The notes beneath the pieces were generated by a model. The model saw only the letters and a list, made by a program, of their open reading frames with translations, ran no database searches and was not told the DNA's origin. Source: Alphaproteobacteria bacterium (GTDB lineage Bacteria; Pseudomonadota; Alphaproteobacteria; MPNO01). Taken from it: a DNA stretch of 64,000 bases. The number at the start of each line of letters is the position of its first letter. Within the stretch, counting starts at the first letter, position 1. Positions 1 to 64,000 of this stretch are shown in pieces. The position numbers were made by a program, and so were the translations under genes. The DNA lies in the NCBI GenBank assembly GCA_965248835.1, contig CBDFLJ010000002.1:2080001-2144000 (forward strand). Reading direction: 5' to 3'.

Positions 1-2
1 AT

Positions 3-161
3 GGCGACTTGATCACGAAACTAGCAGCGGTCGATTCCTGGCGGCGGGACGGCTATCTAATGAAAGCCGGGTGGGTAACGTTCCCGGGAGGAGCAAAGCC
101 AAACGACAATGTGGCGGATGCGTGCGCCAAATTGCTCACCAAGGCCCTCGAACTCAAGTAG
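3..161 (+). CDS. 3' end of hypothetical protein (partial, runs off window start)
   Basis: Open frame GDLITKLAAVDSWRRDGYLMKAGWVTFPGGAKPNDNVADACAKLLTKALELK ending TAG at 159-161, followed by a terminator; not in the ORF track. Confidence 0.55.
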   Translation, partial: GDLITKLAAVDSWRRDGYLMKAGWVTFPGGAKPNDNVADACAKLLTKALELK

Positions 162-201
162 GCCGACTCAAGCAGGCCGATTGCGGCCTGCCTTCGACAG
201 G

Positions 202-235
202 AATCGCCCCCGTCTGCCATGGGGGCGGTTTTTTT
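202..235 (+). terminator. Rho-independent terminator
   Basis: Stem aatcgccccc / gggggcggtt with 9-nt loop, followed by a T run. Confidence 0.8.
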
Positions 236-258
236 CGTCAAACGGTTTCCAACGTCGT

Positions 259-510
259 CTAGCAGGCGGAGCGTTGAGGTGATGGGTCGACCAGCGCGCC
301 GGAGCGCAAGACCTCATCAACGAGCCCCTTGGTCTGCCCGGTATCTTCGAGACAGCAATCGACGACCTGTCCGCGCTGGCCGCTCTGCCACTGGACCGGG
401 GCGAGTGCGCCGTGCCCCGTCTTGCCGGTGAGCCCGTTGGCCTTGGCAGTCGCATCGAGCCCGAATCCGGCGTGCGACGGGTGCTCGAACTTCGGGCCGA
501 GCCCGACCGA
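259..510 (-). pseudogene. C-terminal remnant of an RNase H-like / 3'-5' exonuclease (phage-like)
   Basis: GLDATAKANGLTGKTGHGALAPVQWQSGQRGQVVDCCLEDTGQTKGLVD resembles the exonuclease motif-III region (..VIDYC..D...T..L.D); no N-terminal catalytic part seen. Confidence 0.45.
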
Positions 511-612
511 GTTCCAGAGTTCAACCGGCAGGTCGTAACTCCTTGATTTCTGGTCGTGCAAAACCAATTCGTTCCTGTCTAAGCGCCATAGCCACGCTTG
601 AGAAGTTCGTGC

Positions 613-657
613 CTGAAAATCATGGTGTCGGCGGTTCGATTCCACCCCTGGGCACCA
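613..657 (+). mobile_element. 3' half of tRNA-Phe(GAA); probable attachment-site duplication of an integrative element
   Basis: ctGAAaatcatggtgtcggcggttcgattccacccctgggcaCCA gives anticodon loop, T-arm, acceptor 3' strand and CCA; no 5' acceptor strand or D-arm upstream. Confidence 0.8.
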
Positions 658-722
658 CCCCCCTATCGCGGTAGCCGGCCGGCGGCGTTTCTCGATGACC
701 GGCGAAGGGATCGTTTGAGGCG

Positions 723-1973
723 ATGGCGGCGAGACCGCACGGGTTGATCATCGGCGGCTCGGTCGGGGGCCTGATAGCAGGCAGCCTGCTGCGCGCGGTC
801 GGCTGGGACGTGACGGTGTTCGAGCGCACGGTGGGCGATCTCGCCGGGCGGGGCGCGGGGCTCGGGATCTCGGCGGAGCTTCTTGCCGTCATGAAGCGCA
901 TCGGTGCGCCTTTCGAGCCTTCGGCCGGGGTGGCGCACAACGCCTATGTCTGGCTAGACGGCGCCGGCGGCATCGTCTTCGAGCACCGCAGACCAACCGT
1001 GGGCAGCACCTGGACACGGGTCTACCAGCCGCTGCGCGACATCTTGCCGGCACACTGCTACCGCCAGGGCATGAACCTCGAGCGTGTCGAGCAGAAACCG
1101 GGATCGGTCACCGCGCTGTTCGCCGACGGAACCCGCATCGCGGGCGACCTGCTGGTCGCCGCCGATGGGGTGTTCTCGACCGTGCGCGCCCAATTCATGC
1201 CCGATGTCGCGCCGCGCTATGCCGGCTACGTCGCCTGGCGCGGCATCGTCGAGGAGCGTGATGTCCCCGACGCCACGCGCGAGATCATCGCCGACCACAT
1301 CGTGCTCTGCTTCCCCGAGGGCGAGATGCTGCTGGCCATGGCGGTGCCCGGTGCCGGCGAGGACATGCGCCCCGGGCATCGGCGGATTTATTTCATCTGG
1401 TACCGGCCGGTTGCCGAAAATGCCCTGGCCGATATGTTCACCGATCGGACTGGCAAGAACCACGGCATATCGATCCCGCCGCCGTTGATCCGCGATGCGT
1501 TCGTACACGAGATGAAGGCGCGCGCGGGCGCGGTCCTGCCGCCGACAGTCGCCGACATCGTCGAGCGGGTGGCGCAGCCCCTGTTGCAGGCGATCACCGA
1601 CATGGAATCGACGCGGCTATCGTTCGGCCGGGTGGCGATCATCGGCGATGCGGCGTTCGTTGCCCGGCCGCATACCGCCGGAGGCGTCTCGAAGGCGGCC
1701 CTGGATGCGCAATGCCTTGCGGATTCGCTTGCCGGGGCGCCAGGCGACGTTGCCGCCGCACTGGCGCGATACGAGGAGGCCCAACTCGATTTCGGCAGCC
1801 GCCTGGTTGCGCATTCGCGCTATCTCGGCGCCTCGCTCGAAGGAAGGGCGCAGGCGCCCGTCCGCGACGAACGGCGCATCATCCGCGACTACGGCGCCCC
1901 CGGTATGCTGCACGATGTCGATGTCGCCGCATTCCGGCCCGGCGCCGATCCGGTGACGCCGGCCGGACCGTGA
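723..1973 (+). CDS. FAD-dependent monooxygenase (2,6-dihydroxypyridine hydroxylase-like)
   Basis: IIGGSVGG FAD motif, DLLVAADGVFS, GDAAFVARPH. Confidence 0.85.
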   Translation: MAARPHGLIIGGSVGGLIAGSLLRAVGWDVTVFERTVGDLAGRGAGLGISAELLAVMKRIGAPFEPSAGVAHNAYVWLDGAGGIVFEHRRPTVGSTWTRVYQPLRDILPAHCYRQGMNLERVEQKPGSVTALFADGTRIAGDLLVAADGVFSTVRAQFMPDVAPRYAGYVAWRGIVEERDVPDATREIIADHIVLCFPEGEMLLAMAVPGAGEDMRPGHRRIYFIWYRPVAENALADMFTDRTGKNHGISIPPPLIRDAFVHEMKARAGAVLPPTVADIVERVAQPLLQAITDMESTRLSFGRVAIIGDAAFVARPHTAGGVSKAALDAQCLADSLAGAPGDVAAALARYEEAQLDFGSRLVAHSRYLGASLEGRAQAPVRDERRIIRDYGAPGMLHDVDVAAFRPGADPVTPAGP

Positions 1974-2080
1974 GACCTGCCGCGACGGCGTGGTGCTGCG
2001 GCGCGATCGGGCCCATACTGTATCCGTTTGAACAGTGAAACGTCACCGGTCGAGAGCCGACCGAAGGGGGAGTCGAAGCC

Positions 2081-2518
2081 ATGGCAACCACCCGAACGCG
2101 CATCCCGGCGCTTACGTTCACCGGATCCGTTCACGAAGGCATCCCCGTCGCCACCAGAAACCTCGATGCCTGTATCACCTTCTACACCGAGGTGCTGGGA
2201 CTGAAGCTGCTGCCGCGGCCAAAGGCGCTGGACGACTTGGGTCCCGGCGCGTGGCTCGGCGATGAGAACGACACCGTCCAGTTCCACCTCATCGCCAATG
2301 ACGGCGCGCTCAAGCCGTCGGAGGATGCAAAGGTCGAGCCGGCGGGCCGGCACACCGCCTGGCGCATCGCCGATGTCGAGGCCTTCCGCGACCGGATGCG
2401 GGCGCTCGACGTGCCGTTCCAGGAGATCTCGGGCCTGATCGGCGATCCCCAGCTCTTCGTCACCGATCCCCAGGGCCATACCTGGGAGTTCCAGGGACCG
2501 CCCGGCTCGGGCGCGTGA
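2081..2518 (+). CDS. VOC / glyoxalase family protein
   Basis: FYTEVLGL, HTAWRIAD, FVTDPQGHTWE motifs. Confidence 0.85.
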   Translation: MATTRTRIPALTFTGSVHEGIPVATRNLDACITFYTEVLGLKLLPRPKALDDLGPGAWLGDENDTVQFHLIANDGALKPSEDAKVEPAGRHTAWRIADVEAFRDRMRALDVPFQEISGLIGDPQLFVTDPQGHTWEFQGPPGSGA

Positions 2519-2637
2519 AGACCGGCCGCAGGCCGGCACAGGGTGAAACCTCAAGCGACGATCCGCGGCTCGACGCCGGTCCCGGGACCGTCACGCCGTC
2601 GGGGACCGGATTGCCAAACAGCGACAGGAGGCTCTCG

Positions 2638-3714
2638 ATGGACTCTGTTTCACGAATAACCGGGTTTTGCGTCCTCGGCACCGTTGCGCTTGCGGCGATG
2701 GCCACCGTTGGACAGGCCAAGACGATAAAGCTGACCGTGGTCGGCGCCCCGCCGCCGATCGTCACCCCGGTCCAGGTCACCAAGACCTATTTCGTCCCCG
2801 AGGTCGACAAGCGGCTCGCGGCATCGGGCAAGGATTTCAAGATCGAGTGGACCCAGGCCTATTCCTTCACGCTGGCGGGCTTTCACGAGGTGCTGGAGGC
2901 GGTCGAGGAAGGCATTGCCGACGTCGGCGTCCAGATCCACGTCTTCGAGGAATCCAAGCTGCCGCTGGAGAACATCTCGACCTACGTCCCGTTCGGCACC
3001 GCCGATATCCACGCGCTCACCCGGATCATGCGCGATGTGCGCAAGACCGTGCCGGAGATGGACGACACCTGGACCAATCTCAACCAGGTCTATCTGGGGA
3101 CCGGCGTCAACGACACGATCCACATGATGACCAAATTTCCGGTCAGACGTTACGAGGACCTCAAGGGCCACAAGCTCGGCGCGAGCGGAACAATGGGCAA
3201 CTATCTGCTCAACACCGGGGCGGTGGTCGTCAGCTCCAGCATGAACCAGGCCTATCTCCACATAAAGAACGGCCTTTATGACGGATACCCGATCTCCTGG
3301 GGTCTCGGTTTCGCCTACAAGGTCTACCAATCGGCGCCCTATCTGACCAAGGTCAACATCGGCGCCATCGCCGCGACCGGCCTCAGCGTCAACACCGATA
3401 GCTGGAAGAAGCTTCCGGGCTGGGTGCAGACCATCTTCCGCGAAGTCGCGGTCAGCTGGCAGGACCGCCACGCGTCGGTCAGCCTGGGCAAATCGAAGAA
3501 GTTCGAATCCATCATGGTCAAGGCCGGCGCCAAGGTCTCCGAGTTCCCGATGGAAGAGCGCCGCCGGTGGGCCCACGCGCTGCCCAACGTCGCCAAGCAA
3601 TGGGCGGACAGGCTGGAGAAGAAGGGCCTGCCGGCACGCCGCGTGCTCGCGGCCTACATGGGGGGCCTGCGCGCGGTCAAGGCGGAGATCGTCCGCGACT
3701 GGGACAAGGAATAG
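2638..3714 (+). CDS. dctP: TRAP transporter substrate-binding protein (DctP family)
   Basis: RBS AGGAGG before ATG 2638, signal peptide, DLKGHKLGA and WKKLP motifs, adjacent DctQM. Confidence 0.85.
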   Translation: MDSVSRITGFCVLGTVALAAMATVGQAKTIKLTVVGAPPPIVTPVQVTKTYFVPEVDKRLAASGKDFKIEWTQAYSFTLAGFHEVLEAVEEGIADVGVQIHVFEESKLPLENISTYVPFGTADIHALTRIMRDVRKTVPEMDDTWTNLNQVYLGTGVNDTIHMMTKFPVRRYEDLKGHKLGASGTMGNYLLNTGAVVVSSSMNQAYLHIKNGLYDGYPISWGLGFAYKVYQSAPYLTKVNIGAIAATGLSVNTDSWKKLPGWVQTIFREVAVSWQDRHASVSLGKSKKFESIMVKAGAKVSEFPMEERRRWAHALPNVAKQWADRLEKKGLPARRVLAAYMGGLRAVKAEIVRDWDKE

Positions 3715-3828
3715 CGGCGGGCCGGACCGCACCGTTCGTCGCTGCTCGCGGCGCGGGTGGAGGCGGATTCCGGGGCACGCCTCCACCCGTAGCCGGGTAA
3801 GAGGGCGCCTCGAAGGAGACCTTTGGAC

Positions 3829-5799
3829 ATGGCGGACACGCCTGCGAGCGGTCACCCGCCGGCTCGAACGGCCGGGCGGCGCCGGCTTGACCCGACCGCG
3901 ATCGTCGATGCGGCGATCTCCGGCCTGAACGCGGTCGGCACGCTGTGGATCTTCGTGATCATGGTGGCGATCAACACCGACGTGTTCAGCCGCTATCTGT
4001 TCAACGCGCCGGTAAGCGGCGTGCCTCTGGTCATCGAGCTGTCAATCGTCGCCATCGTGTTCGTCCAGCTTGCGGCCGCGTTGCGCGGCGGCCGGATGAC
4101 ACGCTCGGACATCCTGATCGGACGCTTGCTCGCTGCCCGGCCGATGGCAGGGCATACGTTGCAGGCCATCTACCACCTCGCCGGCGCGGTGCTGATGGCC
4201 GGGATCTTCAACTATGTGCTGCCGGTCCTGGAAAAGACCTGGAAGCGCGACACCTATGCCGGCCTCGAAGGCGACGTCACGATCCAGGTGTGGCCGTTCA
4301 AGCTCCTGGTCGTCATGGGCGCCGGGTTCTGCGCGGTTCAGTTCTTGCGGGCATTTTGGGCCGATCTCCGGTTCCTCGCCGAACAGCGCCGGGCGGGCAA
4401 CAAAGACCTGCGCGGCCCGCTGGTCGGGATCGCTGCGTCGGCGGCGGTGGGCGCGGTCTTTCTGGCGATAGGCCTGGCGTTGGATTTGACGTCGGTGCAG
4501 GTCGCGCTGATCTCGGTGCTGTTCGTCCTGTTCCTGGTCTATGTCGGCGTGCATGTCGGGGTCGCGCTGTCGCTGTTGTCCTTCGTGTGCGTGTGGATCA
4601 TGCGCGACAACTTCACGATCGCCGGCAAGCTGCTGGCGTTGGCCGCCGCGGAAGGGCTGCAGCGCTACGAATTCGGCGTCATCCCGCTGTTCGTGCTCAT
4701 GGGGCTACTGGTGAGCGTATCGGACATCGGCAAGGATACCTACGACGTCGCCAACCACCTGTTCCGTCGGGTCAGGGCGGGGCTCGGGACCGCGACGGTT
4801 GGCGCGAACGCGGTTTTCGCCGCGGTCACCGGGACCTCGATCGCCTCGGCCTCGGTGTTCACCAAGGTCGCGGTGCCGGAGATGCTGCGGCTCGGCTATC
4901 GGCCCCGCTTCGCGGTCGGCGTGGTCGCCGGCTCCTCGGTCCTCGGCATGCTGATCCCGCCGAGCCTGCTGCTCATCCTGTTCGGCATCCTCGCGGAGAC
5001 CTCGATCGGGGATCTGTTCATCGCCGGCATCGTCCCCGGCATCCTTTTATCGGTCGCTTATTGCGTGCTGATCTGGTTCCTCGCGCACCGTTTTCCCGAC
5101 CGCGTCGCATCGCGCGAAGCGTTGGAGCGCAAGCCCCGATCCGGCCTGTCAACCGGCGCGCTGTGGATCAAGGTCTTACCCATCATCATCCTGATCGTGA
5201 TCGTGCTCGGCGGCATCTATGGCGGCGTGTTCACCGCGACCGAAGCGGGCGGCGTCGGCGCGCTGGGCGCCCTGATCCTGACCGTCATCAAGCGCAAGCT
5301 GAGCTGGCGCACGTTATGGCAGGCGCTCTCGGAGACCGGGCACGTGACGGCGGCGATCTGCTTCCTGCTGGTCGCAGCCCAGCTCTATTCCCGGATGATC
5401 GCGATGTCCGGGCTCCCGAACGTGATGGAGCACTACATCGTCGCATCGGGGCTCGGCTACGCCAGCCTGATCGCGATCTATATCGTCGCGATCATCCTGC
5501 TGGGCACCATCCTCGACGCCGGCTCGATCATGCTGATCACAGTACCGCTCGCGGTCCCCGCGCTGGCCTCATTCAACATAGACCTCGTCTGGTTCGGAAT
5601 CGTGACCATCATCGCTGTCGAGATCGGGCTGCTCACCCCGCCGCTCGGGCTTGCGTGCTTCGTGATCCACAACAACCTGCAGGACGACCGGATCAAGATC
5701 GAGGACATCTTCTGGGGCGCCGCCCCGTTCGCGCTCACCATGCTGGTCGTGCTGATCCTGGTCACCCTTTTCCCCGAGATCGCGCTCACGCTGGTCTGA
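3829..5799 (+). CDS. Fused TRAP small and large permease (DctQM)
   Basis: N-terminal DctQ-like 4-TM region fused to DctM motifs (IPLFVLMG, LGMLIPPS, FTATEAG, EIGLLTPP). Confidence 0.9.
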   Translation: MADTPASGHPPARTAGRRRLDPTAIVDAAISGLNAVGTLWIFVIMVAINTDVFSRYLFNAPVSGVPLVIELSIVAIVFVQLAAALRGGRMTRSDILIGRLLAARPMAGHTLQAIYHLAGAVLMAGIFNYVLPVLEKTWKRDTYAGLEGDVTIQVWPFKLLVVMGAGFCAVQFLRAFWADLRFLAEQRRAGNKDLRGPLVGIAASAAVGAVFLAIGLALDLTSVQVALISVLFVLFLVYVGVHVGVALSLLSFVCVWIMRDNFTIAGKLLALAAAEGLQRYEFGVIPLFVLMGLLVSVSDIGKDTYDVANHLFRRVRAGLGTATVGANAVFAAVTGTSIASASVFTKVAVPEMLRLGYRPRFAVGVVAGSSVLGMLIPPSLLLILFGILAETSIGDLFIAGIVPGILLSVAYCVLIWFLAHRFPDRVASREALERKPRSGLSTGALWIKVLPIIILIVIVLGGIYGGVFTATEAGGVGALGALILTVIKRKLSWRTLWQALSETGHVTAAICFLLVAAQLYSRMIAMSGLPNVMEHYIVASGLGYASLIAIYIVAIILLGTILDAGSIMLITVPLAVPALASFNIDLVWFGIVTIIAVEIGLLTPPLGLACFVIHNNLQDDRIKIEDIFWGAAPFALTMLVVLILVTLFPEIALTLV

Positions 5800-5923
5800 A
5801 GCGGCAATCTCCGGGAAACCGGCCAGTTGCGCGGGGTCGTGGACGGCAGCCGCTGTTCGCCGGCGGTCATGGGTGTCCCAAGTTCCAGCCGGCCACCACG
5901 TTCGTCACCGTGCTCAACGGCGG

Positions 5924-7162
5924 CTACGTCCCGAATGCGGCGACGCGGGCGGTCGGGCGGTCGTCCATGAAGATCTGGGCGATGCCGGCGGTGATGCCGA
6001 TGGCGACACCGATCTGCCAGGCGAGGTCGTAGGAACCGGTCGCATCGACGATCAGGCCGGCGCCCCAGGCGCCGAGGAACGATCCGAGCTGGTGACTGAG
6101 AAACGCGATCCCGGCGAGCGTTGCGACATAACCGAGCCCGAAGATGCGCACGACCAGCCCGTTGACCAGAGGAGCGACGCCGAGCCACAGGATGCCCATG
6201 ACCGCAGCGAAGATCAAAGTGGTCGCGGTCGAGGGCGGGATCATGAAATACACCACGATCGTCAGAGACCGCAGGATGTAGACGGACCCGAGCAGGATGT
6301 GCTTGGGGAACCTGTCGCCGAGCCAGCCCAGGATGTAGCAGCCGAGGGCGTTGAACCCGCCGATCACCGCCAGCGCCGTGGCGCCGAGCGCCGGCGGCTG
6401 GCCGCAGAGCGCGAGATAGGCGGGCAGATGGATGGCGATAAAGACAAGCTGCAGCCCGCAGACGAAGAACGCCACCGCCATGACGATATAGCCCCGGTGG
6501 CCAGCGGCTTCGGCGAGCACCGCCTTGAACGACATCGGCGTCCCGCCGGCCGCCCCCATGTCGAGGGCTTCCCTGTTCACACTGTCACCCGCGCCGGCGA
6601 AGAACGCCGCCGGCAGCATCACCGTGCACAGCCCGATGAATCCGACCATCGCGACCTGCCAGCCCGCACCGTCGATCAGCCCGTGGGCCAGGGGTGCGCA
6701 GATGAACGTCCCGATCGAGCCCACGGCGGCGACCGCGCCCAGGATCGTCGACTGCTTGAGCGGGGAGACCGCCCGCGCCGTCGCGGCGAGCCCGATGTTG
6801 AGCGCGGTGCACGACAGCGCCATACCGACCATCACGCCGAGCCCGATCACCAGTTCGATCGGCTCGGTCGCGTAAATCGTCGCCGCCAGCCCCGCCGCGT
6901 AGAGCAGCGTACCGAGCAACGTCACCACCCGGCAGCCGAAACGGTCGGCGATGCCGCCGATGAACGGCTGGCTGATCCCCCAGACCAGGTTCTGGACCGC
7001 AAGCGCGAGCGTGAAGTCCGCGACGGTGATGCCGATGTCCTGGGTGACCGGGGTGACGAACAGACCGAAGCTTTGGCGCATCCCCATGCTGAGCGTCAGC
7101 ATCGCGCCGGCCCCTGCAAGCACCGTGAGGGTCTGCGGGCGGGTATAGCCGGCCCTGTTCAT
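5924..7162 (-). CDS. MFS transporter
   Basis: About 12 hydrophobic segments, GGIADRFG motif A. Confidence 0.9.
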   Translation of the reverse strand: MNRAGYTRPQTLTVLAGAGAMLTLSMGMRQSFGLFVTPVTQDIGITVADFTLALAVQNLVWGISQPFIGGIADRFGCRVVTLLGTLLYAAGLAATIYATEPIELVIGLGVMVGMALSCTALNIGLAATARAVSPLKQSTILGAVAAVGSIGTFICAPLAHGLIDGAGWQVAMVGFIGLCTVMLPAAFFAGAGDSVNREALDMGAAGGTPMSFKAVLAEAAGHRGYIVMAVAFFVCGLQLVFIAIHLPAYLALCGQPPALGATALAVIGGFNALGCYILGWLGDRFPKHILLGSVYILRSLTIVVYFMIPPSTATTLIFAAVMGILWLGVAPLVNGLVVRIFGLGYVATLAGIAFLSHQLGSFLGAWGAGLIVDATGSYDLAWQIGVAIGITAGIAQIFMDDRPTARVAAFGT

Positions 7163-8049
7163 GCGCTCTCTCCATGGCGCGCGATCAGGGCGCGCATCGC
7201 ATCGGCCGCGGCCACGCCCTTGCGGGCCCGGCGCCAGAGATCCTCGACGGTCTTATCGTGCAGCGCCAGCGCCTCGGGCGCCGAGGTGATCATCGCAACG
7301 CCGGCGTGGATGTTGGGCTGCTCGCCCAGCCGGAAGGGGCTGAGCGCGAGCACCCGCCGGTCGGGCTGCCGGAAGATCTGGAAGCTGGTCGGCGGCAGGG
7401 TGCTCGGCACCAGGCCGATCTGGATGCCGATCGGCTGCGTGTCCATCAGCGAGACGAAATGTAGCGCCTCCGCCCGGGCGATCGCCAGCCGTTCACGCAC
7501 CACCGCGCCCGGCAGGTCGAGCCGACCGACCAGGCCGTTGCGCAGGAAGCGGCCCATCTCGGCCTCGGAGATCAGGTTGAGCACGCCGGGCCGGCGCGTG
7601 CGGTAGGCTTGCTTGCGTCCGTGCAGGATCTCCATCAGCTCGCCCACCAGGGCCAGCGCGCCGGCCCGGTCCTCCGCCCCATCGGGGATGCTTTCCGAAA
7701 GCACCGCCTCCAGGGTGTCCAGGAAGGCATCCGATGCCAGCAGGAACGAAATCGGCCCGGCCAGCACCACGATATGCTCGGACGTCTCCTCGATCTGGCG
7801 CAGCCGCTCGAAATAGCTGACGGCCGAGCCGATATATTCGACGCCGACGCCCAGGAGCGTCGGCACCGAGACCGCGAGCAGTTCGGCCAGCCGCTCCAGC
7901 GCCTCGATCTTTGCGACCTCGCCCTTCTCGAAGCGGTAGAGCGCGGTCCGCGAAATACCGATCCTTGCCGCCACCTCGTCCGCGCTCAGCCCCGAGCCCA
8001 GCCGGAAGGCGCGCAGCCGGTCCCCGATCTCGGCAAAGCGAATGCTCAT
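7159..8049 (-). CDS. XRE-family helix-turn-helix transcriptional regulator with C-terminal domain
   Basis: IGDRLRAFR..LSADEVAARIGISRTALYRFEKG; ATGA overlaps with both neighbours. Confidence 0.85.
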   Translation of the reverse strand: MSIRFAEIGDRLRAFRLGSGLSADEVAARIGISRTALYRFEKGEVAKIEALERLAELLAVSVPTLLGVGVEYIGSAVSYFERLRQIEETSEHIVVLAGPISFLLASDAFLDTLEAVLSESIPDGAEDRAGALALVGELMEILHGRKQAYRTRRPGVLNLISEAEMGRFLRNGLVGRLDLPGAVVRERLAIARAEALHFVSLMDTQPIGIQIGLVPSTLPPTSFQIFRQPDRRVLALSPFRLGEQPNIHAGVAMITSAPEALALHDKTVEDLWRRARKGVAAADAMRALIARHGESA

Positions 8050-10340
8050 CCGGACAGCATAGCCACGATGTCGGCCGGCGAAACCGGGGCGGAAGATAAG
8101 CGGACGCCGCGGGCCGAGAGCGCGTCCTCGATAGCCGAGACGATGGCCGCTGCCGTCGGCACGACGCCGCATTCGCCGACACCCTTGACCCCGATGGGGT
8201 TGAGCGGGCTCGGCGATTCCTGGTGGACGGTGGCGATGCGCGGCATTTCCGGAGCGGAGACCAGCAGATACTCGGCCAGGCTCGTGGTCAAAGGCTGGGC
8301 CTCGTCGTCGAAGCCCATCCATTCGAACAGCGCGTTGCCCACCGCGTGCGCCGCGCCGCCGACGATCTGGCCCTCGACGATAGCCGGGTTGACGATGCGC
8401 CCGCAATCATGCGCCAGCACGAGGTTGAGCAGCCTCACGCCGCCGGTTTCGGGGTCGACCTCGAGCTCGGCCACCGCGGTCCCGTTGGCGAACGGCATGT
8501 CGTCGAGCACCAGGGCCTCGGTGGCGGCGAGCTCCGGCGCGATCCCGGCGGGCAGCGAGAAGCCGGGCGTGCCGGCGACCATCTCCGCAAGATGGCCGAG
8601 GGCGACAGAGATGTCCGGGGCGCCGCGCACCCGCACGTGTCCATCTGCGATCTCCAGATCCTCCGGCGCGGCTTCCAGGACGTGCGCCGCGATCGCCAGC
8701 GCCTTGTCGCGCACGCGGCGGGCCGCCTGGAACGCCGAGCTGCCGGCAGTCACCGCCTGGCGGCTGTTGAACCCGCCGATGCCGAGCGCGATCGCTGCCG
8801 TATCGCCGCTGGTGACCGCGATGTCAGACGGTCTGGCGCCGAGTTCGGCCGCGACCAGGCTGGCAAGCAGGGTCTCGATCCCCTGCCCCATCGCCGCGGC
8901 CCCGGTCGCGACCTCGATACGGCCCGAGGCGTCTATCCTGACGCTTGCCGATTCGAAGGGACCGCGCCCGGTGCCCTTGACGAAGTTGGCCACCCCGATG
9001 CCGCGCAGCCCGCCGGTTGCGGCAGCGCGGCGGCTCGGGAAGCCGTCCCAATCCGCCGCCGCGAGCGCCGCGGCCTGACAGGCCGGGTAGTCGCCGCTGT
9101 CGAGCACGACCGGCTTGCCGGCGCGGTTCTTGAGCGGGCGCGTGCACGGCATCCGTTCGGGCCCGATCAGGTTGCGCCGGCGGATCTCGTCGCGGCCGAG
9201 CCCGAGCATCCGGGCCGACCGGTCGAGCAGGCGCTCCATCACGAACACCGCTTGAGGATGGCCCGCACCACGGACCGGAGTGGCCGGCACCTTGTTGGTG
9301 AGCACCGCACGTGCACGCACGGCATAGGCCGGCACGTCGTACGGCAAGGTCACCGTGAGCGCGGATTCGTAAGGCAGGTTGACCCCGCGCGCGGTGTAGG
9401 CGCCGTGGTCATGGGTGAGAGTGCCGCGAATGCCGCGGATCCGACCATCGGAGTCGAAGGCCGCCTCGAGCTCCCAATGCTGGTCGCGCTCCTGGGTGGC
9501 GGCGACGAAATGCTCGCGCCGATCCTCGATCCACTTGACCGGTGCCCCGACGATCAGGGCGGCGAGCGCGACCACGATCTCCTCGGGGTAGGTGACCAGC
9601 TTGGGGCCGAACCCGCCGCCGACCGCCGGTGTGGCCACCCGCACCGCGCTTTCCGGCCAGCCCAGCATGCCGGCCAGCACCTTGCGCCCGGCATGCGGGG
9701 TCTGGGTCGAGCTCCACAGGCTCAGCCGGTCCTCGAGCGGGTCGACCTGCGCCACCGCGCCGCGACCCTCGATCGAATGCCCGCCGCCGCGATGGATCGA
9801 GAACGACTCGGCGACGACAAGGGGCGCGCCGGCAAATGCGGCTTCGATGTCGCCGAAGCCCGTCTCGAGCTCGGCCAACAGGTTGTGCGGCGCATCGCGA
9901 TGGACCGTCGGGGCGCCAGCGGCCATCGCATCGCGGCAGTCGGCGACCACCGGCAGCGGCCGGTAATCGACTTCGACAAACGGCACCGCATCCTCGGCGC
10001 GATAGCGGCTGTCGGCGATCACCATCGCCACCGGCTCGCCGACATGGACGACCTCGCCGGCGGCAAGCACCGGGCGGTCGCGCATCTGCTGGTAGGCCGG
10101 GCTCGGCAGCCCGACCACCAGCCGCTCGGCGGCAAGATGCGGGCGCAGGTCATCGATCGTCAGCACCGCGCGAACGCCGGGGCGGCCAAGCGCGGCGTCC
10201 TTTTCGATGCCGGCGACCGCGGCATGGGCGTAAGCGCTGCGCACGAAGGCCGCATGCAGCATGCCCGGCAGATGAATGTCGTCGACGAAGCGGGCCCGGC
10301 CGCGCAACAGCCGGGGGTCCTCGACCCGCGCCTCAGCCAC
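8046..10340 (-). CDS. Xanthine dehydrogenase / CoxL-family molybdopterin-binding large subunit
   Basis: VGGGFGPK, KWIEDRRE, VRGAG, GQGIET, DCGRIVNP..VEGQ..GG, KGVGE motifs; lacks the AYxCSFR motif of true CO dehydrogenase. Confidence 0.92.
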   Translation of the reverse strand: MAEARVEDPRLLRGRARFVDDIHLPGMLHAAFVRSAYAHAAVAGIEKDAALGRPGVRAVLTIDDLRPHLAAERLVVGLPSPAYQQMRDRPVLAAGEVVHVGEPVAMVIADSRYRAEDAVPFVEVDYRPLPVVADCRDAMAAGAPTVHRDAPHNLLAELETGFGDIEAAFAGAPLVVAESFSIHRGGGHSIEGRGAVAQVDPLEDRLSLWSSTQTPHAGRKVLAGMLGWPESAVRVATPAVGGGFGPKLVTYPEEIVVALAALIVGAPVKWIEDRREHFVAATQERDQHWELEAAFDSDGRIRGIRGTLTHDHGAYTARGVNLPYESALTVTLPYDVPAYAVRARAVLTNKVPATPVRGAGHPQAVFVMERLLDRSARMLGLGRDEIRRRNLIGPERMPCTRPLKNRAGKPVVLDSGDYPACQAAALAAADWDGFPSRRAAATGGLRGIGVANFVKGTGRGPFESASVRIDASGRIEVATGAAAMGQGIETLLASLVAAELGARPSDIAVTSGDTAAIALGIGGFNSRQAVTAGSSAFQAARRVRDKALAIAAHVLEAAPEDLEIADGHVRVRGAPDISVALGHLAEMVAGTPGFSLPAGIAPELAATEALVLDDMPFANGTAVAELEVDPETGGVRLLNLVLAHDCGRIVNPAIVEGQIVGGAAHAVGNALFEWMGFDDEAQPLTTSLAEYLLVSAPEMPRIATVHQESPSPLNPIGVKGVGECGVVPTAAAIVSAIEDALSARGVRLSSAPVSPADIVAMLSG

Positions 10341-10878
10341 CGTGTTCGGGCGGTAGCGCGAGGGTGCCGAAGAAGATCTGCATCCCGTAGTGGAAGGCGA
10401 TGAAGGCGCCGAGATCCATGATCCCGGCCTCGCTGTAGTGGGTCTTGCCTTCCTCGTAGAACGCCTTGTCGACCCGCTTGGGCTCGCGGAACATCAGCCA
10501 GGCGTAGCGCAGCGCCCATTTCTCCGCCGGCGAGAACCGCAGATCGGTCTCGAAATCGCCGCAGCCGGCTTCGATCATGTCCTCGGTGAGCCCCGCCTCC
10601 TGGGCGCGCTTGGACCGCAAAGCGGAAAAATAGGGATCGTTCGCGAGCCGGGCGAGCTGGATGCGGATAATCTCCTTCAGCCGGTGGTCGAGGTTGCCGC
10701 CGGCATGCGAGCGCTCCAGCGCATCGTGCAGCGTCTCGGCATAGCCCGGCACATGGGCGAGCAGCCGAACAAACCGACTGTCGGGCACGCCGGCCTCCTC
10801 GGAGCGGGCGATCAGGGCCTGGAGCGTCTCGTCCCCGATCGCCTCGCGGGGCACCGGCTTGATCACGGCGCGGCCCAC
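10333..10878 (-). CDS. AhpD / carboxymuconolactone decarboxylase-like protein lacking redox Cys
   Basis: DHRLKEIIRIQLARLANDPYFSALRS aligns with the neighbouring paralog's DHKLKEVIRVQLSRMADCNYUGNVRS. Confidence 0.8.
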   Translation of the reverse strand: MGRAVIKPVPREAIGDETLQALIARSEEAGVPDSRFVRLLAHVPGYAETLHDALERSHAGGNLDHRLKEIIRIQLARLANDPYFSALRSKRAQEAGLTEDMIEAGCGDFETDLRFSPAEKWALRYAWLMFREPKRVDKAFYEEGKTHYSEAGIMDLGAFIAFHYGMQIFFGTLALPPEHGG

Positions 10879-10882
10879 CGCC

Positions 10883-11530
10883 CTACTCCGCAGCCGGCGC
10901 GAGGCCGGCGCGCCGGGCCGCCCCCTTCAGGTGCGAGACCGGGCTGTCGCCGTAGATCCGCCGCGACTCCGCCTGATCGACCAGTCGGCCGTCCGGGGTG
11001 AACATCGGGAAGAAATCGAGCGTGCCGAAGAAGGTGTGGAAGCCGATGTTGAAACCGACGAAGGCCCCGAGCTCGACGATCTCCGCGACCGTGTAGTGCT
11101 CTGCGAGTTCCTCGTAGAACGCCGCATCGATCTTCTCGGGCGCGGTGGCCATAAGCTCGCTATAGAGAAGGGCGATCTTCTCGGCCGGCGTGAAGCGCTG
11201 CGAGCCGGCATGGTTGTCGATGCCCTCGTCGATCAGATCTTCCGTGAGGCCCTGCTGCTTCGCCGAAGCAGACCGGACATTGCCTCAATAGTTGCAATCG
11301 GCCATCCGCGAGAGTTGCACGCGAATGACCTCCTTGAGCTTGTGATCGATCTGCCCGGTGTTGAAAACCGCCCCCCAGGCCAGGTACATCGCGCGCGAAA
11401 GATCCGGGTTATGACCCATCATCGCATGAAACGCGGGATCCGGCGCCTTGTGCCGCAACGCCTTGTTAATCAGCGGTTTCAGGCTGGTCTTCTTGAGATC
11501 GTCGATGTCGAGCATCGAAATGTTGGGCAT
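10883..11530 (-). CDS. AhpD-like selenoprotein (CxxU; Sec at TGA 11285-11287), 215 aa
   Basis: ORFs 11285..11554 and 10883..11152 are in frame across a single TGA; similarity to the adjacent paralog continues on both sides; SECIS-like hairpin; RBS GGGAG before ATG 11530. Confidence 0.85.
11245..11287 (-). promoter_or_regulatory. Putative bacterial SECIS element
   Basis: mRNA UGAGGC..CUGCUUC-GGC-GAAGCAG..GCCUCA: 7-bp upper stem, G-starting loop 20 nt after the UGA, UGA itself paired in the lower stem. Confidence 0.7.
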
Positions 11531-11850
11531 AGCCGGATTGCTCCCGAAGCGCATGTACTCATCAGGATGCCAATGACATCATGCGCGGTCAATATAAGCA
11601 GGCGGTTCTGCTGTTTGAAACGGCAGTTCAATTTTCGACTCGACGGCTCGCGAGAGTTTCTCGATCTCCACACGATAGCCGGGCCGATCACGGGCCGCGA
11701 TCACGGCGCCGGCGCAGCGACCGGGAATGGAAGCATGCTCGACCTGCCCGGAGACGTTCGAATCTTGACTCGGATCGAGGACACCGGTGATCTTCTTATC
11801 GGAGGCGAGGTTGAACTCGCCGTCGGCTTTCCAACCAGACGAGGCGGGAC

Positions 11851-13203
11851 ATGGCAGACTCTCATCCGCAATACTGGGCGGGTCCGATCGAGACCGCGAG
11901 CCGCGAGGAACTGCGCGCCTGGCAGGAGGAGCGGCTCGCTCCCCTGGTCGATTGGCTGGGCGAACGCTGCCCTTACTGGCGACGGAAATTCGGCGAGATC
12001 GGCATCGCGCCCGGCGACGTCAGGACGCTCGAGGACCTCGCCGCCCTGCCCCACGTCACCAAGGCGATCTATGCCGAGAACATGGACGCCAACCCGCCCT
12101 ACGGCGACTTCCTGTGCTATCCGGAAGAGGAGGTCCACCGCATGGGTGCGATCGTCTTCCGGACGACCGGGACGACCGGTCGGCAGCGCTGGTTCATCAA
12201 CACGCATGAGGGCTACCAGCATTTCGGCAACCAGGGACTCCGCTGCCTGTGGTGCGCCGGCATCCGCCCCGGCGAAATGGTGATGTCGATCCTGCCGCTG
12301 TCGCTGTGGTCGGCCGGCTGGGGGTTCTATTACGGATGCCGCAAGGCCGGCATGACCTACCTGTCGGCGGGGCCGCCCTACGACACGCGCATGCGGCTCG
12401 ATCTGATCGGCGACTACCGCCCGGCGGCGATCTGCCTGACCCCGTCCTACGCGCTGACGCTGGCAAGCGCCGCGCAGGAGAACGGGATCGACATCAAGAA
12501 CGCCGGCGTCCGCGCGCTGATCATGGGCGGCGAGCCGTTCCCCGAGTCGCGTCGGCGCAAGATCGAGGAGGCCTGGGGCATCCCCGGCGGGGCGCGGGAT
12601 TTTTCCGGCATCACCGAGGGCGGGCCGCTCTACATGGGCTCGGAGTGCGATGCCCAACAGGGCGAGCACCTCTACGAGGACGAGGCGATCTTCGAGTTCG
12701 TCGAGATCGGCGGAACCAAACCGGTCGGGCCGGGTGAGCTGGGCGAGTTGGTCTTCACCGCGCTGAACCAGCGGGTGATGGGCACCAGCTTCCATTACCG
12801 CACCGGCGATATCGTCCGCTATAGAGAGGAACCGTGCTCCTGTGGCCGCACCCATCGGCGGATCAACGGCATCGAGGGGCGGGTCGACGACATGGTCAAG
12901 GTGCGCGGCGTGAATATCTTCCCTTCGGCGATCGAAGAGATCATCCGCCAGATCCCGAGCCTCGCCGACGACTTCATGCTGGTGCTCGAACGCGGCACGG
13001 CCGGCGACGAGGTGACGGTCGAGGTCGAGCCGGCCTCGGGTCTGGAGACCGGCAGCTACGCCGATGCAGGCGGCGCGCTCGAGGCCGAACTGCGCCGGGC
13101 GATGGCGATCCGCATCCCGGTGCGCATCGCCGAGCCCGGCTCGTTGCCCCGGTTCGAGCTCAAGGCCCAGCGCTGGATCGACCGCCGACCGGACGAGGGT
13201 TAG
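11851..13203 (+). CDS. Phenylacetate-CoA ligase family protein (PaaK-like)
   Basis: TTGTTG P-loop, GGEP, GELVFT, YRTGD, GRVDDMVKVRGVNIFPSAIE. Confidence 0.88.
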   Translation: MADSHPQYWAGPIETASREELRAWQEERLAPLVDWLGERCPYWRRKFGEIGIAPGDVRTLEDLAALPHVTKAIYAENMDANPPYGDFLCYPEEEVHRMGAIVFRTTGTTGRQRWFINTHEGYQHFGNQGLRCLWCAGIRPGEMVMSILPLSLWSAGWGFYYGCRKAGMTYLSAGPPYDTRMRLDLIGDYRPAAICLTPSYALTLASAAQENGIDIKNAGVRALIMGGEPFPESRRRKIEEAWGIPGGARDFSGITEGGPLYMGSECDAQQGEHLYEDEAIFEFVEIGGTKPVGPGELGELVFTALNQRVMGTSFHYRTGDIVRYREEPCSCGRTHRRINGIEGRVDDMVKVRGVNIFPSAIEEIIRQIPSLADDFMLVLERGTAGDEVTVEVEPASGLETGSYADAGGALEAELRRAMAIRIPVRIAEPGSLPRFELKAQRWIDRRPDEG

Positions 13204-13213
13204 GCGGGCCGGC

Positions 13214-13990
13214 CTACCAACCGGCGCCCTCGGGCAGGCGCAAACCCGTCGCGCGGACCTCCGCGGGCGTCGGTGCTCGCAGCTTCAGCCGGTCCATAAC
13301 CGGCATCACGTTGCCCAGCCAGATCGGAAGCTGGTCCTCGCTGTCTTCCTTCTTGAGTCCGTAATAGTGGAATTTCTGCTGCTTTTCGCTGCGCGGATTG
13401 CCCAGCAGGCGGATCGACTTGGCGAACCACTCATCGACGCTTTCCTGGACCCTTGCCCGCGCCTGGCCTCCGTTGTCTTCGATGTGCCGGATCAGATGGA
13501 CCGGCCCCCCCTCGGCATGCTCCTCCTCCTCGGCGATGATGGCCTGGTTGGCGTCGGCATAGGGCGCATAGCTCGAATCGCGCATCGACCACAGGAACAA
13601 CCGGCCGCTCTCCTCGGCAAGCCAGTTGAACACCAGCACGTCCTCCCAATTGCGCGGGAAGTCCGCGGCGCCGTAAAAGTCCGCCGCGAACGGCCGGTCG
13701 TGGTTCCTGAACAGGCTGTAGTCCAGCCCGATACCGGGAAGGATGCCGGCAATGACCTGGCAGTGCTCGGATTCCTCCTCCGCCAAGTGGGCGCAGTAGA
13801 GCACCTTGTCAGGCCCTTCCCGATAGAAATGGGAAGCCGCCTTGGCGAAGATGCACGCTGCGGACAACTCTTCCAGGAGCTGGCGAGAGACCACCCAGCG
13901 GAGCAGGTCCTTGTACTCCTGCGGCGTGGTCTCGAACGTCTCTTCGGTGATCTCCCGCGGGACGTAAATCGGCGTGACCATGTCGGACAT
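13214..13990 (-). CDS. Ferritin-like di-iron protein, PaaA/PaaC (aryl-CoA epoxidase) family
   Basis: Two ExxH motifs (EEESEH, EEEEH), SSYAPYA motif, ARVQESVDEWF. Confidence 0.75.
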   Translation of the reverse strand: MSDMVTPIYVPREITEETFETTPQEYKDLLRWVVSRQLLEELSAACIFAKAASHFYREGPDKVLYCAHLAEEESEHCQVIAGILPGIGLDYSLFRNHDRPFAADFYGAADFPRNWEDVLVFNWLAEESGRLFLWSMRDSSYAPYADANQAIIAEEEEHAEGGPVHLIRHIEDNGGQARARVQESVDEWFAKSIRLLGNPRSEKQQKFHYYGLKKEDSEDQLPIWLGNVMPVMDRLKLRAPTPAEVRATGLRLPEGAGW

Positions 13991-14133
13991 CGAAACCTCC
14001 TGCGCCGCGGATGATCGACGTTTTCCGTCCGATTCCGCTTGTGAAATATTGCCCGATGCATTTCATTCCACCTGCCGGAGCGCTGTCAACGAACGCGAGG
14101 GACTTGCAAGCACCCGGCCCGGGAGGCTACGCG

Positions 14134-15324
14134 ATGACAGATCAGACACCGGAGCATGAAAGCGCGCGGGCGGGGGCGTTGCGGGACCGTGCGCTGTCAC
14201 TCGTCCCGGTTCTGGCCGAGCGGGCCGCGGCGTGCGAACGGCAGCGCCAGCTCCTGCCCGAGACGATCGCGGATCTCAAGGCCAACGGCTTGCACAAGCT
14301 CTGCCAGCGGGCGCGCTTCGGCGGTACCGAGCTTCCGCTCGACAAGGCCGCCGACATCATCTCGGTGTTGGCGCGCGGCTGCTCGTCCACTGCCTGGGTG
14401 TGTGCGATCTACTGCGATCATTCGATCCTGCTCGGCCGGTTCGACGATGCGGCGGCCGACGATGTCTGGGCCGAATCGCCCGATGCTCTGGTATCGGCCG
14501 GGTTCATCCCCTCCGGCACCGCCGAGCGCACCAGCGAGGGCTGGCGGGTGTCCGGCACCTGGGACTTCTCCAGCGGCTGCGACTATGCGGACTGGCTCCT
14601 GGTCGGAAGCCCGCTGCCGACGCAGGACGGCGAGATCCAGCCCAGCCTCTGCCTGGTGCCGCGGAGCGAGGTCGAGATCGACGACAACTGGTACGCGATG
14701 GGGCTGGCCGGGACCGGCAGCAAGAACCTCGTCATCGAGAGCACCATCGTGCCGGAATACCGCACGCTGCCGCTGTGGAAGGTGGGCGGCGGCGCGGCCG
14801 GGGGCGGGCGCGCCGACGTGCCGCCGCTCTATCGGCTGCCCCACTTTCCGACCGTGCCGTTCCTGTTCCTGTCGACCGGTCTCGGGGTCGCCGAGAGCTT
14901 GCTCGAGGCGACGATCGCCGAGCTCGGCGAGCGCACCTCGCGGCTCGGCGACAAGATCTCGCAGATGCAGTCCATCCAGCTCCGCATCGCGGAGTCCGCC
15001 GCGGAGATCGACTGCGCCCGCATGCTGATCATGCGCGGCTGCGGCGAAGCGATGGCGGCGATGCGCGCCGACAGGGCCTTCAGCATCGACCAGAGGGCAC
15101 GGAACCGGCGCGATCAGGCCTATGCCGGCAGGCTGTGCCGCCGCGCGGTCGATCGCCTGTTCGAATCCCTCGGCGGGCACGGGCTTTATGCCGACAACGC
15201 CTCGCAACGGAAGTTCCGCGACATGTACGCGGTCAACGGCCACATTTCCGGCAACTGGGATATCGCCGGCACGACCTACGGCCGCATCGCCTTCGGCCTC
15301 GACCCGGAAACCATCTTCATCTGA
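14134..15324 (+). CDS. Two-component flavin-dependent monooxygenase, oxygenase subunit (HsaA / acyl-CoA dehydrogenase fold)
   Basis: GCSSTAW, VSGTWDFSSGCDYADW, DNWYAMGLAGTGS; RBS GGGAGG. Confidence 0.88.
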   Translation: MTDQTPEHESARAGALRDRALSLVPVLAERAAACERQRQLLPETIADLKANGLHKLCQRARFGGTELPLDKAADIISVLARGCSSTAWVCAIYCDHSILLGRFDDAAADDVWAESPDALVSAGFIPSGTAERTSEGWRVSGTWDFSSGCDYADWLLVGSPLPTQDGEIQPSLCLVPRSEVEIDDNWYAMGLAGTGSKNLVIESTIVPEYRTLPLWKVGGGAAGGGRADVPPLYRLPHFPTVPFLFLSTGLGVAESLLEATIAELGERTSRLGDKISQMQSIQLRIAESAAEIDCARMLIMRGCGEAMAAMRADRAFSIDQRARNRRDQAYAGRLCRRAVDRLFESLGGHGLYADNASQRKFRDMYAVNGHISGNWDIAGTTYGRIAFGLDPETIFI

Positions 15325-15361
15325 GAACGAAAAAGAACATCGTGCCTGTTTGTTCTCTGTA

Positions 15362-16105
15362 TCAGATCTGTGCGTGACCGCCGTCGACCATCAGCTCCGA
15401 GCCGGCCATGAAGCGTGAATCCGACGAGGCGAGGAAGACCGCGGCGCGCGCGATCTCGCTCGGATCGCCGAAACGCTTCATCGGCACGTCGGCGAGCAAG
15501 ATCTGATCGCGGTTCTCCAGGACCTCCCGCGGCAGTCCCATCTTCTCGAAGATCGGCGTTTCGACCGGGCCGGGGCTGAGCACGTTGACCCGGATCCCGC
15601 GTGGCACCAGGGCGGCGCACAGCGTCCGGCCGAGCGACCGGATCGCGGCCTTGGTCGCGGCGTAGACCGCCTGCTCGGCGACTCCCAGATGCCCGAGAGC
15701 CGAGGACAGAAGGATGACGGAGCCGCCGTCCTTCAGATACGGCAGCGCCTTCTGCACGGTGAAGAAGGTGCCCTTGAAGTTGGTCTCCGACATGGCTGCG
15801 AACGTCGCCTCGTCGACGTCCTCGAACGGACGGGCCAGCGAGATGCCGGCGTTGGCGACGACGACGTCGATCCGCCCGAAATGGTCGTGGGCATCGTGAA
15901 ACAGCCGCTCGAGATCGGACACCGCGCGGACATCGCCCGAGACCGCGAGGCTTTTCGGAAGCTCCGCCCGCGCCGCCTCGAGCGCCGCCGCGTCGCGCCC
16001 GAAGATCGCCACCTGGGCGCCTTCGACCGTGAACGCTCCGGCGATCGCACGCCCGATGCCGCTGGAGCCGCCGGTTACCACGGCCACGAGCCCTTCGAGC
16101 CTCAT
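15362..16105 (-). CDS. SDR family oxidoreductase
   Basis: TGGSSGIG, ANAG, YAATK, VLSPGP. Confidence 0.92.
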   Translation of the reverse strand: MRLEGLVAVVTGGSSGIGRAIAGAFTVEGAQVAIFGRDAAALEAARAELPKSLAVSGDVRAVSDLERLFHDAHDHFGRIDVVVANAGISLARPFEDVDEATFAAMSETNFKGTFFTVQKALPYLKDGGSVILLSSALGHLGVAEQAVYAATKAAIRSLGRTLCAALVPRGIRVNVLSPGPVETPIFEKMGLPREVLENRDQILLADVPMKRFGDPSEIARAAVFLASSDSRFMAGSELMVDGGHAQI

Positions 16106-16186
16106 CGTATCCCTCCGTCCGACAATTGCGGCCTCGATGCATCAATCCCAAGACCTTGGCGTCTTGGACGGCAGCCGCAGGTCAAA

Positions 16187-16234
16187 AGCATGTTCCAATC
16201 GGATCGAACCCGTCCAGTTCGTTCAGAACATGCT
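16187..16234. repeat. Short palindromic intergenic element
   Basis: Terminal inverted repeat AGCATGTTC..GAACATGCT around a 30-nt core, abutting the mch stop codon. Confidence 0.5.
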
Positions 16235-17314
16235 CTAAGCCCGCCGCGGGACAAGGACCGTGTAGTCGAGGTCGAGCACGACGGCAGGATCGTACTTGCC
16301 GGCACCGTCGCGGTCGGGGAACTCCTCGCAGGTGCGGTTCTTGAGGGCGAGCGTGCGGATGCGCAGGGCGCCGACATCGGTCCGGCCGGGCAGCACCATC
16401 TTGTGCAGGACCTCGGTCCAGGCATGGAGCGTGTCGCCTGCAAAGGCCGGTGCGGTGTGGCGCCCGGCATTGATCGCGGCCACCTTGAAGGCATTCGGGA
16501 AGCCGTTGAACGTCAGGCTCCGGGCGAGGCCGATGACGTGGCCGCCCATGACCACGCGGCGCCCGAAGCGGCTGTCCGCGCTCAACTGCGCATTGAAATG
16601 GATCGGTGCGGGGTTCTGGGAAAGCCGCGTCAGCATCATGTGCTCGGCCTCCTCGATGGTGAGGCCGTCGCGGTGGTCGATCCGCTCACCCGGCGCGTAG
16701 TCGTCCCAGAAATAGGGCCCGCCCGCCCGGACAGTGTCATAGGCCGTCAGATCCAACGCCGTGGGCACGACGACCGCCTCGGCCGGCACCGCCGGGGGAA
16801 GCTCCGGCACGCAAGGCTCCGGCGCGGCCGATGCCGGATCACGCTTGCGCACCAGGACCCAGCGCACATAGGACGCGACGACCTCCTCGCGCTGGTTGAC
16901 GCCGATGGTGCGGACATAGACCACGCCCGCCTGCCCGCTGGAGGCCTCGCGGAGACCGATTACCGTCGAGGCGGCGCGCAGCGTGTCGCCGGGATAGACG
17001 AACCCGTCGAGCCGCCCGTCGGCGTAGCCGAGGTTCGAGACCGCGTTGAACGAGATGTCGGTAACCGTCTTGCCGAGGATGACGTTGAACACCAGGACAT
17101 CGTCGATCGGTGTCGTCTCCAGGCCCAGCCCCCTGGCGAACTCCCGGGAGGAATTGACCACGAACCGCGAGCCGGAAAGCGCGAGGTTAAGGGCCGCATC
17201 GCCCTCGGTGAGCGTGCGGGGACCCGCATGAACGATCTCCTGGCCCGCGCGGAAATCTTCAAAGAAGTTGCCGCGCGCGGCCTTGTCGCCGATCGTTTGC
17301 TTGCGTGAGGTCAT
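16235..17314 (-). CDS. mch: Mesaconyl-CoA (2-methylfumaryl-CoA) hydratase, double MaoC domain
   Basis: GNFFEDF..GQEIVH..PRT, GKTVTDISFNAVSNLGYA, YFWDDYAPGERIDH, DLDYTVLVPRR. Confidence 0.75.
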   Translation of the reverse strand: MTSRKQTIGDKAARGNFFEDFRAGQEIVHAGPRTLTEGDAALNLALSGSRFVVNSSREFARGLGLETTPIDDVLVFNVILGKTVTDISFNAVSNLGYADGRLDGFVYPGDTLRAASTVIGLREASSGQAGVVYVRTIGVNQREEVVASYVRWVLVRKRDPASAAPEPCVPELPPAVPAEAVVVPTALDLTAYDTVRAGGPYFWDDYAPGERIDHRDGLTIEEAEHMMLTRLSQNPAPIHFNAQLSADSRFGRRVVMGGHVIGLARSLTFNGFPNAFKVAAINAGRHTAPAFAGDTLHAWTEVLHKMVLPGRTDVGALRIRTLALKNRTCEEFPDRDGAGKYDPAVVLDLDYTVLVPRRA

Positions 17315-17420
17315 CGAGTGCCGTCTGCACGCTATCCTACCGCCGAGGATCGAGCCGCGCCAATATACGCGGGCCGCACGCAAGCCGTCCTGAGGGCGGG
17401 AAGAGATCGGGAGAGAGACG

Positions 17421-18230
17421 ATGACGACGCAATACGGATCTTACACCGGCCTGAAATTCGCCTGGCCCATGAAGCGGGTGCTCGAGGTGATCTTCGACCG
17501 CCCCGGCAAGCTCAACGCGCTCACCGAGCAGATGCACCGCGAGCTCGGCACGATCTGGCGCGACGTCGATGCCGACCCGGAGGTCTCTTGCGTGTTGCTG
17601 CGCGGTGCAAACGACGTCTATTCGGCCGGCGGCGACCTGTCGCTGGTCCACGAAATGACCGAAAGCTTCGATGCACGGGCGAAAATCTGGCGGGAAACCC
17701 GCGACCTCGTCTACAACGTGATCAACTGCTCCAAGCCGATCGTCGCCGCGATCAACGGCCCCGCGGTGGGAGCAGGGCTCGCCGCGGCGCTGCTGGCGGA
17801 CATCTCCATCGCCGCCAGGACGGCGCGGATCATCGACGGCCACACGCGGCTGGGCGTCGCCGCGGGCGACCACGCGGCAATCATCTGGCCGCTGCTGTGC
17901 GGCATGGCGAAGGCCAAATATTACCTGCTGCTGTGCGAGCAGATCAGCGGCGAGGAAGCCGAGCGCATCGGGCTTGTCTCGATGTGTGTCGACGACGACC
18001 GGCTCTATGACAGTGCGCTGGAGGTGTGCGGCAAGCTGGCCGCAGGCGCGCCGTCGGCCATAAGCTGGACCAAATACGCCCTCAACAACTGGCTCCGGAT
18101 GGCCGGACCCATCTTCGATACATCGCTCGCGCTGGAGATCCTCGGCATGACCGGACCGGATGTGGAGGAAGGCGTCCGGTCGCTGCGCGAGAAACGCCCG
18201 CCGGCGTTCGTTCCCGGAGGCGGGGTTTAG
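17421..18230 (+). CDS. Enoyl-CoA hydratase/isomerase family protein
   Basis: [35 protein letters not shown]. Confidence 0.92.
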
Positions 18231-18244
18231 GCCATGTCCGCCGA

Positions 18245-19867
18245 TCAATGCGCGCGGCGTTCGCGGACCATCCGCACGAGCTCGTGCCGCTGGATCTTGC
18301 CGGTCGGGGTGAACGGGAACTCGTCGAAGATCTCCATCGTCTCGGGCAGCTTGTAGGTTGCGACCTGATCCTGGAGCAGCGCCACGAAGTCCTCAAGCGC
18401 GGCGTCCTCGCCGGGCCGTGGGATCACGCACAGGCAGTTGCGCTCGCCCAGCCTTGGATCGGCGATGCCCACGATCGCGGCATGCAGGACCTTGGGGTGG
18501 GTGTAGAGGATCTCCTCGATCTCGCGCGGATGGAACTTCTTGCCGCCGCGGTTGATCATCTCCTTGTTGCGGCCGACGATCTTCAGGTTGCCCCGCTCGT
18601 CGAACGCGCCGATGTCGCCGGTGCGGAACCAGCCGCCGCTGGTGAAGAGCTCGGCGTTCGCGGTCGGGTTCTTGGCATAGCCCAGATGAACCGAGGGGCC
18701 GATCGCTGCGATCTCCCCCTCGCCGCCCTCGGGCATGTCGCCGCCGCTCTCGTCGACCAGCCTCAAGCCCAGCGACTTCTGGGGCCGCCCGCACGTGCCG
18801 CTGACCAGCTCAGGGTCGTCGGACAGCCGCGTATAGGTGTGAAAACCGGTCTCCAGCATGCCGTAAAGCTCGGTGAATTCGCCCTTCATCTTGGCCTGGA
18901 ACTCGCGGATGGTCTCCAGCGGGCAGGATGCGCCCCCGCTCATCACGACCCTGACCGAGGACAGATCGAATGTCTCCAGGTCGGGCTCGTTCAGCATGGC
19001 AATGATGGAGGCCGGCGCGGTCGGGATGAACGTCACCCGCTCATCGGCGATGAGCCGCAGGGCGCCGCGGGCGCTGAACCGGTCGAGCAGCACCGCGCGG
19101 GCGCCGGCGAGCAGCGTCTGCAGGAGGGCGAGATAGCCCCAGTTCAGCCCGAGCGGCAGGTAGATCAGGATCACGTCGTCTTGGGTGATCGCCAGATCCT
19201 CGTTCTGGTAGATCGCCGTCGGCAGCGTGGTGTTGTGCGTATGAAGAACCGCCTTCGGATTGCCGGTCGTCCCCGAGGTGAAGGCCATGCGGAAGATCTC
19301 GTTGGCGCCGGTCTCGACGGGATGCAGAGGCCCGACGGGCTCGGATCCCTCGATCACCCCGGCCAGCGGCACCACGCCCTCCCCGCCCGCGCCCTCGACC
19401 ACGCAGACATGGCGCAGGTCGGGGAGGCCGGGGCGCAGCGCCGCGACCATCTTCAGATAGTCGAAATCCCGGAAGGTCTCGGGACAGATATAGGCCGCGC
19501 TTTCGGAAAAGCGCAGGATGTAGTCGACCTCGGCGCTGCGAAAATCCGGGTTGATCTGGTTCGCGATCCCACCGATGCGCTCGACGGCGAAGAAGGCGCA
19601 GGCAAACGCGATCCAGTTGGGCAACTGGATGGTCACCACCTCGCCGCGCCCGATGCCGAGCGCCTGCAACTTGGCGGCCACGCGATCGACCCGCTGCCGC
19701 AGCTCGCCATAGGTGATGCGCCTGCCGCGGTCATACAGCGCCTCCCGGTCGGGGTGGGCGTCAGCCCGCTCGGCAAGGAGATCGAAGAACGTCCTGGTGC
19801 CCCAATCGCCCGACCTGGTGTAGGCCTCGATCATCTCTTGCGTCAGGCGCGTTTCGAATCTCGGCAT
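18245..19867 (-). CDS. Aryl/acyl-CoA ligase (cyclohexanecarboxylate-CoA ligase-like)
   Basis: FTSGTTGNPK, YGMLE, WFRTGD, GRNKEMINRGG, TPTGKIQ. Confidence 0.9.
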   Translation of the reverse strand: MPRFETRLTQEMIEAYTRSGDWGTRTFFDLLAERADAHPDREALYDRGRRITYGELRQRVDRVAAKLQALGIGRGEVVTIQLPNWIAFACAFFAVERIGGIANQINPDFRSAEVDYILRFSESAAYICPETFRDFDYLKMVAALRPGLPDLRHVCVVEGAGGEGVVPLAGVIEGSEPVGPLHPVETGANEIFRMAFTSGTTGNPKAVLHTHNTTLPTAIYQNEDLAITQDDVILIYLPLGLNWGYLALLQTLLAGARAVLLDRFSARGALRLIADERVTFIPTAPASIIAMLNEPDLETFDLSSVRVVMSGGASCPLETIREFQAKMKGEFTELYGMLETGFHTYTRLSDDPELVSGTCGRPQKSLGLRLVDESGGDMPEGGEGEIAAIGPSVHLGYAKNPTANAELFTSGGWFRTGDIGAFDERGNLKIVGRNKEMINRGGKKFHPREIEEILYTHPKVLHAAIVGIADPRLGERNCLCVIPRPGEDAALEDFVALLQDQVATYKLPETMEIFDEFPFTPTGKIQRHELVRMVRERRAH

Positions 19868-19888
19868 GCCAGCCTCCGCACAACCCGT

Positions 19889-20656
19889 TTATCCGGCGAT
19901 GATCTGCCCGCCATCGACCTGGATCACCTTGCCGGTGATGTAGCCGCCCTCCTGGCCCGCGAGGAAGGCAACCACCTCGGCGATCTCCTCGGGCCGGGCG
20001 ATGCGGCCCAGGGGGATGCCCGCCACCACCTTCCGGCTCGCCTCCGGACCCCAGCGCTCGAAGGCGGTCGCCGTCTGGTCGGTATCGGTCAGCCCGATCG
20101 AGACCACGTTGGCGCGGATGCCGTGGCGCCCTTCCTCGCGCGCGACCACCCGGACAAGGGCTTCCATGCCGGCCTTCGCCGCCGCCCCCTGGGCGTTGCG
20201 CGACTGGCACATCTGGGCCGCGATCGAGGAGATCGCGATGATGACGCCGCTCCCGCGCTCGTGCATGTGCCGCAGGACCGCCTGAATGCTGTGGAAGGCA
20301 CCCTTGAGGTCGACATCGATATAGCGCGACCAGTCCTCGACGCCGAGCTCGCGCACCGGTGCCCAGGCGGTCGGCGCACCGGCCGAATGCACCAGGACGT
20401 CGATCGGTCCGAGTTCGGCAACGACGCGCGCGACGGCCTCCTCGACGCTCCGCGGGTTCGCCACGTCGACCTGGAGCGCCAGCGCACGGCGGCCCAGCGC
20501 CCGGATGCCCTCGCACGCGGCATCGGCCAGACCGGTTTGGCTCAGGTAGAACAAAGCGACATCGGAACCGCGCCGGGCGAGATCGAGACAGACCGCACGA
20601 CCGACCCCGCGGCTGCCGCCGGTCACCAGTGAGACCTGCCCTGCGAAATCGGCCAT
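19889..20656 (-). CDS. SDR family oxidoreductase (atypical catalytic motif)
   Basis: TGGSRGVG Rossmann motif, PLGRIARPEE; YxxxK reads GAAAK. Confidence 0.85.
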   Translation of the reverse strand: MADFAGQVSLVTGGSRGVGRAVCLDLARRGSDVALFYLSQTGLADAACEGIRALGRRALALQVDVANPRSVEEAVARVVAELGPIDVLVHSAGAPTAWAPVRELGVEDWSRYIDVDLKGAFHSIQAVLRHMHERGSGVIIAISSIAAQMCQSRNAQGAAAKAGMEALVRVVAREEGRHGIRANVVSIGLTDTDQTATAFERWGPEASRKVVAGIPLGRIARPEEIAEVVAFLAGQEGGYITGKVIQVDGGQIIAG

Positions 20657-20855
20657 CCTCGTCGCCCGCGACTCGATCCGGTGGGATAGTGGAGCCCGGC
20701 CGCCGCGGCATCAAGCGCGGTTTTCATTTCCGCCGCCGGAATCCAGGCCGAGAGCCTTCCTTGACTCCGATAAATCACCGTGTCTTGCTTCGAAGACGAA
20801 CCGTAAGCCGGGAATATTAAGGCGCGGAATTCAATCGATCGGGAGGAGCCATCTC

Positions 20856-21860
20856 ATGGCTTTGAGAAAGGCTTCGGCATGGACGGCGGCGGTCGTCGGC
20901 GCAATCATCGCCATATCGGCGCCGCTGGCGGCTGCGGATTTCACCATGAAGATCGGCTTCGTGACGCGGGCCGATCAGCAGAACGCCTGGGGCAACTGGT
21001 ATGTCGAAGGGGTCAACAGAGCCTCGAAGGGCAGGATCGCAGCCAAGACGTTTCCGGGCGGCCAGCTCGGCTCGATCCCGCGCCACGTCGAGGGCGTCCA
21101 GATCGGCACCGTGGAGGTGGCGATCTTTCCCGCCGACTTCTTTGTCGGCGTCGACCCGCGGTTCGGTGTCTTCAGCATCCCGACCTTGTTCAAGAACCGC
21201 GAGCATGCGGCCAAGGTGCTTGTCGATCCGGAGGTCGCCGGCGAGATCGCCGGCCTCGGCGCGGCCCAGGGCATGATCGGCGTCACCGCCTTCGTCCATT
21301 CGACGGTGCACTATTTCGGCAAGAAACCGATCCGCGGGCTTGACGACTTCAAGGGCAAGAAGATGCGGGTCAACGCGACGCCGGCGGAGCGCGAGCGGAT
21401 GCGGCGGCTGGGTGCGACGGCCATTCCCCTGCCGCTGGGCGAGCTCGTCCCGGCGCTGCAACGCGGCGTCGTCGACGGCACCATGAGCGGCATCGGGATC
21501 TACGTAAACTTCAAGTTCCAGAAACTGGGCACCATCCTGACCCAGACCGACGATACGCTCCTGGTGTCGATGGGTCTGGTTTCCAAGAAATGGATGAACA
21601 AGCTGCCGTCGGACCTTCGCAAGGTCGTCATCGACGAAGGACGCAAGGCCCAGGACAGGATCATCGTCGAATCTCCGAAGATGGAAGACAGCTTCACGGC
21701 GAGGTGGAAAGCCTCCGGCGGGACGATCGTGCGGTTCTCCAAACCGGACCAGGCCAAGCTGCTGGCGACCATCAGGACCGTGGGCGAGGAAGTTACCAAG
21801 TCGGATCCGCAGGTCAGCGCGTTCTACAAGAAGCTGCTGGCCGTGGGCGCGAAGTACTGA
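20856..21860 (+). CDS. dctP: TRAP transporter substrate-binding protein DctP
   Basis: Signal peptide, FPGGQLG, DFKGKKMRV, LQRGVVDG. Confidence 0.92.
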   Translation: MALRKASAWTAAVVGAIIAISAPLAAADFTMKIGFVTRADQQNAWGNWYVEGVNRASKGRIAAKTFPGGQLGSIPRHVEGVQIGTVEVAIFPADFFVGVDPRFGVFSIPTLFKNREHAAKVLVDPEVAGEIAGLGAAQGMIGVTAFVHSTVHYFGKKPIRGLDDFKGKKMRVNATPAERERMRRLGATAIPLPLGELVPALQRGVVDGTMSGIGIYVNFKFQKLGTILTQTDDTLLVSMGLVSKKWMNKLPSDLRKVVIDEGRKAQDRIIVESPKMEDSFTARWKASGGTIVRFSKPDQAKLLATIRTVGEEVTKSDPQVSAFYKKLLAVGAKY

Positions 21861-21943
21861 GCGCGGCGCGCCCGAAGGCGTGACGGCGCGCGGCCCGGGG
21901 ACGCCCGCGCCCCCCGGCCGCAGCCGTCGTGGATCGACCGCCG

Positions 21944-22471
21944 ATGAACGATAACAGCGCCTCCGATGCACGCCGGGGCGAGGCAGAGGACCCGACACCG
22001 GCCCTGCGGGTCGTCTTCTCGTCGATCCCGCGGGCGGTCCTGGGGATCCTGATCCTCGCTGGCGTTGCCATCAATTTCGCCAATGTCCTCGGCCGCCATC
22101 TGTTCGCGACGGCTTTGTTCTGGGCCGAGGAGATCCTGGTTTTCATCCTCATCTGGAGCGTGTTCATCGGCATCATCGCCGTGTCTTTCAACGGCGCGCA
22201 CCTGCGCATGGACCTGCTGTCGGCGCGGTTTCCCGATTCCTTGCGCAAGCTCGTCAACGGCATGGCGTGGCTTATCTTTCTCGGCTCGGCGGTGTTCGTC
22301 GTCACCCAGTCCTACCGGGTGATCGCGACGCTCGGCGAAAGCGGCCTGGTCAGCAACGCGGCCGGCGTCCCCATGGTCGTGCCGCATACCGGGCTTCTGG
22401 TCGGCTTCGCTCTGGTGATCCTGGCGGTAGCGATCCGCGTGCGCGCCTATTTCTCGGACCGGTTCGATTGA
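21944..22471 (+). CDS. dctQ: TRAP transporter small permease
   Basis: ANVLGRH, WAEE, HLRMD; 4 TM segments. Confidence 0.88.
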   Translation: MNDNSASDARRGEAEDPTPALRVVFSSIPRAVLGILILAGVAINFANVLGRHLFATALFWAEEILVFILIWSVFIGIIAVSFNGAHLRMDLLSARFPDSLRKLVNGMAWLIFLGSAVFVVTQSYRVIATLGESGLVSNAAGVPMVVPHTGLLVGFALVILAVAIRVRAYFSDRFD

Positions 22472-22506
22472 ACGCGGCAACGCGATAGCGGGGGAGCGGC
22501 TGGAAG

Positions 22507-23781
22507 ATGGCCTGGGTGATGGTGCTCATGCCGGTGATCACTCTGATCCTGGGCTTTCCAATCTTCCTGGTCCTGTTGTCGACCTCCGCGGTGGTGTTGC
22601 TGTTCTTCGCCGATGTGCCCGCGGAGGCCGTCCACCAGGCGATGTACGGCAGCATCGACAAGCTCGCCCTCCTGGCCGTGCCGTTCTTCATCTTCACCGG
22701 CGAGCTGATGGCGCGCGGCAGCGTCTCCGAACGCCTGGTCGGCTGGGTGACCTCGATCATCGGCGGCGTCCGCGGCGCGCTGCCGCTGACGACGCTGGGG
22801 ACCGCGACCGTCTTCGGCGCCATATCGGGGGCGACGACCGCGACGGTGGCCGCCGTCGGCACGCTCACCTACCGCCCGCTGCGCGAGCGCGGATATACGG
22901 AGAAATTCTCCACCGGGCTCATCACCTCCTCGGGCGCCATCTCCAACATCATTCCGCCGTCGATCCCGATGATCCTCTACGGCATCGCCTCGGACAGCTC
23001 GATCGTCGAGCTGTTCACCGCCGGCATATTCCCCGGCCTGCTGATCGCCGCGGTCTTCGGCGTCTATATCTATCTCCATGCCCGCCGCATGAACATCCGC
23101 GAGACCCAGGGCTTCGTCTGGGCCGCCTTCGTCGCGGCCACGCGGCGCGGCGTCTGGGCGCTGGGAGCGCCGGCGATCATCCTCGGCGGGATCTATTCGG
23201 GCGCCTTCTCGCCGACCGAGGCGGCCGGTATCGCCTGCGTCTACGCCCTGGTCGTCACCATGGCGGTCTACCGCGAGATCGGCTTCCGCCAGATGTTCGA
23301 CATCGCCGCGAGCTCGATGTACCTGACGACGCAGATCTTCATCATCGTCGCCGTCGCCGGGGTCTACTCCTGGCTGCTGACGATCGCAGGCGCCGCCCAG
23401 TTCGCGGCGGAATTCATCGGCGGGCTCGAGGTCGCGCCCTGGGTCATCCTTCTGATCATCAACATCTTCCTGCTGCTGATCGGCACCGTCCTCGACACCG
23501 CCTCGGCGATCCTGGTGCTGACGCCGCTGCTGGTGCCGATCGCCAAGCTGATCGAGGTCGACCTGGTCCATTTCGGTATCATCGTCGTCTTCAACCTCAC
23601 CATCGGCACCTTCACGCCGCCGTTCGGCCTGAACATCTTCGTCGGCCAGGCGATCTTCAAGGCGCCGCTGTCGAGCATCTATCCCGGGCTGCTGCCGTTT
23701 ATCCTGCTCGCCATCGGCGCCTTGATGGTCGTCACCTACGTCCCGGCGCTGTCGATGTCGCTGATCCCCTTTCTCTATTGA
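22507..23781 (+). CDS. dctM: TRAP transporter large permease
   Basis: LLAVPFFIFTGELM, IIPPSIPMI, FSPTEAA, FTPPFG. Confidence 0.92.
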   Translation: MAWVMVLMPVITLILGFPIFLVLLSTSAVVLLFFADVPAEAVHQAMYGSIDKLALLAVPFFIFTGELMARGSVSERLVGWVTSIIGGVRGALPLTTLGTATVFGAISGATTATVAAVGTLTYRPLRERGYTEKFSTGLITSSGAISNIIPPSIPMILYGIASDSSIVELFTAGIFPGLLIAAVFGVYIYLHARRMNIRETQGFVWAAFVAATRRGVWALGAPAIILGGIYSGAFSPTEAAGIACVYALVVTMAVYREIGFRQMFDIAASSMYLTTQIFIIVAVAGVYSWLLTIAGAAQFAAEFIGGLEVAPWVILLIINIFLLLIGTVLDTASAILVLTPLLVPIAKLIEVDLVHFGIIVVFNLTIGTFTPPFGLNIFVGQAIFKAPLSSIYPGLLPFILLAIGALMVVTYVPALSMSLIPFLY

Positions 23782-23891
23782 GCCGGTGCCCTTGACCTGC
23801 GCCGCCGGATGGGATGGCTTCGGCGGGGCGATCGAACACGACGCCGATCGGAACGCTCTCCAGGGATCCGTTTCAACCAAGCGAGGCCGAT

Positions 23892-24869
23892 ATGCGGACA
23901 TTGACCATTGCGCTCGAACGGCTCGACCGGCACGCGCCCTTTTTCATGGGCACGGTCGCTGCGCCCGACGGGGTCGTGTTCAGGGCGCTGGAAGTCGGTG
24001 TCGGCTTCGATCCCGGCCGGCGCGACGGCATCGACCGGCACGGCCGCATGTTCCGCGACCGCGAGTTCGACATCTGTGAGCAGTCGCTCGCCTCGTTCAT
24101 CATGTCGCGCAGCCGAAGCGAGGATTTCATCGCGACGCCGGTTTTCCCGCGCCGGCTGTTCAGCCAGAACTGCATGTTCGTCAACGTCGACGCCGGGATC
24201 GAGGCGCCAATCGACCTGGTCGGCAAGCGGGTCGGCGTGTGGTCGTTCCAGACAACGCTGTGCGTGCTGGCCAAGGGTGATCTCAAGGCCGAATACGGCG
24301 TGCCCTGGCAGGAGATCGACTGGTACATCCAATACCATGAGGAGCTTCCCTGGGCCGCCGAAGGGGTGTCGATCCAGGACATCCCCGACGGCAAGGATGC
24401 CGGCCGGATGCTGGTGGACGGCGAGCTCGATGCGATGTTCCATCCGTTGCCGCCTTCGGCCGTGCTGGCCAATCCCGACCGCGTCCGCCGGCTGTTTCCC
24501 GACGCCCGCGCCGAGTCGATCCAGCATTTCCGGAAATTCGGCTACTGCCCGATCATGCATCTGCTGTCGTTTCCCCGCGCGCTTGTCGAGGCCGAACCGT
24601 GGCTGCCGCGCGCGATGATCGACTGCTGGGAGGATGCCAAGCGCAAGACCGCCGCGTTCTACGAGGACCCCGCCTACTCGATGCTGGTCTTTGCCCGAAA
24701 CGAGTTCGAATGGCAGCGCGATGCGATGGGCGCGGACCTGTTTCCGTCCGGGCTCGCGGCCAACCGCACGAATCTCGAGCAGTTCATCGGCTATCTCGCC
24801 GACCAGCGGTTGATCGACGAGCCGATGCCGGTCGAACTTCTGTTCGACGACTCGGTGCTCGATAGCTAG
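23892..24869 (+). CDS. 4,5-dihydroxyphthalate decarboxylase-like protein (periplasmic-binding-protein fold, no signal peptide)
   Basis: EFDICEQSL, PVFPRRLF, DLVGKRVG, EYGV, RRLFPD, PIMH. Confidence 0.75.
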   Translation: MRTLTIALERLDRHAPFFMGTVAAPDGVVFRALEVGVGFDPGRRDGIDRHGRMFRDREFDICEQSLASFIMSRSRSEDFIATPVFPRRLFSQNCMFVNVDAGIEAPIDLVGKRVGVWSFQTTLCVLAKGDLKAEYGVPWQEIDWYIQYHEELPWAAEGVSIQDIPDGKDAGRMLVDGELDAMFHPLPPSAVLANPDRVRRLFPDARAESIQHFRKFGYCPIMHLLSFPRALVEAEPWLPRAMIDCWEDAKRKTAAFYEDPAYSMLVFARNEFEWQRDAMGADLFPSGLAANRTNLEQFIGYLADQRLIDEPMPVELLFDDSVLDS

Positions 24870-25037
24870 GACTATCACCGTCGAGGCTGGAGCCCGTGGG
24901 CGCGCCAAATGCGTTGCACGGAAGAGACGGAAACGCCGAGCTTCCCGGCGCGAGACCTGGCCGGCGACCGCGCCGCCCATGATAGAATCACCGACATGCT
25001 TCATAGACCGACAGCCCCGAACAGGAGGATGAAGAAC

Positions 25038-25673
25038 ATGGAATGGACCAACGAGAACGGGTTCGAGTGGTGCGAGCTATTGGATGTCGATACCTATGTC
25101 AGCCGGCTGCTGCAGCCCGACACCCGCCCCGCCAAGTGGTCGGGCGATGACATCCGCAAGGCCATGGGCATGTTCACCGCCGAGAACCGGCGCCACACCG
25201 ACCAGCGGCGCGGCGTCACGCTGGTCAACAACGACATCAAGGGGACCGCCGGGGCCACGCCGAGCATCAGCTTGACGTTCCAGCCCCTCCTGCCGGGCGA
25301 GACTCTGGACTTCCACCGCCACAACTATGTCGCGATCTATTACTGGATCGAAGGCGAGGGATATACCGTGATCGACGACGACGGCATCGACCGCGAGGAG
25401 CACCGGCAGTACTGGAAGGCGGGTGATGTGACGGTCTCCCCGGCCTGGTCGAACCACGCCCACGTCTGCACCTCCGAAGAGCCGGCGCTGCAACTGGCGA
25501 TCCACGACTTCCCCGAGCTCTGCTTCAAACGCAATATGATGTCCGAGGACCCCGACGGGCACGAGCATCTGCGCCACATGGTCAAGGGCGTCGTGCCGAG
25601 CTTCAACGCGCTCGATACGGTGGAAGACCTGGAGAAACGCGGCCTGAAGATCGCGGTGACCACCGAAGGCTGA
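25038..25673 (+). CDS. Cupin protein, gentisate 1,2-dioxygenase-like
   Basis: HRHNYVAIYYWIEGEG..PAWSNHAH three-His cupin; RBS AGGAGG. Confidence 0.75.
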   Translation: MEWTNENGFEWCELLDVDTYVSRLLQPDTRPAKWSGDDIRKAMGMFTAENRRHTDQRRGVTLVNNDIKGTAGATPSISLTFQPLLPGETLDFHRHNYVAIYYWIEGEGYTVIDDDGIDREEHRQYWKAGDVTVSPAWSNHAHVCTSEEPALQLAIHDFPELCFKRNMMSEDPDGHEHLRHMVKGVVPSFNALDTVEDLEKRGLKIAVTTEG

Positions 25674-25680
25674 CCGGAGC

Positions 25681-25716
25681 GCGCCATGGACCGCCCCGCA
25701 CGGCGGTCCATGGCGC
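25681..25716. terminator. Perfect 15-bp hairpin between convergent genes (probable bidirectional terminator)
   Basis: gcgccatggaccgcc-ccgcac-ggcggtccatggcgc. Confidence 0.65.
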
Positions 25717-25727
25717 AGCAAGCGCCC

Positions 25728-26882
25728 TCAAGCCAGCGCGTCGATGCCGAGTTCGGCGCGGATTTCCGCGGTGTTGGCCTCCTTGACCGCCTCCAGCGGG
25801 ATGCCGGTCGCATCGGCCACCCGGTCGAGTGCGCTGTAGTTGGCGATGACGGCTGCCGCATCGACCAGCCCGGCATCGCCCACCGCATCGCGGAGCCGCC
25901 GACGGGCCGCACCCAGCCGGGGCTGGTCATCGCCGAGCACCGCCTCGACGAAGTCGATCAACTGCGCGCCGTACCGCACCCCGCCGCCGCCGGCACCGCC
26001 CATGACCGCCTTGAAATCGATGTCCTCGCCGGTGGCATTTGCGCTCGCACGGAGCATCTCAACATGGGTGGTGGTTCAGTAGAAGCACCCGTTGATCGCC
26101 GAGACCCGTCCGGCGATCAACTCCATCTGGGCGCGCGTGATGGCACGGTGGCGGGACGCGGGATCGGCCATGAACGCGGGCGGGAGGTATTGCGCATCGA
26201 CCATGTCGAACAGGCCGCAGGCCTCGGCCGGCACCAGGCTCAGGGCGCACCGAATATAGGTCGGATCGGGCGAGGGATAGACCTTCTCCAGACACGCCTC
26301 GTCCGCGGTCATGTCTGCGGGCGCCAGCATCGCGACCCACGCCGGCCCGGGTTTCGCGCCGACGGGGCGCACGCGCGACGGCGCGCCGGCCGTGGGCTGC
26401 GGCAGCGGATGGAGCGGCACGCCGAGAGCCCGGGCGAAGATGTCCACGGCGATCGTGGTCACCACCACGCCGATGGTCTCGACGAACGCTTCTTCGCTGA
26501 GGCCGCCGGCGATCGCGCGCTCGTACCAGGCGCGGGTGAGCCTGCCGGGGTCGGTAGCGGTCCGGTGGACGACCTCCACCACGATTTCAGGCAGATCGCC
26601 CAGGCCCCTGTGTCCGCCGGCAACCGCATAAGGTGTCAGCGCCGCCTTGGCCTCGCGGCAGTAACCGCAGCGCGCGGCGTTCCGCGTCTCCGCGGCGATT
26701 GCGATCCGCCGCTCGGCGTCCCACCACGTCCCCGGCTCGGCAAGACGCTGCCAGGCCCGTCGGTGCGCCGCCGTCAGGTCCTGCCGCACCGGCGTCGCCG
26801 CTGCATCGTAGCTCAGCACAGCCACCGCCGGTCCCCGGTCATGACGATACCGATAATGTGCATACGGCGTTCGGTCCATCAA
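25728..26882 (-). CDS. Alkylhydroperoxidase-related selenoprotein (CFYU-T motif; Sec at TGA 26076-26078)
   Basis: ORFs 26076..26882 and 25728..26057 join in frame through TGA: ELIAGRVSAINGCFY-U-TTTHVEML; earlier CGYC motif; SECIS-like stem-loop; exact start uncertain. Confidence 0.82.
26036..26078 (-). promoter_or_regulatory. Putative bacterial SECIS element
   Basis: After the UGA: CAU(G)UUG(AGA)UGCUC-CGUGC-GAGCG-CAAAUG bulged stem; loop begins 24 nt after the UGA with G at its second position. Confidence 0.6.
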
Positions 26883-26908
26883 GGCGGCCGGACGCGGCGC
26901 GGGCCGGT

Positions 26909-28282
26909 TCAGCGCCTGGGCCAGTCCAGGTGATGCAGGTCGATCACGTAAGGATGGCTGTGTCTCATTGGGCCGTGCCGGTGTGGATGACGGTGCGGCT
27001 CGGGTCCCTCCCAGCCCTCGTGCTCGTGCCGGTGGTGTTCGTCATGGACGTGCAGGTGCTCGTGGTCCATGGCCTCGTGCCGGTGATCCAACGTACTCGG
27101 CTCGCCGGCGGGCCAAAACGAAACGGCCGCCGCCGTCGCCGCCAGGGCCAGGGCCGCGAGAACCGCGAAGGCAACCGTCAACCCGAAAGCGGATCCGAGC
27201 CAGCCGGCGAGCGGGTAGGCGATCAACCAGCAGGCGTGCGACAGCGCGAACTGCGCGGCGTAGAGCGCCGGTCGGTCGGGTTCTCGAGCCGACCGCCGGA
27301 GAAGACGGCCGGCCGGGGTCTGGACCATCGAGGATCCGGCGCCGAGCACGAGCCAGACCGCCATTAGCCCGCCGAATCCGGGATCGGCCAGGCCGAAGAG
27401 AAGACCGCCGGCGAGGATCGCGCCGCCGGCAAGCATGAAAGTGCGATCGGAATGGCGATCCAGCAGGCGGGGCAGCAGGAGCGCAACGACCATCGAGCCC
27501 GCTCCCGAAGCCGCGAGAGTCAGCGCGGTTTCGCTTTCGCTGCCGCCGAGCCGGTCGCGTACATAGACGACGGTATTGACGATCACCATGGCGCCGGCGC
27601 TGGCGACGGCGAGCGAAAGAGCGAGCAAGCCGCGCAGTCGCGGTGTCTTGAGATAGGCCCTGAGGCCGAAGGTCAGGTCATCCCTCAAGCCCTGTTCGCG
27701 TTCGCGCGGTTTGGGCGGGGGCAACCGCACCGACAGGACCAGAAGCGCGGAAGCGACGAAGGCCACGGCGTTGACGCCGAACAGCGCATCGTAGCTCAGC
27801 ACGACCAGCGCCGCCGCGGCCAGTGCCGGGCTCAGCAGATTCTCGAGGTCGTAGGCCAGGCGCGACAAGGAAAGGGCGCGGGTGTAGCGGGCCTCATCGG
27901 GCAGGACATCGGGGATCGTCGCCTGGAAGGTCGGCGTGAAGCCCGCCGAGCAGGCATTCAGCAGGAATATCAGCAGATAGACCTGCCAGATCTCCGTGAC
28001 CAACGGCAGGCACGCCACCAGGCAAGCGCGCGCGACATCGAGCGCAACGAGCAGTCGCCGGCGCGGCAGGAGATGGGTCAGCCCGCCGATGACCGGGGCG
28101 AGGCAGACATAGGCCACCATCTTGAGGGCCAGCGCGGTGCCCAGGACGGCGCCGGCCTCCGCACCCGCCAGCTCGTAGGCAAGCAGCGCAAGCGCGACCG
28201 TCGACAGCCCGGTGCCCGCCAGCGCGACGACCTGCGCGGCAAACAGGCGGCGGTAGGTCGGTTCCCGCAGCGGCGATAGCAT
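26909..28282 (-). CDS. nreB: MFS transporter with His-rich C-terminal tail (NreB-like Ni/Co efflux)
   Basis: MLSPLREPTYRRLFAAQVVALAGTG, YAAQFALSHACWL, tail HRHEAMDHEHLHVHDEHHRHEH..HSHPYVIDLHH. Confidence 0.75.
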   Translation of the reverse strand: MLSPLREPTYRRLFAAQVVALAGTGLSTVALALLAYELAGAEAGAVLGTALALKMVAYVCLAPVIGGLTHLLPRRRLLVALDVARACLVACLPLVTEIWQVYLLIFLLNACSAGFTPTFQATIPDVLPDEARYTRALSLSRLAYDLENLLSPALAAAALVVLSYDALFGVNAVAFVASALLVLSVRLPPPKPREREQGLRDDLTFGLRAYLKTPRLRGLLALSLAVASAGAMVIVNTVVYVRDRLGGSESETALTLAASGAGSMVVALLLPRLLDRHSDRTFMLAGGAILAGGLLFGLADPGFGGLMAVWLVLGAGSSMVQTPAGRLLRRSAREPDRPALYAAQFALSHACWLIAYPLAGWLGSAFGLTVAFAVLAALALAATAAAVSFWPAGEPSTLDHRHEAMDHEHLHVHDEHHRHEHEGWEGPEPHRHPHRHGPMRHSHPYVIDLHHLDWPRR

Positions 28283-28322
28283 GACGGCCGGCGCCCGGCG
28301 TGCGTCCCCCGGACCGTTTCCG

Positions 28323-29267
28323 CTAGGCCGGCAGCGCCCGCATGATCCCCATCCCGGTGAGCCATTCGGGAATTGCGTGGTAGCACTCGATCGTGCCCCG
28401 GTAGGGGCCGTAGGCGCGCAGCGCCGCGAACGCGGCCGTCCAGGCGCGGACCTCGTGGACACCGACGCCGCCCACCGCCGACAGCGCCGCGTCATCCGTC
28501 TCGTCGAACGCTTCCAGCTCGTCCTCCAGCATCGAGCGCATGAAAGCCCGATCCCAGCGTTCGTCGGGCGGCAGGCAGGGCCGCCCGCCCGCCGCAAGCT
28601 CCCGGGCCGCCTGGACGATCCGGGCCTGGCGCGCATCGTAGTCAGCCTTGGTCTGCTCGCCCCCGTCGATCAGGCGGTCGGGCAGGCCGTCCTTGAACAT
28701 CGCCGGCCCGGCGTTGGGCGGGTCGTGCGACAGCCCGCCGGAGCCGACGATCAGGACCCGCTTGTCCAGGCCCGCGAGATAGCGGCCGACGGCGTGTCCG
28801 AACAGGCGCACCCGCTTGAAGCTCGGGTAGGGCGGCGCGTTGCAGTTGATCATCACCGGCAGGCAAGGCCGGGCGTCGAGCCCGCCGCCGAAGAACTTTA
28901 GCGGCAAGGTCATCCCGTGATCGACGAGCATGCGATGCGATACCGCAACGTCTATCCCGGCTTCGCGGACCGCTTCGATGCATGCTTGCGCGATGTCGGC
29001 CGGCACGTCGAGCGGACCCGGTTCGAGGCCCCAGTCGATGCCGCCATGCGCCTGGGTCGCGATGCAGAAGGACGGCATCGCCCGGTAGAAAAACCCGTTG
29101 AAGTGATCGGGGTAGAAGACCGCGATCAGTTCCGGATCGTAGTCCCGCACCCAGATCTCGAGTTCGGCGAGCGTGTCGCGCCAATCCCGTTCCGCCGACC
29201 TGTCGGCGACCTCGAGCGGGACCAGCATCAACGGGCTGTGCGAGCAGCAGATCAGCGCCAAAGCCAT
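28323..29267 (-). CDS. mhpB: 2,3-dihydroxyphenylpropionate 1,2-dioxygenase (LigB/MhpB family extradiol dioxygenase)
   Basis: CCSHSPL, FYPDHFNGFFY..MPSFC, VDHG, GSGGLSHDPP, HEVRAW, IPEW. Confidence 0.85.
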   Translation of the reverse strand: MALALICCSHSPLMLVPLEVADRSAERDWRDTLAELEIWVRDYDPELIAVFYPDHFNGFFYRAMPSFCIATQAHGGIDWGLEPGPLDVPADIAQACIEAVREAGIDVAVSHRMLVDHGMTLPLKFFGGGLDARPCLPVMINCNAPPYPSFKRVRLFGHAVGRYLAGLDKRVLIVGSGGLSHDPPNAGPAMFKDGLPDRLIDGGEQTKADYDARQARIVQAARELAAGGRPCLPPDERWDRAFMRSMLEDELEAFDETDDAALSAVGGVGVHEVRAWTAAFAALRAYGPYRGTIECYHAIPEWLTGMGIMRALPA

Positions 29268-29424
29268 GGTCAGGCCCTCCTCCGGCGGAGCGATCATCCG
29301 ACACGGGCGGATCCCGATCAAGCGGGGCGTCCGCGGCTGCGGCGCCGCCTCGCCCGTGTCGACAGGTCGGACGGCGGCATGTTAGCGTCCGGTCGAGCCG
29401 GATCTCGTGCAAGAGGACGCGGTC

Positions 29425-30634
29425 ATGTCGCGCACGGCAGAGGAATTCACCCGCCGTCCGAGCCTTCCAGACATGCACTTCGTGGACAACCGGATATACG
29501 CCGATCCGGAGATCTTCCGCGAGGAACAGGAAAAGATTCTGAGCAAGGTATGGAAGTTCGTCGCCCACGAGAGCGAGATCGCCGAGGCCAACGATTACCG
29601 CACCACCAGCCTCGCCGGCACGCCGCTTGTGATCGCGCGCGGCCAGGACGGCGTCATCCGGACGTTCGTCAACGCGTGCTCGCACCGCGGCGCCCAGATC
29701 CTCCAGCGGCCGCGCGGCAACGCCAAGGAATGGGAATGCCTGTTCCACCGCTGGATCTATGACGGCACCACCGGAGCGTGCACCGCCATCCCGCGCCGCA
29801 AGGGGTTCGAGGCGGGCGGGCTGAGGGCCGAGGACTGCGGGCTGAGGCAGGTCAAGACCGAGACCAGGCTGGGGCTCGTCTTCGTCAACCTCGACGACGA
29901 CAGCGGATCGCTCGACGATTTCCTGGGCAATGCGCTGGAGCTCCACAACGAGACCCTCGGCAGCGGGGAGCTCGAGGTGTTCGACTATTTCGAGCACATG
30001 CTGGAGGCCAATTGGAAGAATTGGCAAGAGACCAACATGGACCTCTATCACGAGTTCATGCACGTGGTTAACCGGCGCCAGAGCGTGACCGAGAAGAGCT
30101 ACTACCGGCGCAAATGGCGGATACCGGCGCAAATGGCGGATCTATCCCAACGGCCACGTCGCACCGGAAAAATACGTGGTGCGCTACGGGCGCCAGGACG
30201 GCTGGAGCGAGCGGCAGGAGGCGCTGAAATTGCCGGGCATCGCGCCCAACGAATTCCAGATCGTCAACATCTTCCCCGACCTGGCGATCAACGCGCGCGG
30301 CACCGTGATCCGCATCGATTGCCAGATCCCGCTGGCGCCGGGGCGGACGCTCATCCAGTACCGCGGGCTCGGGGTCAAGGGGGACAGTTCCGAGATGCGC
30401 CGGCAAAGGATGCAGGACTTCAACGCCTTCTGGGGTCCGTTCGGGCGCAACCTGCCGGAGGATCTGTGGGCGTCGGTGCTTCAGCACCGGGCCATGCAGG
30501 GCGGCCAGGTGCCCTATACCTATTGGGCGCGGGAAGAAGACAACCTCTCGCACGACGATGTCGCGCTGAGGTCCTATTACAGAGAATGGGGCCGCCTGAT
30601 GGGCCGCGACGCCAGCCGGCCGATGGCGGCCTGA
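29425..30634 (+). pseudogene. Rieske oxygenase alpha subunit (MsmA-like), frameshifted by a 19-bp tandem duplication
   Basis: CSH-x17-CLFH Rieske motif, NWK..DLYHEFMH, C-terminal WGPFGRNLPED in a second frame; removing one repeat unit restores a single ORF. Confidence 0.85.
30103..30140 (+). repeat. Perfect 19-bp tandem duplication
   Basis: taccggcgcaaatggcgga x2 (30103-30121 and 30122-30140). Confidence 0.95.
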
Positions 30635-30642
30635 CCGCCGGA

Positions 30643-31104
30643 ATGACCGCCGACCGCCAGGCGATAACCGATCTGATCGCGCACGCGTGCGCGCTGCTCG
30701 ACGATGAGCGGTTCGAGGATTGGATCGCGCTGTGCGCGCCCGACTTCCGGTATTCGATCACCGCGGTGAGCGAGGAGATCGGCCGCAAGATGGAGTGGAT
30801 GAACCGGGACCGGGAGAGCCTGCGGACCCTGCTCGCCAGCGTGCATGAGCACGAGCGCTCGGTCGGCCGGCTCAGCCGGCATGTCGGCCAGGTGCTGATC
30901 ACCGGCAAAGCGGACAACGGCATTGCCGATGTCGAGAGTCCGGTTGCGATCTACCATACCGACCTCGACGGCACGTCGAGCCTGTATGCCGTCGGGCGGT
31001 ATCTGGACCGCATCGTCCAAGACGGCGGCCGGCCGCTTCTGGCCGCGCGCGAAGTCGCCTTGCAGACGAGGCGCTTTCCCACCGGCTCGCACATTCCGCT
31101 ATGA
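30643..31104 (+). CDS. Rieske oxygenase beta subunit (MsmB-like)
   Basis: LLDDERFEDWIALC..FRYSITA.SEEI, LYAVGRYLD, REV.LQTR..GSHIPL. Confidence 0.8.
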   Translation: MTADRQAITDLIAHACALLDDERFEDWIALCAPDFRYSITAVSEEIGRKMEWMNRDRESLRTLLASVHEHERSVGRLSRHVGQVLITGKADNGIADVESPVAIYHTDLDGTSSLYAVGRYLDRIVQDGGRPLLAAREVALQTRRFPTGSHIPL

Positions 31105-31232
31105 CGTCCGAGGACGCCGCACCGATGCGCTTCACGGTGATCGGCTCGGGCCGGGGCGAATTCCCGTGCAGGTCCGGCCAAACCGTTGGCAAGCCGACGC
31201 GAATCAAGCAGGGAGCAAAGACATGGCGATGA
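31101..31232 (+). pseudogene. Probable internally deleted XylT-type [2Fe-2S] ferredoxin
   Basis: ATGA-coupled 43-aa ORF MTSEDAAPMRFTVIGSGRGEFPCRSGQTV.. resembles a plant-type ferredoxin N-terminus; no CxxxxCxxC motif; lies directly before xylE. Confidence 0.45.
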
Positions 31233-32143
31233 CGGGGGTGCTGCGGCCGGGGTTCGTGCAGCTCCGGGTGCTCGATATGGACGAGGCGCTCAAGCACTAT
31301 GTCGGCATGATCGGTCTTTCCAAGGTCGATCGCGGCGATGACGGTCGGGTATATCTGCGCGCGTTCGACGAGTTCGACCGCCACTGCATTATCCTGCGCC
31401 GGAGCGACAGCGCCGGCATGGACGCGACCGGGTTCAAGGTCGCCGACGAGGGAACGCTGGACGAGCTCGCCGGCCGGGTCGAGGCCTTCGGCCTGAAGGT
31501 CGACGAGATCGCGGCAGGCGAGCAGCCCGGCGTCGGGCGCCGCATGGGCTTCACCGTCGCCTCCGGCCATCGGATCGAGCTCTACGCCCACATGGACCAG
31601 TCGCCGCACGCTCCTTCGACGACCAACCCGGACTTATGGCCGGAGGAGCCGCGCGGCATGAAGGCGGTCCGGTTTGACCACACCCTGCTCTACGGGCCGG
31701 ACATCGACAAGGTGACGGAGCTGTTCACCAAGGCGCTCGGGTTCAGCCTCGCCGAGCAGCTGGTGATGCCGGACGGGGTCCTGGGAGTGTGGCTGTCCTG
31801 TTCGACCAAGGCGCACGACATCGCGTTTGTGAAACACGCCGAGCCCGGCAGGTTCCACCACGCCTCGTTCTTCCTCGAATCCTGGCATGATGTCGGCCAC
31901 GCCGCAGACCTGATCGCGCGGCACAATGTCTCGCTCGACATCGGTCCGACGCGGCACGGGATCACGAGGGGCCAGACGATCTATTTCTTCGACCCGTCGG
32001 GCAACCGGAACGAGGTCTTCACCGGCGGGTACATGTACTACCCCGACAACCCGACCCGGACCTGGGACCAGAGAGAGATCGGCAAGAGCATCTTCTACTA
32101 CGAAAAGGAGCTCAACGACCGGTTCCTCGGGCGCGTTACCTGA
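31223..32143 (+). CDS. xylE: Catechol 2,3-dioxygenase
   Basis: MAMTGVLRPG.VQLRVLD, FDH.LLYG, KAHDIAF, DIGPTRHGITRGQTIYFFDPSGNRNE. Confidence 0.93.
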   Translation: MAMTGVLRPGFVQLRVLDMDEALKHYVGMIGLSKVDRGDDGRVYLRAFDEFDRHCIILRRSDSAGMDATGFKVADEGTLDELAGRVEAFGLKVDEIAAGEQPGVGRRMGFTVASGHRIELYAHMDQSPHAPSTTNPDLWPEEPRGMKAVRFDHTLLYGPDIDKVTELFTKALGFSLAEQLVMPDGVLGVWLSCSTKAHDIAFVKHAEPGRFHHASFFLESWHDVGHAADLIARHNVSLDIGPTRHGITRGQTIYFFDPSGNRNEVFTGGYMYYPDNPTRTWDQREIGKSIFYYEKELNDRFLGRVT

Positions 32144-32393
32144 GAATACGGTCGGCAGGCCGGCGCGGGGAGGAACAGCCGATAGATCTGCCGTGCGCGA
32201 TGATCTCCTGTAACCGGGACAGGTTGATCAACATGAAATCGTGCAGCACGACATCGACGGTGATCAGAAGCGGGATCGCCGAGGAAGGCGGTGACCCGCC
32301 CGAACGCGCGGTCGAAGCGGTCCATCGGCTCCGTGTTCGCACGGTTCCCAGGTCGGGAACAAACCCTGGAAGCGACGGCCCGGCCGGCCGCCA

Positions 32394-32422
32394 TTGACAG
32401 GGCAAGCCGCCCCCTTTAACCG
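32394..32422 (+). promoter_or_regulatory. Candidate sigma70 promoter of pgi
   Basis: TTGACA, then a weak -10 (TAACCG) 17 nt downstream. Confidence 0.35.
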
Positions 32423-32479
32423 CATCGGCTTGCCGAGATGCAGACCCGGTGTCCCGATCCGAGGACAAGGGAGCAGCCG

Positions 32480-34132
32480 ATGCCCGAAAAGCCTGCCACG
32501 GCAGCGCAGGCGCCTTTGACGCAAAGGCCCGAATGGAAGGCGCTCGCCGCGCATTTCGAGCGGACCCGCGACATCCATCTCCGCACCCTGTTCGTCGAAG
32601 ACCCCGGGCGGGGCGAGAAGCTGGCGCTGGAGGCCGCCGGCGTCTATCTCGATTTCTCCAAGAACCGGCTGACCGAGGAGACGCTCGCTCTGCTTTGCGC
32701 GCTCGCGGAGTCCTGCGGGCTGAAGGCGCGGATCGACGCCATGTTCGCCGGAGAGCGGATCAACGTCACCGAAGACCGCGCCGTCCTGCATGTCGCGCTG
32801 CGGGCACCCCGGGACAGCGCGATCCATGCCGACGGCAAGGACGTCGTGCCGGACGTCCACGCGGTCCTCGACAAGATGGCCGCGTTTGCCGCCCGGCTGC
32901 GCAGCGGCGAATGGAAAGGTCATACCGGCAGGCCGATCCGCAACCTGGTCAACATCGGGATCGGCGGTTCCAACCTCGGGCCGATGATGGCCTGTGCGGC
33001 GCTGCGGCCCTTCGGCCTGCACGGGCTCCGCCTCGGGTTCGTCTCCAACATCGACGGTGCCGCCTTCAGCGAGACCGTCGCGGGGCTCGACCCGGCCGAG
33101 ACCCTGTTCATCGTGAGTTCGAAGACCTTCACGACGCTGGAGACGTTGACCAACGCGCATGCCGCCCGGGCGTGGTGCCTGGATGCGCTCGGCGAGGAAG
33201 CGGCGGTCGCCAGGCACTTCGTCGCGGTCTCGAGCAATGCCGCTGAAGTGGCGAAGTTCGGCATCGACACCGCCAACATGTTCGAAATCTGGGACTGGAT
33301 CGGCGGCCGGTACTCGCTCGATTCCGCGATCGGCCTGTCGCTGATGACCGCGGTCGGCGCGGATAACTTCCACGCGATGCTGTCCGGGATGCATGCGATG
33401 GACGAGCATTTCCGCACCGCCCGGTTCGACCGCAACATCCCCGTGCTGCTGGGCCTCATCGGTCTCTGGTATGTCGCCTTCTTCGGTGCGCAGACCCACG
33501 CCGTTCTGCCCTACAGCCACTATCTGGAGCATCTGACCGCCTACCTTCAGCAGCTCGAGATGGAGAGCAACGGCAAGCAGGTCGACCTGAACGGCCGTCG
33601 CCTCGCCTACCCGACCGGGCCGGTCGTCTGGGGGCAGGTCGGCACCGACGGACAGCACGCCTATCACCAACTTCTCCATCAGGGCAGCCCTCTGGTTCCT
33701 TGCGACTTCATCGGCTTCTGCCGGACGCCAAGCCCGGTCGGCCGTCACCATGACCTGCTGATGGCGAACTTCTTCGCCCAGACCGAGTCTCTTGCCTTCG
33801 GCAAGACCGCCGAGGAGGTGCGCGCGGAAGGCGTCGCCGAGCCGCTGATCGCCCACCGCACCTTCGAGGGCAACCGGGTGAGCAACACGATCCTGCTCGA
33901 TGCGCTGAGCCCGGAGAGTTTCGGCAAGCTGATCGCGCTCTACGAGCACAAGGTGTTCGTCCAGGGCGCGCTGTGGAACATCAACAGCTTCGACCAATGG
34001 GGCGTCGAGCTCGGCAAGATCCTCGCCGACCGCATCGTCCCGGAGCTGGAGAGTAAGGCCGAGCCCGCGCTCGACCACGACAGCTCGACGAATGCGCTGA
34101 TCCGCCGCTACCGGGACCGCCGGCTTGCATGA
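32480..34132 (+). CDS. pgi: Glucose-6-phosphate isomerase
   Basis: [51 protein letters not shown]. Confidence 0.97.
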
Positions 34133-34148
34133 AATGCGGTGACGGCGG

Positions 34149-34335
34149 TCAGGACGGGTCGGTCTGGAGCGGCGCGTTCTCCTGGAAATCCATCATGCGC
34201 CGGAGCAGGCGCTCGGCGAGGTCGGCGCAGGTCTGCCGATGCGCGGATCGGTCCCGGAGGTTCTCGATCTCGTCCGGATCGCCGTTCAGATCGTAGAGCT
34301 CGCCCCAATCGACGCCGCTGTGAACGGTCAGGCGC
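34149..34335 (-). pseudogene. C-terminal fragment of a sulfatase
   Basis: RLTVHSGVDWGELYDLNGDPDEIENL motif; 5' part absent. Confidence 0.7.
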
Positions 34336-34672
34336 CGGCCGCGGCGACCACCGCCGCTTTCCGCGGGAGCTACTGGACGCCGGCACAGATGCTGTGCCAC
34401 CACGCGGGTAACGGCTGCGCTCTGGAGCCGGGCGATCTGCTCGGCAGCGGCACCGTCTCGGGGCCGGGCGAGGACTCGCGCGCCTGTCTCGCCGAGATCA
34501 GCGAACTCGGGAAAAGCCGTTCGACATCGACGGTGAAACGCGGACCTGGCTCGAGGATGGCGACGCGGTCAATTTCCGGGCGCGGGCCGCGCGCGAGGGC
34601 TATGTCGGCCTCGGGTTCGGCGAGTGTCGGGGCGAAGTCGCCGCGGCCGCGAGTTGGCCGGGGACCTCCTGA
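34332..34672 (+). pseudogene. fahA: C-terminal fragment of fumarylacetoacetase, frameshifted
   Basis: YWTPAQMLCHHAGNGC.LEPGDLLGSGTVSG, then after a frameshift in the A run near 34512-34515, GETRTWLEDGD..GFGECRG. Confidence 0.8.
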
Positions 34673-34702
34673 TTCGCAGCGGCGTTATCCCGTTATTCAC
34701 TT

Positions 34703-35149
34703 GGAGACCTCCGACAACCGGCGGATCGGGCAGGTCTCGGCCGCGCCCTTGCCCGCCTTGATCGCTGGCTTCTCATCATCGCTGTTGCGCTGCTTGGGCG
34801 CCGACACCAAGGTCTCATCGACGATCTGACCGCCCATCGCCAGACAACCGCTGCGGCGAAGCGCGCCATCGAAGGTTCCGGTCCGGCGTCGGCGCGCCGA
34901 GATCGAAGCCAAGGAAGCGAGGCCAACGCAAACGGTCACGGATCAGAAACTCCATCTGCTCGTCGCTCACAGCGTGCTGCGCGGCCAGAACCAGAATCTT
35001 TAACAGCGTCACCGGATCGCCGGTCGAAGACAGCTTGCGCAAATGATCCGGCAAGCCAAACAGACCAGCCCGTCTCATCAAGACCCCCTCCAGCCAAGCA
35101 GCCGCAGAGAATCACAATGAAGAAAATTCACCATTAAATGGAGGCGTCC
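34703..35149 (-). mobile_element. Internally deleted IS5-family element
   Basis: Transposase pieces GLFGLPDHLRKLS, KILVL..Q..VSDEQMEFLIRDRL.W.RFLG, GQIVDETLVSAPKQRN; imperfect terminal IRs ggagacctcc / ggaggcgtcc. Confidence 0.8.
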
Positions 35150-35498
35150 ATCTGTTCGAACCGGGACAGACTTAAACTCTTGAACGGACACTCTCTTATA
35201 GAATTCTCCAAGAAATAGCATTGGTCGTGAACGGCCGCTCGCCTCGACCACCCGGACAGTGAAGCAACCTCCGGCGCCTATCGCAATCCTCCTCGATGGA
35301 CCGATAGCTTCTCCATGTGATAAGCTTGCTCTTGTCGAAGGGTCGAATGGCTGGGTATGGACGAGATCACCGGGAGGTCGGGGGCCGGGCATTGCCTTGA
35401 CAAACGGCATTGCGAATTGAAGCTGGGTGAGGCAAAGGCCAAGGTCGGCGGAATCGCCTCTGACGAGACGGGGGCGATCGGGGTGGAGCCGTCGGAAC

Positions 35499-36404
35499 TT
35501 GGTTGAACTCCTGACCGGGACTCGTTTGGCAGAAGCGATCGCCGAGACGGCATCGGTGATGGAGACCGTCCTCGACGCCGAATTGCCGCCGCCGGCCGGC
35601 GCGGGCGCGAGGCTGTTCGAAGCCATGCGCTACGGTACGCTGGGCGGCGGGAAGCGGCTGCGCGCGTTCCTGGTCCGCACCGGGGCGGAGCTCGCAGGGG
35701 CAGACGATCGGGGCGCCCTGCTCGTCGGCGCCGCCGTGGAGATGATCCACGGCTATTCGCTCATCCACGACGACCTGCCGTCGATGGACGATGACGACAT
35801 GCGCCGGGGGAAACCCTCCTGTCACGTCGCCTTCGACGAAGCCACCGCGATCCTTGCCGGCGATGCCCTCCTGACCCTGGCGTTCGAGCTGGCGGCCGAT
35901 CCCAGGGTCCACCCGGATCCTTCGATCCGCTGCGACCTGGTGCGAGCGATGGCGCTGGCGGCTGGGGGCAAGGGAATGGTCGGCGGCCAGATGATCGATC
36001 TGGCTGCCGAGCACAGCGTCGTCGATTACCAGTTGATCGCCATGCTGGAAGGCATGAAGACCGGCGCATTGATCGCTTTCAGTTGCGAGGCCGGTGCGAT
36101 CCTCGCCGGCCGCGACGCGGGGTTCCGCGAATCCGTTCGCGAATACGGGCACGATATCGGCCTTGCCTTCCAGGTGATCGACGACGTTCTGGATGCCACC
36201 GGGGACGAGACCGCGCTCGGCAAGAAGGTCGGCAAGGACGCGGCCGCCGGCAAGGCGACCTTCCTCGCCGCTCTGGGTATGGACGGAGCCAGGCGAGAGG
36301 CGCTCGCCCTGGTCGAGCGCGCCGTCGTCCGTCTCGAAGGGTTCGATGAACGGGCCGACGCTCTGCGCGCCTTCGGCAAGTATGTTCTAACGCGTCGAAG
36401 CTGA
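35499..36404 (+). CDS. ispA: Polyprenyl (farnesyl/geranylgeranyl) diphosphate synthase
   Basis: [47 protein letters not shown]; TTG start inferred. Confidence 0.9.
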
Positions 36405-36418
36405 CACCGAGAGCCGCA

Positions 36419-38353
36419 ATGCCTGTCGAGACCCCACATCTGGACCGAGTTAAGGTGCCCGCCGACCTCCGCGAATTGTCGGTCGCGGAGCTGAAGGTGG
36501 TCGCCGAAGAGCTTCGCGCCGAGACGATCGACGCGGTCTCGAGCACCGGTGGCCATCTGGGGGCCGGGCTCGGCGTGGTGGAGCTCACCGTGGCCCTTCA
36601 TCACCTCTTCAATACGCCGGAAGACATACTGGTCTGGGATGTCGGCCATCAATGCTACCCGCATAAGATCCTGACCGGAAGACGTGATCGGATCCGCACA
36701 TTACGCCAAGGCGGCGGCCTTTCGGGGTTCACCAAGCGTTCGGAGAGCGAATACGATCCCTTCGGCGCCGCGCACGCGTCGACCTCGATCTCGGCCGCGC
36801 TCGGATTTGCCGTTTCCCGCGACTTGCAGGGCCGCAAAAACCGCGTCATTGCGGTGATCGGAGACGGTGCGCTGACCGGCGGCATGGCCTACGAGGCGAT
36901 GAACAACGCCGGCTCGATGGACACACCTCTGGTCGTTGTCCTGAACGACAACGACATGTCGATCGCCCCGCCGGTGGGCGCGATGAGCGCTTATCTCTCG
37001 CGACTGATTTCGTCCAAGCGATATCGTTCGCTCCGCGACATCGCGCGCCACGCGGCAGAAAAATTCCCGCGTGCGGTGGAGCGTGGTGTCAAACGGGCGG
37101 AGGAATATGCCCGCGGCCTAGTGACCGGCGGGACACTCTTCGAGGAGCTGGGTTTCTACTACGTGGGGCCGATCGACGGTCATAACCTCGACCATCTTCT
37201 GCCGATCTTAAGGAACGCGCGCGATGACGTCGCCACGGGGCCGATCCTGGTCCACGTCGTTACTCAGAAGGGAAAGGGCTATCCCCCGGCGGAGCAGTCG
37301 GCAGAGAAGTATCACGGCGTGTCCAGTTTTGATGTCGTCACCGGCACGCAGGACAAGCCCAGCTCCAATGCGCCGCCCTTTACCAAAGTCTTCGCCCAGA
37401 GCCTGCTGACAGAGGCGCGGCTGGATGACCGGATCTGCGCGATTACCGCGGCAATGCCTTCGGGCACCGGGATCGATATCTTTCGGGAGGTCTTTCCGGA
37501 GCGATCCTTCGATGTCGGGCTCGCGGAGCAGCACGCGGTGACCTTCGCGGCCGGGCTTGCCGCCGACGGAATGAAACCGTTCGCCGCGATCTATTCGACA
37601 TTCCTGCAGCGCGCCTATGACCAGATCGTTCACGACGTCGGGATTCAAAGCCTTCCCGTCCGCTTTGCCTTGGATCGCGCGGGGCTGGTCGGCGCCGACG
37701 GCCAGACGCATGCCGGCGCCTACGACATCGCTTACCTGGGTTGCCTGCCCGGCTTCGTGCTGATGGCGGCGGCCGATGAGGCCGAGCTGGTTCACATGGT
37801 CCGGACCGCGGTGGCGATCAATGACCGGCCGTGTGCTTTTCGCTATCCGCGAGGCACCGGGTTCGGCGTCACATTGCCCGATCGGGGCGAGATCCTGCAG
37901 ATCGGCAAGGGACGCGTTCTGCGCGAAGGAAACACCGTCGCCATCCTGTCCTATGGTGCAAGATTGCACGAGGCGATGTCCGCAGCCGAGGAGTTGACCC
38001 GTCGCGGCCTGTCGACGACGGTCGCCGATGCCAGGTTCGCGAAGCCTCTGGACGGGGATCTGGTGCGAGAGCTCGCCCGAGAGCACGAGGTTCTCATCAC
38101 CATCGAAGAAGGCGCAATCGGGGGCTTCGGCACGCAAGTGCTGCACTTCCTGGCGGAGAACGGCATTCTGGATCGCGGGCTCAAGATCCGTCCCATGGTG
38201 CTTCCCGATCTCTATTTGGACCATGACAAGCCGCAGCTTCAATACGACGACGCCGGTCTCCAGTCGCGTCATATCTTGGCGACCGCGCTCGACGCATTGG
38301 GGTACGCTCCGGCCGAAAGGATCTTGGAGATTCCCAAAGGGTTGGCACCGTGA
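36419..38353 (+). CDS. dxs: 1-deoxy-D-xylulose-5-phosphate synthase
   Basis: [57 protein letters not shown]. Confidence 0.97.
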
Positions 38354-39518
38354 AAGCGTACTCTGTGCATAACTTGTCGGGGTCTTGAATGATGGACGCT
38401 GTCCCTCGGCGTGCAAAGAGGGATAAGCGCCGGCCCGTGCGATGTGCGATACCGACAAGGGTCAGCCGCGCCGACGGAACAGTTGCTCGGCCAAGTTGCC
38501 GAAATATTTCACGCCGCCGTCGGTCGCAAGGTCGGCGGCTAGAACGTCCCACGGCAATCCGGCAGTGATCGGTTTTCCGGCGCCAGCCGTCGGGACTCCC
38601 GGGAGCCATGCGGCGAGCTCCATCACCGTCTCCGGCTCGATGGTCTTGCCCGCGGTGATCTCGACCCCGTAGCCTGTCGGTAGCATCGCCTTGACAGATC
38701 GCATGGGCCGCATTGGGGAGGTCCGCGTGACGGTGCTTGAGGCGATGGAATATAACGCCCTGATGCGCGGGTTTTCCAAGCGGGAACAGACCATCGAACA
38801 GGTGGCGGGCTCCGTATTCGCCGAGAGGCGGCCAGACCAAACTTCCCTCACAAACGCGCAACCTAATGATGTGCCCGACACGGACGCAGAGAACGCGCAC
38901 CGGGGCGCACCGGGAAGTTACATTCGGGGTACGGAGCTTTTGCTCTCGTTGCGGCGCGGTTAAAACCCCCATCGACGTAAAAGACGCGGATAACCTGGTT
39001 GCGCTTGATCGTGGACGCGGGCGGAGGGGAGCCCGCCGGGGCATGGCGTCCGAAGCATCTCCTGCTGGCTTAACACGTCCGACCTCTGCTACAACAACCG
39101 GGTGGAGAAGAACGCCGCGGGCAAGATCCGGCCGATCAGCTTTTCTGGCAGCACGGTAAGCGGGACCTGGGTCGATGTCAGAGCTCACGAGGCGCGTTAC
39201 GAACTTTGCCGTGACATTTCGGGCGATATCTATTGCGAGAACGATCCGGAAGGCGGTGCGTTCACGGCGCCTTGAACATGCAAAACTGATAGACCGAAGA
39301 GCGGAGCGGATAAGGCTTACGCAACAACAGGCAGCCGCCGATCATTTGCGGCCCCGACCTGTCGGGGCGACGGCGGCGCCGCATGCAACGCGTCCGTCGG
39401 ATCCGGTCATCGGACCGAACGTCGGAGGCCGATCATCGGGCGGGGGCATCGCTCTCATCCCGGGCCTGGTTCTTAGCCAACTCTGCCGCGCTTCGGCTTC
39501 GGGCCCCGGGTGAGGAAG

Positions 39519-40925
39519 ATGAAACGGGTCGAGCTCCTGGCTGCGTCCTGTGTGGTGATGACGTGCTGCGCACTGTCGGCGCCCGCGGCCGGGGACGAGC
39601 ATGGCGGAGCGGAGGCTTCGCGCATGGAGCTGACGCTGGATGACGCGATCCGTCTGGCGCTGCGGAACAACCGGAGCCTGCTCGATGCACGCCTCGACCG
39701 CACCCTCGATGTGTTCGCGCTCGACGTGGCCGGCGACCGGTACCGCCCGAAGGCGAGCATCAGGTCGTCGGCGGACGCCGAGAGGGAAGGCGATCCGCGA
39801 GCGAACCTCTCCACCACAGGGAGCATCCGGGTTCCGACCGGCGGCGAGCTCACGCTAGGATGGCGGAAGCCCCTCGCAGGCGGAGGCAACGACTCCGGCG
39901 ATTACAGTCTGGGGTTCTCGCAGCCGCTGCTGAAGGGCTTCGGGATCGCGGTCGACACCGCTCCGCTGCGGATCGCCCGGCTCAGGGAGAAGATCAATAT
40001 CCTGAACTTCAGGGATGCGATCGCCGGGATCGTCGACTCGACGATCCGGAATTGGCGGGACCTGATCCGGGTGAACCGGCAACTGGAGATCGCCGAGGCG
40101 TCCCTCGAGAGGGCTCGGGAGCAACTGAAGGTCAACCGGACGCTGATCAAAGCGGGCCAGATGGCGGAGCGCGAAGTGCTCCAGAGCGAGGCGGAGATCG
40201 CCAACCGGGAGCTCTCGCTGGTGGAGGCGAGGAACGCTCTGATCGAGGCCAATTTCAATTTGATCGACACTCTGGACATCGATAGCGCGACCCTGATCCG
40301 CCCGCTGGAAACGCCGAGGGCTCGGCGGGCGGCGCCCGGCGTGGCGGAGGGCATCGAGGTGGCGCTGCGCAACGCGCCCGACTATTTGCAGGCGCTTCTG
40401 AACGCCGACATCGCCAGGATCGATCTGAAGGTCGCCGAGAACGACCGCCTCTGGGATCTATCGCTGGATACGGATGCGTCGCGTGCCGCCGGCGGCGGCC
40501 CGACCGACTATGCAGCGGGGCTGAGGCTGACGGTTCCGCTGTGGGACCGCTCCCCCCGCCAGGCATGGATGGGGGCCCGGGCCAGTGTCCGGAAGGCCGA
40601 GCGCGGCCTCGTGGAGCGGCGCCAGAAGATCGCCATCGACGTGCGCCAGGCGGTGCATAACGTCGTGGTCGGGCTGCGGCGGATCGAGCTTGCCCGTCAG
40701 GCGCTCGCACTCACGGAACAGAAGCTCGAGATCGAACGGAGCAAGCTGCGCCAGGGCCTGTCGTCAGCCTTCCAGTTGAGCCAGTTCGAAGACGACCTGG
40801 TGGCCGCGCAGAACGCCGAGGTGGACGCGGTCGTCAGCTACGAGAACGCGCTGACCTCGCTGGACCGGACCCTGGGCACGACGCTGGAGACATGGGACAT
40901 CCGCGTGGACCAGGTCGAGCGATGA
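39519..40925 (+). CDS. TolC-family outer membrane efflux protein
   Basis: Signal peptide, LTLDDAIRLALRNN, FSQPLLKGFG, two OEP-like helical repeats, LTVPLWD. Confidence 0.9.
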   Translation: MKRVELLAASCVVMTCCALSAPAAGDEHGGAEASRMELTLDDAIRLALRNNRSLLDARLDRTLDVFALDVAGDRYRPKASIRSSADAEREGDPRANLSTTGSIRVPTGGELTLGWRKPLAGGGNDSGDYSLGFSQPLLKGFGIAVDTAPLRIARLREKINILNFRDAIAGIVDSTIRNWRDLIRVNRQLEIAEASLERAREQLKVNRTLIKAGQMAEREVLQSEAEIANRELSLVEARNALIEANFNLIDTLDIDSATLIRPLETPRARRAAPGVAEGIEVALRNAPDYLQALLNADIARIDLKVAENDRLWDLSLDTDASRAAGGGPTDYAAGLRLTVPLWDRSPRQAWMGARASVRKAERGLVERRQKIAIDVRQAVHNVVVGLRRIELARQALALTEQKLEIERSKLRQGLSSAFQLSQFEDDLVAAQNAEVDAVVSYENALTSLDRTLGTTLETWDIRVDQVER

Positions 40926-42697
40926 CGGACCGCGGCGTGGACATCCGCGGGAGCGTCCTTGACAACCTGATGGACGGGGTCATGGTGGTCGAGCTCGGCG
41001 GCTCGATCGGGATGTTCAATCCGGCGGCGGGCCGCATTCTCGGCCTCTCTCCCGACGAGGTGGCGGGAAGGACGTTCGCGGAGCTGTTCATCGCCCGCGA
41101 GGGCTTCGACGAGTTCACCGAGCTCATCCTGGACGCCGTCGGGAACAGGGGCGAAGGCGGCCGGCAGGTGGTTGCCCTGCATGCCGGCGGCGAGGCGCGG
41201 TCGCTTTCGGTGGCGACCTCGTATCTCAGATCGACCCGCGACGGCGCCGTCGAGCCGGTCGCCGTGATCGCCGTGTTCAGCGACATCACCGAGGTCCGTG
41301 AACTGCGCGAGACCGAGCTGCGCATGGCCAAGGCGGCGGAGGCGCAGCACGCCGAGCTGCAGACGGCCTACCGGCAGATCGAGGAGCGTAACGAGACGCT
41401 GGCCGCGACGTTGAAGAAGGTCCAGGTGGCGCGGGTGCTGGCAACGGTCCTGGTGATCGGGGTATTCCTGGGGGCCGGGGTCTACACTTGGAAACCCCTC
41501 GACCTGTTCGGCGGCTCATCGACACCGGCCGTCGTGTCGTCGGCCGATGCCGGCGTTGGCGAAGGCCAGCGCACGATGGAGGTCGAGCCGCGGCCGGTGC
41601 GCACGACGATCTCGCTGGTGGGCAAGCTGGCGCCCTGGCGCAAGGTGAGCGTCACGAGCCCGGTCGAAAGCCGCATCGGGAAGGTGCACTTCCAGTACGG
41701 CCAGAAGGTCGTGAAGGGCACGCTTCTGGTTGAACTGGACATCGCCGAGACCAATCGCGAGTACCGCGAGGCCCGGGTTGCTTATATCGACGCGCTGAAG
41801 AAGTTCGAGGCCATCGAGGATTGGGAGAACGGCCCCGAGATGGCCGACGCCCGGCGGTCGTTCACCCGGGCGAAGCTGGAGCTCGAGAGTCAGGAGAACC
41901 GGCTGAAGCGGACCGCGTTCCTTCTGAAGCAGGGGCTGGTCGCCTCCTCCGAGCACGAGGACGCGCAGCGGCAATATCGGGGCCAGCAACTGGACGTCGA
42001 GGCGGCTCGGCAGGACTTCGAGGCGGCGCGGGCCAGGGGCGGTCAGGAGGCGCGGGACAAGGCCGAGCTGGAGCTGGGCATTGCCCGCGAGAAGATGCGC
42101 GAGCTCGAGCAGAGCCTGCAGCGGAGCGCGATCCATGCGCCGCTCACCGGCGTCGTCCTCGCGCCGGCCGGGGTCGGCGACAGCAGTCTCACCGCGGGCA
42201 AGTCGGTCGAGAGGGGCGGGGTGCTGCTGACGATCGGCGACTTCGCGCGCATCTCTGCGGTTACCAAGGTCGACGAGGTGGATGTTGTGCGAATCAAGGC
42301 CGGCCAGGCGGTTTCGGTCACCGGCAACGCCTTTCCCGGCTTGACGCTGGGAGGAATTGTGACCCACGTCTCGTCGCAGGCGGAGGCGCGGTCGCGGGGC
42401 GCGCCCGAGTTCAGCGTGGTCGTGACGCTCGATCCTCTCGAGGCTGCGCAGCAGGGGCGGCTGCGGGCCGGGATGTCGAGCAATCTGAAAATCGTGGTCT
42501 ACCGGAACGACACCGCCCTGCTGGTCCCGATCGACGCCGTGGAACGGCACGGCAGGAAGCACCGGTTGCGGGTGGTCGACCGGGAGACCGGCGAGGCGCG
42601 GGCGCGCGAGGTCGAGCTCGGCCCCACCACTCTGGACTCGGTCGAGATCGTCGCCGGCCTCAAGCCCGGCGACGAGATCGTGGTGCCGGCGAACTGA
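40922..42697 (+). CDS. Periplasmic adaptor (MacA/HlyD-like) with N-terminal PAS domain
   Basis: VLDNLMDGVMVV..FNPAAGRILGLS..AVFSDITE (PAS), coiled coil, one TM helix, then YGQKVVKG / IHAPLTGVV lipoyl halves, VDEVDV..IKAGQ, GMS, LLVPIDAV, GLKPGDEIV. Confidence 0.88.
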   Translation: MTDRGVDIRGSVLDNLMDGVMVVELGGSIGMFNPAAGRILGLSPDEVAGRTFAELFIAREGFDEFTELILDAVGNRGEGGRQVVALHAGGEARSLSVATSYLRSTRDGAVEPVAVIAVFSDITEVRELRETELRMAKAAEAQHAELQTAYRQIEERNETLAATLKKVQVARVLATVLVIGVFLGAGVYTWKPLDLFGGSSTPAVVSSADAGVGEGQRTMEVEPRPVRTTISLVGKLAPWRKVSVTSPVESRIGKVHFQYGQKVVKGTLLVELDIAETNREYREARVAYIDALKKFEAIEDWENGPEMADARRSFTRAKLELESQENRLKRTAFLLKQGLVASSEHEDAQRQYRGQQLDVEAARQDFEAARARGGQEARDKAELELGIAREKMRELEQSLQRSAIHAPLTGVVLAPAGVGDSSLTAGKSVERGGVLLTIGDFARISAVTKVDEVDVVRIKAGQAVSVTGNAFPGLTLGGIVTHVSSQAEARSRGAPEFSVVVTLDPLEAAQQGRLRAGMSSNLKIVVYRNDTALLVPIDAVERHGRKHRLRVVDRETGEARAREVELGPTTLDSVEIVAGLKPGDEIVVPAN

Positions 42698-42712
42698 GCC
42701 GGGGGCGCCGCG

Positions 42713-43417
42713 GTGCTTCAGCTGCTGGACATCGAGAAGTCCTACAGGCTCGGGACCATGAACATCGAGGTCCTTCGCGGGGTCTGCCTGGAGGTGGCGA
42801 AAGGAGACCTGCTGTCGATCATGGGGCCTTCGGGAAGCGGCAAGTCGACGTTGATGAACATCATCGGGCTGCTGGGCCGCCCGACGGCGGGGTCGTATTT
42901 TCTGAACGGGCGCGACGTCCGGTCGATGAAGGACCGGGAGCTGTCGGCCTACCGCAACGCCAATATCGGCTTCGTGTTCCAGTCGTTCCAGCTGTTGGGG
43001 CACTTGACGGCGCTGGAGAACGTGGCCGTCCCGCTGGTGTACCGGGACATGGGCCGGGGCGAGATCCGGCGCCGGGCGCGGGCGATCCTGGAGAAGGTCG
43101 GCATGGGGGACCGCGCCGGGCACAAGCCGGACCAGCTATCCGGCGGGCAGAAGCAGCGGGTCGCGATCGCCCGGGCGCTGGTCGGCGAGCCCGCCGTGCT
43201 GCTCGCCGACGAGCCGACGGGGGCCCTGGATTCCGGCACCGCCGAGGAGGTCATGGAGCTGCTGACCCGGCTGAACGTCGAGGACCGGATCACGATCGTG
43301 ATCATCACGCACGACCCCTCGATCGCCCGGCAGTGCAGGCGGCAGACCCGGATCGACGACGGCGTACTGCATGAGATCGCGCAACCTCAGGACATAGGAA
43401 CGCGATGCGGCAGCTAG
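42713..43417 (+). CDS. ABC transporter ATP-binding protein (MacB/LolD type)
   Basis: GPSGSGKST, IGFVFQSF, LSGGQKQR, LLADEPTGALD, IITHD. Confidence 0.95.
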   Translation: MLQLLDIEKSYRLGTMNIEVLRGVCLEVAKGDLLSIMGPSGSGKSTLMNIIGLLGRPTAGSYFLNGRDVRSMKDRELSAYRNANIGFVFQSFQLLGHLTALENVAVPLVYRDMGRGEIRRRARAILEKVGMGDRAGHKPDQLSGGQKQRVAIARALVGEPAVLLADEPTGALDSGTAEEVMELLTRLNVEDRITIVIITHDPSIARQCRRQTRIDDGVLHEIAQPQDIGTRCGS

Positions 43418-44625
43418 GCCCCGCCCTGACAACCAACCTGCGGGAAGCGGCGCGCAGCCTTTACGGCGCCAGGCTGCGCACGCTCCTGGGGCTGATCGGC
43501 ATCATGATCGGGATCGCTTCGGTGATCACGATGATCTCGACGGGAGAAATCGCGACGGCCCAGGCGCGCAAGGAGTTCGAGGCGCTCGGCACCGATATCC
43601 TCACCATCCGCAAGTCCGACGACCTGATGACGGCGGAGGCCCGGCGGCGGGGGATCGCCATCGGCCTCGGCGACGCCCTGGAGGTCGCGGACGCGGTCCC
43701 GTCGGTCGCCGAAGCGGCGCCCCGGATCCGGTCGCAAGGCGGATTCGCCTATGCCGGCAAGCGTGTCGGCAACGGCGCCCTCCAGGGGGTGACGGCTTCC
43801 TTCGCGAGCGTGAACAAGCTGCGGGTGGCCGAGGGGCGGTTCGTGTCGGATTTGGATGTCGACCGCTATTACGGCGTGGTCGGCGCGGACATCGCAAACG
43901 CCATGCGCCGCCGCGGGGCGGGCGCGGTCGTCGGCAAGGTGCTGGAGATCGGCGGGCGCCTGTTCACGGTCGTAGGCGTGCTGGAGGCCAGGCCGGAGAG
44001 CTATGCGCTGCCGTTCCAGGTCGAGGCGAACGAGTCCGTGTTCGTGCCGATCACCACCGCGCGGCGGATTTCACCCCGTGCGGAGATCCAGCTGATCATC
44101 GCCCGCGTGCGGGCCGGCGTTCATTACTCGGCCGCCGCCCGGGACGTGCAGGCCTATTTCGGCAAACGGACCAGGGGGCTGGCGGTCGAGGTCACGAGCG
44201 CCGAACAACTGATCGAGCAGATGGAATCGCAGCTCGGCCTGATGACCCTTCTGCTCGGCGCGGTCGGCAGCATCAGCCTCATCGTCGGCGGCATCGGGGT
44301 CATGAACATCATGCTGATCTCTGTTGCAGAGCGGCGTCGGGAGATCGGGATCCGGCGCGCGCTGGGCGCCAGCCGCGGGGACATCCAGGGCCAGTTCCTG
44401 ATGGAGGCCGTCATCCTGACCTTGGGCGGGGGGATGGCCGGCCTGGTGTTCGGGACGGGGGCCACCTATGGGATCTGCCAGTTCACCAGTTGGGACTTTT
44501 TCATATCGCCGGTGTCCGTCATAGCCGGGATCGGCGTCTCGACCATCGCGGGCGTCTTCTTCGGCTTCCAGCCCGCCTATCAGGCGGCCCGCCTCGACCC
44601 GATCATCGCCCTGCAGGGAGGATAG
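43405..44625 (+). CDS. ABC transporter permease (MacB/FtsX type)
   Basis: LGLIGIMIGIASV, large periplasmic domain, VGGIGVMNIMLISVAERRREIGIRRALGA, PAYQAARLDPI. Confidence 0.95.
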   Translation: MRQLGPALTTNLREAARSLYGARLRTLLGLIGIMIGIASVITMISTGEIATAQARKEFEALGTDILTIRKSDDLMTAEARRRGIAIGLGDALEVADAVPSVAEAAPRIRSQGGFAYAGKRVGNGALQGVTASFASVNKLRVAEGRFVSDLDVDRYYGVVGADIANAMRRRGAGAVVGKVLEIGGRLFTVVGVLEARPESYALPFQVEANESVFVPITTARRISPRAEIQLIIARVRAGVHYSAAARDVQAYFGKRTRGLAVEVTSAEQLIEQMESQLGLMTLLLGAVGSISLIVGGIGVMNIMLISVAERRREIGIRRALGASRGDIQGQFLMEAVILTLGGGMAGLVFGTGATYGICQFTSWDFFISPVSVIAGIGVSTIAGVFFGFQPAYQAARLDPIIALQGG

Positions 44626-44707
44626 CGCGCCCGCGCGGCCCCCTCGGCGGCGCAGGACGGAGACTGGCTGCGAGGACGGCAGCGTGACGAAGCGCGCCCC
44701 TGACGCC

Positions 44708-45000
44708 AATCCGCATCCTCGCCGCCGGGCCGATCTCCGGACAGGTCTTCGCCGTCTTCCGGATCGCGTTCGGGCCTGCCGACGCTGCACGACATGGTGC
44801 ACGTCCTTTGGGTCGGCCGGCCGACCGGCTTCCATGTCGAGCGCGACATTTCCTTCCCGTATCAGGGGCTTGAGATCCCATGCCGTCCCGCCCCCGACTC
44901 CACTGGCTCCGGGCCGGGTGCGGGGTCTGCTGCCTGCGCGTCGCGCCGGGCGCTCTACCGTGCCGCCGTCCGGGGCTTCGACGTGGTAGATCGCCGGACG
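44708..45000 (+). pseudogene. Degraded 5' fragment of an HTTM-domain (vitamin K-dependent carboxylase-like) gene
   Basis: Across frameshifts: GPISGQVFAVFRIAFG, ISFPYQGLE, GALYRAA. Confidence 0.45.
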
Positions 45001-45051
45001 CAACCTCACATTGCTTCCGCGACCTGGCCCGCACGGCTTGCGGGTGTAAGC

Positions 45052-45080
45052 TTGACAGTGAGGCGCCGCTGCTGGACATT
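45052..45080 (+). promoter_or_regulatory. Conserved promoter of Cys-rich gene family (copy 1)
   Basis: TTGACA-N17-GACATT; TTGACA also at 46559, 47458, 49409-49414 (-) and 54311-54316 (-), upstream of every paralog. Confidence 0.65.
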
Positions 45081-45160
45081 CCCGGCAGCGTCAGGCGAGC
45101 AGGCCCACTGTCCGGCCCGTGCCATGGCGATGCCCCGGCACGGAACAGGAGGGTCCGAAA

Positions 45161-45733
45161 ATGAAGTGGAATGCAGACCCACGCGCTCTCGGCAGTGTTC
45201 GCGCTCGCCTTGGCGGCGGCTGCTTGCCGGTCAGGCTCACGCCGCCTGCGGAGGCAGCCAGAGAATAGATCACGACGACGTCAACTGCCTGGAGGCCGGT
45301 TGGACAAACCACAATTTTCCGATTAAGGGTGACGCCCATGCCCGGAGCCAATGCTCTGCATATGGAAGGGTTCGTCGTAAAGGTCGACAGAATATCTGGC
45401 AGCGACTGGACATGGCATTTGACCAGCAGCAGCACGAGAGAGGACAGCGGCGGTTACAAAATCAGGGAGATTTCCTGCTGTTCCGACCTGAGCGATCTCT
45501 GCGACACGTCGGACATGGACGACGACGGCTGCCTTGACAACTTCCGTAAGAGTAACGCGGATGATTCATGCAAGGATGAATCCGCCAGCTTCACTAGCCC
45601 CGACCAGTGCAGGATCGACGCGAGATGTATAGCGTGGAATCACTCCATTGAGCCGACAAACATCACCGTTCGCTATAAAGAAGTCCGAGATCTCCAAAAT
45701 TGTAATTCCGTTCTGACAGTCGGAGGGTGTTGA
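45161..45733 (+). pseudogene. Secreted Cys-rich protein, copy 1 (three +1 insertions)
   Basis: Compared with copy 2: extra bases at about 45175, 45221 and 45371; TAG at 45266 in the start frame; corrected product has all 12 Cys and ends NCNSVLTVGGC. Confidence 0.85.
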
Positions 45734-45815
45734 CTGACCCGGGGGTTCTGCGGCGGCCACCGGACTGATGTCCGGCGGCGGGCTCGAAAACATCGCGCCG
45801 CCGCACCGATCCTGA

Positions 45816-45962
45816 TCGCAGGATCACAGTCGTGATCGTCGCCGTGGCTGTATCGTCGTCATAATCCGTCACCCGATAGGTGTAGCTACCCGGTGTATCC
45901 GCGGTTGCGGTGTCGGACAGCACACGGGTGCCGGCGTCGAACGCCAGCCCGTCAGGCCCTCG
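45816..45962 (-). pseudogene. Fragment of a putative Ig (He_PIG / cadherin-like) domain
   Basis: PDGLAFDAGTRVLSDTATADTPGSYTYRVTDYDDDTATATITTVI. Confidence 0.6.
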
Positions 45963-46070
45963 GTGGAAACGCGCCTGCCGAAATGTCTTGCCCACCAACA
46001 GCCAACCAAACCCGACCGTCTCCTATGCCATGAACCAGGACATCGGATTGACACGGGCGCGCAACCCGAG

Positions 46071-46154
46071 CGGGCGCGCTATTCGCCCTGTAGAGCGACG
46101 ATCGGGTCGAGGCGAGCCGCCTGGTAAGCGGGCTGGAAGCCGAAGAAGACGCCC
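46071..46154 (-). repeat. Inverted, diverged copy of the 3' end of the MacB-type permease gene
   Basis: Reverse complement encodes GVFFGFQPAYQAARLDPIVALQGE-stop followed by cgcgcccg, matching 44550-44633. Confidence 0.92.
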
Positions 46155-46986
46155 CTGACGCGCATCCGCATCCTCGCCGCCGGGCCGATCTCCGGACAGG
46201 TCCTCGCCGTCTTCCGGATCGCGTTCGGTCCTGCCGACGCTGCACGACATCGTGCACGTCCTTTGGGCCGGCCGGCCGACCGGCTTCCATGTCGAGCGCG
46301 ACATTCCCTTCCCGTACCGGAGGCTTGAGGTTCCGCCCATGGCGCCCCCTGACTCCACCGGCTCCGGGCCGGTGCGGGGTCTGCTGCCTGCGCGTCGCGC
46401 CGGGCGCTCTACCGCGCCGCCGTCCGGGGCTTCGACGCGACCTTCATCTACTTCTTCCTCCGCGGCCAGATACTCTACCGCAACCATCTCTACATGATCG
46501 CCGGGCGCAACCTCACATTGCTTCCGCAACCTGGCCCGCACGGCTTGCGGGTGTAAGCTTGACAGTGAAGCGCCGCTGCTGGACATTCCCGGCATCGCCA
46601 TGGCACGGAACAGGGGGTCGGAAAATGAAGTGGAATGCGACCCAGGCGGTCTCGGCGGTGTTCGTGCTCGCATTGACGGCGGCGCTTGCCGGTCAGGCCC
46701 ATGCCGCCTGCAGCGAAGGCCAGAGAATAGATCACGAGGACGTCAACTGCCTGGAGGCCGGTTGGACAAACCACAATTTTCCGATTAAGGGTGACGCCCA
46801 TGCCCGGAGCCAATGCTCTGCATATGGAAGGGTCGTCGTAAAGGTCGACAGAATATCTGGCAGCGACTGGACATGGCATTTGACCAGCAGCAGCAAGAGA
46901 GAGGACAGCGGCGGTTACAAAATCAGGGAGATTTCCTGCTGTTCCGACTTGAGCGATCTCTGCGACACGTCGGAAATGGACGACGA
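46151..46986 (+). repeat. Segmental duplication, copy B
   Basis: Matches 44696-45525; keeps an extra segment encoding TFIYFFLRGQILYRNHLYM (HTTM-like). Confidence 0.9.
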
Positions 46987-47221
46987 TTCGTGCCTCGACC
47001 GGTTCCGGGCCAGCGCCGCGGGTGAGACATGCGAGGATGTATCCGCCAGCATCAATGGCGACCAAGAGTGCACGATCAACGCACAGTGTGAAACTTACAT
47101 ACGGCATAGTTTGGCGAGTGAACCTCAGAGGTGGATGGTGTCGGCAAGCACCACCGTGAGTTGGCGCGACGTTAAAGATCTCCGCAATTGCAAGGGCGAG
47201 CTGAAAGTCCGACGGTGTTGA
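46625..47221 (+). CDS. Secreted Cys-rich protein, copy 2 (198 aa, 12 Cys)
   Basis: MKWNATQAVSAVFVLALTAALAGQAHA signal peptide (AHA site); motifs VVVKVD, WTWHL, CCSDLSDLC, DLRNCKGELKV. Confidence 0.88.
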   Translation: MKWNATQAVSAVFVLALTAALAGQAHAACSEGQRIDHEDVNCLEAGWTNHNFPIKGDAHARSQCSAYGRVVVKVDRISGSDWTWHLTSSSKREDSGGYKIREISCCSDLSDLCDTSEMDDDSCLDRFRASAAGETCEDVSASINGDQECTINAQCETYIRHSLASEPQRWMVSASTTVSWRDVKDLRNCKGELKVRRC

Positions 47222-47537
47222 CTGACCGGGAGGTCTGCGGCGGTCACTGTTCTGACGCCCCGCTTCTCCACGAACCCGCCCGATTGCGGGGAAAGAAGGC
47301 GCTCGCTCAAAACAGGATATAGCGCGTCAATTCGAGCGAAATAACCGCCGGTGATGCTGCAGCAGCATCGTGCGAAGCCCTCGATCGGCCGTGCCGGGCG
47401 CCGCATGTGCGCTGCCCGACGGCGCCGTACGGGCATCCTTAACCTTCCCGCACAGCCTTGACAGTTGCGCGCCGCCGCCGGAGAGTCCCGGCGATGGGCA
47501 GGTGAACGCCCCGGCCACTGAGCAGGAGGATCCGAAA

Positions 47538-48140
47538 ATGAATTGGAATGCAGCCCATGCGGTCTCGGCGGTGTTTGCGCTCGCATTGACGGCGGTGCTT
47601 GCCGGTCAAGCCCATGCCGGCTCCTGCGAAGGCAGCGACAGAATAGACCGCGACGACGCCGAATGCCTGGACGCCAATTGGAATAATCGTAAGGATTTGC
47701 TGAGCAGAGGCGAAGTTTGGGCAACGAACAAATGCTCCGACTACGGAACGGTTGTCGTGAAGGTCGATATAAAAAGCGCCAAGGACAAAACGTGGCATCT
47801 GGACCATGGCAATAAGAAGAAGGAAGGCACGGGCCTTTTCGATACCAGGAGTGTTTCCTGCTGCGCGGATCTGAGCGATCTCTGCAACAAGTCGGACTTA
47901 GCCAATGTCGATTCGTGCGTTGATCGTTGGAGGTACAGCTCGGCGAATGAGTCCTGCATCGATACATCCGTCGCCGTCAATGACGACCTAGAGTGCGTGT
48001 TCACCTCGCGGTGTCGCAATTTGGATGGGGATCGTAATTCGTCAACCATAGCCGCGAGCTGGCCCGACACGGTAGATCTCCACAACTGCGATGGCGTTCT
48101 GAGACTTGTGAAATCCGGGTCGTGTCCCGGTTCGAACTGA
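47538..48140 (+). CDS. Secreted Cys-rich protein, copy 3 (200 aa, 12 Cys)
   Basis: RBS AGGAGG; MNWNAAHAVSAVFALALTAVLAGQAHA; VVVKVD, TWHL, CCADLSDLC, DLHNCDGVL. Confidence 0.9.
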   Translation: MNWNAAHAVSAVFALALTAVLAGQAHAGSCEGSDRIDRDDAECLDANWNNRKDLLSRGEVWATNKCSDYGTVVVKVDIKSAKDKTWHLDHGNKKKEGTGLFDTRSVSCCADLSDLCNKSDLANVDSCVDRWRYSSANESCIDTSVAVNDDLECVFTSRCRNLDGDRNSSTIAASWPDTVDLHNCDGVLRLVKSGSCPGSN

Positions 48141-48371
48141 TCGAAAGCGCTGTCGGTCTTTCGCGGCGCGTTTTCTCTTGTCACCCCGGCTCTCCGCTGC
48201 GCGCCGTCCGGGGTGACAAACGGGGGGGGGTCAGCCAGCCGGCGCTATGCCGGGCGGCCCGGCCAAGCCCCGGACCGGAGACCGGGGCGGCAAGTCGGGC
48301 CTGTCGAGGGCGTATCGGGACCGGCCAAGGGACCGCGGATTTCGAACCGGGACACGACCGAAATCTGGAGC

Positions 48372-48410
48372 GTGTTGACTGACCCGGCGTTCTGCGGCGG
48401 CCACCGGAGT
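48372..48410 (+). repeat. Orphan copy of the family's stop codon and 3' tail
   Basis: gtgttgactgacccggcgttctgcggcggccaccgg matches the ends of copy 1 (about 45727-45763) and copy 2 (about 47215-47250). Confidence 0.75.
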
Positions 48411-48737
48411 GGTACCCCGCGGCGCGACGAACCCGACTCGATTACAAGGAGGAAGCGCCAATCAGGTGAGATAGCCGGCAGCGAAGCCGCGGCAGCGTCG
48501 CGGGAAGCCCTCGCGTTGGCCGTGCCGGCCATCCACGGCCCAGGTTGTGCAGGGCGCCGCGCAGGCGCTGTCCGGTGGAGAGATCGACGGTCTCAAGGCG
48601 AATGCCGAGCCCCGCCCTCGGGCGCATTCGACCGATGGCGCGACGCCCGCGCCGAGGAGGTCGACTTCTTCCGGCCCCGCCAGGCCCTCGGCCTTCAAAC
48701 CACCGTCAAGCTGATATCCCCGTCGCGCGCGTGACGC

Positions 48738-49294
48738 TTACCGGGGCGAAAGGCACTCTCCTCCAACGTGCAGATCGCCCGTACAGTTGTCGGGATTTGC
48801 GGTGTCGGACCAGCTCACGGTTACATGTGTCAGTCGATTGACCCCGTGCCCGCACGTATCCAGCATGCATTTTACCGCATCCCGCAATTGATCACGCACT
48901 CATCGCGCCGTTGATGCTGGAGGATGAATCAATCGTAGTCGAGGTCGGACCTGTTGCAAAGATCGCTCAGGTCCGTGCAGCGGTAAACCCGGTTGATCTT
49001 GTAATTGCTTTTGATTTCTCTCGTCTCTCTGCTCGGCAAATGCCGCGTGTAGTCTCGGGCACCCTCCATGTCGAGCTTTGCGGCGACCTTTCCGAGGCCC
49101 GAGCATAGGTCCCAGGCTCTGACGGCGTTCGGGTGCGCCGATGTCTCGTTTTTTCACTCGGCGCGCAGGCATTCCGAGCCCCAGCAGCTCGTTCTCTGGC
49201 CGCCGCCGCAGGCGGCATGGGCCTGAGCGGCAAGCGCCGCCGTCAAGGCGAGCGCGAACACCGCAGAGACCGCATGGGTTGCATTCCACTTCAT
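48738..49294 (-). pseudogene. Secreted Cys-rich protein, copy 4 (nonsense and deletion lesions)
   Basis: MKWNATHAVSAVFALALTAALAAQAHAAC..; TGA in place of conserved Trp at 49154-49156; second stop at 48929-48931; distal VTVSWSDTANPDNCTGDLHVGGEC. Confidence 0.85.
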
Positions 49295-49906
49295 TTTCAG
49301 GTCCTTCAGCTACGTGCTGGGTCATCGCCGTGGCACAAGCCGGACAGCGAGCGTGCGTCCGCGCCGCTCATGTGCCGTCGCCGGGACATTTTCCAGGCAG
49401 CGCGTACCTGTCAAGCCCGCACCCTCGCGACGCGCGGGCGTGGCCGCACGACGCAGTCAGGGCTTGGGCGGGCGCGAGCCGGTGCATGCGATCCGCCACG
49501 GGCTGCGGTCAGGCGATGGGCCGCGAGCATGCCGAACGACAGGCCGGTCAGTCCGCCGAGGTCATCGGCAGCCAGACGATGAAACCGCTGGCCGCAAGCG
49601 TCATTTGGCAGTGGATATCGCCCGCGCATGGCCGACGTCCGGCAGCAATCCGGTGATCGTATCACGGTCAAAACAGGAAAACACGCCCACCGTCAGAACC
49701 TCATGACGCGTGGCAAGCGCGTTCGCCGTCACACTGTCGAACCTGTCAATGTCACACGACAGACACTACAATCGAACAGGCATCCGGTTCCGGATATGCC
49801 GGGTCAGGACGCGAGGCTCCCCCACGGTGGTGCGGCAGCCGCCCAGCGCATCCCTTCCGGATGATAAGCCATCTTCTGTGCTTGTGGTTCAGCAAGTGTT
49901 GCGGAC

Positions 49907-52900
49907 ATGCCTGATTTCAATGCCGCGAAGAATTCAGGGCCGGGAGACCGGACGCTGCACCAGATTTCGGGACGGAATCGGAAAACGTCGAGAGCGATCC
50001 TCGTCTGCCTGATCAGTGGGTTTCTCTCAGTCGGCGCGGCCTGCCTTGCCGAATCGGCGGCCACGGCCGGAGGTGGACAGAGCGGTTTCGTGGATATCAC
50101 TGCCGCGCTCGGTCTCGACTACCATGTGAAATCCGATCCGGAAGGAGAGGAAGCGGAGACGGACGGTCCAGACAGGGAGAATGGAGGCCTGGCGCTTGTC
50201 GACATCGACAATGACGGCAGGCTCGAACTCTACGTCGCGCACGGACGCGGCGAGACGGGCCGGCTGTTCAGCTACGACGGCAGCCGGTTCACGCGGCTCG
50301 CCGGCAATCGGGGCATCGAGCCGACGAGGATGGATCGTGCGGGATATTTCATCGATCTCGACCATGACGGCCGGCAGGACTTCGTGTCGGTCCAGTCGCG
50401 AGGCGTGGAAGCGTTCCGAAACGATGGCACGGGACAGTTCGTTGAGACGACGGGCCTGTTCGGCATCCGGCACGACAGAAGCACCCACTCGATGGCCGCC
50501 GCCGACATCGACAATGACGGTGACCTCGACCTGTTCTTCGCGCACTGGGGGAACATCTGGAACAGGTTCAGGCCGCCCTCGCACTATCTCTGGCGCAACG
50601 ACGGCAGGGGGCGCTATGCGGACATCAGCCACGTCGTGCCAATTCGCCCCACCGTGCATTATGAATTGGAAGGAAGCGCGCAGGACCCCTCCTACGAATA
50701 CTCCTTCACACCGACATTCGCGGATATCGACGCCGACGGGGATCCCGACATTCTGCTGGCAGGTGATTTCGGCTCCAGCCAGATCCTGCGGAACGAGGCC
50801 GGCACGGCGTTCGTCGACACAGGCGGCGGTGCGATCACCGACGAGAACGGCATGGGCGCCGCGGTCGGAGACTACGACCGGGACGGCGACCTGGACTGGT
50901 TCGTGACCAGTATCCATGACGCGGACGGCAATTCCGGCTTCGGCCCGACCGGAAATCGACTTTACCGCAATATCGACGGAACCGGCCGGTTCAAGGACGC
51001 GACCGAAGACGCAGGCGTGCGCGAGGGCGGCTGGGCCTGGGGCACCTGCTTCGCGGACTTCGACAATGACGGTCATCCGGACCTGTTCCAGACCAATGGC
51101 TGGTTCGGCGAATACATCGACGATGCCGAGGGCGAGTCCGTCGAGGTCACCGAGTTCCTGGAGGATCCGTCGCGGTTGTTCATGTCCAACGGCGACGGAA
51201 CATTCACCGAGCGCGCGTCCGAGCTCGGCATCCGTCATTCGGGCCAGGGGCGCGGTGTCGTGTGCCACGACTACGACGGCGACGGCAGGGTGGACATTTT
51301 CATCGCAAACAACGCCGCCGCGCCGACCGTCTATTCCAACGTCTTCGAGAACAACCACCATTGGCTCGCGATCGACCTGGTCGGCCGGTATGCGAACCCG
51401 CACGGGATCGGCGCGCGAGTCACCGTCCGCACGGCATCCGGCAATCAGATGCAGGAGATGCGACTCGGCAGCGCGTACCTGTCCCAGGCTCCTCCGATCC
51501 TCCACTTCGGCCTGGGCCGCGACCGGACGGCGGCCGTGATCGAGGTGCGGTGGCCCGGCCCCGGCAACCAGGTCAGCCGGCTGGAGAACGTCATCGCGGA
51601 CCGGCGCCTGACCATCCGTCAACCGGCGCCCGCCGGCTTTGCGCTCGGCGTCGTGGACGGCGCCGGCGGCGGCCTCCATGGCGAAGGCACGACGATCTCG
51701 ATCAAGGCGGCCGAACCCGCGAGAAACCATAGTTTCAGCCACTGGACCAGCGAAGGAGGCGGCGCGTTCGGCGATGCGCGGTCGCCAGAAACCACCTTCA
51801 CGATGCCCGCGAACCCGGTGACGGTGTTCGCCCATTTCCCGCCCGGACCGCCGCCGTCCAAGGCGGGCGTCTCGGTCGCGAGACGCTGGATCGAGGTGAT
51901 GCTGCAGGCGATCCGCGACGATTTCGCCCGCCCGACGGTCCATGCCCGCAACCTCTTTCATCTCTCGGCCGCGATGTACGACGCCTGGGCCGCGTATTCG
52001 GAATCCGCCAAACCCTACCTGCTCGGCGACGCCGACGCCGCGTGCATTCCCACGAGCGTCCCGCCCGCCGGCGATGTCCGGCGTGCCGCACAGGAGGAAG
52101 CGATCAGCCACGCCGCCTGGCGCATCGTCCGGCATCGCTTCCGGCAGTCGCCGAATGCCCGTCGCACCCGGAAGAACGCCGATACCCTGATGTCCGCCCT
52201 GGATTACGACACCGGTGCCGGGTTCGCGGGTACGGCGATCCGACCGGCCGCGGGCCTGGGCAAATGCATCGGCGAGTTCTATATCGCCCGCGGCCTGACG
52301 GACGGCTCGAACGAAGCGAATGCCTACCGGGCAGAAAATTATCGCCCCGTCAATCCGTCCATGGAACCGTACGACCCGGGCAATCCTGAATTGGAAGATC
52401 CCGACCGCTGGCAACCGTTGTCGCTGGGCCGGTTCGTCGATCAGTCGGGTTTCCTGATCGCGACCGGCGCTTCCGATTTCGTGACGCCCGAATGGGGCCG
52501 CGCGGCGCCGTTCGCGCTGACCGGGGACGATCTGACCGTCCATCAGCGGGACGGCGCCGCGTATTACGTCTATCACGACCCGGGGCCGCCGCCGAGCTTC
52601 CGCGGTCCGCTCGCCGACCTCTACAAATGGGGGTTTTCCCTGGTCGCCCTATGGTCGTCGCAGCTGTCGCCGGAGGACGGCGTGCTGATCGACATCGCGC
52701 CGTCCGGTATCGGCAACATCCGCGCCTTGCCCCGCAGGTTCGAGGACCATGTCGATTTCTACGACTCCGGTGCCGGAGGCCCGGGCCACGGGATCAACCC
52801 GGCAACCGGCAAGGCCTATGAACCCCAGTTGGTGCCCCGGGGCGACTATCTCCGCGTGCTGGCGGAATTCTGGGCCGACGGACCCGACTCCGAAACGCCC

Positions 52901-53710
52901 CCCGGCCACTGGTTCGTGATCCTGAACACGGTCAACGACCATGAGCTGCATGTCAGGCGGTTCGGCGGCGAAGGCCCCGAGCTCGGCGCCCTGGAATGGG
53001 ACGTCAAGGCCTACTTCGCCCTGGGCGGGGCCATGCACGACGCCGCCATCGCCGCCTGGGGGATCAAGGGCTGGTACGACTATATCCGGCCGATCTCGGC
53101 CCTGCGGGCCATGGCCGAGCGCGGGCAATCGAGCAATCCGGCGCTGCCCTCCTGGTCCGCCGACGGCATCCCGCTGGTCGAGGGATCGATCGAGCTGGTC
53201 GGTCCCGACGATCCTCTTGCCGGCGAACACGGCGAGCACGTCGGCGAAATCAAGCTACGTGCGTGGCGCGGCCCCGACTTCATCGACGATCCCGCGGCCG
53301 ATGCGGCCGGGGTCGGCTGGATCCTTGCCGGGAACTGGTGGCCCTATCAGCGGCCGTCCTTCGTCACGCCGCCGTTCGCCGGCTACGTGTCCGGCCATTC
53401 GACCTACTCGCGGGCGGCCGCGGAGGTGCTGACCGCGCTGACCGGCGATCCCTTTTTCCCCGGAGGCATGAGCGAATTCGAAATCACCGCGAACGACTTC
53501 CTGGTGTTCGAGCGCGGCCCCTCCGTCGACATGACCCTGCAGTGGGCGACCTACCGCGACGCCGCCGACCAGTGCAGCCTGTCGCGCATCTGGGGCGGCA
53601 TCCATCCGCCGGCCGACGACATTCCGGGGCGTCTCATCGGCGCCAGGATAGGCCTCGATGCCTTCAGCTTCGCGAAATCCTATTTCCGGCCGCTGCCGCC
53701 CCGCCGTTAG
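49907..53710 (+). CDS. Secreted FG-GAP/CRTAC1 beta-propeller plus ASPIC/UnbV domain fused to a vanadium-dependent haloperoxidase-like domain
   Basis: Repeated DxDxDGxxD motifs, GIGARVTV..HFGLG..IEVRWP (UnbV), then KGWYDYIRP, PPFAGYVSGHS and SRIWGGIH vanadate/phosphate-binding motifs. Confidence 0.88.
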   Translation: MPDFNAAKNSGPGDRTLHQISGRNRKTSRAILVCLISGFLSVGAACLAESAATAGGGQSGFVDITAALGLDYHVKSDPEGEEAETDGPDRENGGLALVDIDNDGRLELYVAHGRGETGRLFSYDGSRFTRLAGNRGIEPTRMDRAGYFIDLDHDGRQDFVSVQSRGVEAFRNDGTGQFVETTGLFGIRHDRSTHSMAAADIDNDGDLDLFFAHWGNIWNRFRPPSHYLWRNDGRGRYADISHVVPIRPTVHYELEGSAQDPSYEYSFTPTFADIDADGDPDILLAGDFGSSQILRNEAGTAFVDTGGGAITDENGMGAAVGDYDRDGDLDWFVTSIHDADGNSGFGPTGNRLYRNIDGTGRFKDATEDAGVREGGWAWGTCFADFDNDGHPDLFQTNGWFGEYIDDAEGESVEVTEFLEDPSRLFMSNGDGTFTERASELGIRHSGQGRGVVCHDYDGDGRVDIFIANNAAAPTVYSNVFENNHHWLAIDLVGRYANPHGIGARVTVRTASGNQMQEMRLGSAYLSQAPPILHFGLGRDRTAAVIEVRWPGPGNQVSRLENVIADRRLTIRQPAPAGFALGVVDGAGGGLHGEGTTISIKAAEPARNHSFSHWTSEGGGAFGDARSPETTFTMPANPVTVFAHFPPGPPPSKAGVSVARRWIEVMLQAIRDDFARPTVHARNLFHLSAAMYDAWAAYSESAKPYLLGDADAACIPTSVPPAGDVRRAAQEEAISHAAWRIVRHRFRQSPNARRTRKNADTLMSALDYDTGAGFAGTAIRPAAGLGKCIGEFYIARGLTDGSNEANAYRAENYRPVNPSMEPYDPGNPELEDPDRWQPLSLGRFVDQSGFLIATGASDFVTPEWGRAAPFALTGDDLTVHQRDGAAYYVYHDPGPPPSFRGPLADLYKWGFSLVALWSSQLSPEDGVLIDIAPSGIGNIRALPRRFEDHVDFYDSGAGGPGHGINPATGKAYEPQLVPRGDYLRVLAEFWADGPDSETPPGHWFVILNTVNDHELHVRRFGGEGPELGALEWDVKAYFALGGAMHDAAIAAWGIKGWYDYIRPISALRAMAERGQSSNPALPSWSADGIPLVEGSIELVGPDDPLAGEHGEHVGEIKLRAWRGPDFIDDPAADAAGVGWILAGNWWPYQRPSFVTPPFAGYVSGHSTYSRAAAEVLTALTGDPFFPGGMSEFEITANDFLVFERGPSVDMTLQWATYRDAADQCSLSRIWGGIHPPADDIPGRLIGARIGLDAFSFAKSYFRPLPPRR

Positions 53711-53824
53711 TCGCGGCGTTTGCGGTCCTCGGGCAGGCGCTGTCGGGCGATAGCTCCCATCAATTGGCATTGAGACTGCGCATTGATCACGCACTCGTCG
53801 CCGCCATTGAAGCTGGCGGTTGCA

Positions 53825-54196
53825 CTAATCGTCGTCAACATCCGACCTGTTGCAGAGATCGCTAAGATCCTTGCAGCAGTGAACCCCCTCGACATTGAAG
53901 AAGCGGGTGTTTCTTTTCTTCTCATTACCGTGGTCCAAATGCCATGTGTAGTCCGTGGCATTCACTAAGTCGACCTTTACTACGACCGTACCAAGGTTCG
54001 AGCACTGGTTCTGGGCTTTAACTTCACCATGGCTCAGCCAATTTATACTGTTGTCCCACTCGGCGCGCAGGCAGTCGGCGTTATCGTGGCCGATTCTCTG
54101 GCCGATGCCGCAGGCGGCATGGGCCTGACCGGCAAGCGCCGCCGCCAATGCGAGCGCGACCACCGCCGAGACCGCATATGCTGCATGCCACTTCAT
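53825..54196 (-). CDS. Secreted Cys-rich protein, copy 5 (N-domain only, 123 aa, 6 Cys)
   Basis: RBS GGAGG; MKWHAAYAVSAVVALALAAALAGQAHAAC; VVVKVD, YTWHL, CCKDLSDLC; out-of-frame C-domain remnant (SFNGGDECVINAQ) downstream. Confidence 0.8.
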   Translation of the reverse strand: MKWHAAYAVSAVVALALAAALAGQAHAACGIGQRIGHDNADCLRAEWDNSINWLSHGEVKAQNQCSNLGTVVVKVDLVNATDYTWHLDHGNEKKRNTRFFNVEGVHCCKDLSDLCNRSDVDDD

Positions 54197-54313
54197 TTTC
54201 CGATCCTCCGGTTCCGTGCAGGGGCATCGCCATGGCACAGGCCGGACAGCGGGCCTGCTCGCGCGGTGCTCACCTGCCGCTGCCGGAAATCTTCGACAGT
54301 GGCGCGTCACTGT

Positions 54314-55076
54314 CAAGCCAATGTCGGGTTCGGAACATGGAGGACGGTGGTTTGGATTTCTCATGGAATCGCACCATGAGCAACTTGGTGGACTGTGATC
54401 GGGAGCAGGCGTTTCTGCTTCCTCCCGATCTGCGGGACCGGGTCCCGGAGGATGATTTGGCGCATTTCGTGATCGAGGCGGTCGAGCGCGTCGATCTGGG
54501 CGCCTTCAAGGTGAACCATCGTGGCACGGGCTCGGCGCAACATCACCTCCGGATGACGCTGGCCCTGCTGATCTACTGCTATGCCAATGGGATCTTCTCC
54601 AGCCGCCGGACGAGACGCCGGGTCCGGACGAGCGGAGCAATTCGAGCGGCCCGGACAGCCGGCTGATGCGCAAGAGCAACCAGCACGCGTATCGCCAAGC
54701 CTACAACGCGCAGGCGGTGGTGGATGCCGGCGGCAGTCGGTTGATCGCGAACGCGCGGATCAGCCAATGCGCCGGCGACCGCAACGAACTGGTGGCGGAT
54801 ATCGCGGCGATGCCGGCGCCGCCGGAGGCGAGCGGCATCGAAGCCTTGGTGTCGACCGCCGCGAGTAGCTCTCGCCTACAACTGCAAGCGCTTACACGAG
54901 CCGAGCCTGGCGACGTGAAGCACCCCGGTGGAGCATGTCGCGACAGAGCAAGGGCGGCCACGCTGCGAGACGCCGCCGAACCGGCAAACGGACTCTATCG
55001 AGAAGAAACCGACGCCAACTCAGCCCAGCAACAAAACCGTACGCGATCGATGAACCAAAGCCCGACGGACCGCTAG
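54314..55076 (+). mobile_element. Internally deleted IS1182-family element
   Basis: MSNLVDCDREQAFLLPPDLRD..DDLAHFVIEAVE..ALLIYCYANGIFSSRR from ATG 54376, and LMRKS..YRQAYNAQAVVD; right end ..cccgacggaccgctag; left end approximate. Confidence 0.8.
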
Positions 55077-55714
55077 AACGCCGTCTCGGCAACAGAGGAG
55101 CGGGCGGAGGCTTCGGCGTGCCAACGGGCCAGGTTGTCGTGGGTCTCCGGAATCGGCATTTCGATGAACTTGGCGAAGTCGACCGTGCAGACCGCGGTCA
55201 CGTCGGCCACGGTGAAGCGCTCGCCGGCCAGATAGCGCACTTCGCCCAGGCGCCGGTCGAGCTTGTCGTAGTAGAGCCCGACCCGCAGCTTGCCGCGCTC
55301 GACGAGTTCGGGGATCTGGCCGACCTCCCGGTCGATGCCGGCAAGCGGCCGGCCGGCGAACGAGCGCTTGGCGTTGCGGAACGCCTCGGAGACCGCGGCC
55401 AGCCCCTCGTACTCGGACAGCCGCTCCCACATCTCCGCCAGCGCGGTCTCGCGGGCATCGCTGCCCATCATCGCCGGGTCGGGGTGAAGCGTCTCGAAAT
55501 AGCGGCAGATCGCCATCGCCTCGCCGACGACCGTGCCGTCGTCGAGCTCCAGGATCGGCACCCGGCGGTGGCCGAATCTTTCGAGAAACGCGGGATCGAG
55601 GATCGGCTTGCCCGGCACGCCCACGTCCTCCATCGGGACCTCGATGCCCTTCTCCTTGAGTGTGATCAGCACCCGGCGCGGGTTGGGCGCGATGTTCCAG
55701 ACATAGAGCTTCAT
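55073..55714 (-). CDS. Glutathione S-transferase family protein
   Basis: APNPRRV, VPILELDDG..GEAMAICRY, YLAGERFTVAD. Confidence 0.92.
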   Translation of the reverse strand: MKLYVWNIAPNPRRVLITLKEKGIEVPMEDVGVPGKPILDPAFLERFGHRRVPILELDDGTVVGEAMAICRYFETLHPDPAMMGSDARETALAEMWERLSEYEGLAAVSEAFRNAKRSFAGRPLAGIDREVGQIPELVERGKLRVGLYYDKLDRRLGEVRYLAGERFTVADVTAVCTVDFAKFIEMPIPETHDNLARWHAEASARSSVAETAF

Positions 55715-55736
55715 GGCGCCTCGCGTGAATTGGCGT

Positions 55737-56609
55737 TCAGCCGAGCTCGGGCCCGGCCAGGGCGTAAATATAGTCCGGTTCGTCGAGCGGCGCCTGTTGG
55801 CCGCGCAGCATCCTGATATAGGGCCTCTGGAAGGCGAAACCCGAACCTTCCAGCCAGCCGATCAGAGCCCCATGGCGGTCGGGACAGTCGATCACCGCCG
55901 GGCCGTCCAGCCCGTCCAGCGCATGACGGGCAAGGTCGCGCGCGATGTTGGGGTCTTCGGCCACCAGCGGGCCGACCTGCATCGCCTGGCGGCCCTCGCG
56001 GGCCAGCACGTAGCCGGCCGGCGCTCCGCCGATGCGCGCGACATAGGCCCGGCCGGGCACCCGCCCGCGCAAGTGCGCGAGCAGCGCCGACCGGTCGCCG
56101 CCGAAGCGGGCGGCATCGTAGTCGGCGATCTCGCCGATATCGGCCTCGGCCAGGACGGCGATGCGCGCCGGGCAAGCCGGCGCATCGGCGGGCGCGACCG
56201 CCTCGGCCCACAGCCGCGCGATGGCGTAGATGTCGACAAACCCGAGATGGCGGTAGACCTCGCGCCCGGCCGGCGTCGCATCGAGCCCGGCGGTGGTCCC
56301 CGCAGCCTCGAGCTCGGCCAGCACCCGGCCCATCAGGTCGGTCGCGATCCCGCGCCGGCGCCAGTCGGGGCTGACCAGCACCATGCAAACCCAGGCGAAC
56401 CGGCCGTAGGGCAGCGCCATCGCCGAGCCGATCAGCTTGCCCTGCGCATCGCTCCGCCCGCTGCCGAAGCCGTTGGCCAGCATGTAGGACCAGTCCGCCG
56501 CGTTCTGATTCCAGCCGATCTCGGCCGACAGCGCCGCCCCTCGCCGGACATCGCCGGGGTCCAGCGGCGCCAGGTCCAACCCGTCAAAAGGATCCGTCGC
56601 GGCTGTCAT
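55737..56609 (-). CDS. GNAT N-acetyltransferase (tandem-domain, YitH-like)
   Basis: [39 protein letters not shown]. Confidence 0.85.
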
Positions 56610-57618
56610 AGGCGGTCGGCTTGTCGAGGCTGTCCATGCCGCGCGCCACCCAATCGGCAACCCAGTCGATCATCCGTGACAACGGCACGCGCGGGTAGCC
56701 GAACAGGCCGTGGCAGGCGTCGGTGTTGACCAGCCAGCCGCGGTCGTCCTCCCGGCCGGTGATCTCCGGTCGCTTGTCCATCCGCCGGCCGAACGCCGCA
56801 GCCAGCGCGCGGACGCTGACGGTTTCCGGCCCGCTGACATTCAGCGGGCTCGCCGGAATGGTGCAATGGCCGAGGCAGCGCAGCACGATGGCGTTGGCGT
56901 CGCCCTGCCAGATCACGTTGACGTGGCCGGCGGTCACGTCGACCGGCTTGCCGTCGCGGATTTTGGTCGCGACGTCCCACAGGACGCCGTAGCGCATGTC
57001 GATCGCGTAGTTGAGCCGGATCAGCCGGCCCGGCGTGCCGTGATGGGCGGAGAAGAATTCGAAGGCCCGCTCGCGGGCCAGGCAGGACTGGGCGTACTCG
57101 CCCATCGGGGCCGGCGGCGTCGCCTCGTCGGCGCCGCCCTCGAGGATGTCGACGAACGGATAGACGTTGCCGGTCGAGAAGGCGACGATCCGCGCGCTCC
57201 GGAACGTCTCGGCGACGATCGCCGGGACGTGGGCGTTCATCGCCCAGGTCAGCGGCAGGTTGCCCGAGGTGCCGAATTTCCGCCCCGCCATGAAGACCAC
57301 GTTCGCGACCTGCGGCAACGCCTCGACTGCGGCGCGGTCCAGCAGGTCGCAGCGGATGGTCTCGATCCCGTGCGCGGCGAGCGCGGCCTCCAGCCCCGGT
57401 GCGGAGAAGCGCGCAACGCCGATGATGCGCTTGCCGGGCGCGGCGCGCTTTGCCAGCCGGGCCAGGGTGGGACCCATCTTGCCGCCGACCCCGAGGACGG
57501 CGATGTCCCCGTCGATTTCGGCCAGGTCCGCGACGAGCGCCTCATCGGGCGCGGTCATGAAGTCCTCGAGCGCGGCGACGTCGGCGAAACGCTCGGGCCA
57601 ATCCGGCACGGGGCTCAT
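56584..57618 (-). CDS. NAD-dependent epimerase/dehydratase family protein
   Basis: GVGGKMG, AGRKFG, STGNVY, YAQSC, RLNYA. Confidence 0.85.
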
Positions 57619-58508
57619 GGCGCCTCGAAGTCGAACAGCCGTGCGGGGTTGTCGACCAGCATCCTGCGGCGGAGGTCGGCATCGGGAACCATCACCGGGA
57701 CCAGGTCCACCAGATCGCCGTCGTCGCACATCCGGCCCGGCTCCCAGCGCTGGGTGTGCGGCCAGTCGGTGCCCCAGATCAGCCGGTCGGGCGCGGCGGC
57801 CTCGAGCGTGGCCGCGACATAGGGCATCACGTCTTCATAGGGGTGGCCGGTCCTGCTGAGCCGCTCGGGACAGCAGATCTTCGCCCACACGTGGTCCTCG
57901 CCCAGGAGATCGCGATAGACGCCGAACGCCTCCTGGCCGAGGCCGGCGGTCACGTCGATGCGCCCGAAGTGATCGATCACCACCGGGATCGGAATGGCGC
58001 GGATCCATTCCGCGGCGCGGATCAGGTCCTCGGGCATGGCGTGCAAGGTCACCGACCAGCCGAAACCGGCGATCGCGGCGATCACGCGGTCGAACATCGC
58101 CAGGTCGATGGCGGTGCCGCGGGACTCGATCAGAGTGAGCCGCACGCCGCGCGCGCCCTGGTCGTGGAAAGCGCGGTAGTCGGCGGCATCGAAGCGGTCG
58201 TCGGCCTTGAGCACGGCGCGGAACCGGCCGTCCGAACGCGCGACAGCATCCAGACTCACCGCATTGTCGAAGCCGTGGCCCATCGGCTGGGTGACGACGC
58301 CGCGGTCGATCCCGAGGATCGCGGCGAGGCTCAGATAGTGCTCCAGCGGCGCGGTCGAGGGCGTATAGGCGCGCTCGGGCGCGAACGGGAAAATGTCCGG
58401 CGGGCCGAAGACATGGAAATGCGCATCCACCGTGCCCGCCGGCAGCTTGAAGTGCGGTGTCCTCGGGTTCGGCACCGGGGGATAGCAGACGCGAAATCGC
58501 TCTGGCAT
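57615..58508 (-). CDS. Amidohydrolase-2 family lactonase (2-pyrone-4,6-dicarboxylate hydrolase LigI-like)
   Basis: [30 protein letters not shown]. Confidence 0.85.
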
Positions 58509-58566
58509 ACGACCAGCCTAGCCTATTGTGTCGGAGGATGGAATCGCGCGGAGGACATGCACGGAG

Positions 58567-59415
58567 ATGACCGCAGAGATCGCCAACGCGGGCCAGATCG
58601 CGTTCTGGAACGGCAAGGTGGGCGAGATGTGGACGGTCGACTGGGAGCACCGCGACCGCATGCACGCGCGCCTTGCCGCGGGCTCGATGGCGGCGGCCGA
58701 CTTCAAGCCGGGCGAGCGCGTCATCGACATCGGCTGCGGCTGCGGCACGTCTACGCTGGAGGTCGCCGAAGCGGTCGGACCGCGGGGCGCCGTAACCGGG
58801 ATCGATATCTCGCGTTCGATGCTCGACCTCGCGCGCGGGCGCGCCGAGACATCGGCGGTGCCGGGCGTCACCTTCGTCGAGGCCGATGCCTCGGTCCACC
58901 GTTTTCCGGAATCCGCGGCGGATGTGATCTATTCCCTCTTCGGGATGATGTTCTTCGAGAACCCGGAGACGGCGTTCACCAACTTCGCCCGCGCGTTGCG
59001 GCCGGGCGGTCGGCTCGTCTTCATCTGCTGGCGTCGGTTCGAGGTCAACGAATGGATCGCCGTGCCGTATGCGGCGGCCTGTGCGCTGGAAGAAATCCCG
59101 CCGCCATGGTGGCCCGGCGTGCCGGGGCCGTTCGCATTCTGCGACGACGGCCCGATTCGCGACCTTCTCCGGGGGGCCGGGTTCGTCGACATCGCCATCG
59201 AGGCCTTCGATGCGCCCCTGCTGCTGGGCGAGACCGCCGAGATCGCGGTCCGCAAGATCGCCAAGACCTCGCCGATTTCCGCCGGGCTCGCCGCCGTGGC
59301 GGCCGACCGGCGCGGCGCGGTGATGGACGCCGTCGCCCGGTCAATGGCACCCTTTGCCGGCAAGGACGGCGTCGCGATGGGCGGCGGCGCCTGGATAGTC
59401 ACGGCAAGGCGGTAG
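58567..59415 (+). CDS. Class I SAM-dependent methyltransferase
   Basis: VIDIGCGCG, GIDIS..ML, FGMMFF, ALRPGG. Confidence 0.9.
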   Translation: MTAEIANAGQIAFWNGKVGEMWTVDWEHRDRMHARLAAGSMAAADFKPGERVIDIGCGCGTSTLEVAEAVGPRGAVTGIDISRSMLDLARGRAETSAVPGVTFVEADASVHRFPESAADVIYSLFGMMFFENPETAFTNFARALRPGGRLVFICWRRFEVNEWIAVPYAAACALEEIPPPWWPGVPGPFAFCDDGPIRDLLRGAGFVDIAIEAFDAPLLLGETAEIAVRKIAKTSPISAGLAAVAADRRGAVMDAVARSMAPFAGKDGVAMGGGAWIVTARR

Positions 59416-59418
59416 GCG

Positions 59419-60483
59419 ATGGGCCGGTCGATCGGCGATATCCCCGAGGCGGTGCGCGGCCTGATCGGCCGGGGCGCGGCGATCCCGGCCCACCCGCTGG
59501 CGCTGGATGCCGACCGAAAGCTCGATCCGCGGCGCCAGCGCGCGCTGTCGCGCTATTACCTCGATGCCGGCGCGGGCGGGCTTGCGGTCGGCGTCCATTC
59601 CACCCAGTTCGCGATCCGCGACGTCGGGCTCTATGCCCCGGTTCTGGAGCGCGCCGCCGAGACCGTCGATGAATGGGTCAACCGGCCGGTCGCGATGATC
59701 GCGGGTCTTGCCGGGCGGACCGCACAAGCCGTTGCCGAGGCGCAGACCGCGTCCGCGCTCGGCTATCACGCGGGACTTCTGAGCCTGGCCGGCATGAGGG
59801 GCGCCGGCGAGGACGAGCTCCTCGCGCACTGCGAGCGGATCGCCCGGGAAATCCCTCTGGTCGGCTTCTACCTGCAGCCCGCGGTCGGCGGCGTGCCGCT
59901 CGGCCCGTCGTTCTGGCGCCGCTTCGCCGCGATCGAGAACGTGATCGCGATCAAGGCCGCCCCGTTCAACCGCTACCACACGCTCGACGTCATCCGCGGC
60001 GTTGTCGAGGCGGGCGCCGAGGATCGGATCGCGATCTATACCGGCAACGACGACCACATCGTGCTCGACCTCCTGGCCCCGTTCGCGGTCCGCCGCGGAG
60101 CCGAGGAGATCAGGGTGCGGATCAAAGGCGGTCTCCTGGGCCACTGGAGCATCTGGACCAAACGCGCGGTCGAGATCCTGGCGCGCATCCACGACGCGGT
60201 CGCTTCCGACATCGTCGATGCCGACCTGCTGGCGCTCGATTCCCGGGTGACCGACTGCAACAGCGCGGTGTTCGATACCGCCAACGGCTACCGCGGCTGC
60301 ATCGCCGGCTGCCACGAGGTCCTGCGCCGTCAGGGCCTGCTCGACGGCATCTGGTGCCTCGACCCCGACGAAGGGCTGAGCCCCGGCCAGGCCGAAGAGA
60401 TCGACCGGGTGCACGCGGCCCACCCCGACCTCAACGACGACGAATTCGTGGCCGGGAACCTCGATCGCTGGCTGGCCCACTGA
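59419..60483 (+). CDS. Dihydrodipicolinate synthase-like aldolase/lyase
   Basis: IPAHPLAL, GVHSTQF, GFYLQPAVGG, IKAAPFNRY (Schiff-base Lys), YTGNDD. Confidence 0.85.
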   Translation: MGRSIGDIPEAVRGLIGRGAAIPAHPLALDADRKLDPRRQRALSRYYLDAGAGGLAVGVHSTQFAIRDVGLYAPVLERAAETVDEWVNRPVAMIAGLAGRTAQAVAEAQTASALGYHAGLLSLAGMRGAGEDELLAHCERIAREIPLVGFYLQPAVGGVPLGPSFWRRFAAIENVIAIKAAPFNRYHTLDVIRGVVEAGAEDRIAIYTGNDDHIVLDLLAPFAVRRGAEEIRVRIKGGLLGHWSIWTKRAVEILARIHDAVASDIVDADLLALDSRVTDCNSAVFDTANGYRGCIAGCHEVLRRQGLLDGIWCLDPDEGLSPGQAEEIDRVHAAHPDLNDDEFVAGNLDRWLAH

Positions 60484-60671
60484 CCCGGGTCGGGCCGGGC
60501 ACGCCCATGGGCGAGCTGTTGCGGCGCTATTGGCTGCCGGCGGTAAAATCCGATGAGGTTGCCGAGCCCGACGGCGCGCCGCTGCGCCTTCGTCTGCTGG
60601 GCGAGGCGTTGATCGTCTTCCGCGACACCGAGGGCCGGGTCGGCATCCTCGATCAGTTCTGCCGCCACCGC
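60480..60671 (+). pseudogene. N-terminal fragment of a Rieske oxygenase (phthalate 4,5-dioxygenase / LigXa type)
   Basis: LTRVGPGTPMGELLRRYWLP..LLGE.LIVFRDTEGRVG..CRHR, cut off after the first CxH. Confidence 0.85.
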
Positions 60672-61171
60672 CTTGACGCCGGTGACGCCGGAGACCTTTG
60701 CCATCGCATTCCACACCAGCTCGATCTCCGGAAGGGCGCGGCGCTTGGCAACGATCGTCTTGCCTTTCAGGTCGGCAAGCGTCGAGACCCCGCTGCCCTT
60801 GCGGACAAGCATCCAGCGGAACGAGGCCTGGCCCTGGACGACCAGCTGGATGTCGATTTTTTCTTGAAGTTGTGGGTGCCGTTGTAGCCGGTGAAGGCAG
60901 CGAAGGCGTTGGCCAGCGCAAACTCGATCCGCTTGCCGGCGAGGCCGCGGTTATTGGCCGAGGAGCCGCCGACCGGCTCGACGGTCGCGTTGATCTTGGC
61001 GTGCCTGGTGATCACCTCCGAGGCGCCGATGGCGATCGTATAAAACACGCTGCCGACGCTCGACGTCCCGATCCTGATCACGTCCTGCGCCGCCGCGGCG
61101 CCCGCGAGCACGAATGTCGCCGTGGCGACCGCGAGACCTGCTCGCACGAACCCCTTGAGCCAACCTCCCAT
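60667..61171 (-). pseudogene. 5' fragment of a TAXI-family TRAP solute receptor
   Basis: Signal peptide, IGTSSVGSVFY, GGSSAN, DLKGK; frameshift in the A6 run (60857-60862); truncated at the Rieske fragment. Confidence 0.8.
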
Positions 61172-61568
61172 TGTTGCCTATCGAGCATCGACACTAACAG
61201 AGCCGAAAGACCGCTCCAAAAGACGGCCGCGGCCTCGACGGGCCGGTCCATGGTTTCATAACCGCTGTGAAAACGAGGCCGAGGAAGCAGGTGCCCGGTC
61301 TTGCCCGGGACCGGGAGAAAATCGATGGATCCTGCCGAGAACGCGGTTGAGGCCGGCGCGAGCCGCCTTTCCACAACTCGCGCCCGGTCGTCGATGCCTG
61401 CCGCCCGTGGGAATGGAAGGAGACCTTCGCCAAGCTCGCTTCGGCAAGTGCGGACCTGCGGCGAAAGACGGCCGCGAAACGGCGCCAGGTCCTGGATCGA
61501 AGATAGCCCAGGTTGGGCCGACCGGCTCGATCCGCAGACCGCACCGGTATGGGATAAATTGCGGCCGC

Positions 61569-62003
61569 CTATCGGTCGAGCGGCATGGCGACCATGCCTT
61601 CGATCTCGATCAGCATTTTCGGGTGGGCGAGCTCGGCCACGCCGACCAGCGTGCGGGGCGGCGGGTTGGCCGGGTCGAAGTGCCGCGCGGAAATCTCGTT
61701 CAGAATGTCCTGGCCGGTCATGTCGGTCAGGTAGACGTTGAGCTTGACCACCTGGGAGAAATCGGCTTCGGCGGCGGCGAGGATGGTCCCGATATTGGCG
61801 AAGGTCTTCTCGGTCTGATCGCGCATATCGCCTGAGAGCCACTCTTGCTCCGCGACCGGGTCGTGCGGATGCGTGTGGTAGATCGGGATCGGCCCGCAGC
61901 CCGAGAACAGCACCAGCCTTGCGTTCTCCACGGCGAATGCCGCGCTGAACGGGCTTTTGTGCTCGGGCTCGAGCGGAATGTGATGGATGGGGATGATCGC
62001 CAT
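61569..62003 (-). CDS. RidA / YjgF family protein
   Basis: VVKLNVYLTD, PPRT.VGV..L..P..LIEIE. Confidence 0.88.
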   Translation of the reverse strand: MAIIPIHHIPLEPEHKSPFSAAFAVENARLVLFSGCGPIPIYHTHPHDPVAEQEWLSGDMRDQTEKTFANIGTILAAAEADFSQVVKLNVYLTDMTGQDILNEISARHFDPANPPPRTLVGVAELAHPKMLIEIEGMVAMPLDR

Positions 62004-62158
62004 GGCTTGCGCTCTCTCGTCTGGGCCCGCGCGGCGGCGGGGACAATTTCCCGTCGAGGCGCCCTGTGCTCCCCGACGCGGCGGGCATCGTGCGGGACCT
62101 CGCCGGGCGCCGCAACGGGCGCACACGACGTGATGGCCGAGCGCACGCCCGATCGGGC

Positions 62159-63154
62159 TCAGACGCGGGCGCGCTCGCGCGTCGTGGGATGGAACAGCTC
62201 CGCCGGCTCCATTTCGCGCACGGCCAGGCCTTGGGCGTGGGAATAGCGGACCATCGCCGCGAGCTCGGCCAGGTTATCCTGGAAGCCGTAGGGCCAGATG
62301 TCGGGGCCGAGCAGCGCGCGGGTGGCCTCGATCTCGGCTGCGATCCACGGCATCGAGACATGCGGCGCGGTCACGTCGTCGAGCGCAGCCACCGCCAGGG
62401 TCTTGGCCGCGAGGAAGGCCTTGTAGAGGCTCGCCGGCAGCCACGGATGGACTTCCGCCAGGCTCTCGCGCACCACCAGCGTGTGCATGATCGGGTAGAG
62501 CCGGGTCTTTCTGTAATAGGCCTCCTCGGCCGCACGGTAGTCGGGGAATAGCCGCCGAACCGCCCCCTTGCCGTCCGGGTCGAAACACGACGGCGCGCGG
62601 GCGCTGATCACAGCCGTCAGGGCGCCGTCCGCCAGCATCGGCGACAAGGACTGATCCGCGTCGATCGGCTCGACGGTGATCGCGGACGGCAGGTCGAGCC
62701 GGAAGGCGCCGTAGCGCCCGGGCTGCTCCAGCCCGCCGGTGCGCCAATGGATGTCGGAGGGCAACACGCCGTACTCATCGGCCAGCATGCCGCGCACCCA
62801 GAGCGCGGCGGTCATCGCATAGACCGGCACCCCGACCTGCCTGCCCTTCAGCTCCTCGGGCCGCTCGATGCCGGCGTCAGCCCGGACATACAGCGCCGAA
62901 TGCCGGAACATCCGCGAGGTGAAGACCGGGATCGCGATATAGGGGATCTCGCCGCGCGAGCGCGCAAGGATGTAGGACGACAGCGAGACCTCGGCGACGT
63001 CGAATTCCTGGTTGGTGAACGTCCGATACGAGGACTCTTCGATCGGGATCGGGAAATAGGCGGTCTCGCAGCCTTCGACGGCAACGCGCCGGTCGATGAC
63101 GGGCCTCACCCGATCGTAATCACCGGTGGCGATGGTGATGGGAAGCTTCGCCAT
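62159..63154 (-). CDS. 4,5-dihydroxyphthalate decarboxylase-like protein
   Basis: GDYDR, EFDVAEVSLSSY, PVFTSRMFRHS, VGVP.YAMTA.LWVRG, PIMH. Confidence 0.85.
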   Translation of the reverse strand: MAKLPITIATGDYDRVRPVIDRRVAVEGCETAYFPIPIEESSYRTFTNQEFDVAEVSLSSYILARSRGEIPYIAIPVFTSRMFRHSALYVRADAGIERPEELKGRQVGVPVYAMTAALWVRGMLADEYGVLPSDIHWRTGGLEQPGRYGAFRLDLPSAITVEPIDADQSLSPMLADGALTAVISARAPSCFDPDGKGAVRRLFPDYRAAEEAYYRKTRLYPIMHTLVVRESLAEVHPWLPASLYKAFLAAKTLAVAALDDVTAPHVSMPWIAAEIEATRALLGPDIWPYGFQDNLAELAAMVRYSHAQGLAVREMEPAELFHPTTRERARV

Positions 63155-63186
63155 TAAATGGATTTAAATCGTGAAATATCAATCTA

Positions 63187-64000
63187 TTAGAAATTTACCT
63201 TATCACCACCCTTCAGGTTAAGCCGCGCCCTTGCCTCCTCCGGCGTGGCGACTTCGAGCGAGAGCTCCTCGATGATCCGACGAATTTTGGCCACCTGCTC
63301 GGCATTCGACTCGGCCAGTCGGCCGCGGCCGGCATACAGGCTGTCCTCGAGACCGACGCGGACATTGCCGCCCATCATCGCACCCATCGTGCACAGGCTC
63401 ATCTGGTGGCGGCCGGCGCCGAGGATCGACCATTCGTAGTCCTCGCCGAACAACCGGTCGGCGGTCTGCTTCATGAAGACCAGGTTCTCCTTGTCGGTGC
63501 CGATGCCGCCGAGGATGCCGAAGATCGTCTGGACGAACATCGGCGGCTCGACCAGCCCGCGGTCGAGGAAGTGAGCGAGGTTGTAGAGATGGCCGACATC
63601 GTAGCACTCGAACTCGAACCGGGTGCCGTGCGCCTGCCCCAGGTCCTTAAGGATTCGTTCTATATCGCGGAACGTGTTACGAAAAATGAAATCGTCCGTG
63701 CCGCGCAGATAAGGCTCTTCCCAGTCGTGTTTCCACGTCGAGAACCGGTCCGCGGCCTGGAAGATGCCGAAGTTCATCGAGCCCATGTTGAGCGAGGCGA
63801 CCTCGGGCTTGGCGACCAGGGCCGCGGCCATGCGCTCCTCGACGGTCATGCCGAGCCCGCCGCCGGTGGTGATGTTGATGACCGCATCGGTGTTCTGCTT
63901 GATGCGGGGCAGGAAGTCCATGAACACCGAGGGGTCGGGCGTCGGCCGGCCGTCGCGCGGATCACGGGCGTGGAGATGCAGGATCGAGGCGCCGGCCTCG
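63187..64000 (-). CDS. Beta-keto acid cleavage enzyme (3-keto-5-aminohexanoate cleavage / DUF849 family), 5' partial
   Basis: EAGASILHLHARD, NITTGG, ASLNMGS, EFECYD, GNVRVGLED. Confidence 0.92.
   Translation of the reverse strand, partial: EAGASILHLHARDPRDGRPTPDPSVFMDFLPRIKQNTDAVINITTGGGLGMTVEERMAAALVAKPEVASLNMGSMNFGIFQAADRFSTWKHDWEEPYLRGTDDFIFRNTFRDIERILKDLGQAHGTRFEFECYDVGHLYNLAHFLDRGLVEPPMFVQTIFGILGGIGTDKENLVFMKQTADRLFGEDYEWSILGAGRHQMSLCTMGAMMGGNVRVGLEDSLYAGRGRLAESNAEQVAKIRRIIEELSLEVATPEEARARLNLKGGDKVNF

Follow-up and report, generated by a model that had tools for sequence, protein, structure and literature searches.

Five genes in the 64,000-nucleotide stretch of alphaproteobacterial DNA analysed here (the window) can be taken, from their sequences, as genuine representatives of a so far undescribed protein family, whose members are small, secreted and disulfide-rich. 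The initial annotation had placed five paralogs at these starts (Table 1), and all five were recovered, each carrying an upstream module of about 110 nt, a signal-peptide leader of 81 nt and mature domains framed by Cys. It had also considered that the proteins might match a characterised family with a housekeeping function; no such family was found, as neither Pfam nor NCBIfam holds a model for either of the two modules, N and C, of the mature proteins. The literature searched yielded no account of the family, and the terms 'cysteine', 'secreted' and 'signal peptide' each occurred zero times in the available text of PMC6506613. The earlier suggestion of an effector or recognition protein is compatible with the evidence.

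Several aspects of the family lie beyond the initial annotation, namely its reach outside the window, its restriction to genomes from sponge associates, a lectin-like C domain and recurrent linkage to a MacB-type pump. The genome-wide leader search that had been proposed did find further copies, giving nine leader-bearing copies in the source genome, to which three C-domain-only genes are added. In metagenomes, 578 clusters match at E<=1e-3 and 284 at E<=1e-10. Among 174 proteins examined, the architectures are NC (120), N (43), C (4), NCC (3), NCCC (1) and four to five C domains in a row (3), and 125 matches place NC modules at the tip of Calx-beta proteins of about 800 aa. Signal peptides in this wider family are ordinary and variable.

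The window copies and their shared 5' ends

Table 1. Family copies and neighbouring genes in the window (positions are those of the window; cut-offs are those of NCBIfam).
Feature	Position	Strand	TTGACA	TTGACA to ATG (nt)	Description
TolC-like outer-membrane factor	39510..40925	+			Pfam OEP E=1.6e-39; NCBIfam TolC family E=2.8e-20, below cut-off
Periplasmic adaptor (HlyD/MacA-like), N-terminal PAS	40892..42697	+			Pfam HlyD_D23 1.4e-12, HlyD_3, PAS; NCBIfam RND_mfp 121.9 bits, cut-off 94.9 passed
MacB-type ABC ATPase subunit	42713..43417	+			Pfam ABC_tran E=2.6e-33; top NCBIfam MacB E=1.1e-71, below cut-off
MacB-type permease	43405..44625	+			Pfam MacB_PCD E=3.1e-33, FtsX E=3.2e-22; NCBIfam MacB E=7.5e-56, below cut-off
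Copy 1	45052..45733	+	45052	109	Upstream module 45052-45160; two-domain gene, ATG 45161
Copy 2	46559..47221	+	46559	66	Short upstream module 46559-46624; intact gene 46625-47221; 198 aa, 12 Cys; P0001
Copy 3	47458..48140	+	47458	80	Upstream module 47458-47537; intact gene 47538-48140; 200 aa, 12 Cys; P0002
Copy 4	48738..49414	-	49414	120	Upstream module 49295-49414; ATG 49294; decayed gene; C-domain remnant at 48738-48899, different frame
FG-GAP/ASPIC-UnbV + DUF6851 + vanadium-haloperoxidase-like (VCPO/PAP2) protein	49907..53710	+			1267 aa; Pfam
Copy 5	53707..54316	-	54316	120	Upstream module 54197-54316; N-domain-only gene 54196-53825; 123 aa, 6 Cys; P0003; vestigial C-domain at 53707-53824, different frame

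The pattern TTGACA ... GAAAATGAA is present upstream of all five copies, with zero matches expected by chance (100 shuffles of the window). This upstream DNA had been called a constant promoter, and here the conserved module stands: a scan with the sigma-70 consensus, in which terminators were scanned too, called none of the five TTGACA sites, and elsewhere it gave one promoter-like site against 1.9 expected. Rfam returned no match at E<=1 between 44000 and 55000. The element is a conserved DNA module that opens with a -35-like hexamer, and its action as a promoter is something that we infer. The leader (consensus M(K/N)W..A.SAV..LAL.A.LA.QAHA) reads as a typical Sec signal peptide, its predicted end being AHA before A, and the copies also share the motifs VVVKVD, TWHL and CC.DLSDLC, which are degenerate in copy 4 (KVAAKLD, YTRHL and RCTDLSDLC), as had been noted. 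A lipoprotein reading was rejected on direct inspection, in that the leader ends in ..LAGQAHA followed by (A/S/G)C, with the Cys at +2 or +3 and without an L-x-x-C lipobox.

The states first assigned to copies 2 and 3 (intact) and copy 5 (single-domain) were borne out, and the list of open reading frames was indeed misleading, as its starts for copies 2 and 3 (46289 and 47370) lie too far upstream. Copy 5 shares its product length with P0040, a protein from another source, and shares with copy 4 a deletion of about 47 nt at the domain boundary. The claim that copies 1 and 4 are broken holds fully for copy 4, which carries two in-frame TGA codons, has lost one Cys through a CC-to-RC change, and shows a W-to-TGA change and a stop at the domain boundary among its lesions. 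Compared with copy 2, copy 1 of the window is frameshifted by 1-nt insertions at three places (about 45176, 45218 and 45372), none of which has a phase-variable repeat. The 45218 insertion is missing from all covering contigs of runs X1 (depth 74.9 of 74.9) and X3 (21.1 of 24), contigs that could stem from copy 2 and have aligned to copy 1, and P0004, from another assembly, is an intact 189-aa form of copy 1, so the broken state may be strain-specific or partly an assembly error. Conversely, P0021 is broken where the window form is intact, and together with P0004 it hints that copies may change between the two states from strain to strain.

Predicted folds of the N and C modules

In the predicted structures, the protein is composed of two independent disulfide-framed modules. 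The N module (about 90 aa, 6 Cys) is modelled as an Ig-like beta-sandwich, and the C module (about 70-80 aa, 6 Cys) as a fold resembling a single repeat related to lectins of the cyanovirin-N type (CVNH). The AlphaFold2 model of copy 2, with both domains, has a pLDDT of 86.7, and the C domain is modelled at 95-98. A search of 48,161 chains with the C domain placed four CVNH chains at the top (Z 6.8, 6.7, 6.0 and 6.0; rmsd 2.0-2.7; 50-55 residues aligned), followed at rank five by the CVNH lectin microvirin (Z 4.1) and then by an unrelated chain (Z 4.0), all these and every other fold Z-score lying below 8, which the tool states as its typical noise level. A second model recovers identical CVNH chains. 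Foldseek gave no match to the PDB at E<=0.001 with either model, its E-values being 0.1 or higher. The sequence comparison points the same way: in hhalign, as one comparison picked in advance, the C domain aligned to CVNH with a probability of 84.6% (E=6.8e-6, 31% identity, 45 columns), covering columns 53-97 of the CVNH profile and hence one repeat only. The Pfam CVNH model (PF08881) matched none of 90 family members even at E<=10, and for genuine CVNH genes the scores were 42-90 bits; a profile search of PDB sequences returned four weak and unrelated rows (best E=0.019) and the ESM Atlas no usable match.

The likeness to CVNH lectins includes a shared strand-turn pattern (ending ..I.L..I.N.dG.L / ..ITV..V.dL.NC.G.L). 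CVNH lectins, which bind mannose-type glycans and whose repeat folds as a three-stranded sheet plus a hairpin, differ in that two tandem repeats form a pseudo-symmetric domain of about 100 aa, whereas the C domain is one repeat of about 70-80 aa with an additional N-terminal helix and six Cys. Since it has one repeat against the two of CVNH, sugar binding by the C domain is not assured. Modelled as a homodimer from two copies of residues 24-110, the C-only protein P0027 scored 0.00, which does not support pairing. For the N domain, the top fold match is tendamistat (1bvn_T; Z 6.7, rmsd 3.0, 65 of 71 residues aligned), followed by de novo and Ig-like sandwiches at Z 6.1-5.0. Alpha-amylase inhibitors of the tendamistat type (PF01356) are small disulfide-braced beta-sandwiches similar to the N domain in size, but the match is not distinct from those to other Ig-like folds, and the Pfam model A_amylase_inhib found one of 90 members, below the gathering threshold (E=0.0027), and none of P0001-P0003.

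Turnover and spread of the family

A 1.46-kb tandem duplication links copies 1 and 2, and family fragments are found elsewhere in the source genome. Together with the broken and truncated copies these support birth-and-death evolution, as the initial annotation had concluded. The N and C domains have also been shuffled between members; a second case, involving seven C domains of P0010-P0017, is unproven because their grouping as one clade withstood an AU test (p=0.34). A check of dN/dS had been proposed as well. The closest pairs gave dN/dS values of 3-5, and an excess of amino-acid changes was found in two close pairs (Sd 2.5 against Nd 46.5, p=0.0006; Sd 2.3 against Nd 30.7, p=0.024), the only ones with p<0.05 for positive selection. 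The other pairs had omega values of 0.1-0.8, with 0.22 for a tandem pair in Aphanocapsa and 0.1-0.4 for distant pairs, so that selection is not uniformly positive across the family; the pair of copies 4 and 5 was excluded for misalignment at 17% identity. The leader is conserved at synonymous sites too, with a median pS of 0.31 against 0.56 and 0.61 for the domains.

A diversity-generating retroelement was rejected as the source of variation, given that the 49 differences between o850 and o851 span all base classes and both domains and that no reverse transcriptase was present among the proteins scanned. The arrangement recalls conotoxin superfamilies and the Vlp/Vsp lipoproteins of Mycoplasma, multigene families with a constant 5' end and a variable mature part, in which promoter or 5'UTR and signal peptide are conserved down to silent sites and the mature part diverges, at times with omega above 1, as here. 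Unlike Vlp/Vsp, the present genes have neither a lipobox nor a phase-variable repeat at frameshift sites, and their hosts are bacterial sponge symbionts.

Among the genomes searched, the family occurs almost only in sponge-associated bacteria, with no match in 300 other Alphaproteobacteria or 300 other Cyanobacteria sampled. About 40 matches were found in the 2.5-Mb MAG of the intracellular sponge cyanobiont Aphanocapsa feldmannii, some on contigs that also carry phycobilisome genes; the available text of PMC6506613 describes this symbiont as a resident of bacteriocytes of its host. In A. feldmannii, one N-only family gene has two true CVNH genes immediately upstream. At 17 of 17 foreign loci the GC content of the gene is below that of its flanks. 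The complete genome of a congener, G007, has no match for the Cys-rich family, the PAS-HlyD adaptor or the large FG-GAP/haloperoxidase-like gene. Synteny with it stops just after dxs, and since no similarity exists beyond dxs within 18.6 kb, the borders of the island cannot be defined from G007. A GNAT gene outside the conserved island (55737-56660) likewise has no match in G007.

The neighbouring pump and possible roles

The window copies lie directly downstream of genes for a TolC-like factor, a PAS-HlyD adaptor and a MacB-type ATPase and permease (39510-44625), which on their domain content would form a MacB-type tripartite pump with all four parts present. Such a pump and a family gene are paired in seven genomes, often together with the large FG-GAP/haloperoxidase-like gene. 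The pairing is seen in the window and at L019, L027, L028, L040, L041 and L042, in all six of which a TolC-like homolog adjoins the family gene; the gene arrangements differ, and the linkage holds for N-only, C-only and NC members alike. The PAS-HlyD gene occurs in 5 of 61 relatives, all five within the 10 that hold the family. In G003, a family gene lies no more than about 5 kb from four to five of the six pump paralogs, and in G001 from both of the two; in G002 and G004 the pump occurs with no adjoining family gene, and four other family loci of the source genome lie among transposases with no such pump nearby. Of the 61 relatives, three have the large FG-GAP/haloperoxidase-like gene, each together with family and pump, and its homologs (61-78% identity) adjoin family genes at L024, L028, L040 and L041.

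Because of the recurrent adjacency to a MacB-type pump, the Cys-rich proteins look like pump cargo. We favour, at about an even chance for the whole, the explanation that this is a two-module secreted family exported by the pump, binding glycans or surfaces, with a repertoire that turns over and has spread horizontally. Sec would carry the proteins through the inner membrane, their disulfides would form in the periplasm, and the adjoining pump would move them from there across the outer membrane, one domain at a time. Once released, they might attach to surface molecules, glycans among them, on the sponge host or on nearby microbes. Duplication would change the repertoire, as would recombination at two conserved stretches of DNA (promoter-leader and CCSDLSDLC linker), the decay of copies and episodic positive selection, and the family would pass horizontally among sponge symbionts of different phyla.

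It is quite unlikely, in our estimate, that the pump, the FG-GAP/haloperoxidase-like gene and the Cys-rich genes are merely passengers of one mobile island with unlinked functions, the proteins staying in the periplasm or on the surface of the cell that makes them while the pump exports, for instance, a small halogenated metabolite. Co-transfer on one island could produce the pump linkage without any cargo relation, and the island is patchy and jointly missing from G007, with synteny stopping after dxs; many family copies are distant from any pump, and a haloperoxidase-like enzyme beside an efflux pump suggests a small-molecule route. However, the linkage is kept across several gene orders and for N-only, C-only and NC members, and simple hitch-hiking does not predict the linked pump paralogs of G003. 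An antibacterial role, in which Sec-dependent bacteriocin-like and possibly lectin-like proteins act against sponge competitors and the pump serves release and perhaps self-protection, we regard as unlikely. Precedents exist in lectin-like bacteriocins and in lactococcin 972, which depends on Sec and has an ABC partner, and an antagonistic arms race would fit the multiple gene copies, their horizontal spread and the omega values above 1 of close pairs; the ATPase resembles the bacteriocin-export family TIGR03608 (E=4.5e-57) and the darobactin exporter DarD (E=4.5e-66), both below cut-offs. Yet no small immunity-like partner gene is evident beside the copies, a Pfam bacteriocin family matched none of 90 members, and the NC modules heading Calx-beta proteins look adhesin-like. 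The largest expansion, moreover, is that of a symbiont placed inside host bacteriocytes in the available text of PMC6506613.

We consider it highly unlikely that the family consists of secreted inhibitors of host or microbial hydrolases (glycosidases, lysozymes or proteases), with a tendamistat-like N domain whose variable loops track target enzymes. A small disulfide-stabilised sandwich with hypervariable stretches between its Cys residues would fit such a role, as do the top fold match of the N domain and the single sub-threshold Pfam match, but tendamistat is indistinct there from generic Ig-like sandwiches (Z 5-6) and the C domain is left unexplained. The W-R-Y triplet by which tendamistat makes its contact is missing from the family consensus.

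An extension of the favoured explanation, which we think unlikely, is that a MacB-type pump and fast-evolving lectin-like 'bead' proteins make up a dedicated secretion module of animal symbionts, an island that Alphaproteobacteria exchange with a cyanobacterium inhabiting the same sponges. By coating host cells or signalling to them, the proteins would influence whether a bacterium is digested or kept, while the near-invariant promoter-leader and linker DNA would provide recombination anchors through which copies could trade domains, a cassette system of surface variation. One standing question is how sponges discriminate the symbionts they keep from the bacteria they feed on, and the candidate factors of symbionts have so far been mostly eukaryote-like repeat proteins; here a large unannotated secreted family spans phyla and comes with a candidate export route and a candidate activity, glycan binding, both testable. 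If the proteins are indeed cargo, the known protein substrates of MacB-type pumps would be joined by a second class that is widespread, and its one-, two- and multi-domain forms would offer a natural series for probing the size limit of the pump.

The closest known systems are Aat with dispersin (Aap) of enteroaggregative E. coli, CexPABC with CexE, and MacAB-TolC with the enterotoxin STII. As described in the available part of PMC5985334, these combine a MacB-type ABC transporter having a separate ATPase with an adaptor and a TolC-like duct, are encoded beside small proteins with Sec signals, and move folded cargo of about 10 kDa or less (the 10-kDa dispersin, CexE and STII) from the periplasm to the outside. 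The same text gives about 10 kDa as a possible upper bound for protein cargo, and the two-domain forms found here, at 18 kDa, exceed it. The present proteins differ from those cargoes in their unrelated sequence, with no Pfam family, and in being multi-copy, disulfide-rich and often two-domain; the adaptor, too, differs in carrying a PAS domain, and a scan of 16 window proteins showed no AatD-like acyltransferase. A single N or C module matches dispersin in size, and the pump beside them, like those of the known systems, has all four of its parts.

A protein family beside a MacB-type pump

The main new result of our analysis is that a family of secreted, disulfide-rich proteins, built modularly from two cysteine-framed domains (N and C) of which C is lectin-like, is linked on the chromosome to a MacB-type pump. 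The genes concerned are collected in the table.

Coordinates of family, pump and neighbouring genes (window positions unless a contig is named)
Feature	Position	Strand	Remark
TolC-like outer-membrane factor	39510-40925		immediately upstream of copy 1
HlyD-type adaptor with N-terminal PAS domain	40892-42697	+	upstream of copy 1
MacB-type ATPase	42713-43417		upstream of copy 1
MacB-type permease	43405-44625		upstream of copy 1
Copy 1	ATG at 45161	+	
Copy 2	ATG at 46625	+	
Copy 3	ATG at 47538	+	
Copy 4	ATG at 49294	-	
Big gene: FG-GAP/ASPIC-UnbV + DUF6851 + vanadium-haloperoxidase-like protein, 1267 aa	49907-53710	+	between copies 4 and 5
Copy 5	ATG at 54196	-	
Three tandem C-domain-only genes	G000 (window's own genome):C2:495676-496917 (L013:1417-2655)		found by profile search of the genome

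All four pump genes have homologs within a few kb of family genes in six other genomes (loci L019, L027, L028, L040, L041 and L042). The position of the pump relative to the family genes varies by locus, being upstream, downstream, divergent or split, and the flanking members are C-only in L042 and mostly N-only in L041. The big gene, which accompanies the pump and the family genes, recurs at L024:6752-10570, L028:6850-10416, L040:12064-18089 (split in two) and L041:6811-10380. One genome (G003) carries six paralogous pumps (six PAS-adaptors), four or five of which lie no more than about 5 kb from a family gene, and both pumps of the Aphanocapsa feldmannii MAG adjoin family genes. Two other genomes (G002 and G004) have one pump each without an adjacent family gene, G005 gave no pump match, and no such pump lies near the four other family loci of the window's genome. 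Of 61 relatives, 10 gave family matches; the PAS-adaptor turned up in 5 of these 10, and the big gene in 3 of those 5. No p-value is attached to the pump linkage because kin are not independent.

Unusually for a pump adaptor, the HlyD/MacA-type protein has a cytoplasmic PAS domain (residues ~20-140). Around the other family loci of the window's genome (L035-L039) we observed transposases of several IS families (DDE_Tnp_1_4, DUF4096/DDE_Tnp_1, DDE_3, DUF772), some of them split, which suggests an IS-rich genome with gene decay.

Extent and distribution of the family

Pfam and NCBIfam gave no match for the three window proteins (P0001, P0002 and P0003, the products of copies 2, 3 and 5), and a word-based search of 5.8 billion proteins returned only 21 matches. 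An exhaustive profile search found 578 clusters at E≤1e−3, 284 at ≤1e−10 and 81 at ≤1e−30. The leader MKWNA..LAGQAHA is limited to the nearest ~40 members, the rest having ordinary, varied signal peptides. Architectures among 174 proteins were NC (120), N (43), C (4), NCC (3), NCCC (1) and four to five C domains (3). A Calx-beta domain follows the NC module in 10 of 20 long members scanned, and a further search yielded 125 proteins (450-1434 aa) with an N-terminal NC module. Almost all of them have Calx-beta, and one has an autotransporter domain as well; the only sources named for these are 'Defluviicoccus sp.' and 'Alphaproteobacteria bacterium' MAGs.

Among the genomes searched, the family is restricted to those associated with sponges. 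The holders by name are three Alphaproteobacteria MAGs, a Rhodobacterales MAG, 'Candidatus Azophilus lithoversatilis' and A. feldmannii 277cV, to which 11 of the 17 loci belong, and a run labelled sponge metagenome held near-identical pieces of the region, 34 of them at ≥99%. It was not found in any of 300 other genomes that sampled the class (254 genera), nor in any of 300 others from A. feldmannii's phylum. In the complete same-genus genome (G007), neither the family nor the PAS-HlyD adaptor nor the big gene had a match. Synteny between window and G007 stops just past dxs (window 38353-39510; L057), which is 87% identical as protein, and nothing of window 38.4-64 kb was found in the next 18.6 kb of G007.

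Profile search of the A. feldmannii MAG gave 40 matches in 2.5 Mb. Its contigs C84, C1 and C60 carry phycobilisome genes together with family matches, so those matches are not bin contaminants. The big-gene proteins of the window and of an A. feldmannii contig are 78% identical. Gene GC is below flank GC in all 17 foreign loci (e.g. 0.556 vs 0.705), and in the window's genome family GC3 is ~0.70 against 0.8-0.9 in neighbours. Passages of the A. feldmannii genome paper propose that other symbiosis genes were transferred from co-occurring Alpha- and Gammaproteobacteria; by those passages and by term counts the paper leaves the family unmentioned, and its supplements might list the genes as hypothetical (PMC6506613).

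Copies, duplication and selection

A genome-wide search with the leader DNA, as the initial annotation had proposed, found nine copies in the window's genome at 81-93% identity: the five in the window and four at C2:820779, C2:850966, C2:851776 and C2:2384058. Profile search added family fragments at C2:851709-852353 and C1:32315. The three tandem C-only genes (108-110 aa, 8 Cys) have a distinct signal peptide, MRFA..AQGAQA, and are flanked by transposase genes and a phage-type integrase.

When aligned as DNA, the five window loci show an invariant start context, GAAAATG, a conserved 81-nt leader in all copies, and a conserved upstream module that opens with GCTTGACAG. The pattern TTGACA...GAAAATGAA occurs at all five copies and at no other site in the window (0 expected, 100 shuffles), with TTGACA to ATG distances of 109, 66, 80, 120 and 120 nt in copies 1-5; the module is ~45 nt shorter in copies 2 and 3. 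The 'constant promoter' of the initial annotation stands as a conserved module with TTGACA at five of five copies, but its role as a promoter is putative: a consensus sigma-70 scan calls none of these sites, their -10 region being GA.ATT. The module is also present in Alphaproteobacteria MAG loci L018 and L025 and not in cyanobacterial loci. Outside any family copy, a 39-nt stretch at G000:C1:638290-638327 is 85-90% identical to part of it. Another conserved element of 42-64 nt, GTGTTGACTGACC.GG..TCTGCGGCGG.CAC..., lies at 45739-45780, 47215-47278 and 48372-48435. It follows the stop codon in copies 1 and 2, lies ~230 nt beyond copy 3, and is 71-83% identical between copies.

The initial annotation of copies 2 and 3 as intact with 12 Cys holds (198 and 200 aa, respectively), as does that of copy 5 as single-domain: its 123 aa, with 6 Cys, stop at the end of the N domain. 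Copy 4, annotated as broken, has two in-frame TGA codons, one Cys lost and a ~47-nt deletion at the domain boundary. This deletion and a stop at the same place are common to copies 4 and 5, so the N-only form predates their duplication. N-only is a natural form of the family: P0040, from another source, is also 123 aa long, and 43 of the 174 proteins are of this kind. Copy 1, likewise described as broken, does have three 1-nt insertions in the window, but an intact 189-aa version (P0004) exists in another assembly.

We compared the window with contigs from two sequencing runs, X1 and X3, which cover about 80% of the region and possibly come from the source sample. All X1 and X3 contigs lack the additional base at 45218 in copy 1, but some of them may represent copy 2, since the two copies are 95% identical there. 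Further differences from the window in these contigs are a 17-nt deletion at 46054 and several substitutions, clustered at 47027-47256 and 48078-48666; at some of these positions X1 and X3 disagree, suggesting that several strains were present in the sample. P0021, a copy-3 version broken after CCADL, and P0004 are both on 19,395-base contigs. Either strains differ in the on/off state of copies, or each assembly may have its own errors.

The birth-and-death evolution suggested at the outset was borne out, with turnover by duplication, shuffling and decay and bursts of positive selection. Copies 1 and 2 form a 1.46-kb tandem repeat that includes upstream DNA, and between them the macB 3' end (44550-44638) is repeated inverted at 46066-46154 (89 nt, 90% complementary), probably a scar of the copy-1 duplication event. 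Between copies 1 (as P0004) and 2, identity is 93% for the N domains, which are starred sisters, and ~46% for the C domains. Sisterhood of copies 1 and 2 is rejected by the C-domain data (AU p=0.0165), and the grouping of copy 2 with P0007 that the C tree shows is rejected by the N-domain data (p=0.00085); both tests are weakened because the groups were named after the trees had been seen. Two islands of DNA conservation stand out among the genome's own copies, the leader (0.79-0.91) and the CSDLSDLC..CLDRF linker (0.73-0.82), against 0.40-0.68 for the rest. Conservation of the leader extends to silent sites: median pS is 0.31 in the leader versus 0.56 in N (66 pairs) and 0.61 in C (55 pairs), and the A. 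feldmannii tandem pair has a dS of 0.046 for the leader versus 0.33 for the mature part. Leader DNA is 77-90% identical even across phyla. The most economical idea for this leader conservation, extreme within the nearest subfamily, is a role as recombination anchor.

The dN/dS check proposed initially was run on pairs of members, using four methods for omega in the C2:850-852 kb tandem pair. Over 163 codons this pair has 2.5 synonymous versus 46.5 non-synonymous differences (p=0.00055; omega 3.5-5.4), and copy 1 and its L018 counterpart have 2.3 versus 30.7 over 119 codons (p=0.024; omega 2.7-4.1). For another pair omega is 1.3-1.8 (p=0.09). Omega is below 1 in the A. feldmannii tandem pair (0.22), in L028 N domains (0.77) and in distant pairs (0.1-0.4, dS saturated), so positive selection is episodic rather than general. 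A diversity-generating retroelement was rejected as the cause, the substitutions being without adenine bias.

Predicted folds, export and related systems

The AlphaFold2 model of mature copy 2 (mean pLDDT 86.7) has two domains and a low-confidence linker, and Foldseek found no significant match to it in the PDB. Exhaustive structural search matched its C domain to four lectins of the CVNH type, at Z 5.5-6.2. When an independent second model was used, that of a naturally C-only protein (pLDDT 95-98 across the domain), CVNH chains took all of ranks 1-5 (Z 6.8, 6.7, 6.0, 6.0 and 4.1), with unrelated chains from 4.0; its Foldseek rows were mostly CVNH, but only at E≥0.1. When a profile of 14 true CVNH domains from cyanobacterial genomes was compared with a 20-row C-domain alignment, they matched over 45 columns (probability 84.6%, E=6.8e−6) at the second CVNH repeat. 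The Pfam CVNH model was reached by 0 of 90 family members. From models and profiles we conclude that the C domain is probably a divergent single CVNH-like repeat, outside Pfam CVNH as defined. On A. feldmannii contig C29 (L056:306-2528), an N-only family gene (124 aa) has two tandem genes for secreted, genuine CVNH proteins (171 and 172 aa) immediately upstream.

For the N domain, the best structural match was tendamistat (Z 6.7, rmsd 3.0, 65 residues), with generic Ig-like sandwiches close behind, and the Pfam tendamistat family gave one sub-threshold match among 90 members. We conclude that its predicted fold is an Ig-like sandwich, the tendamistat likeness being a lead only. The family may consist of hydrolase inhibitors or of antibacterial proteins; the reading that we draw is that its members would bind glycans or surface molecules of the host or of other microbes. 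As to the pump, mere co-transfer of unrelated island genes may account for its proximity, and the case for a link is that linkage persists through rearrangement and paralogy.

MacB-type pumps are described, in passages of a published account, as drawing substrates from the periplasm, with dispersin, CexE and enterotoxin STII as known protein cargoes and dispersin (10 kDa, 20 Å wide) as a possible upper size bound (PMC5985334). The family modules match dispersin in size and carry a Sec leader ending AHA, and by this analogy a route from Sec through the periplasm to the pump is likely. The proteins would cross the inner membrane by Sec, fold with disulfide formation in the periplasm and be expelled by the MacB-type pump, two-domain forms passing as two beads on a flexible linker.

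The family is undescribed in Pfam, NCBIfam, the PDB sequence set, the ESM Atlas (no usable match) and the literature searched. Multigene secreted families under diversifying selection and MacB-type protein exporters are known kinds of system; as far as we searched, what is new is their combination here, a CVNH-like module made of one repeat, and the family's spread across phyla among sponge symbionts.
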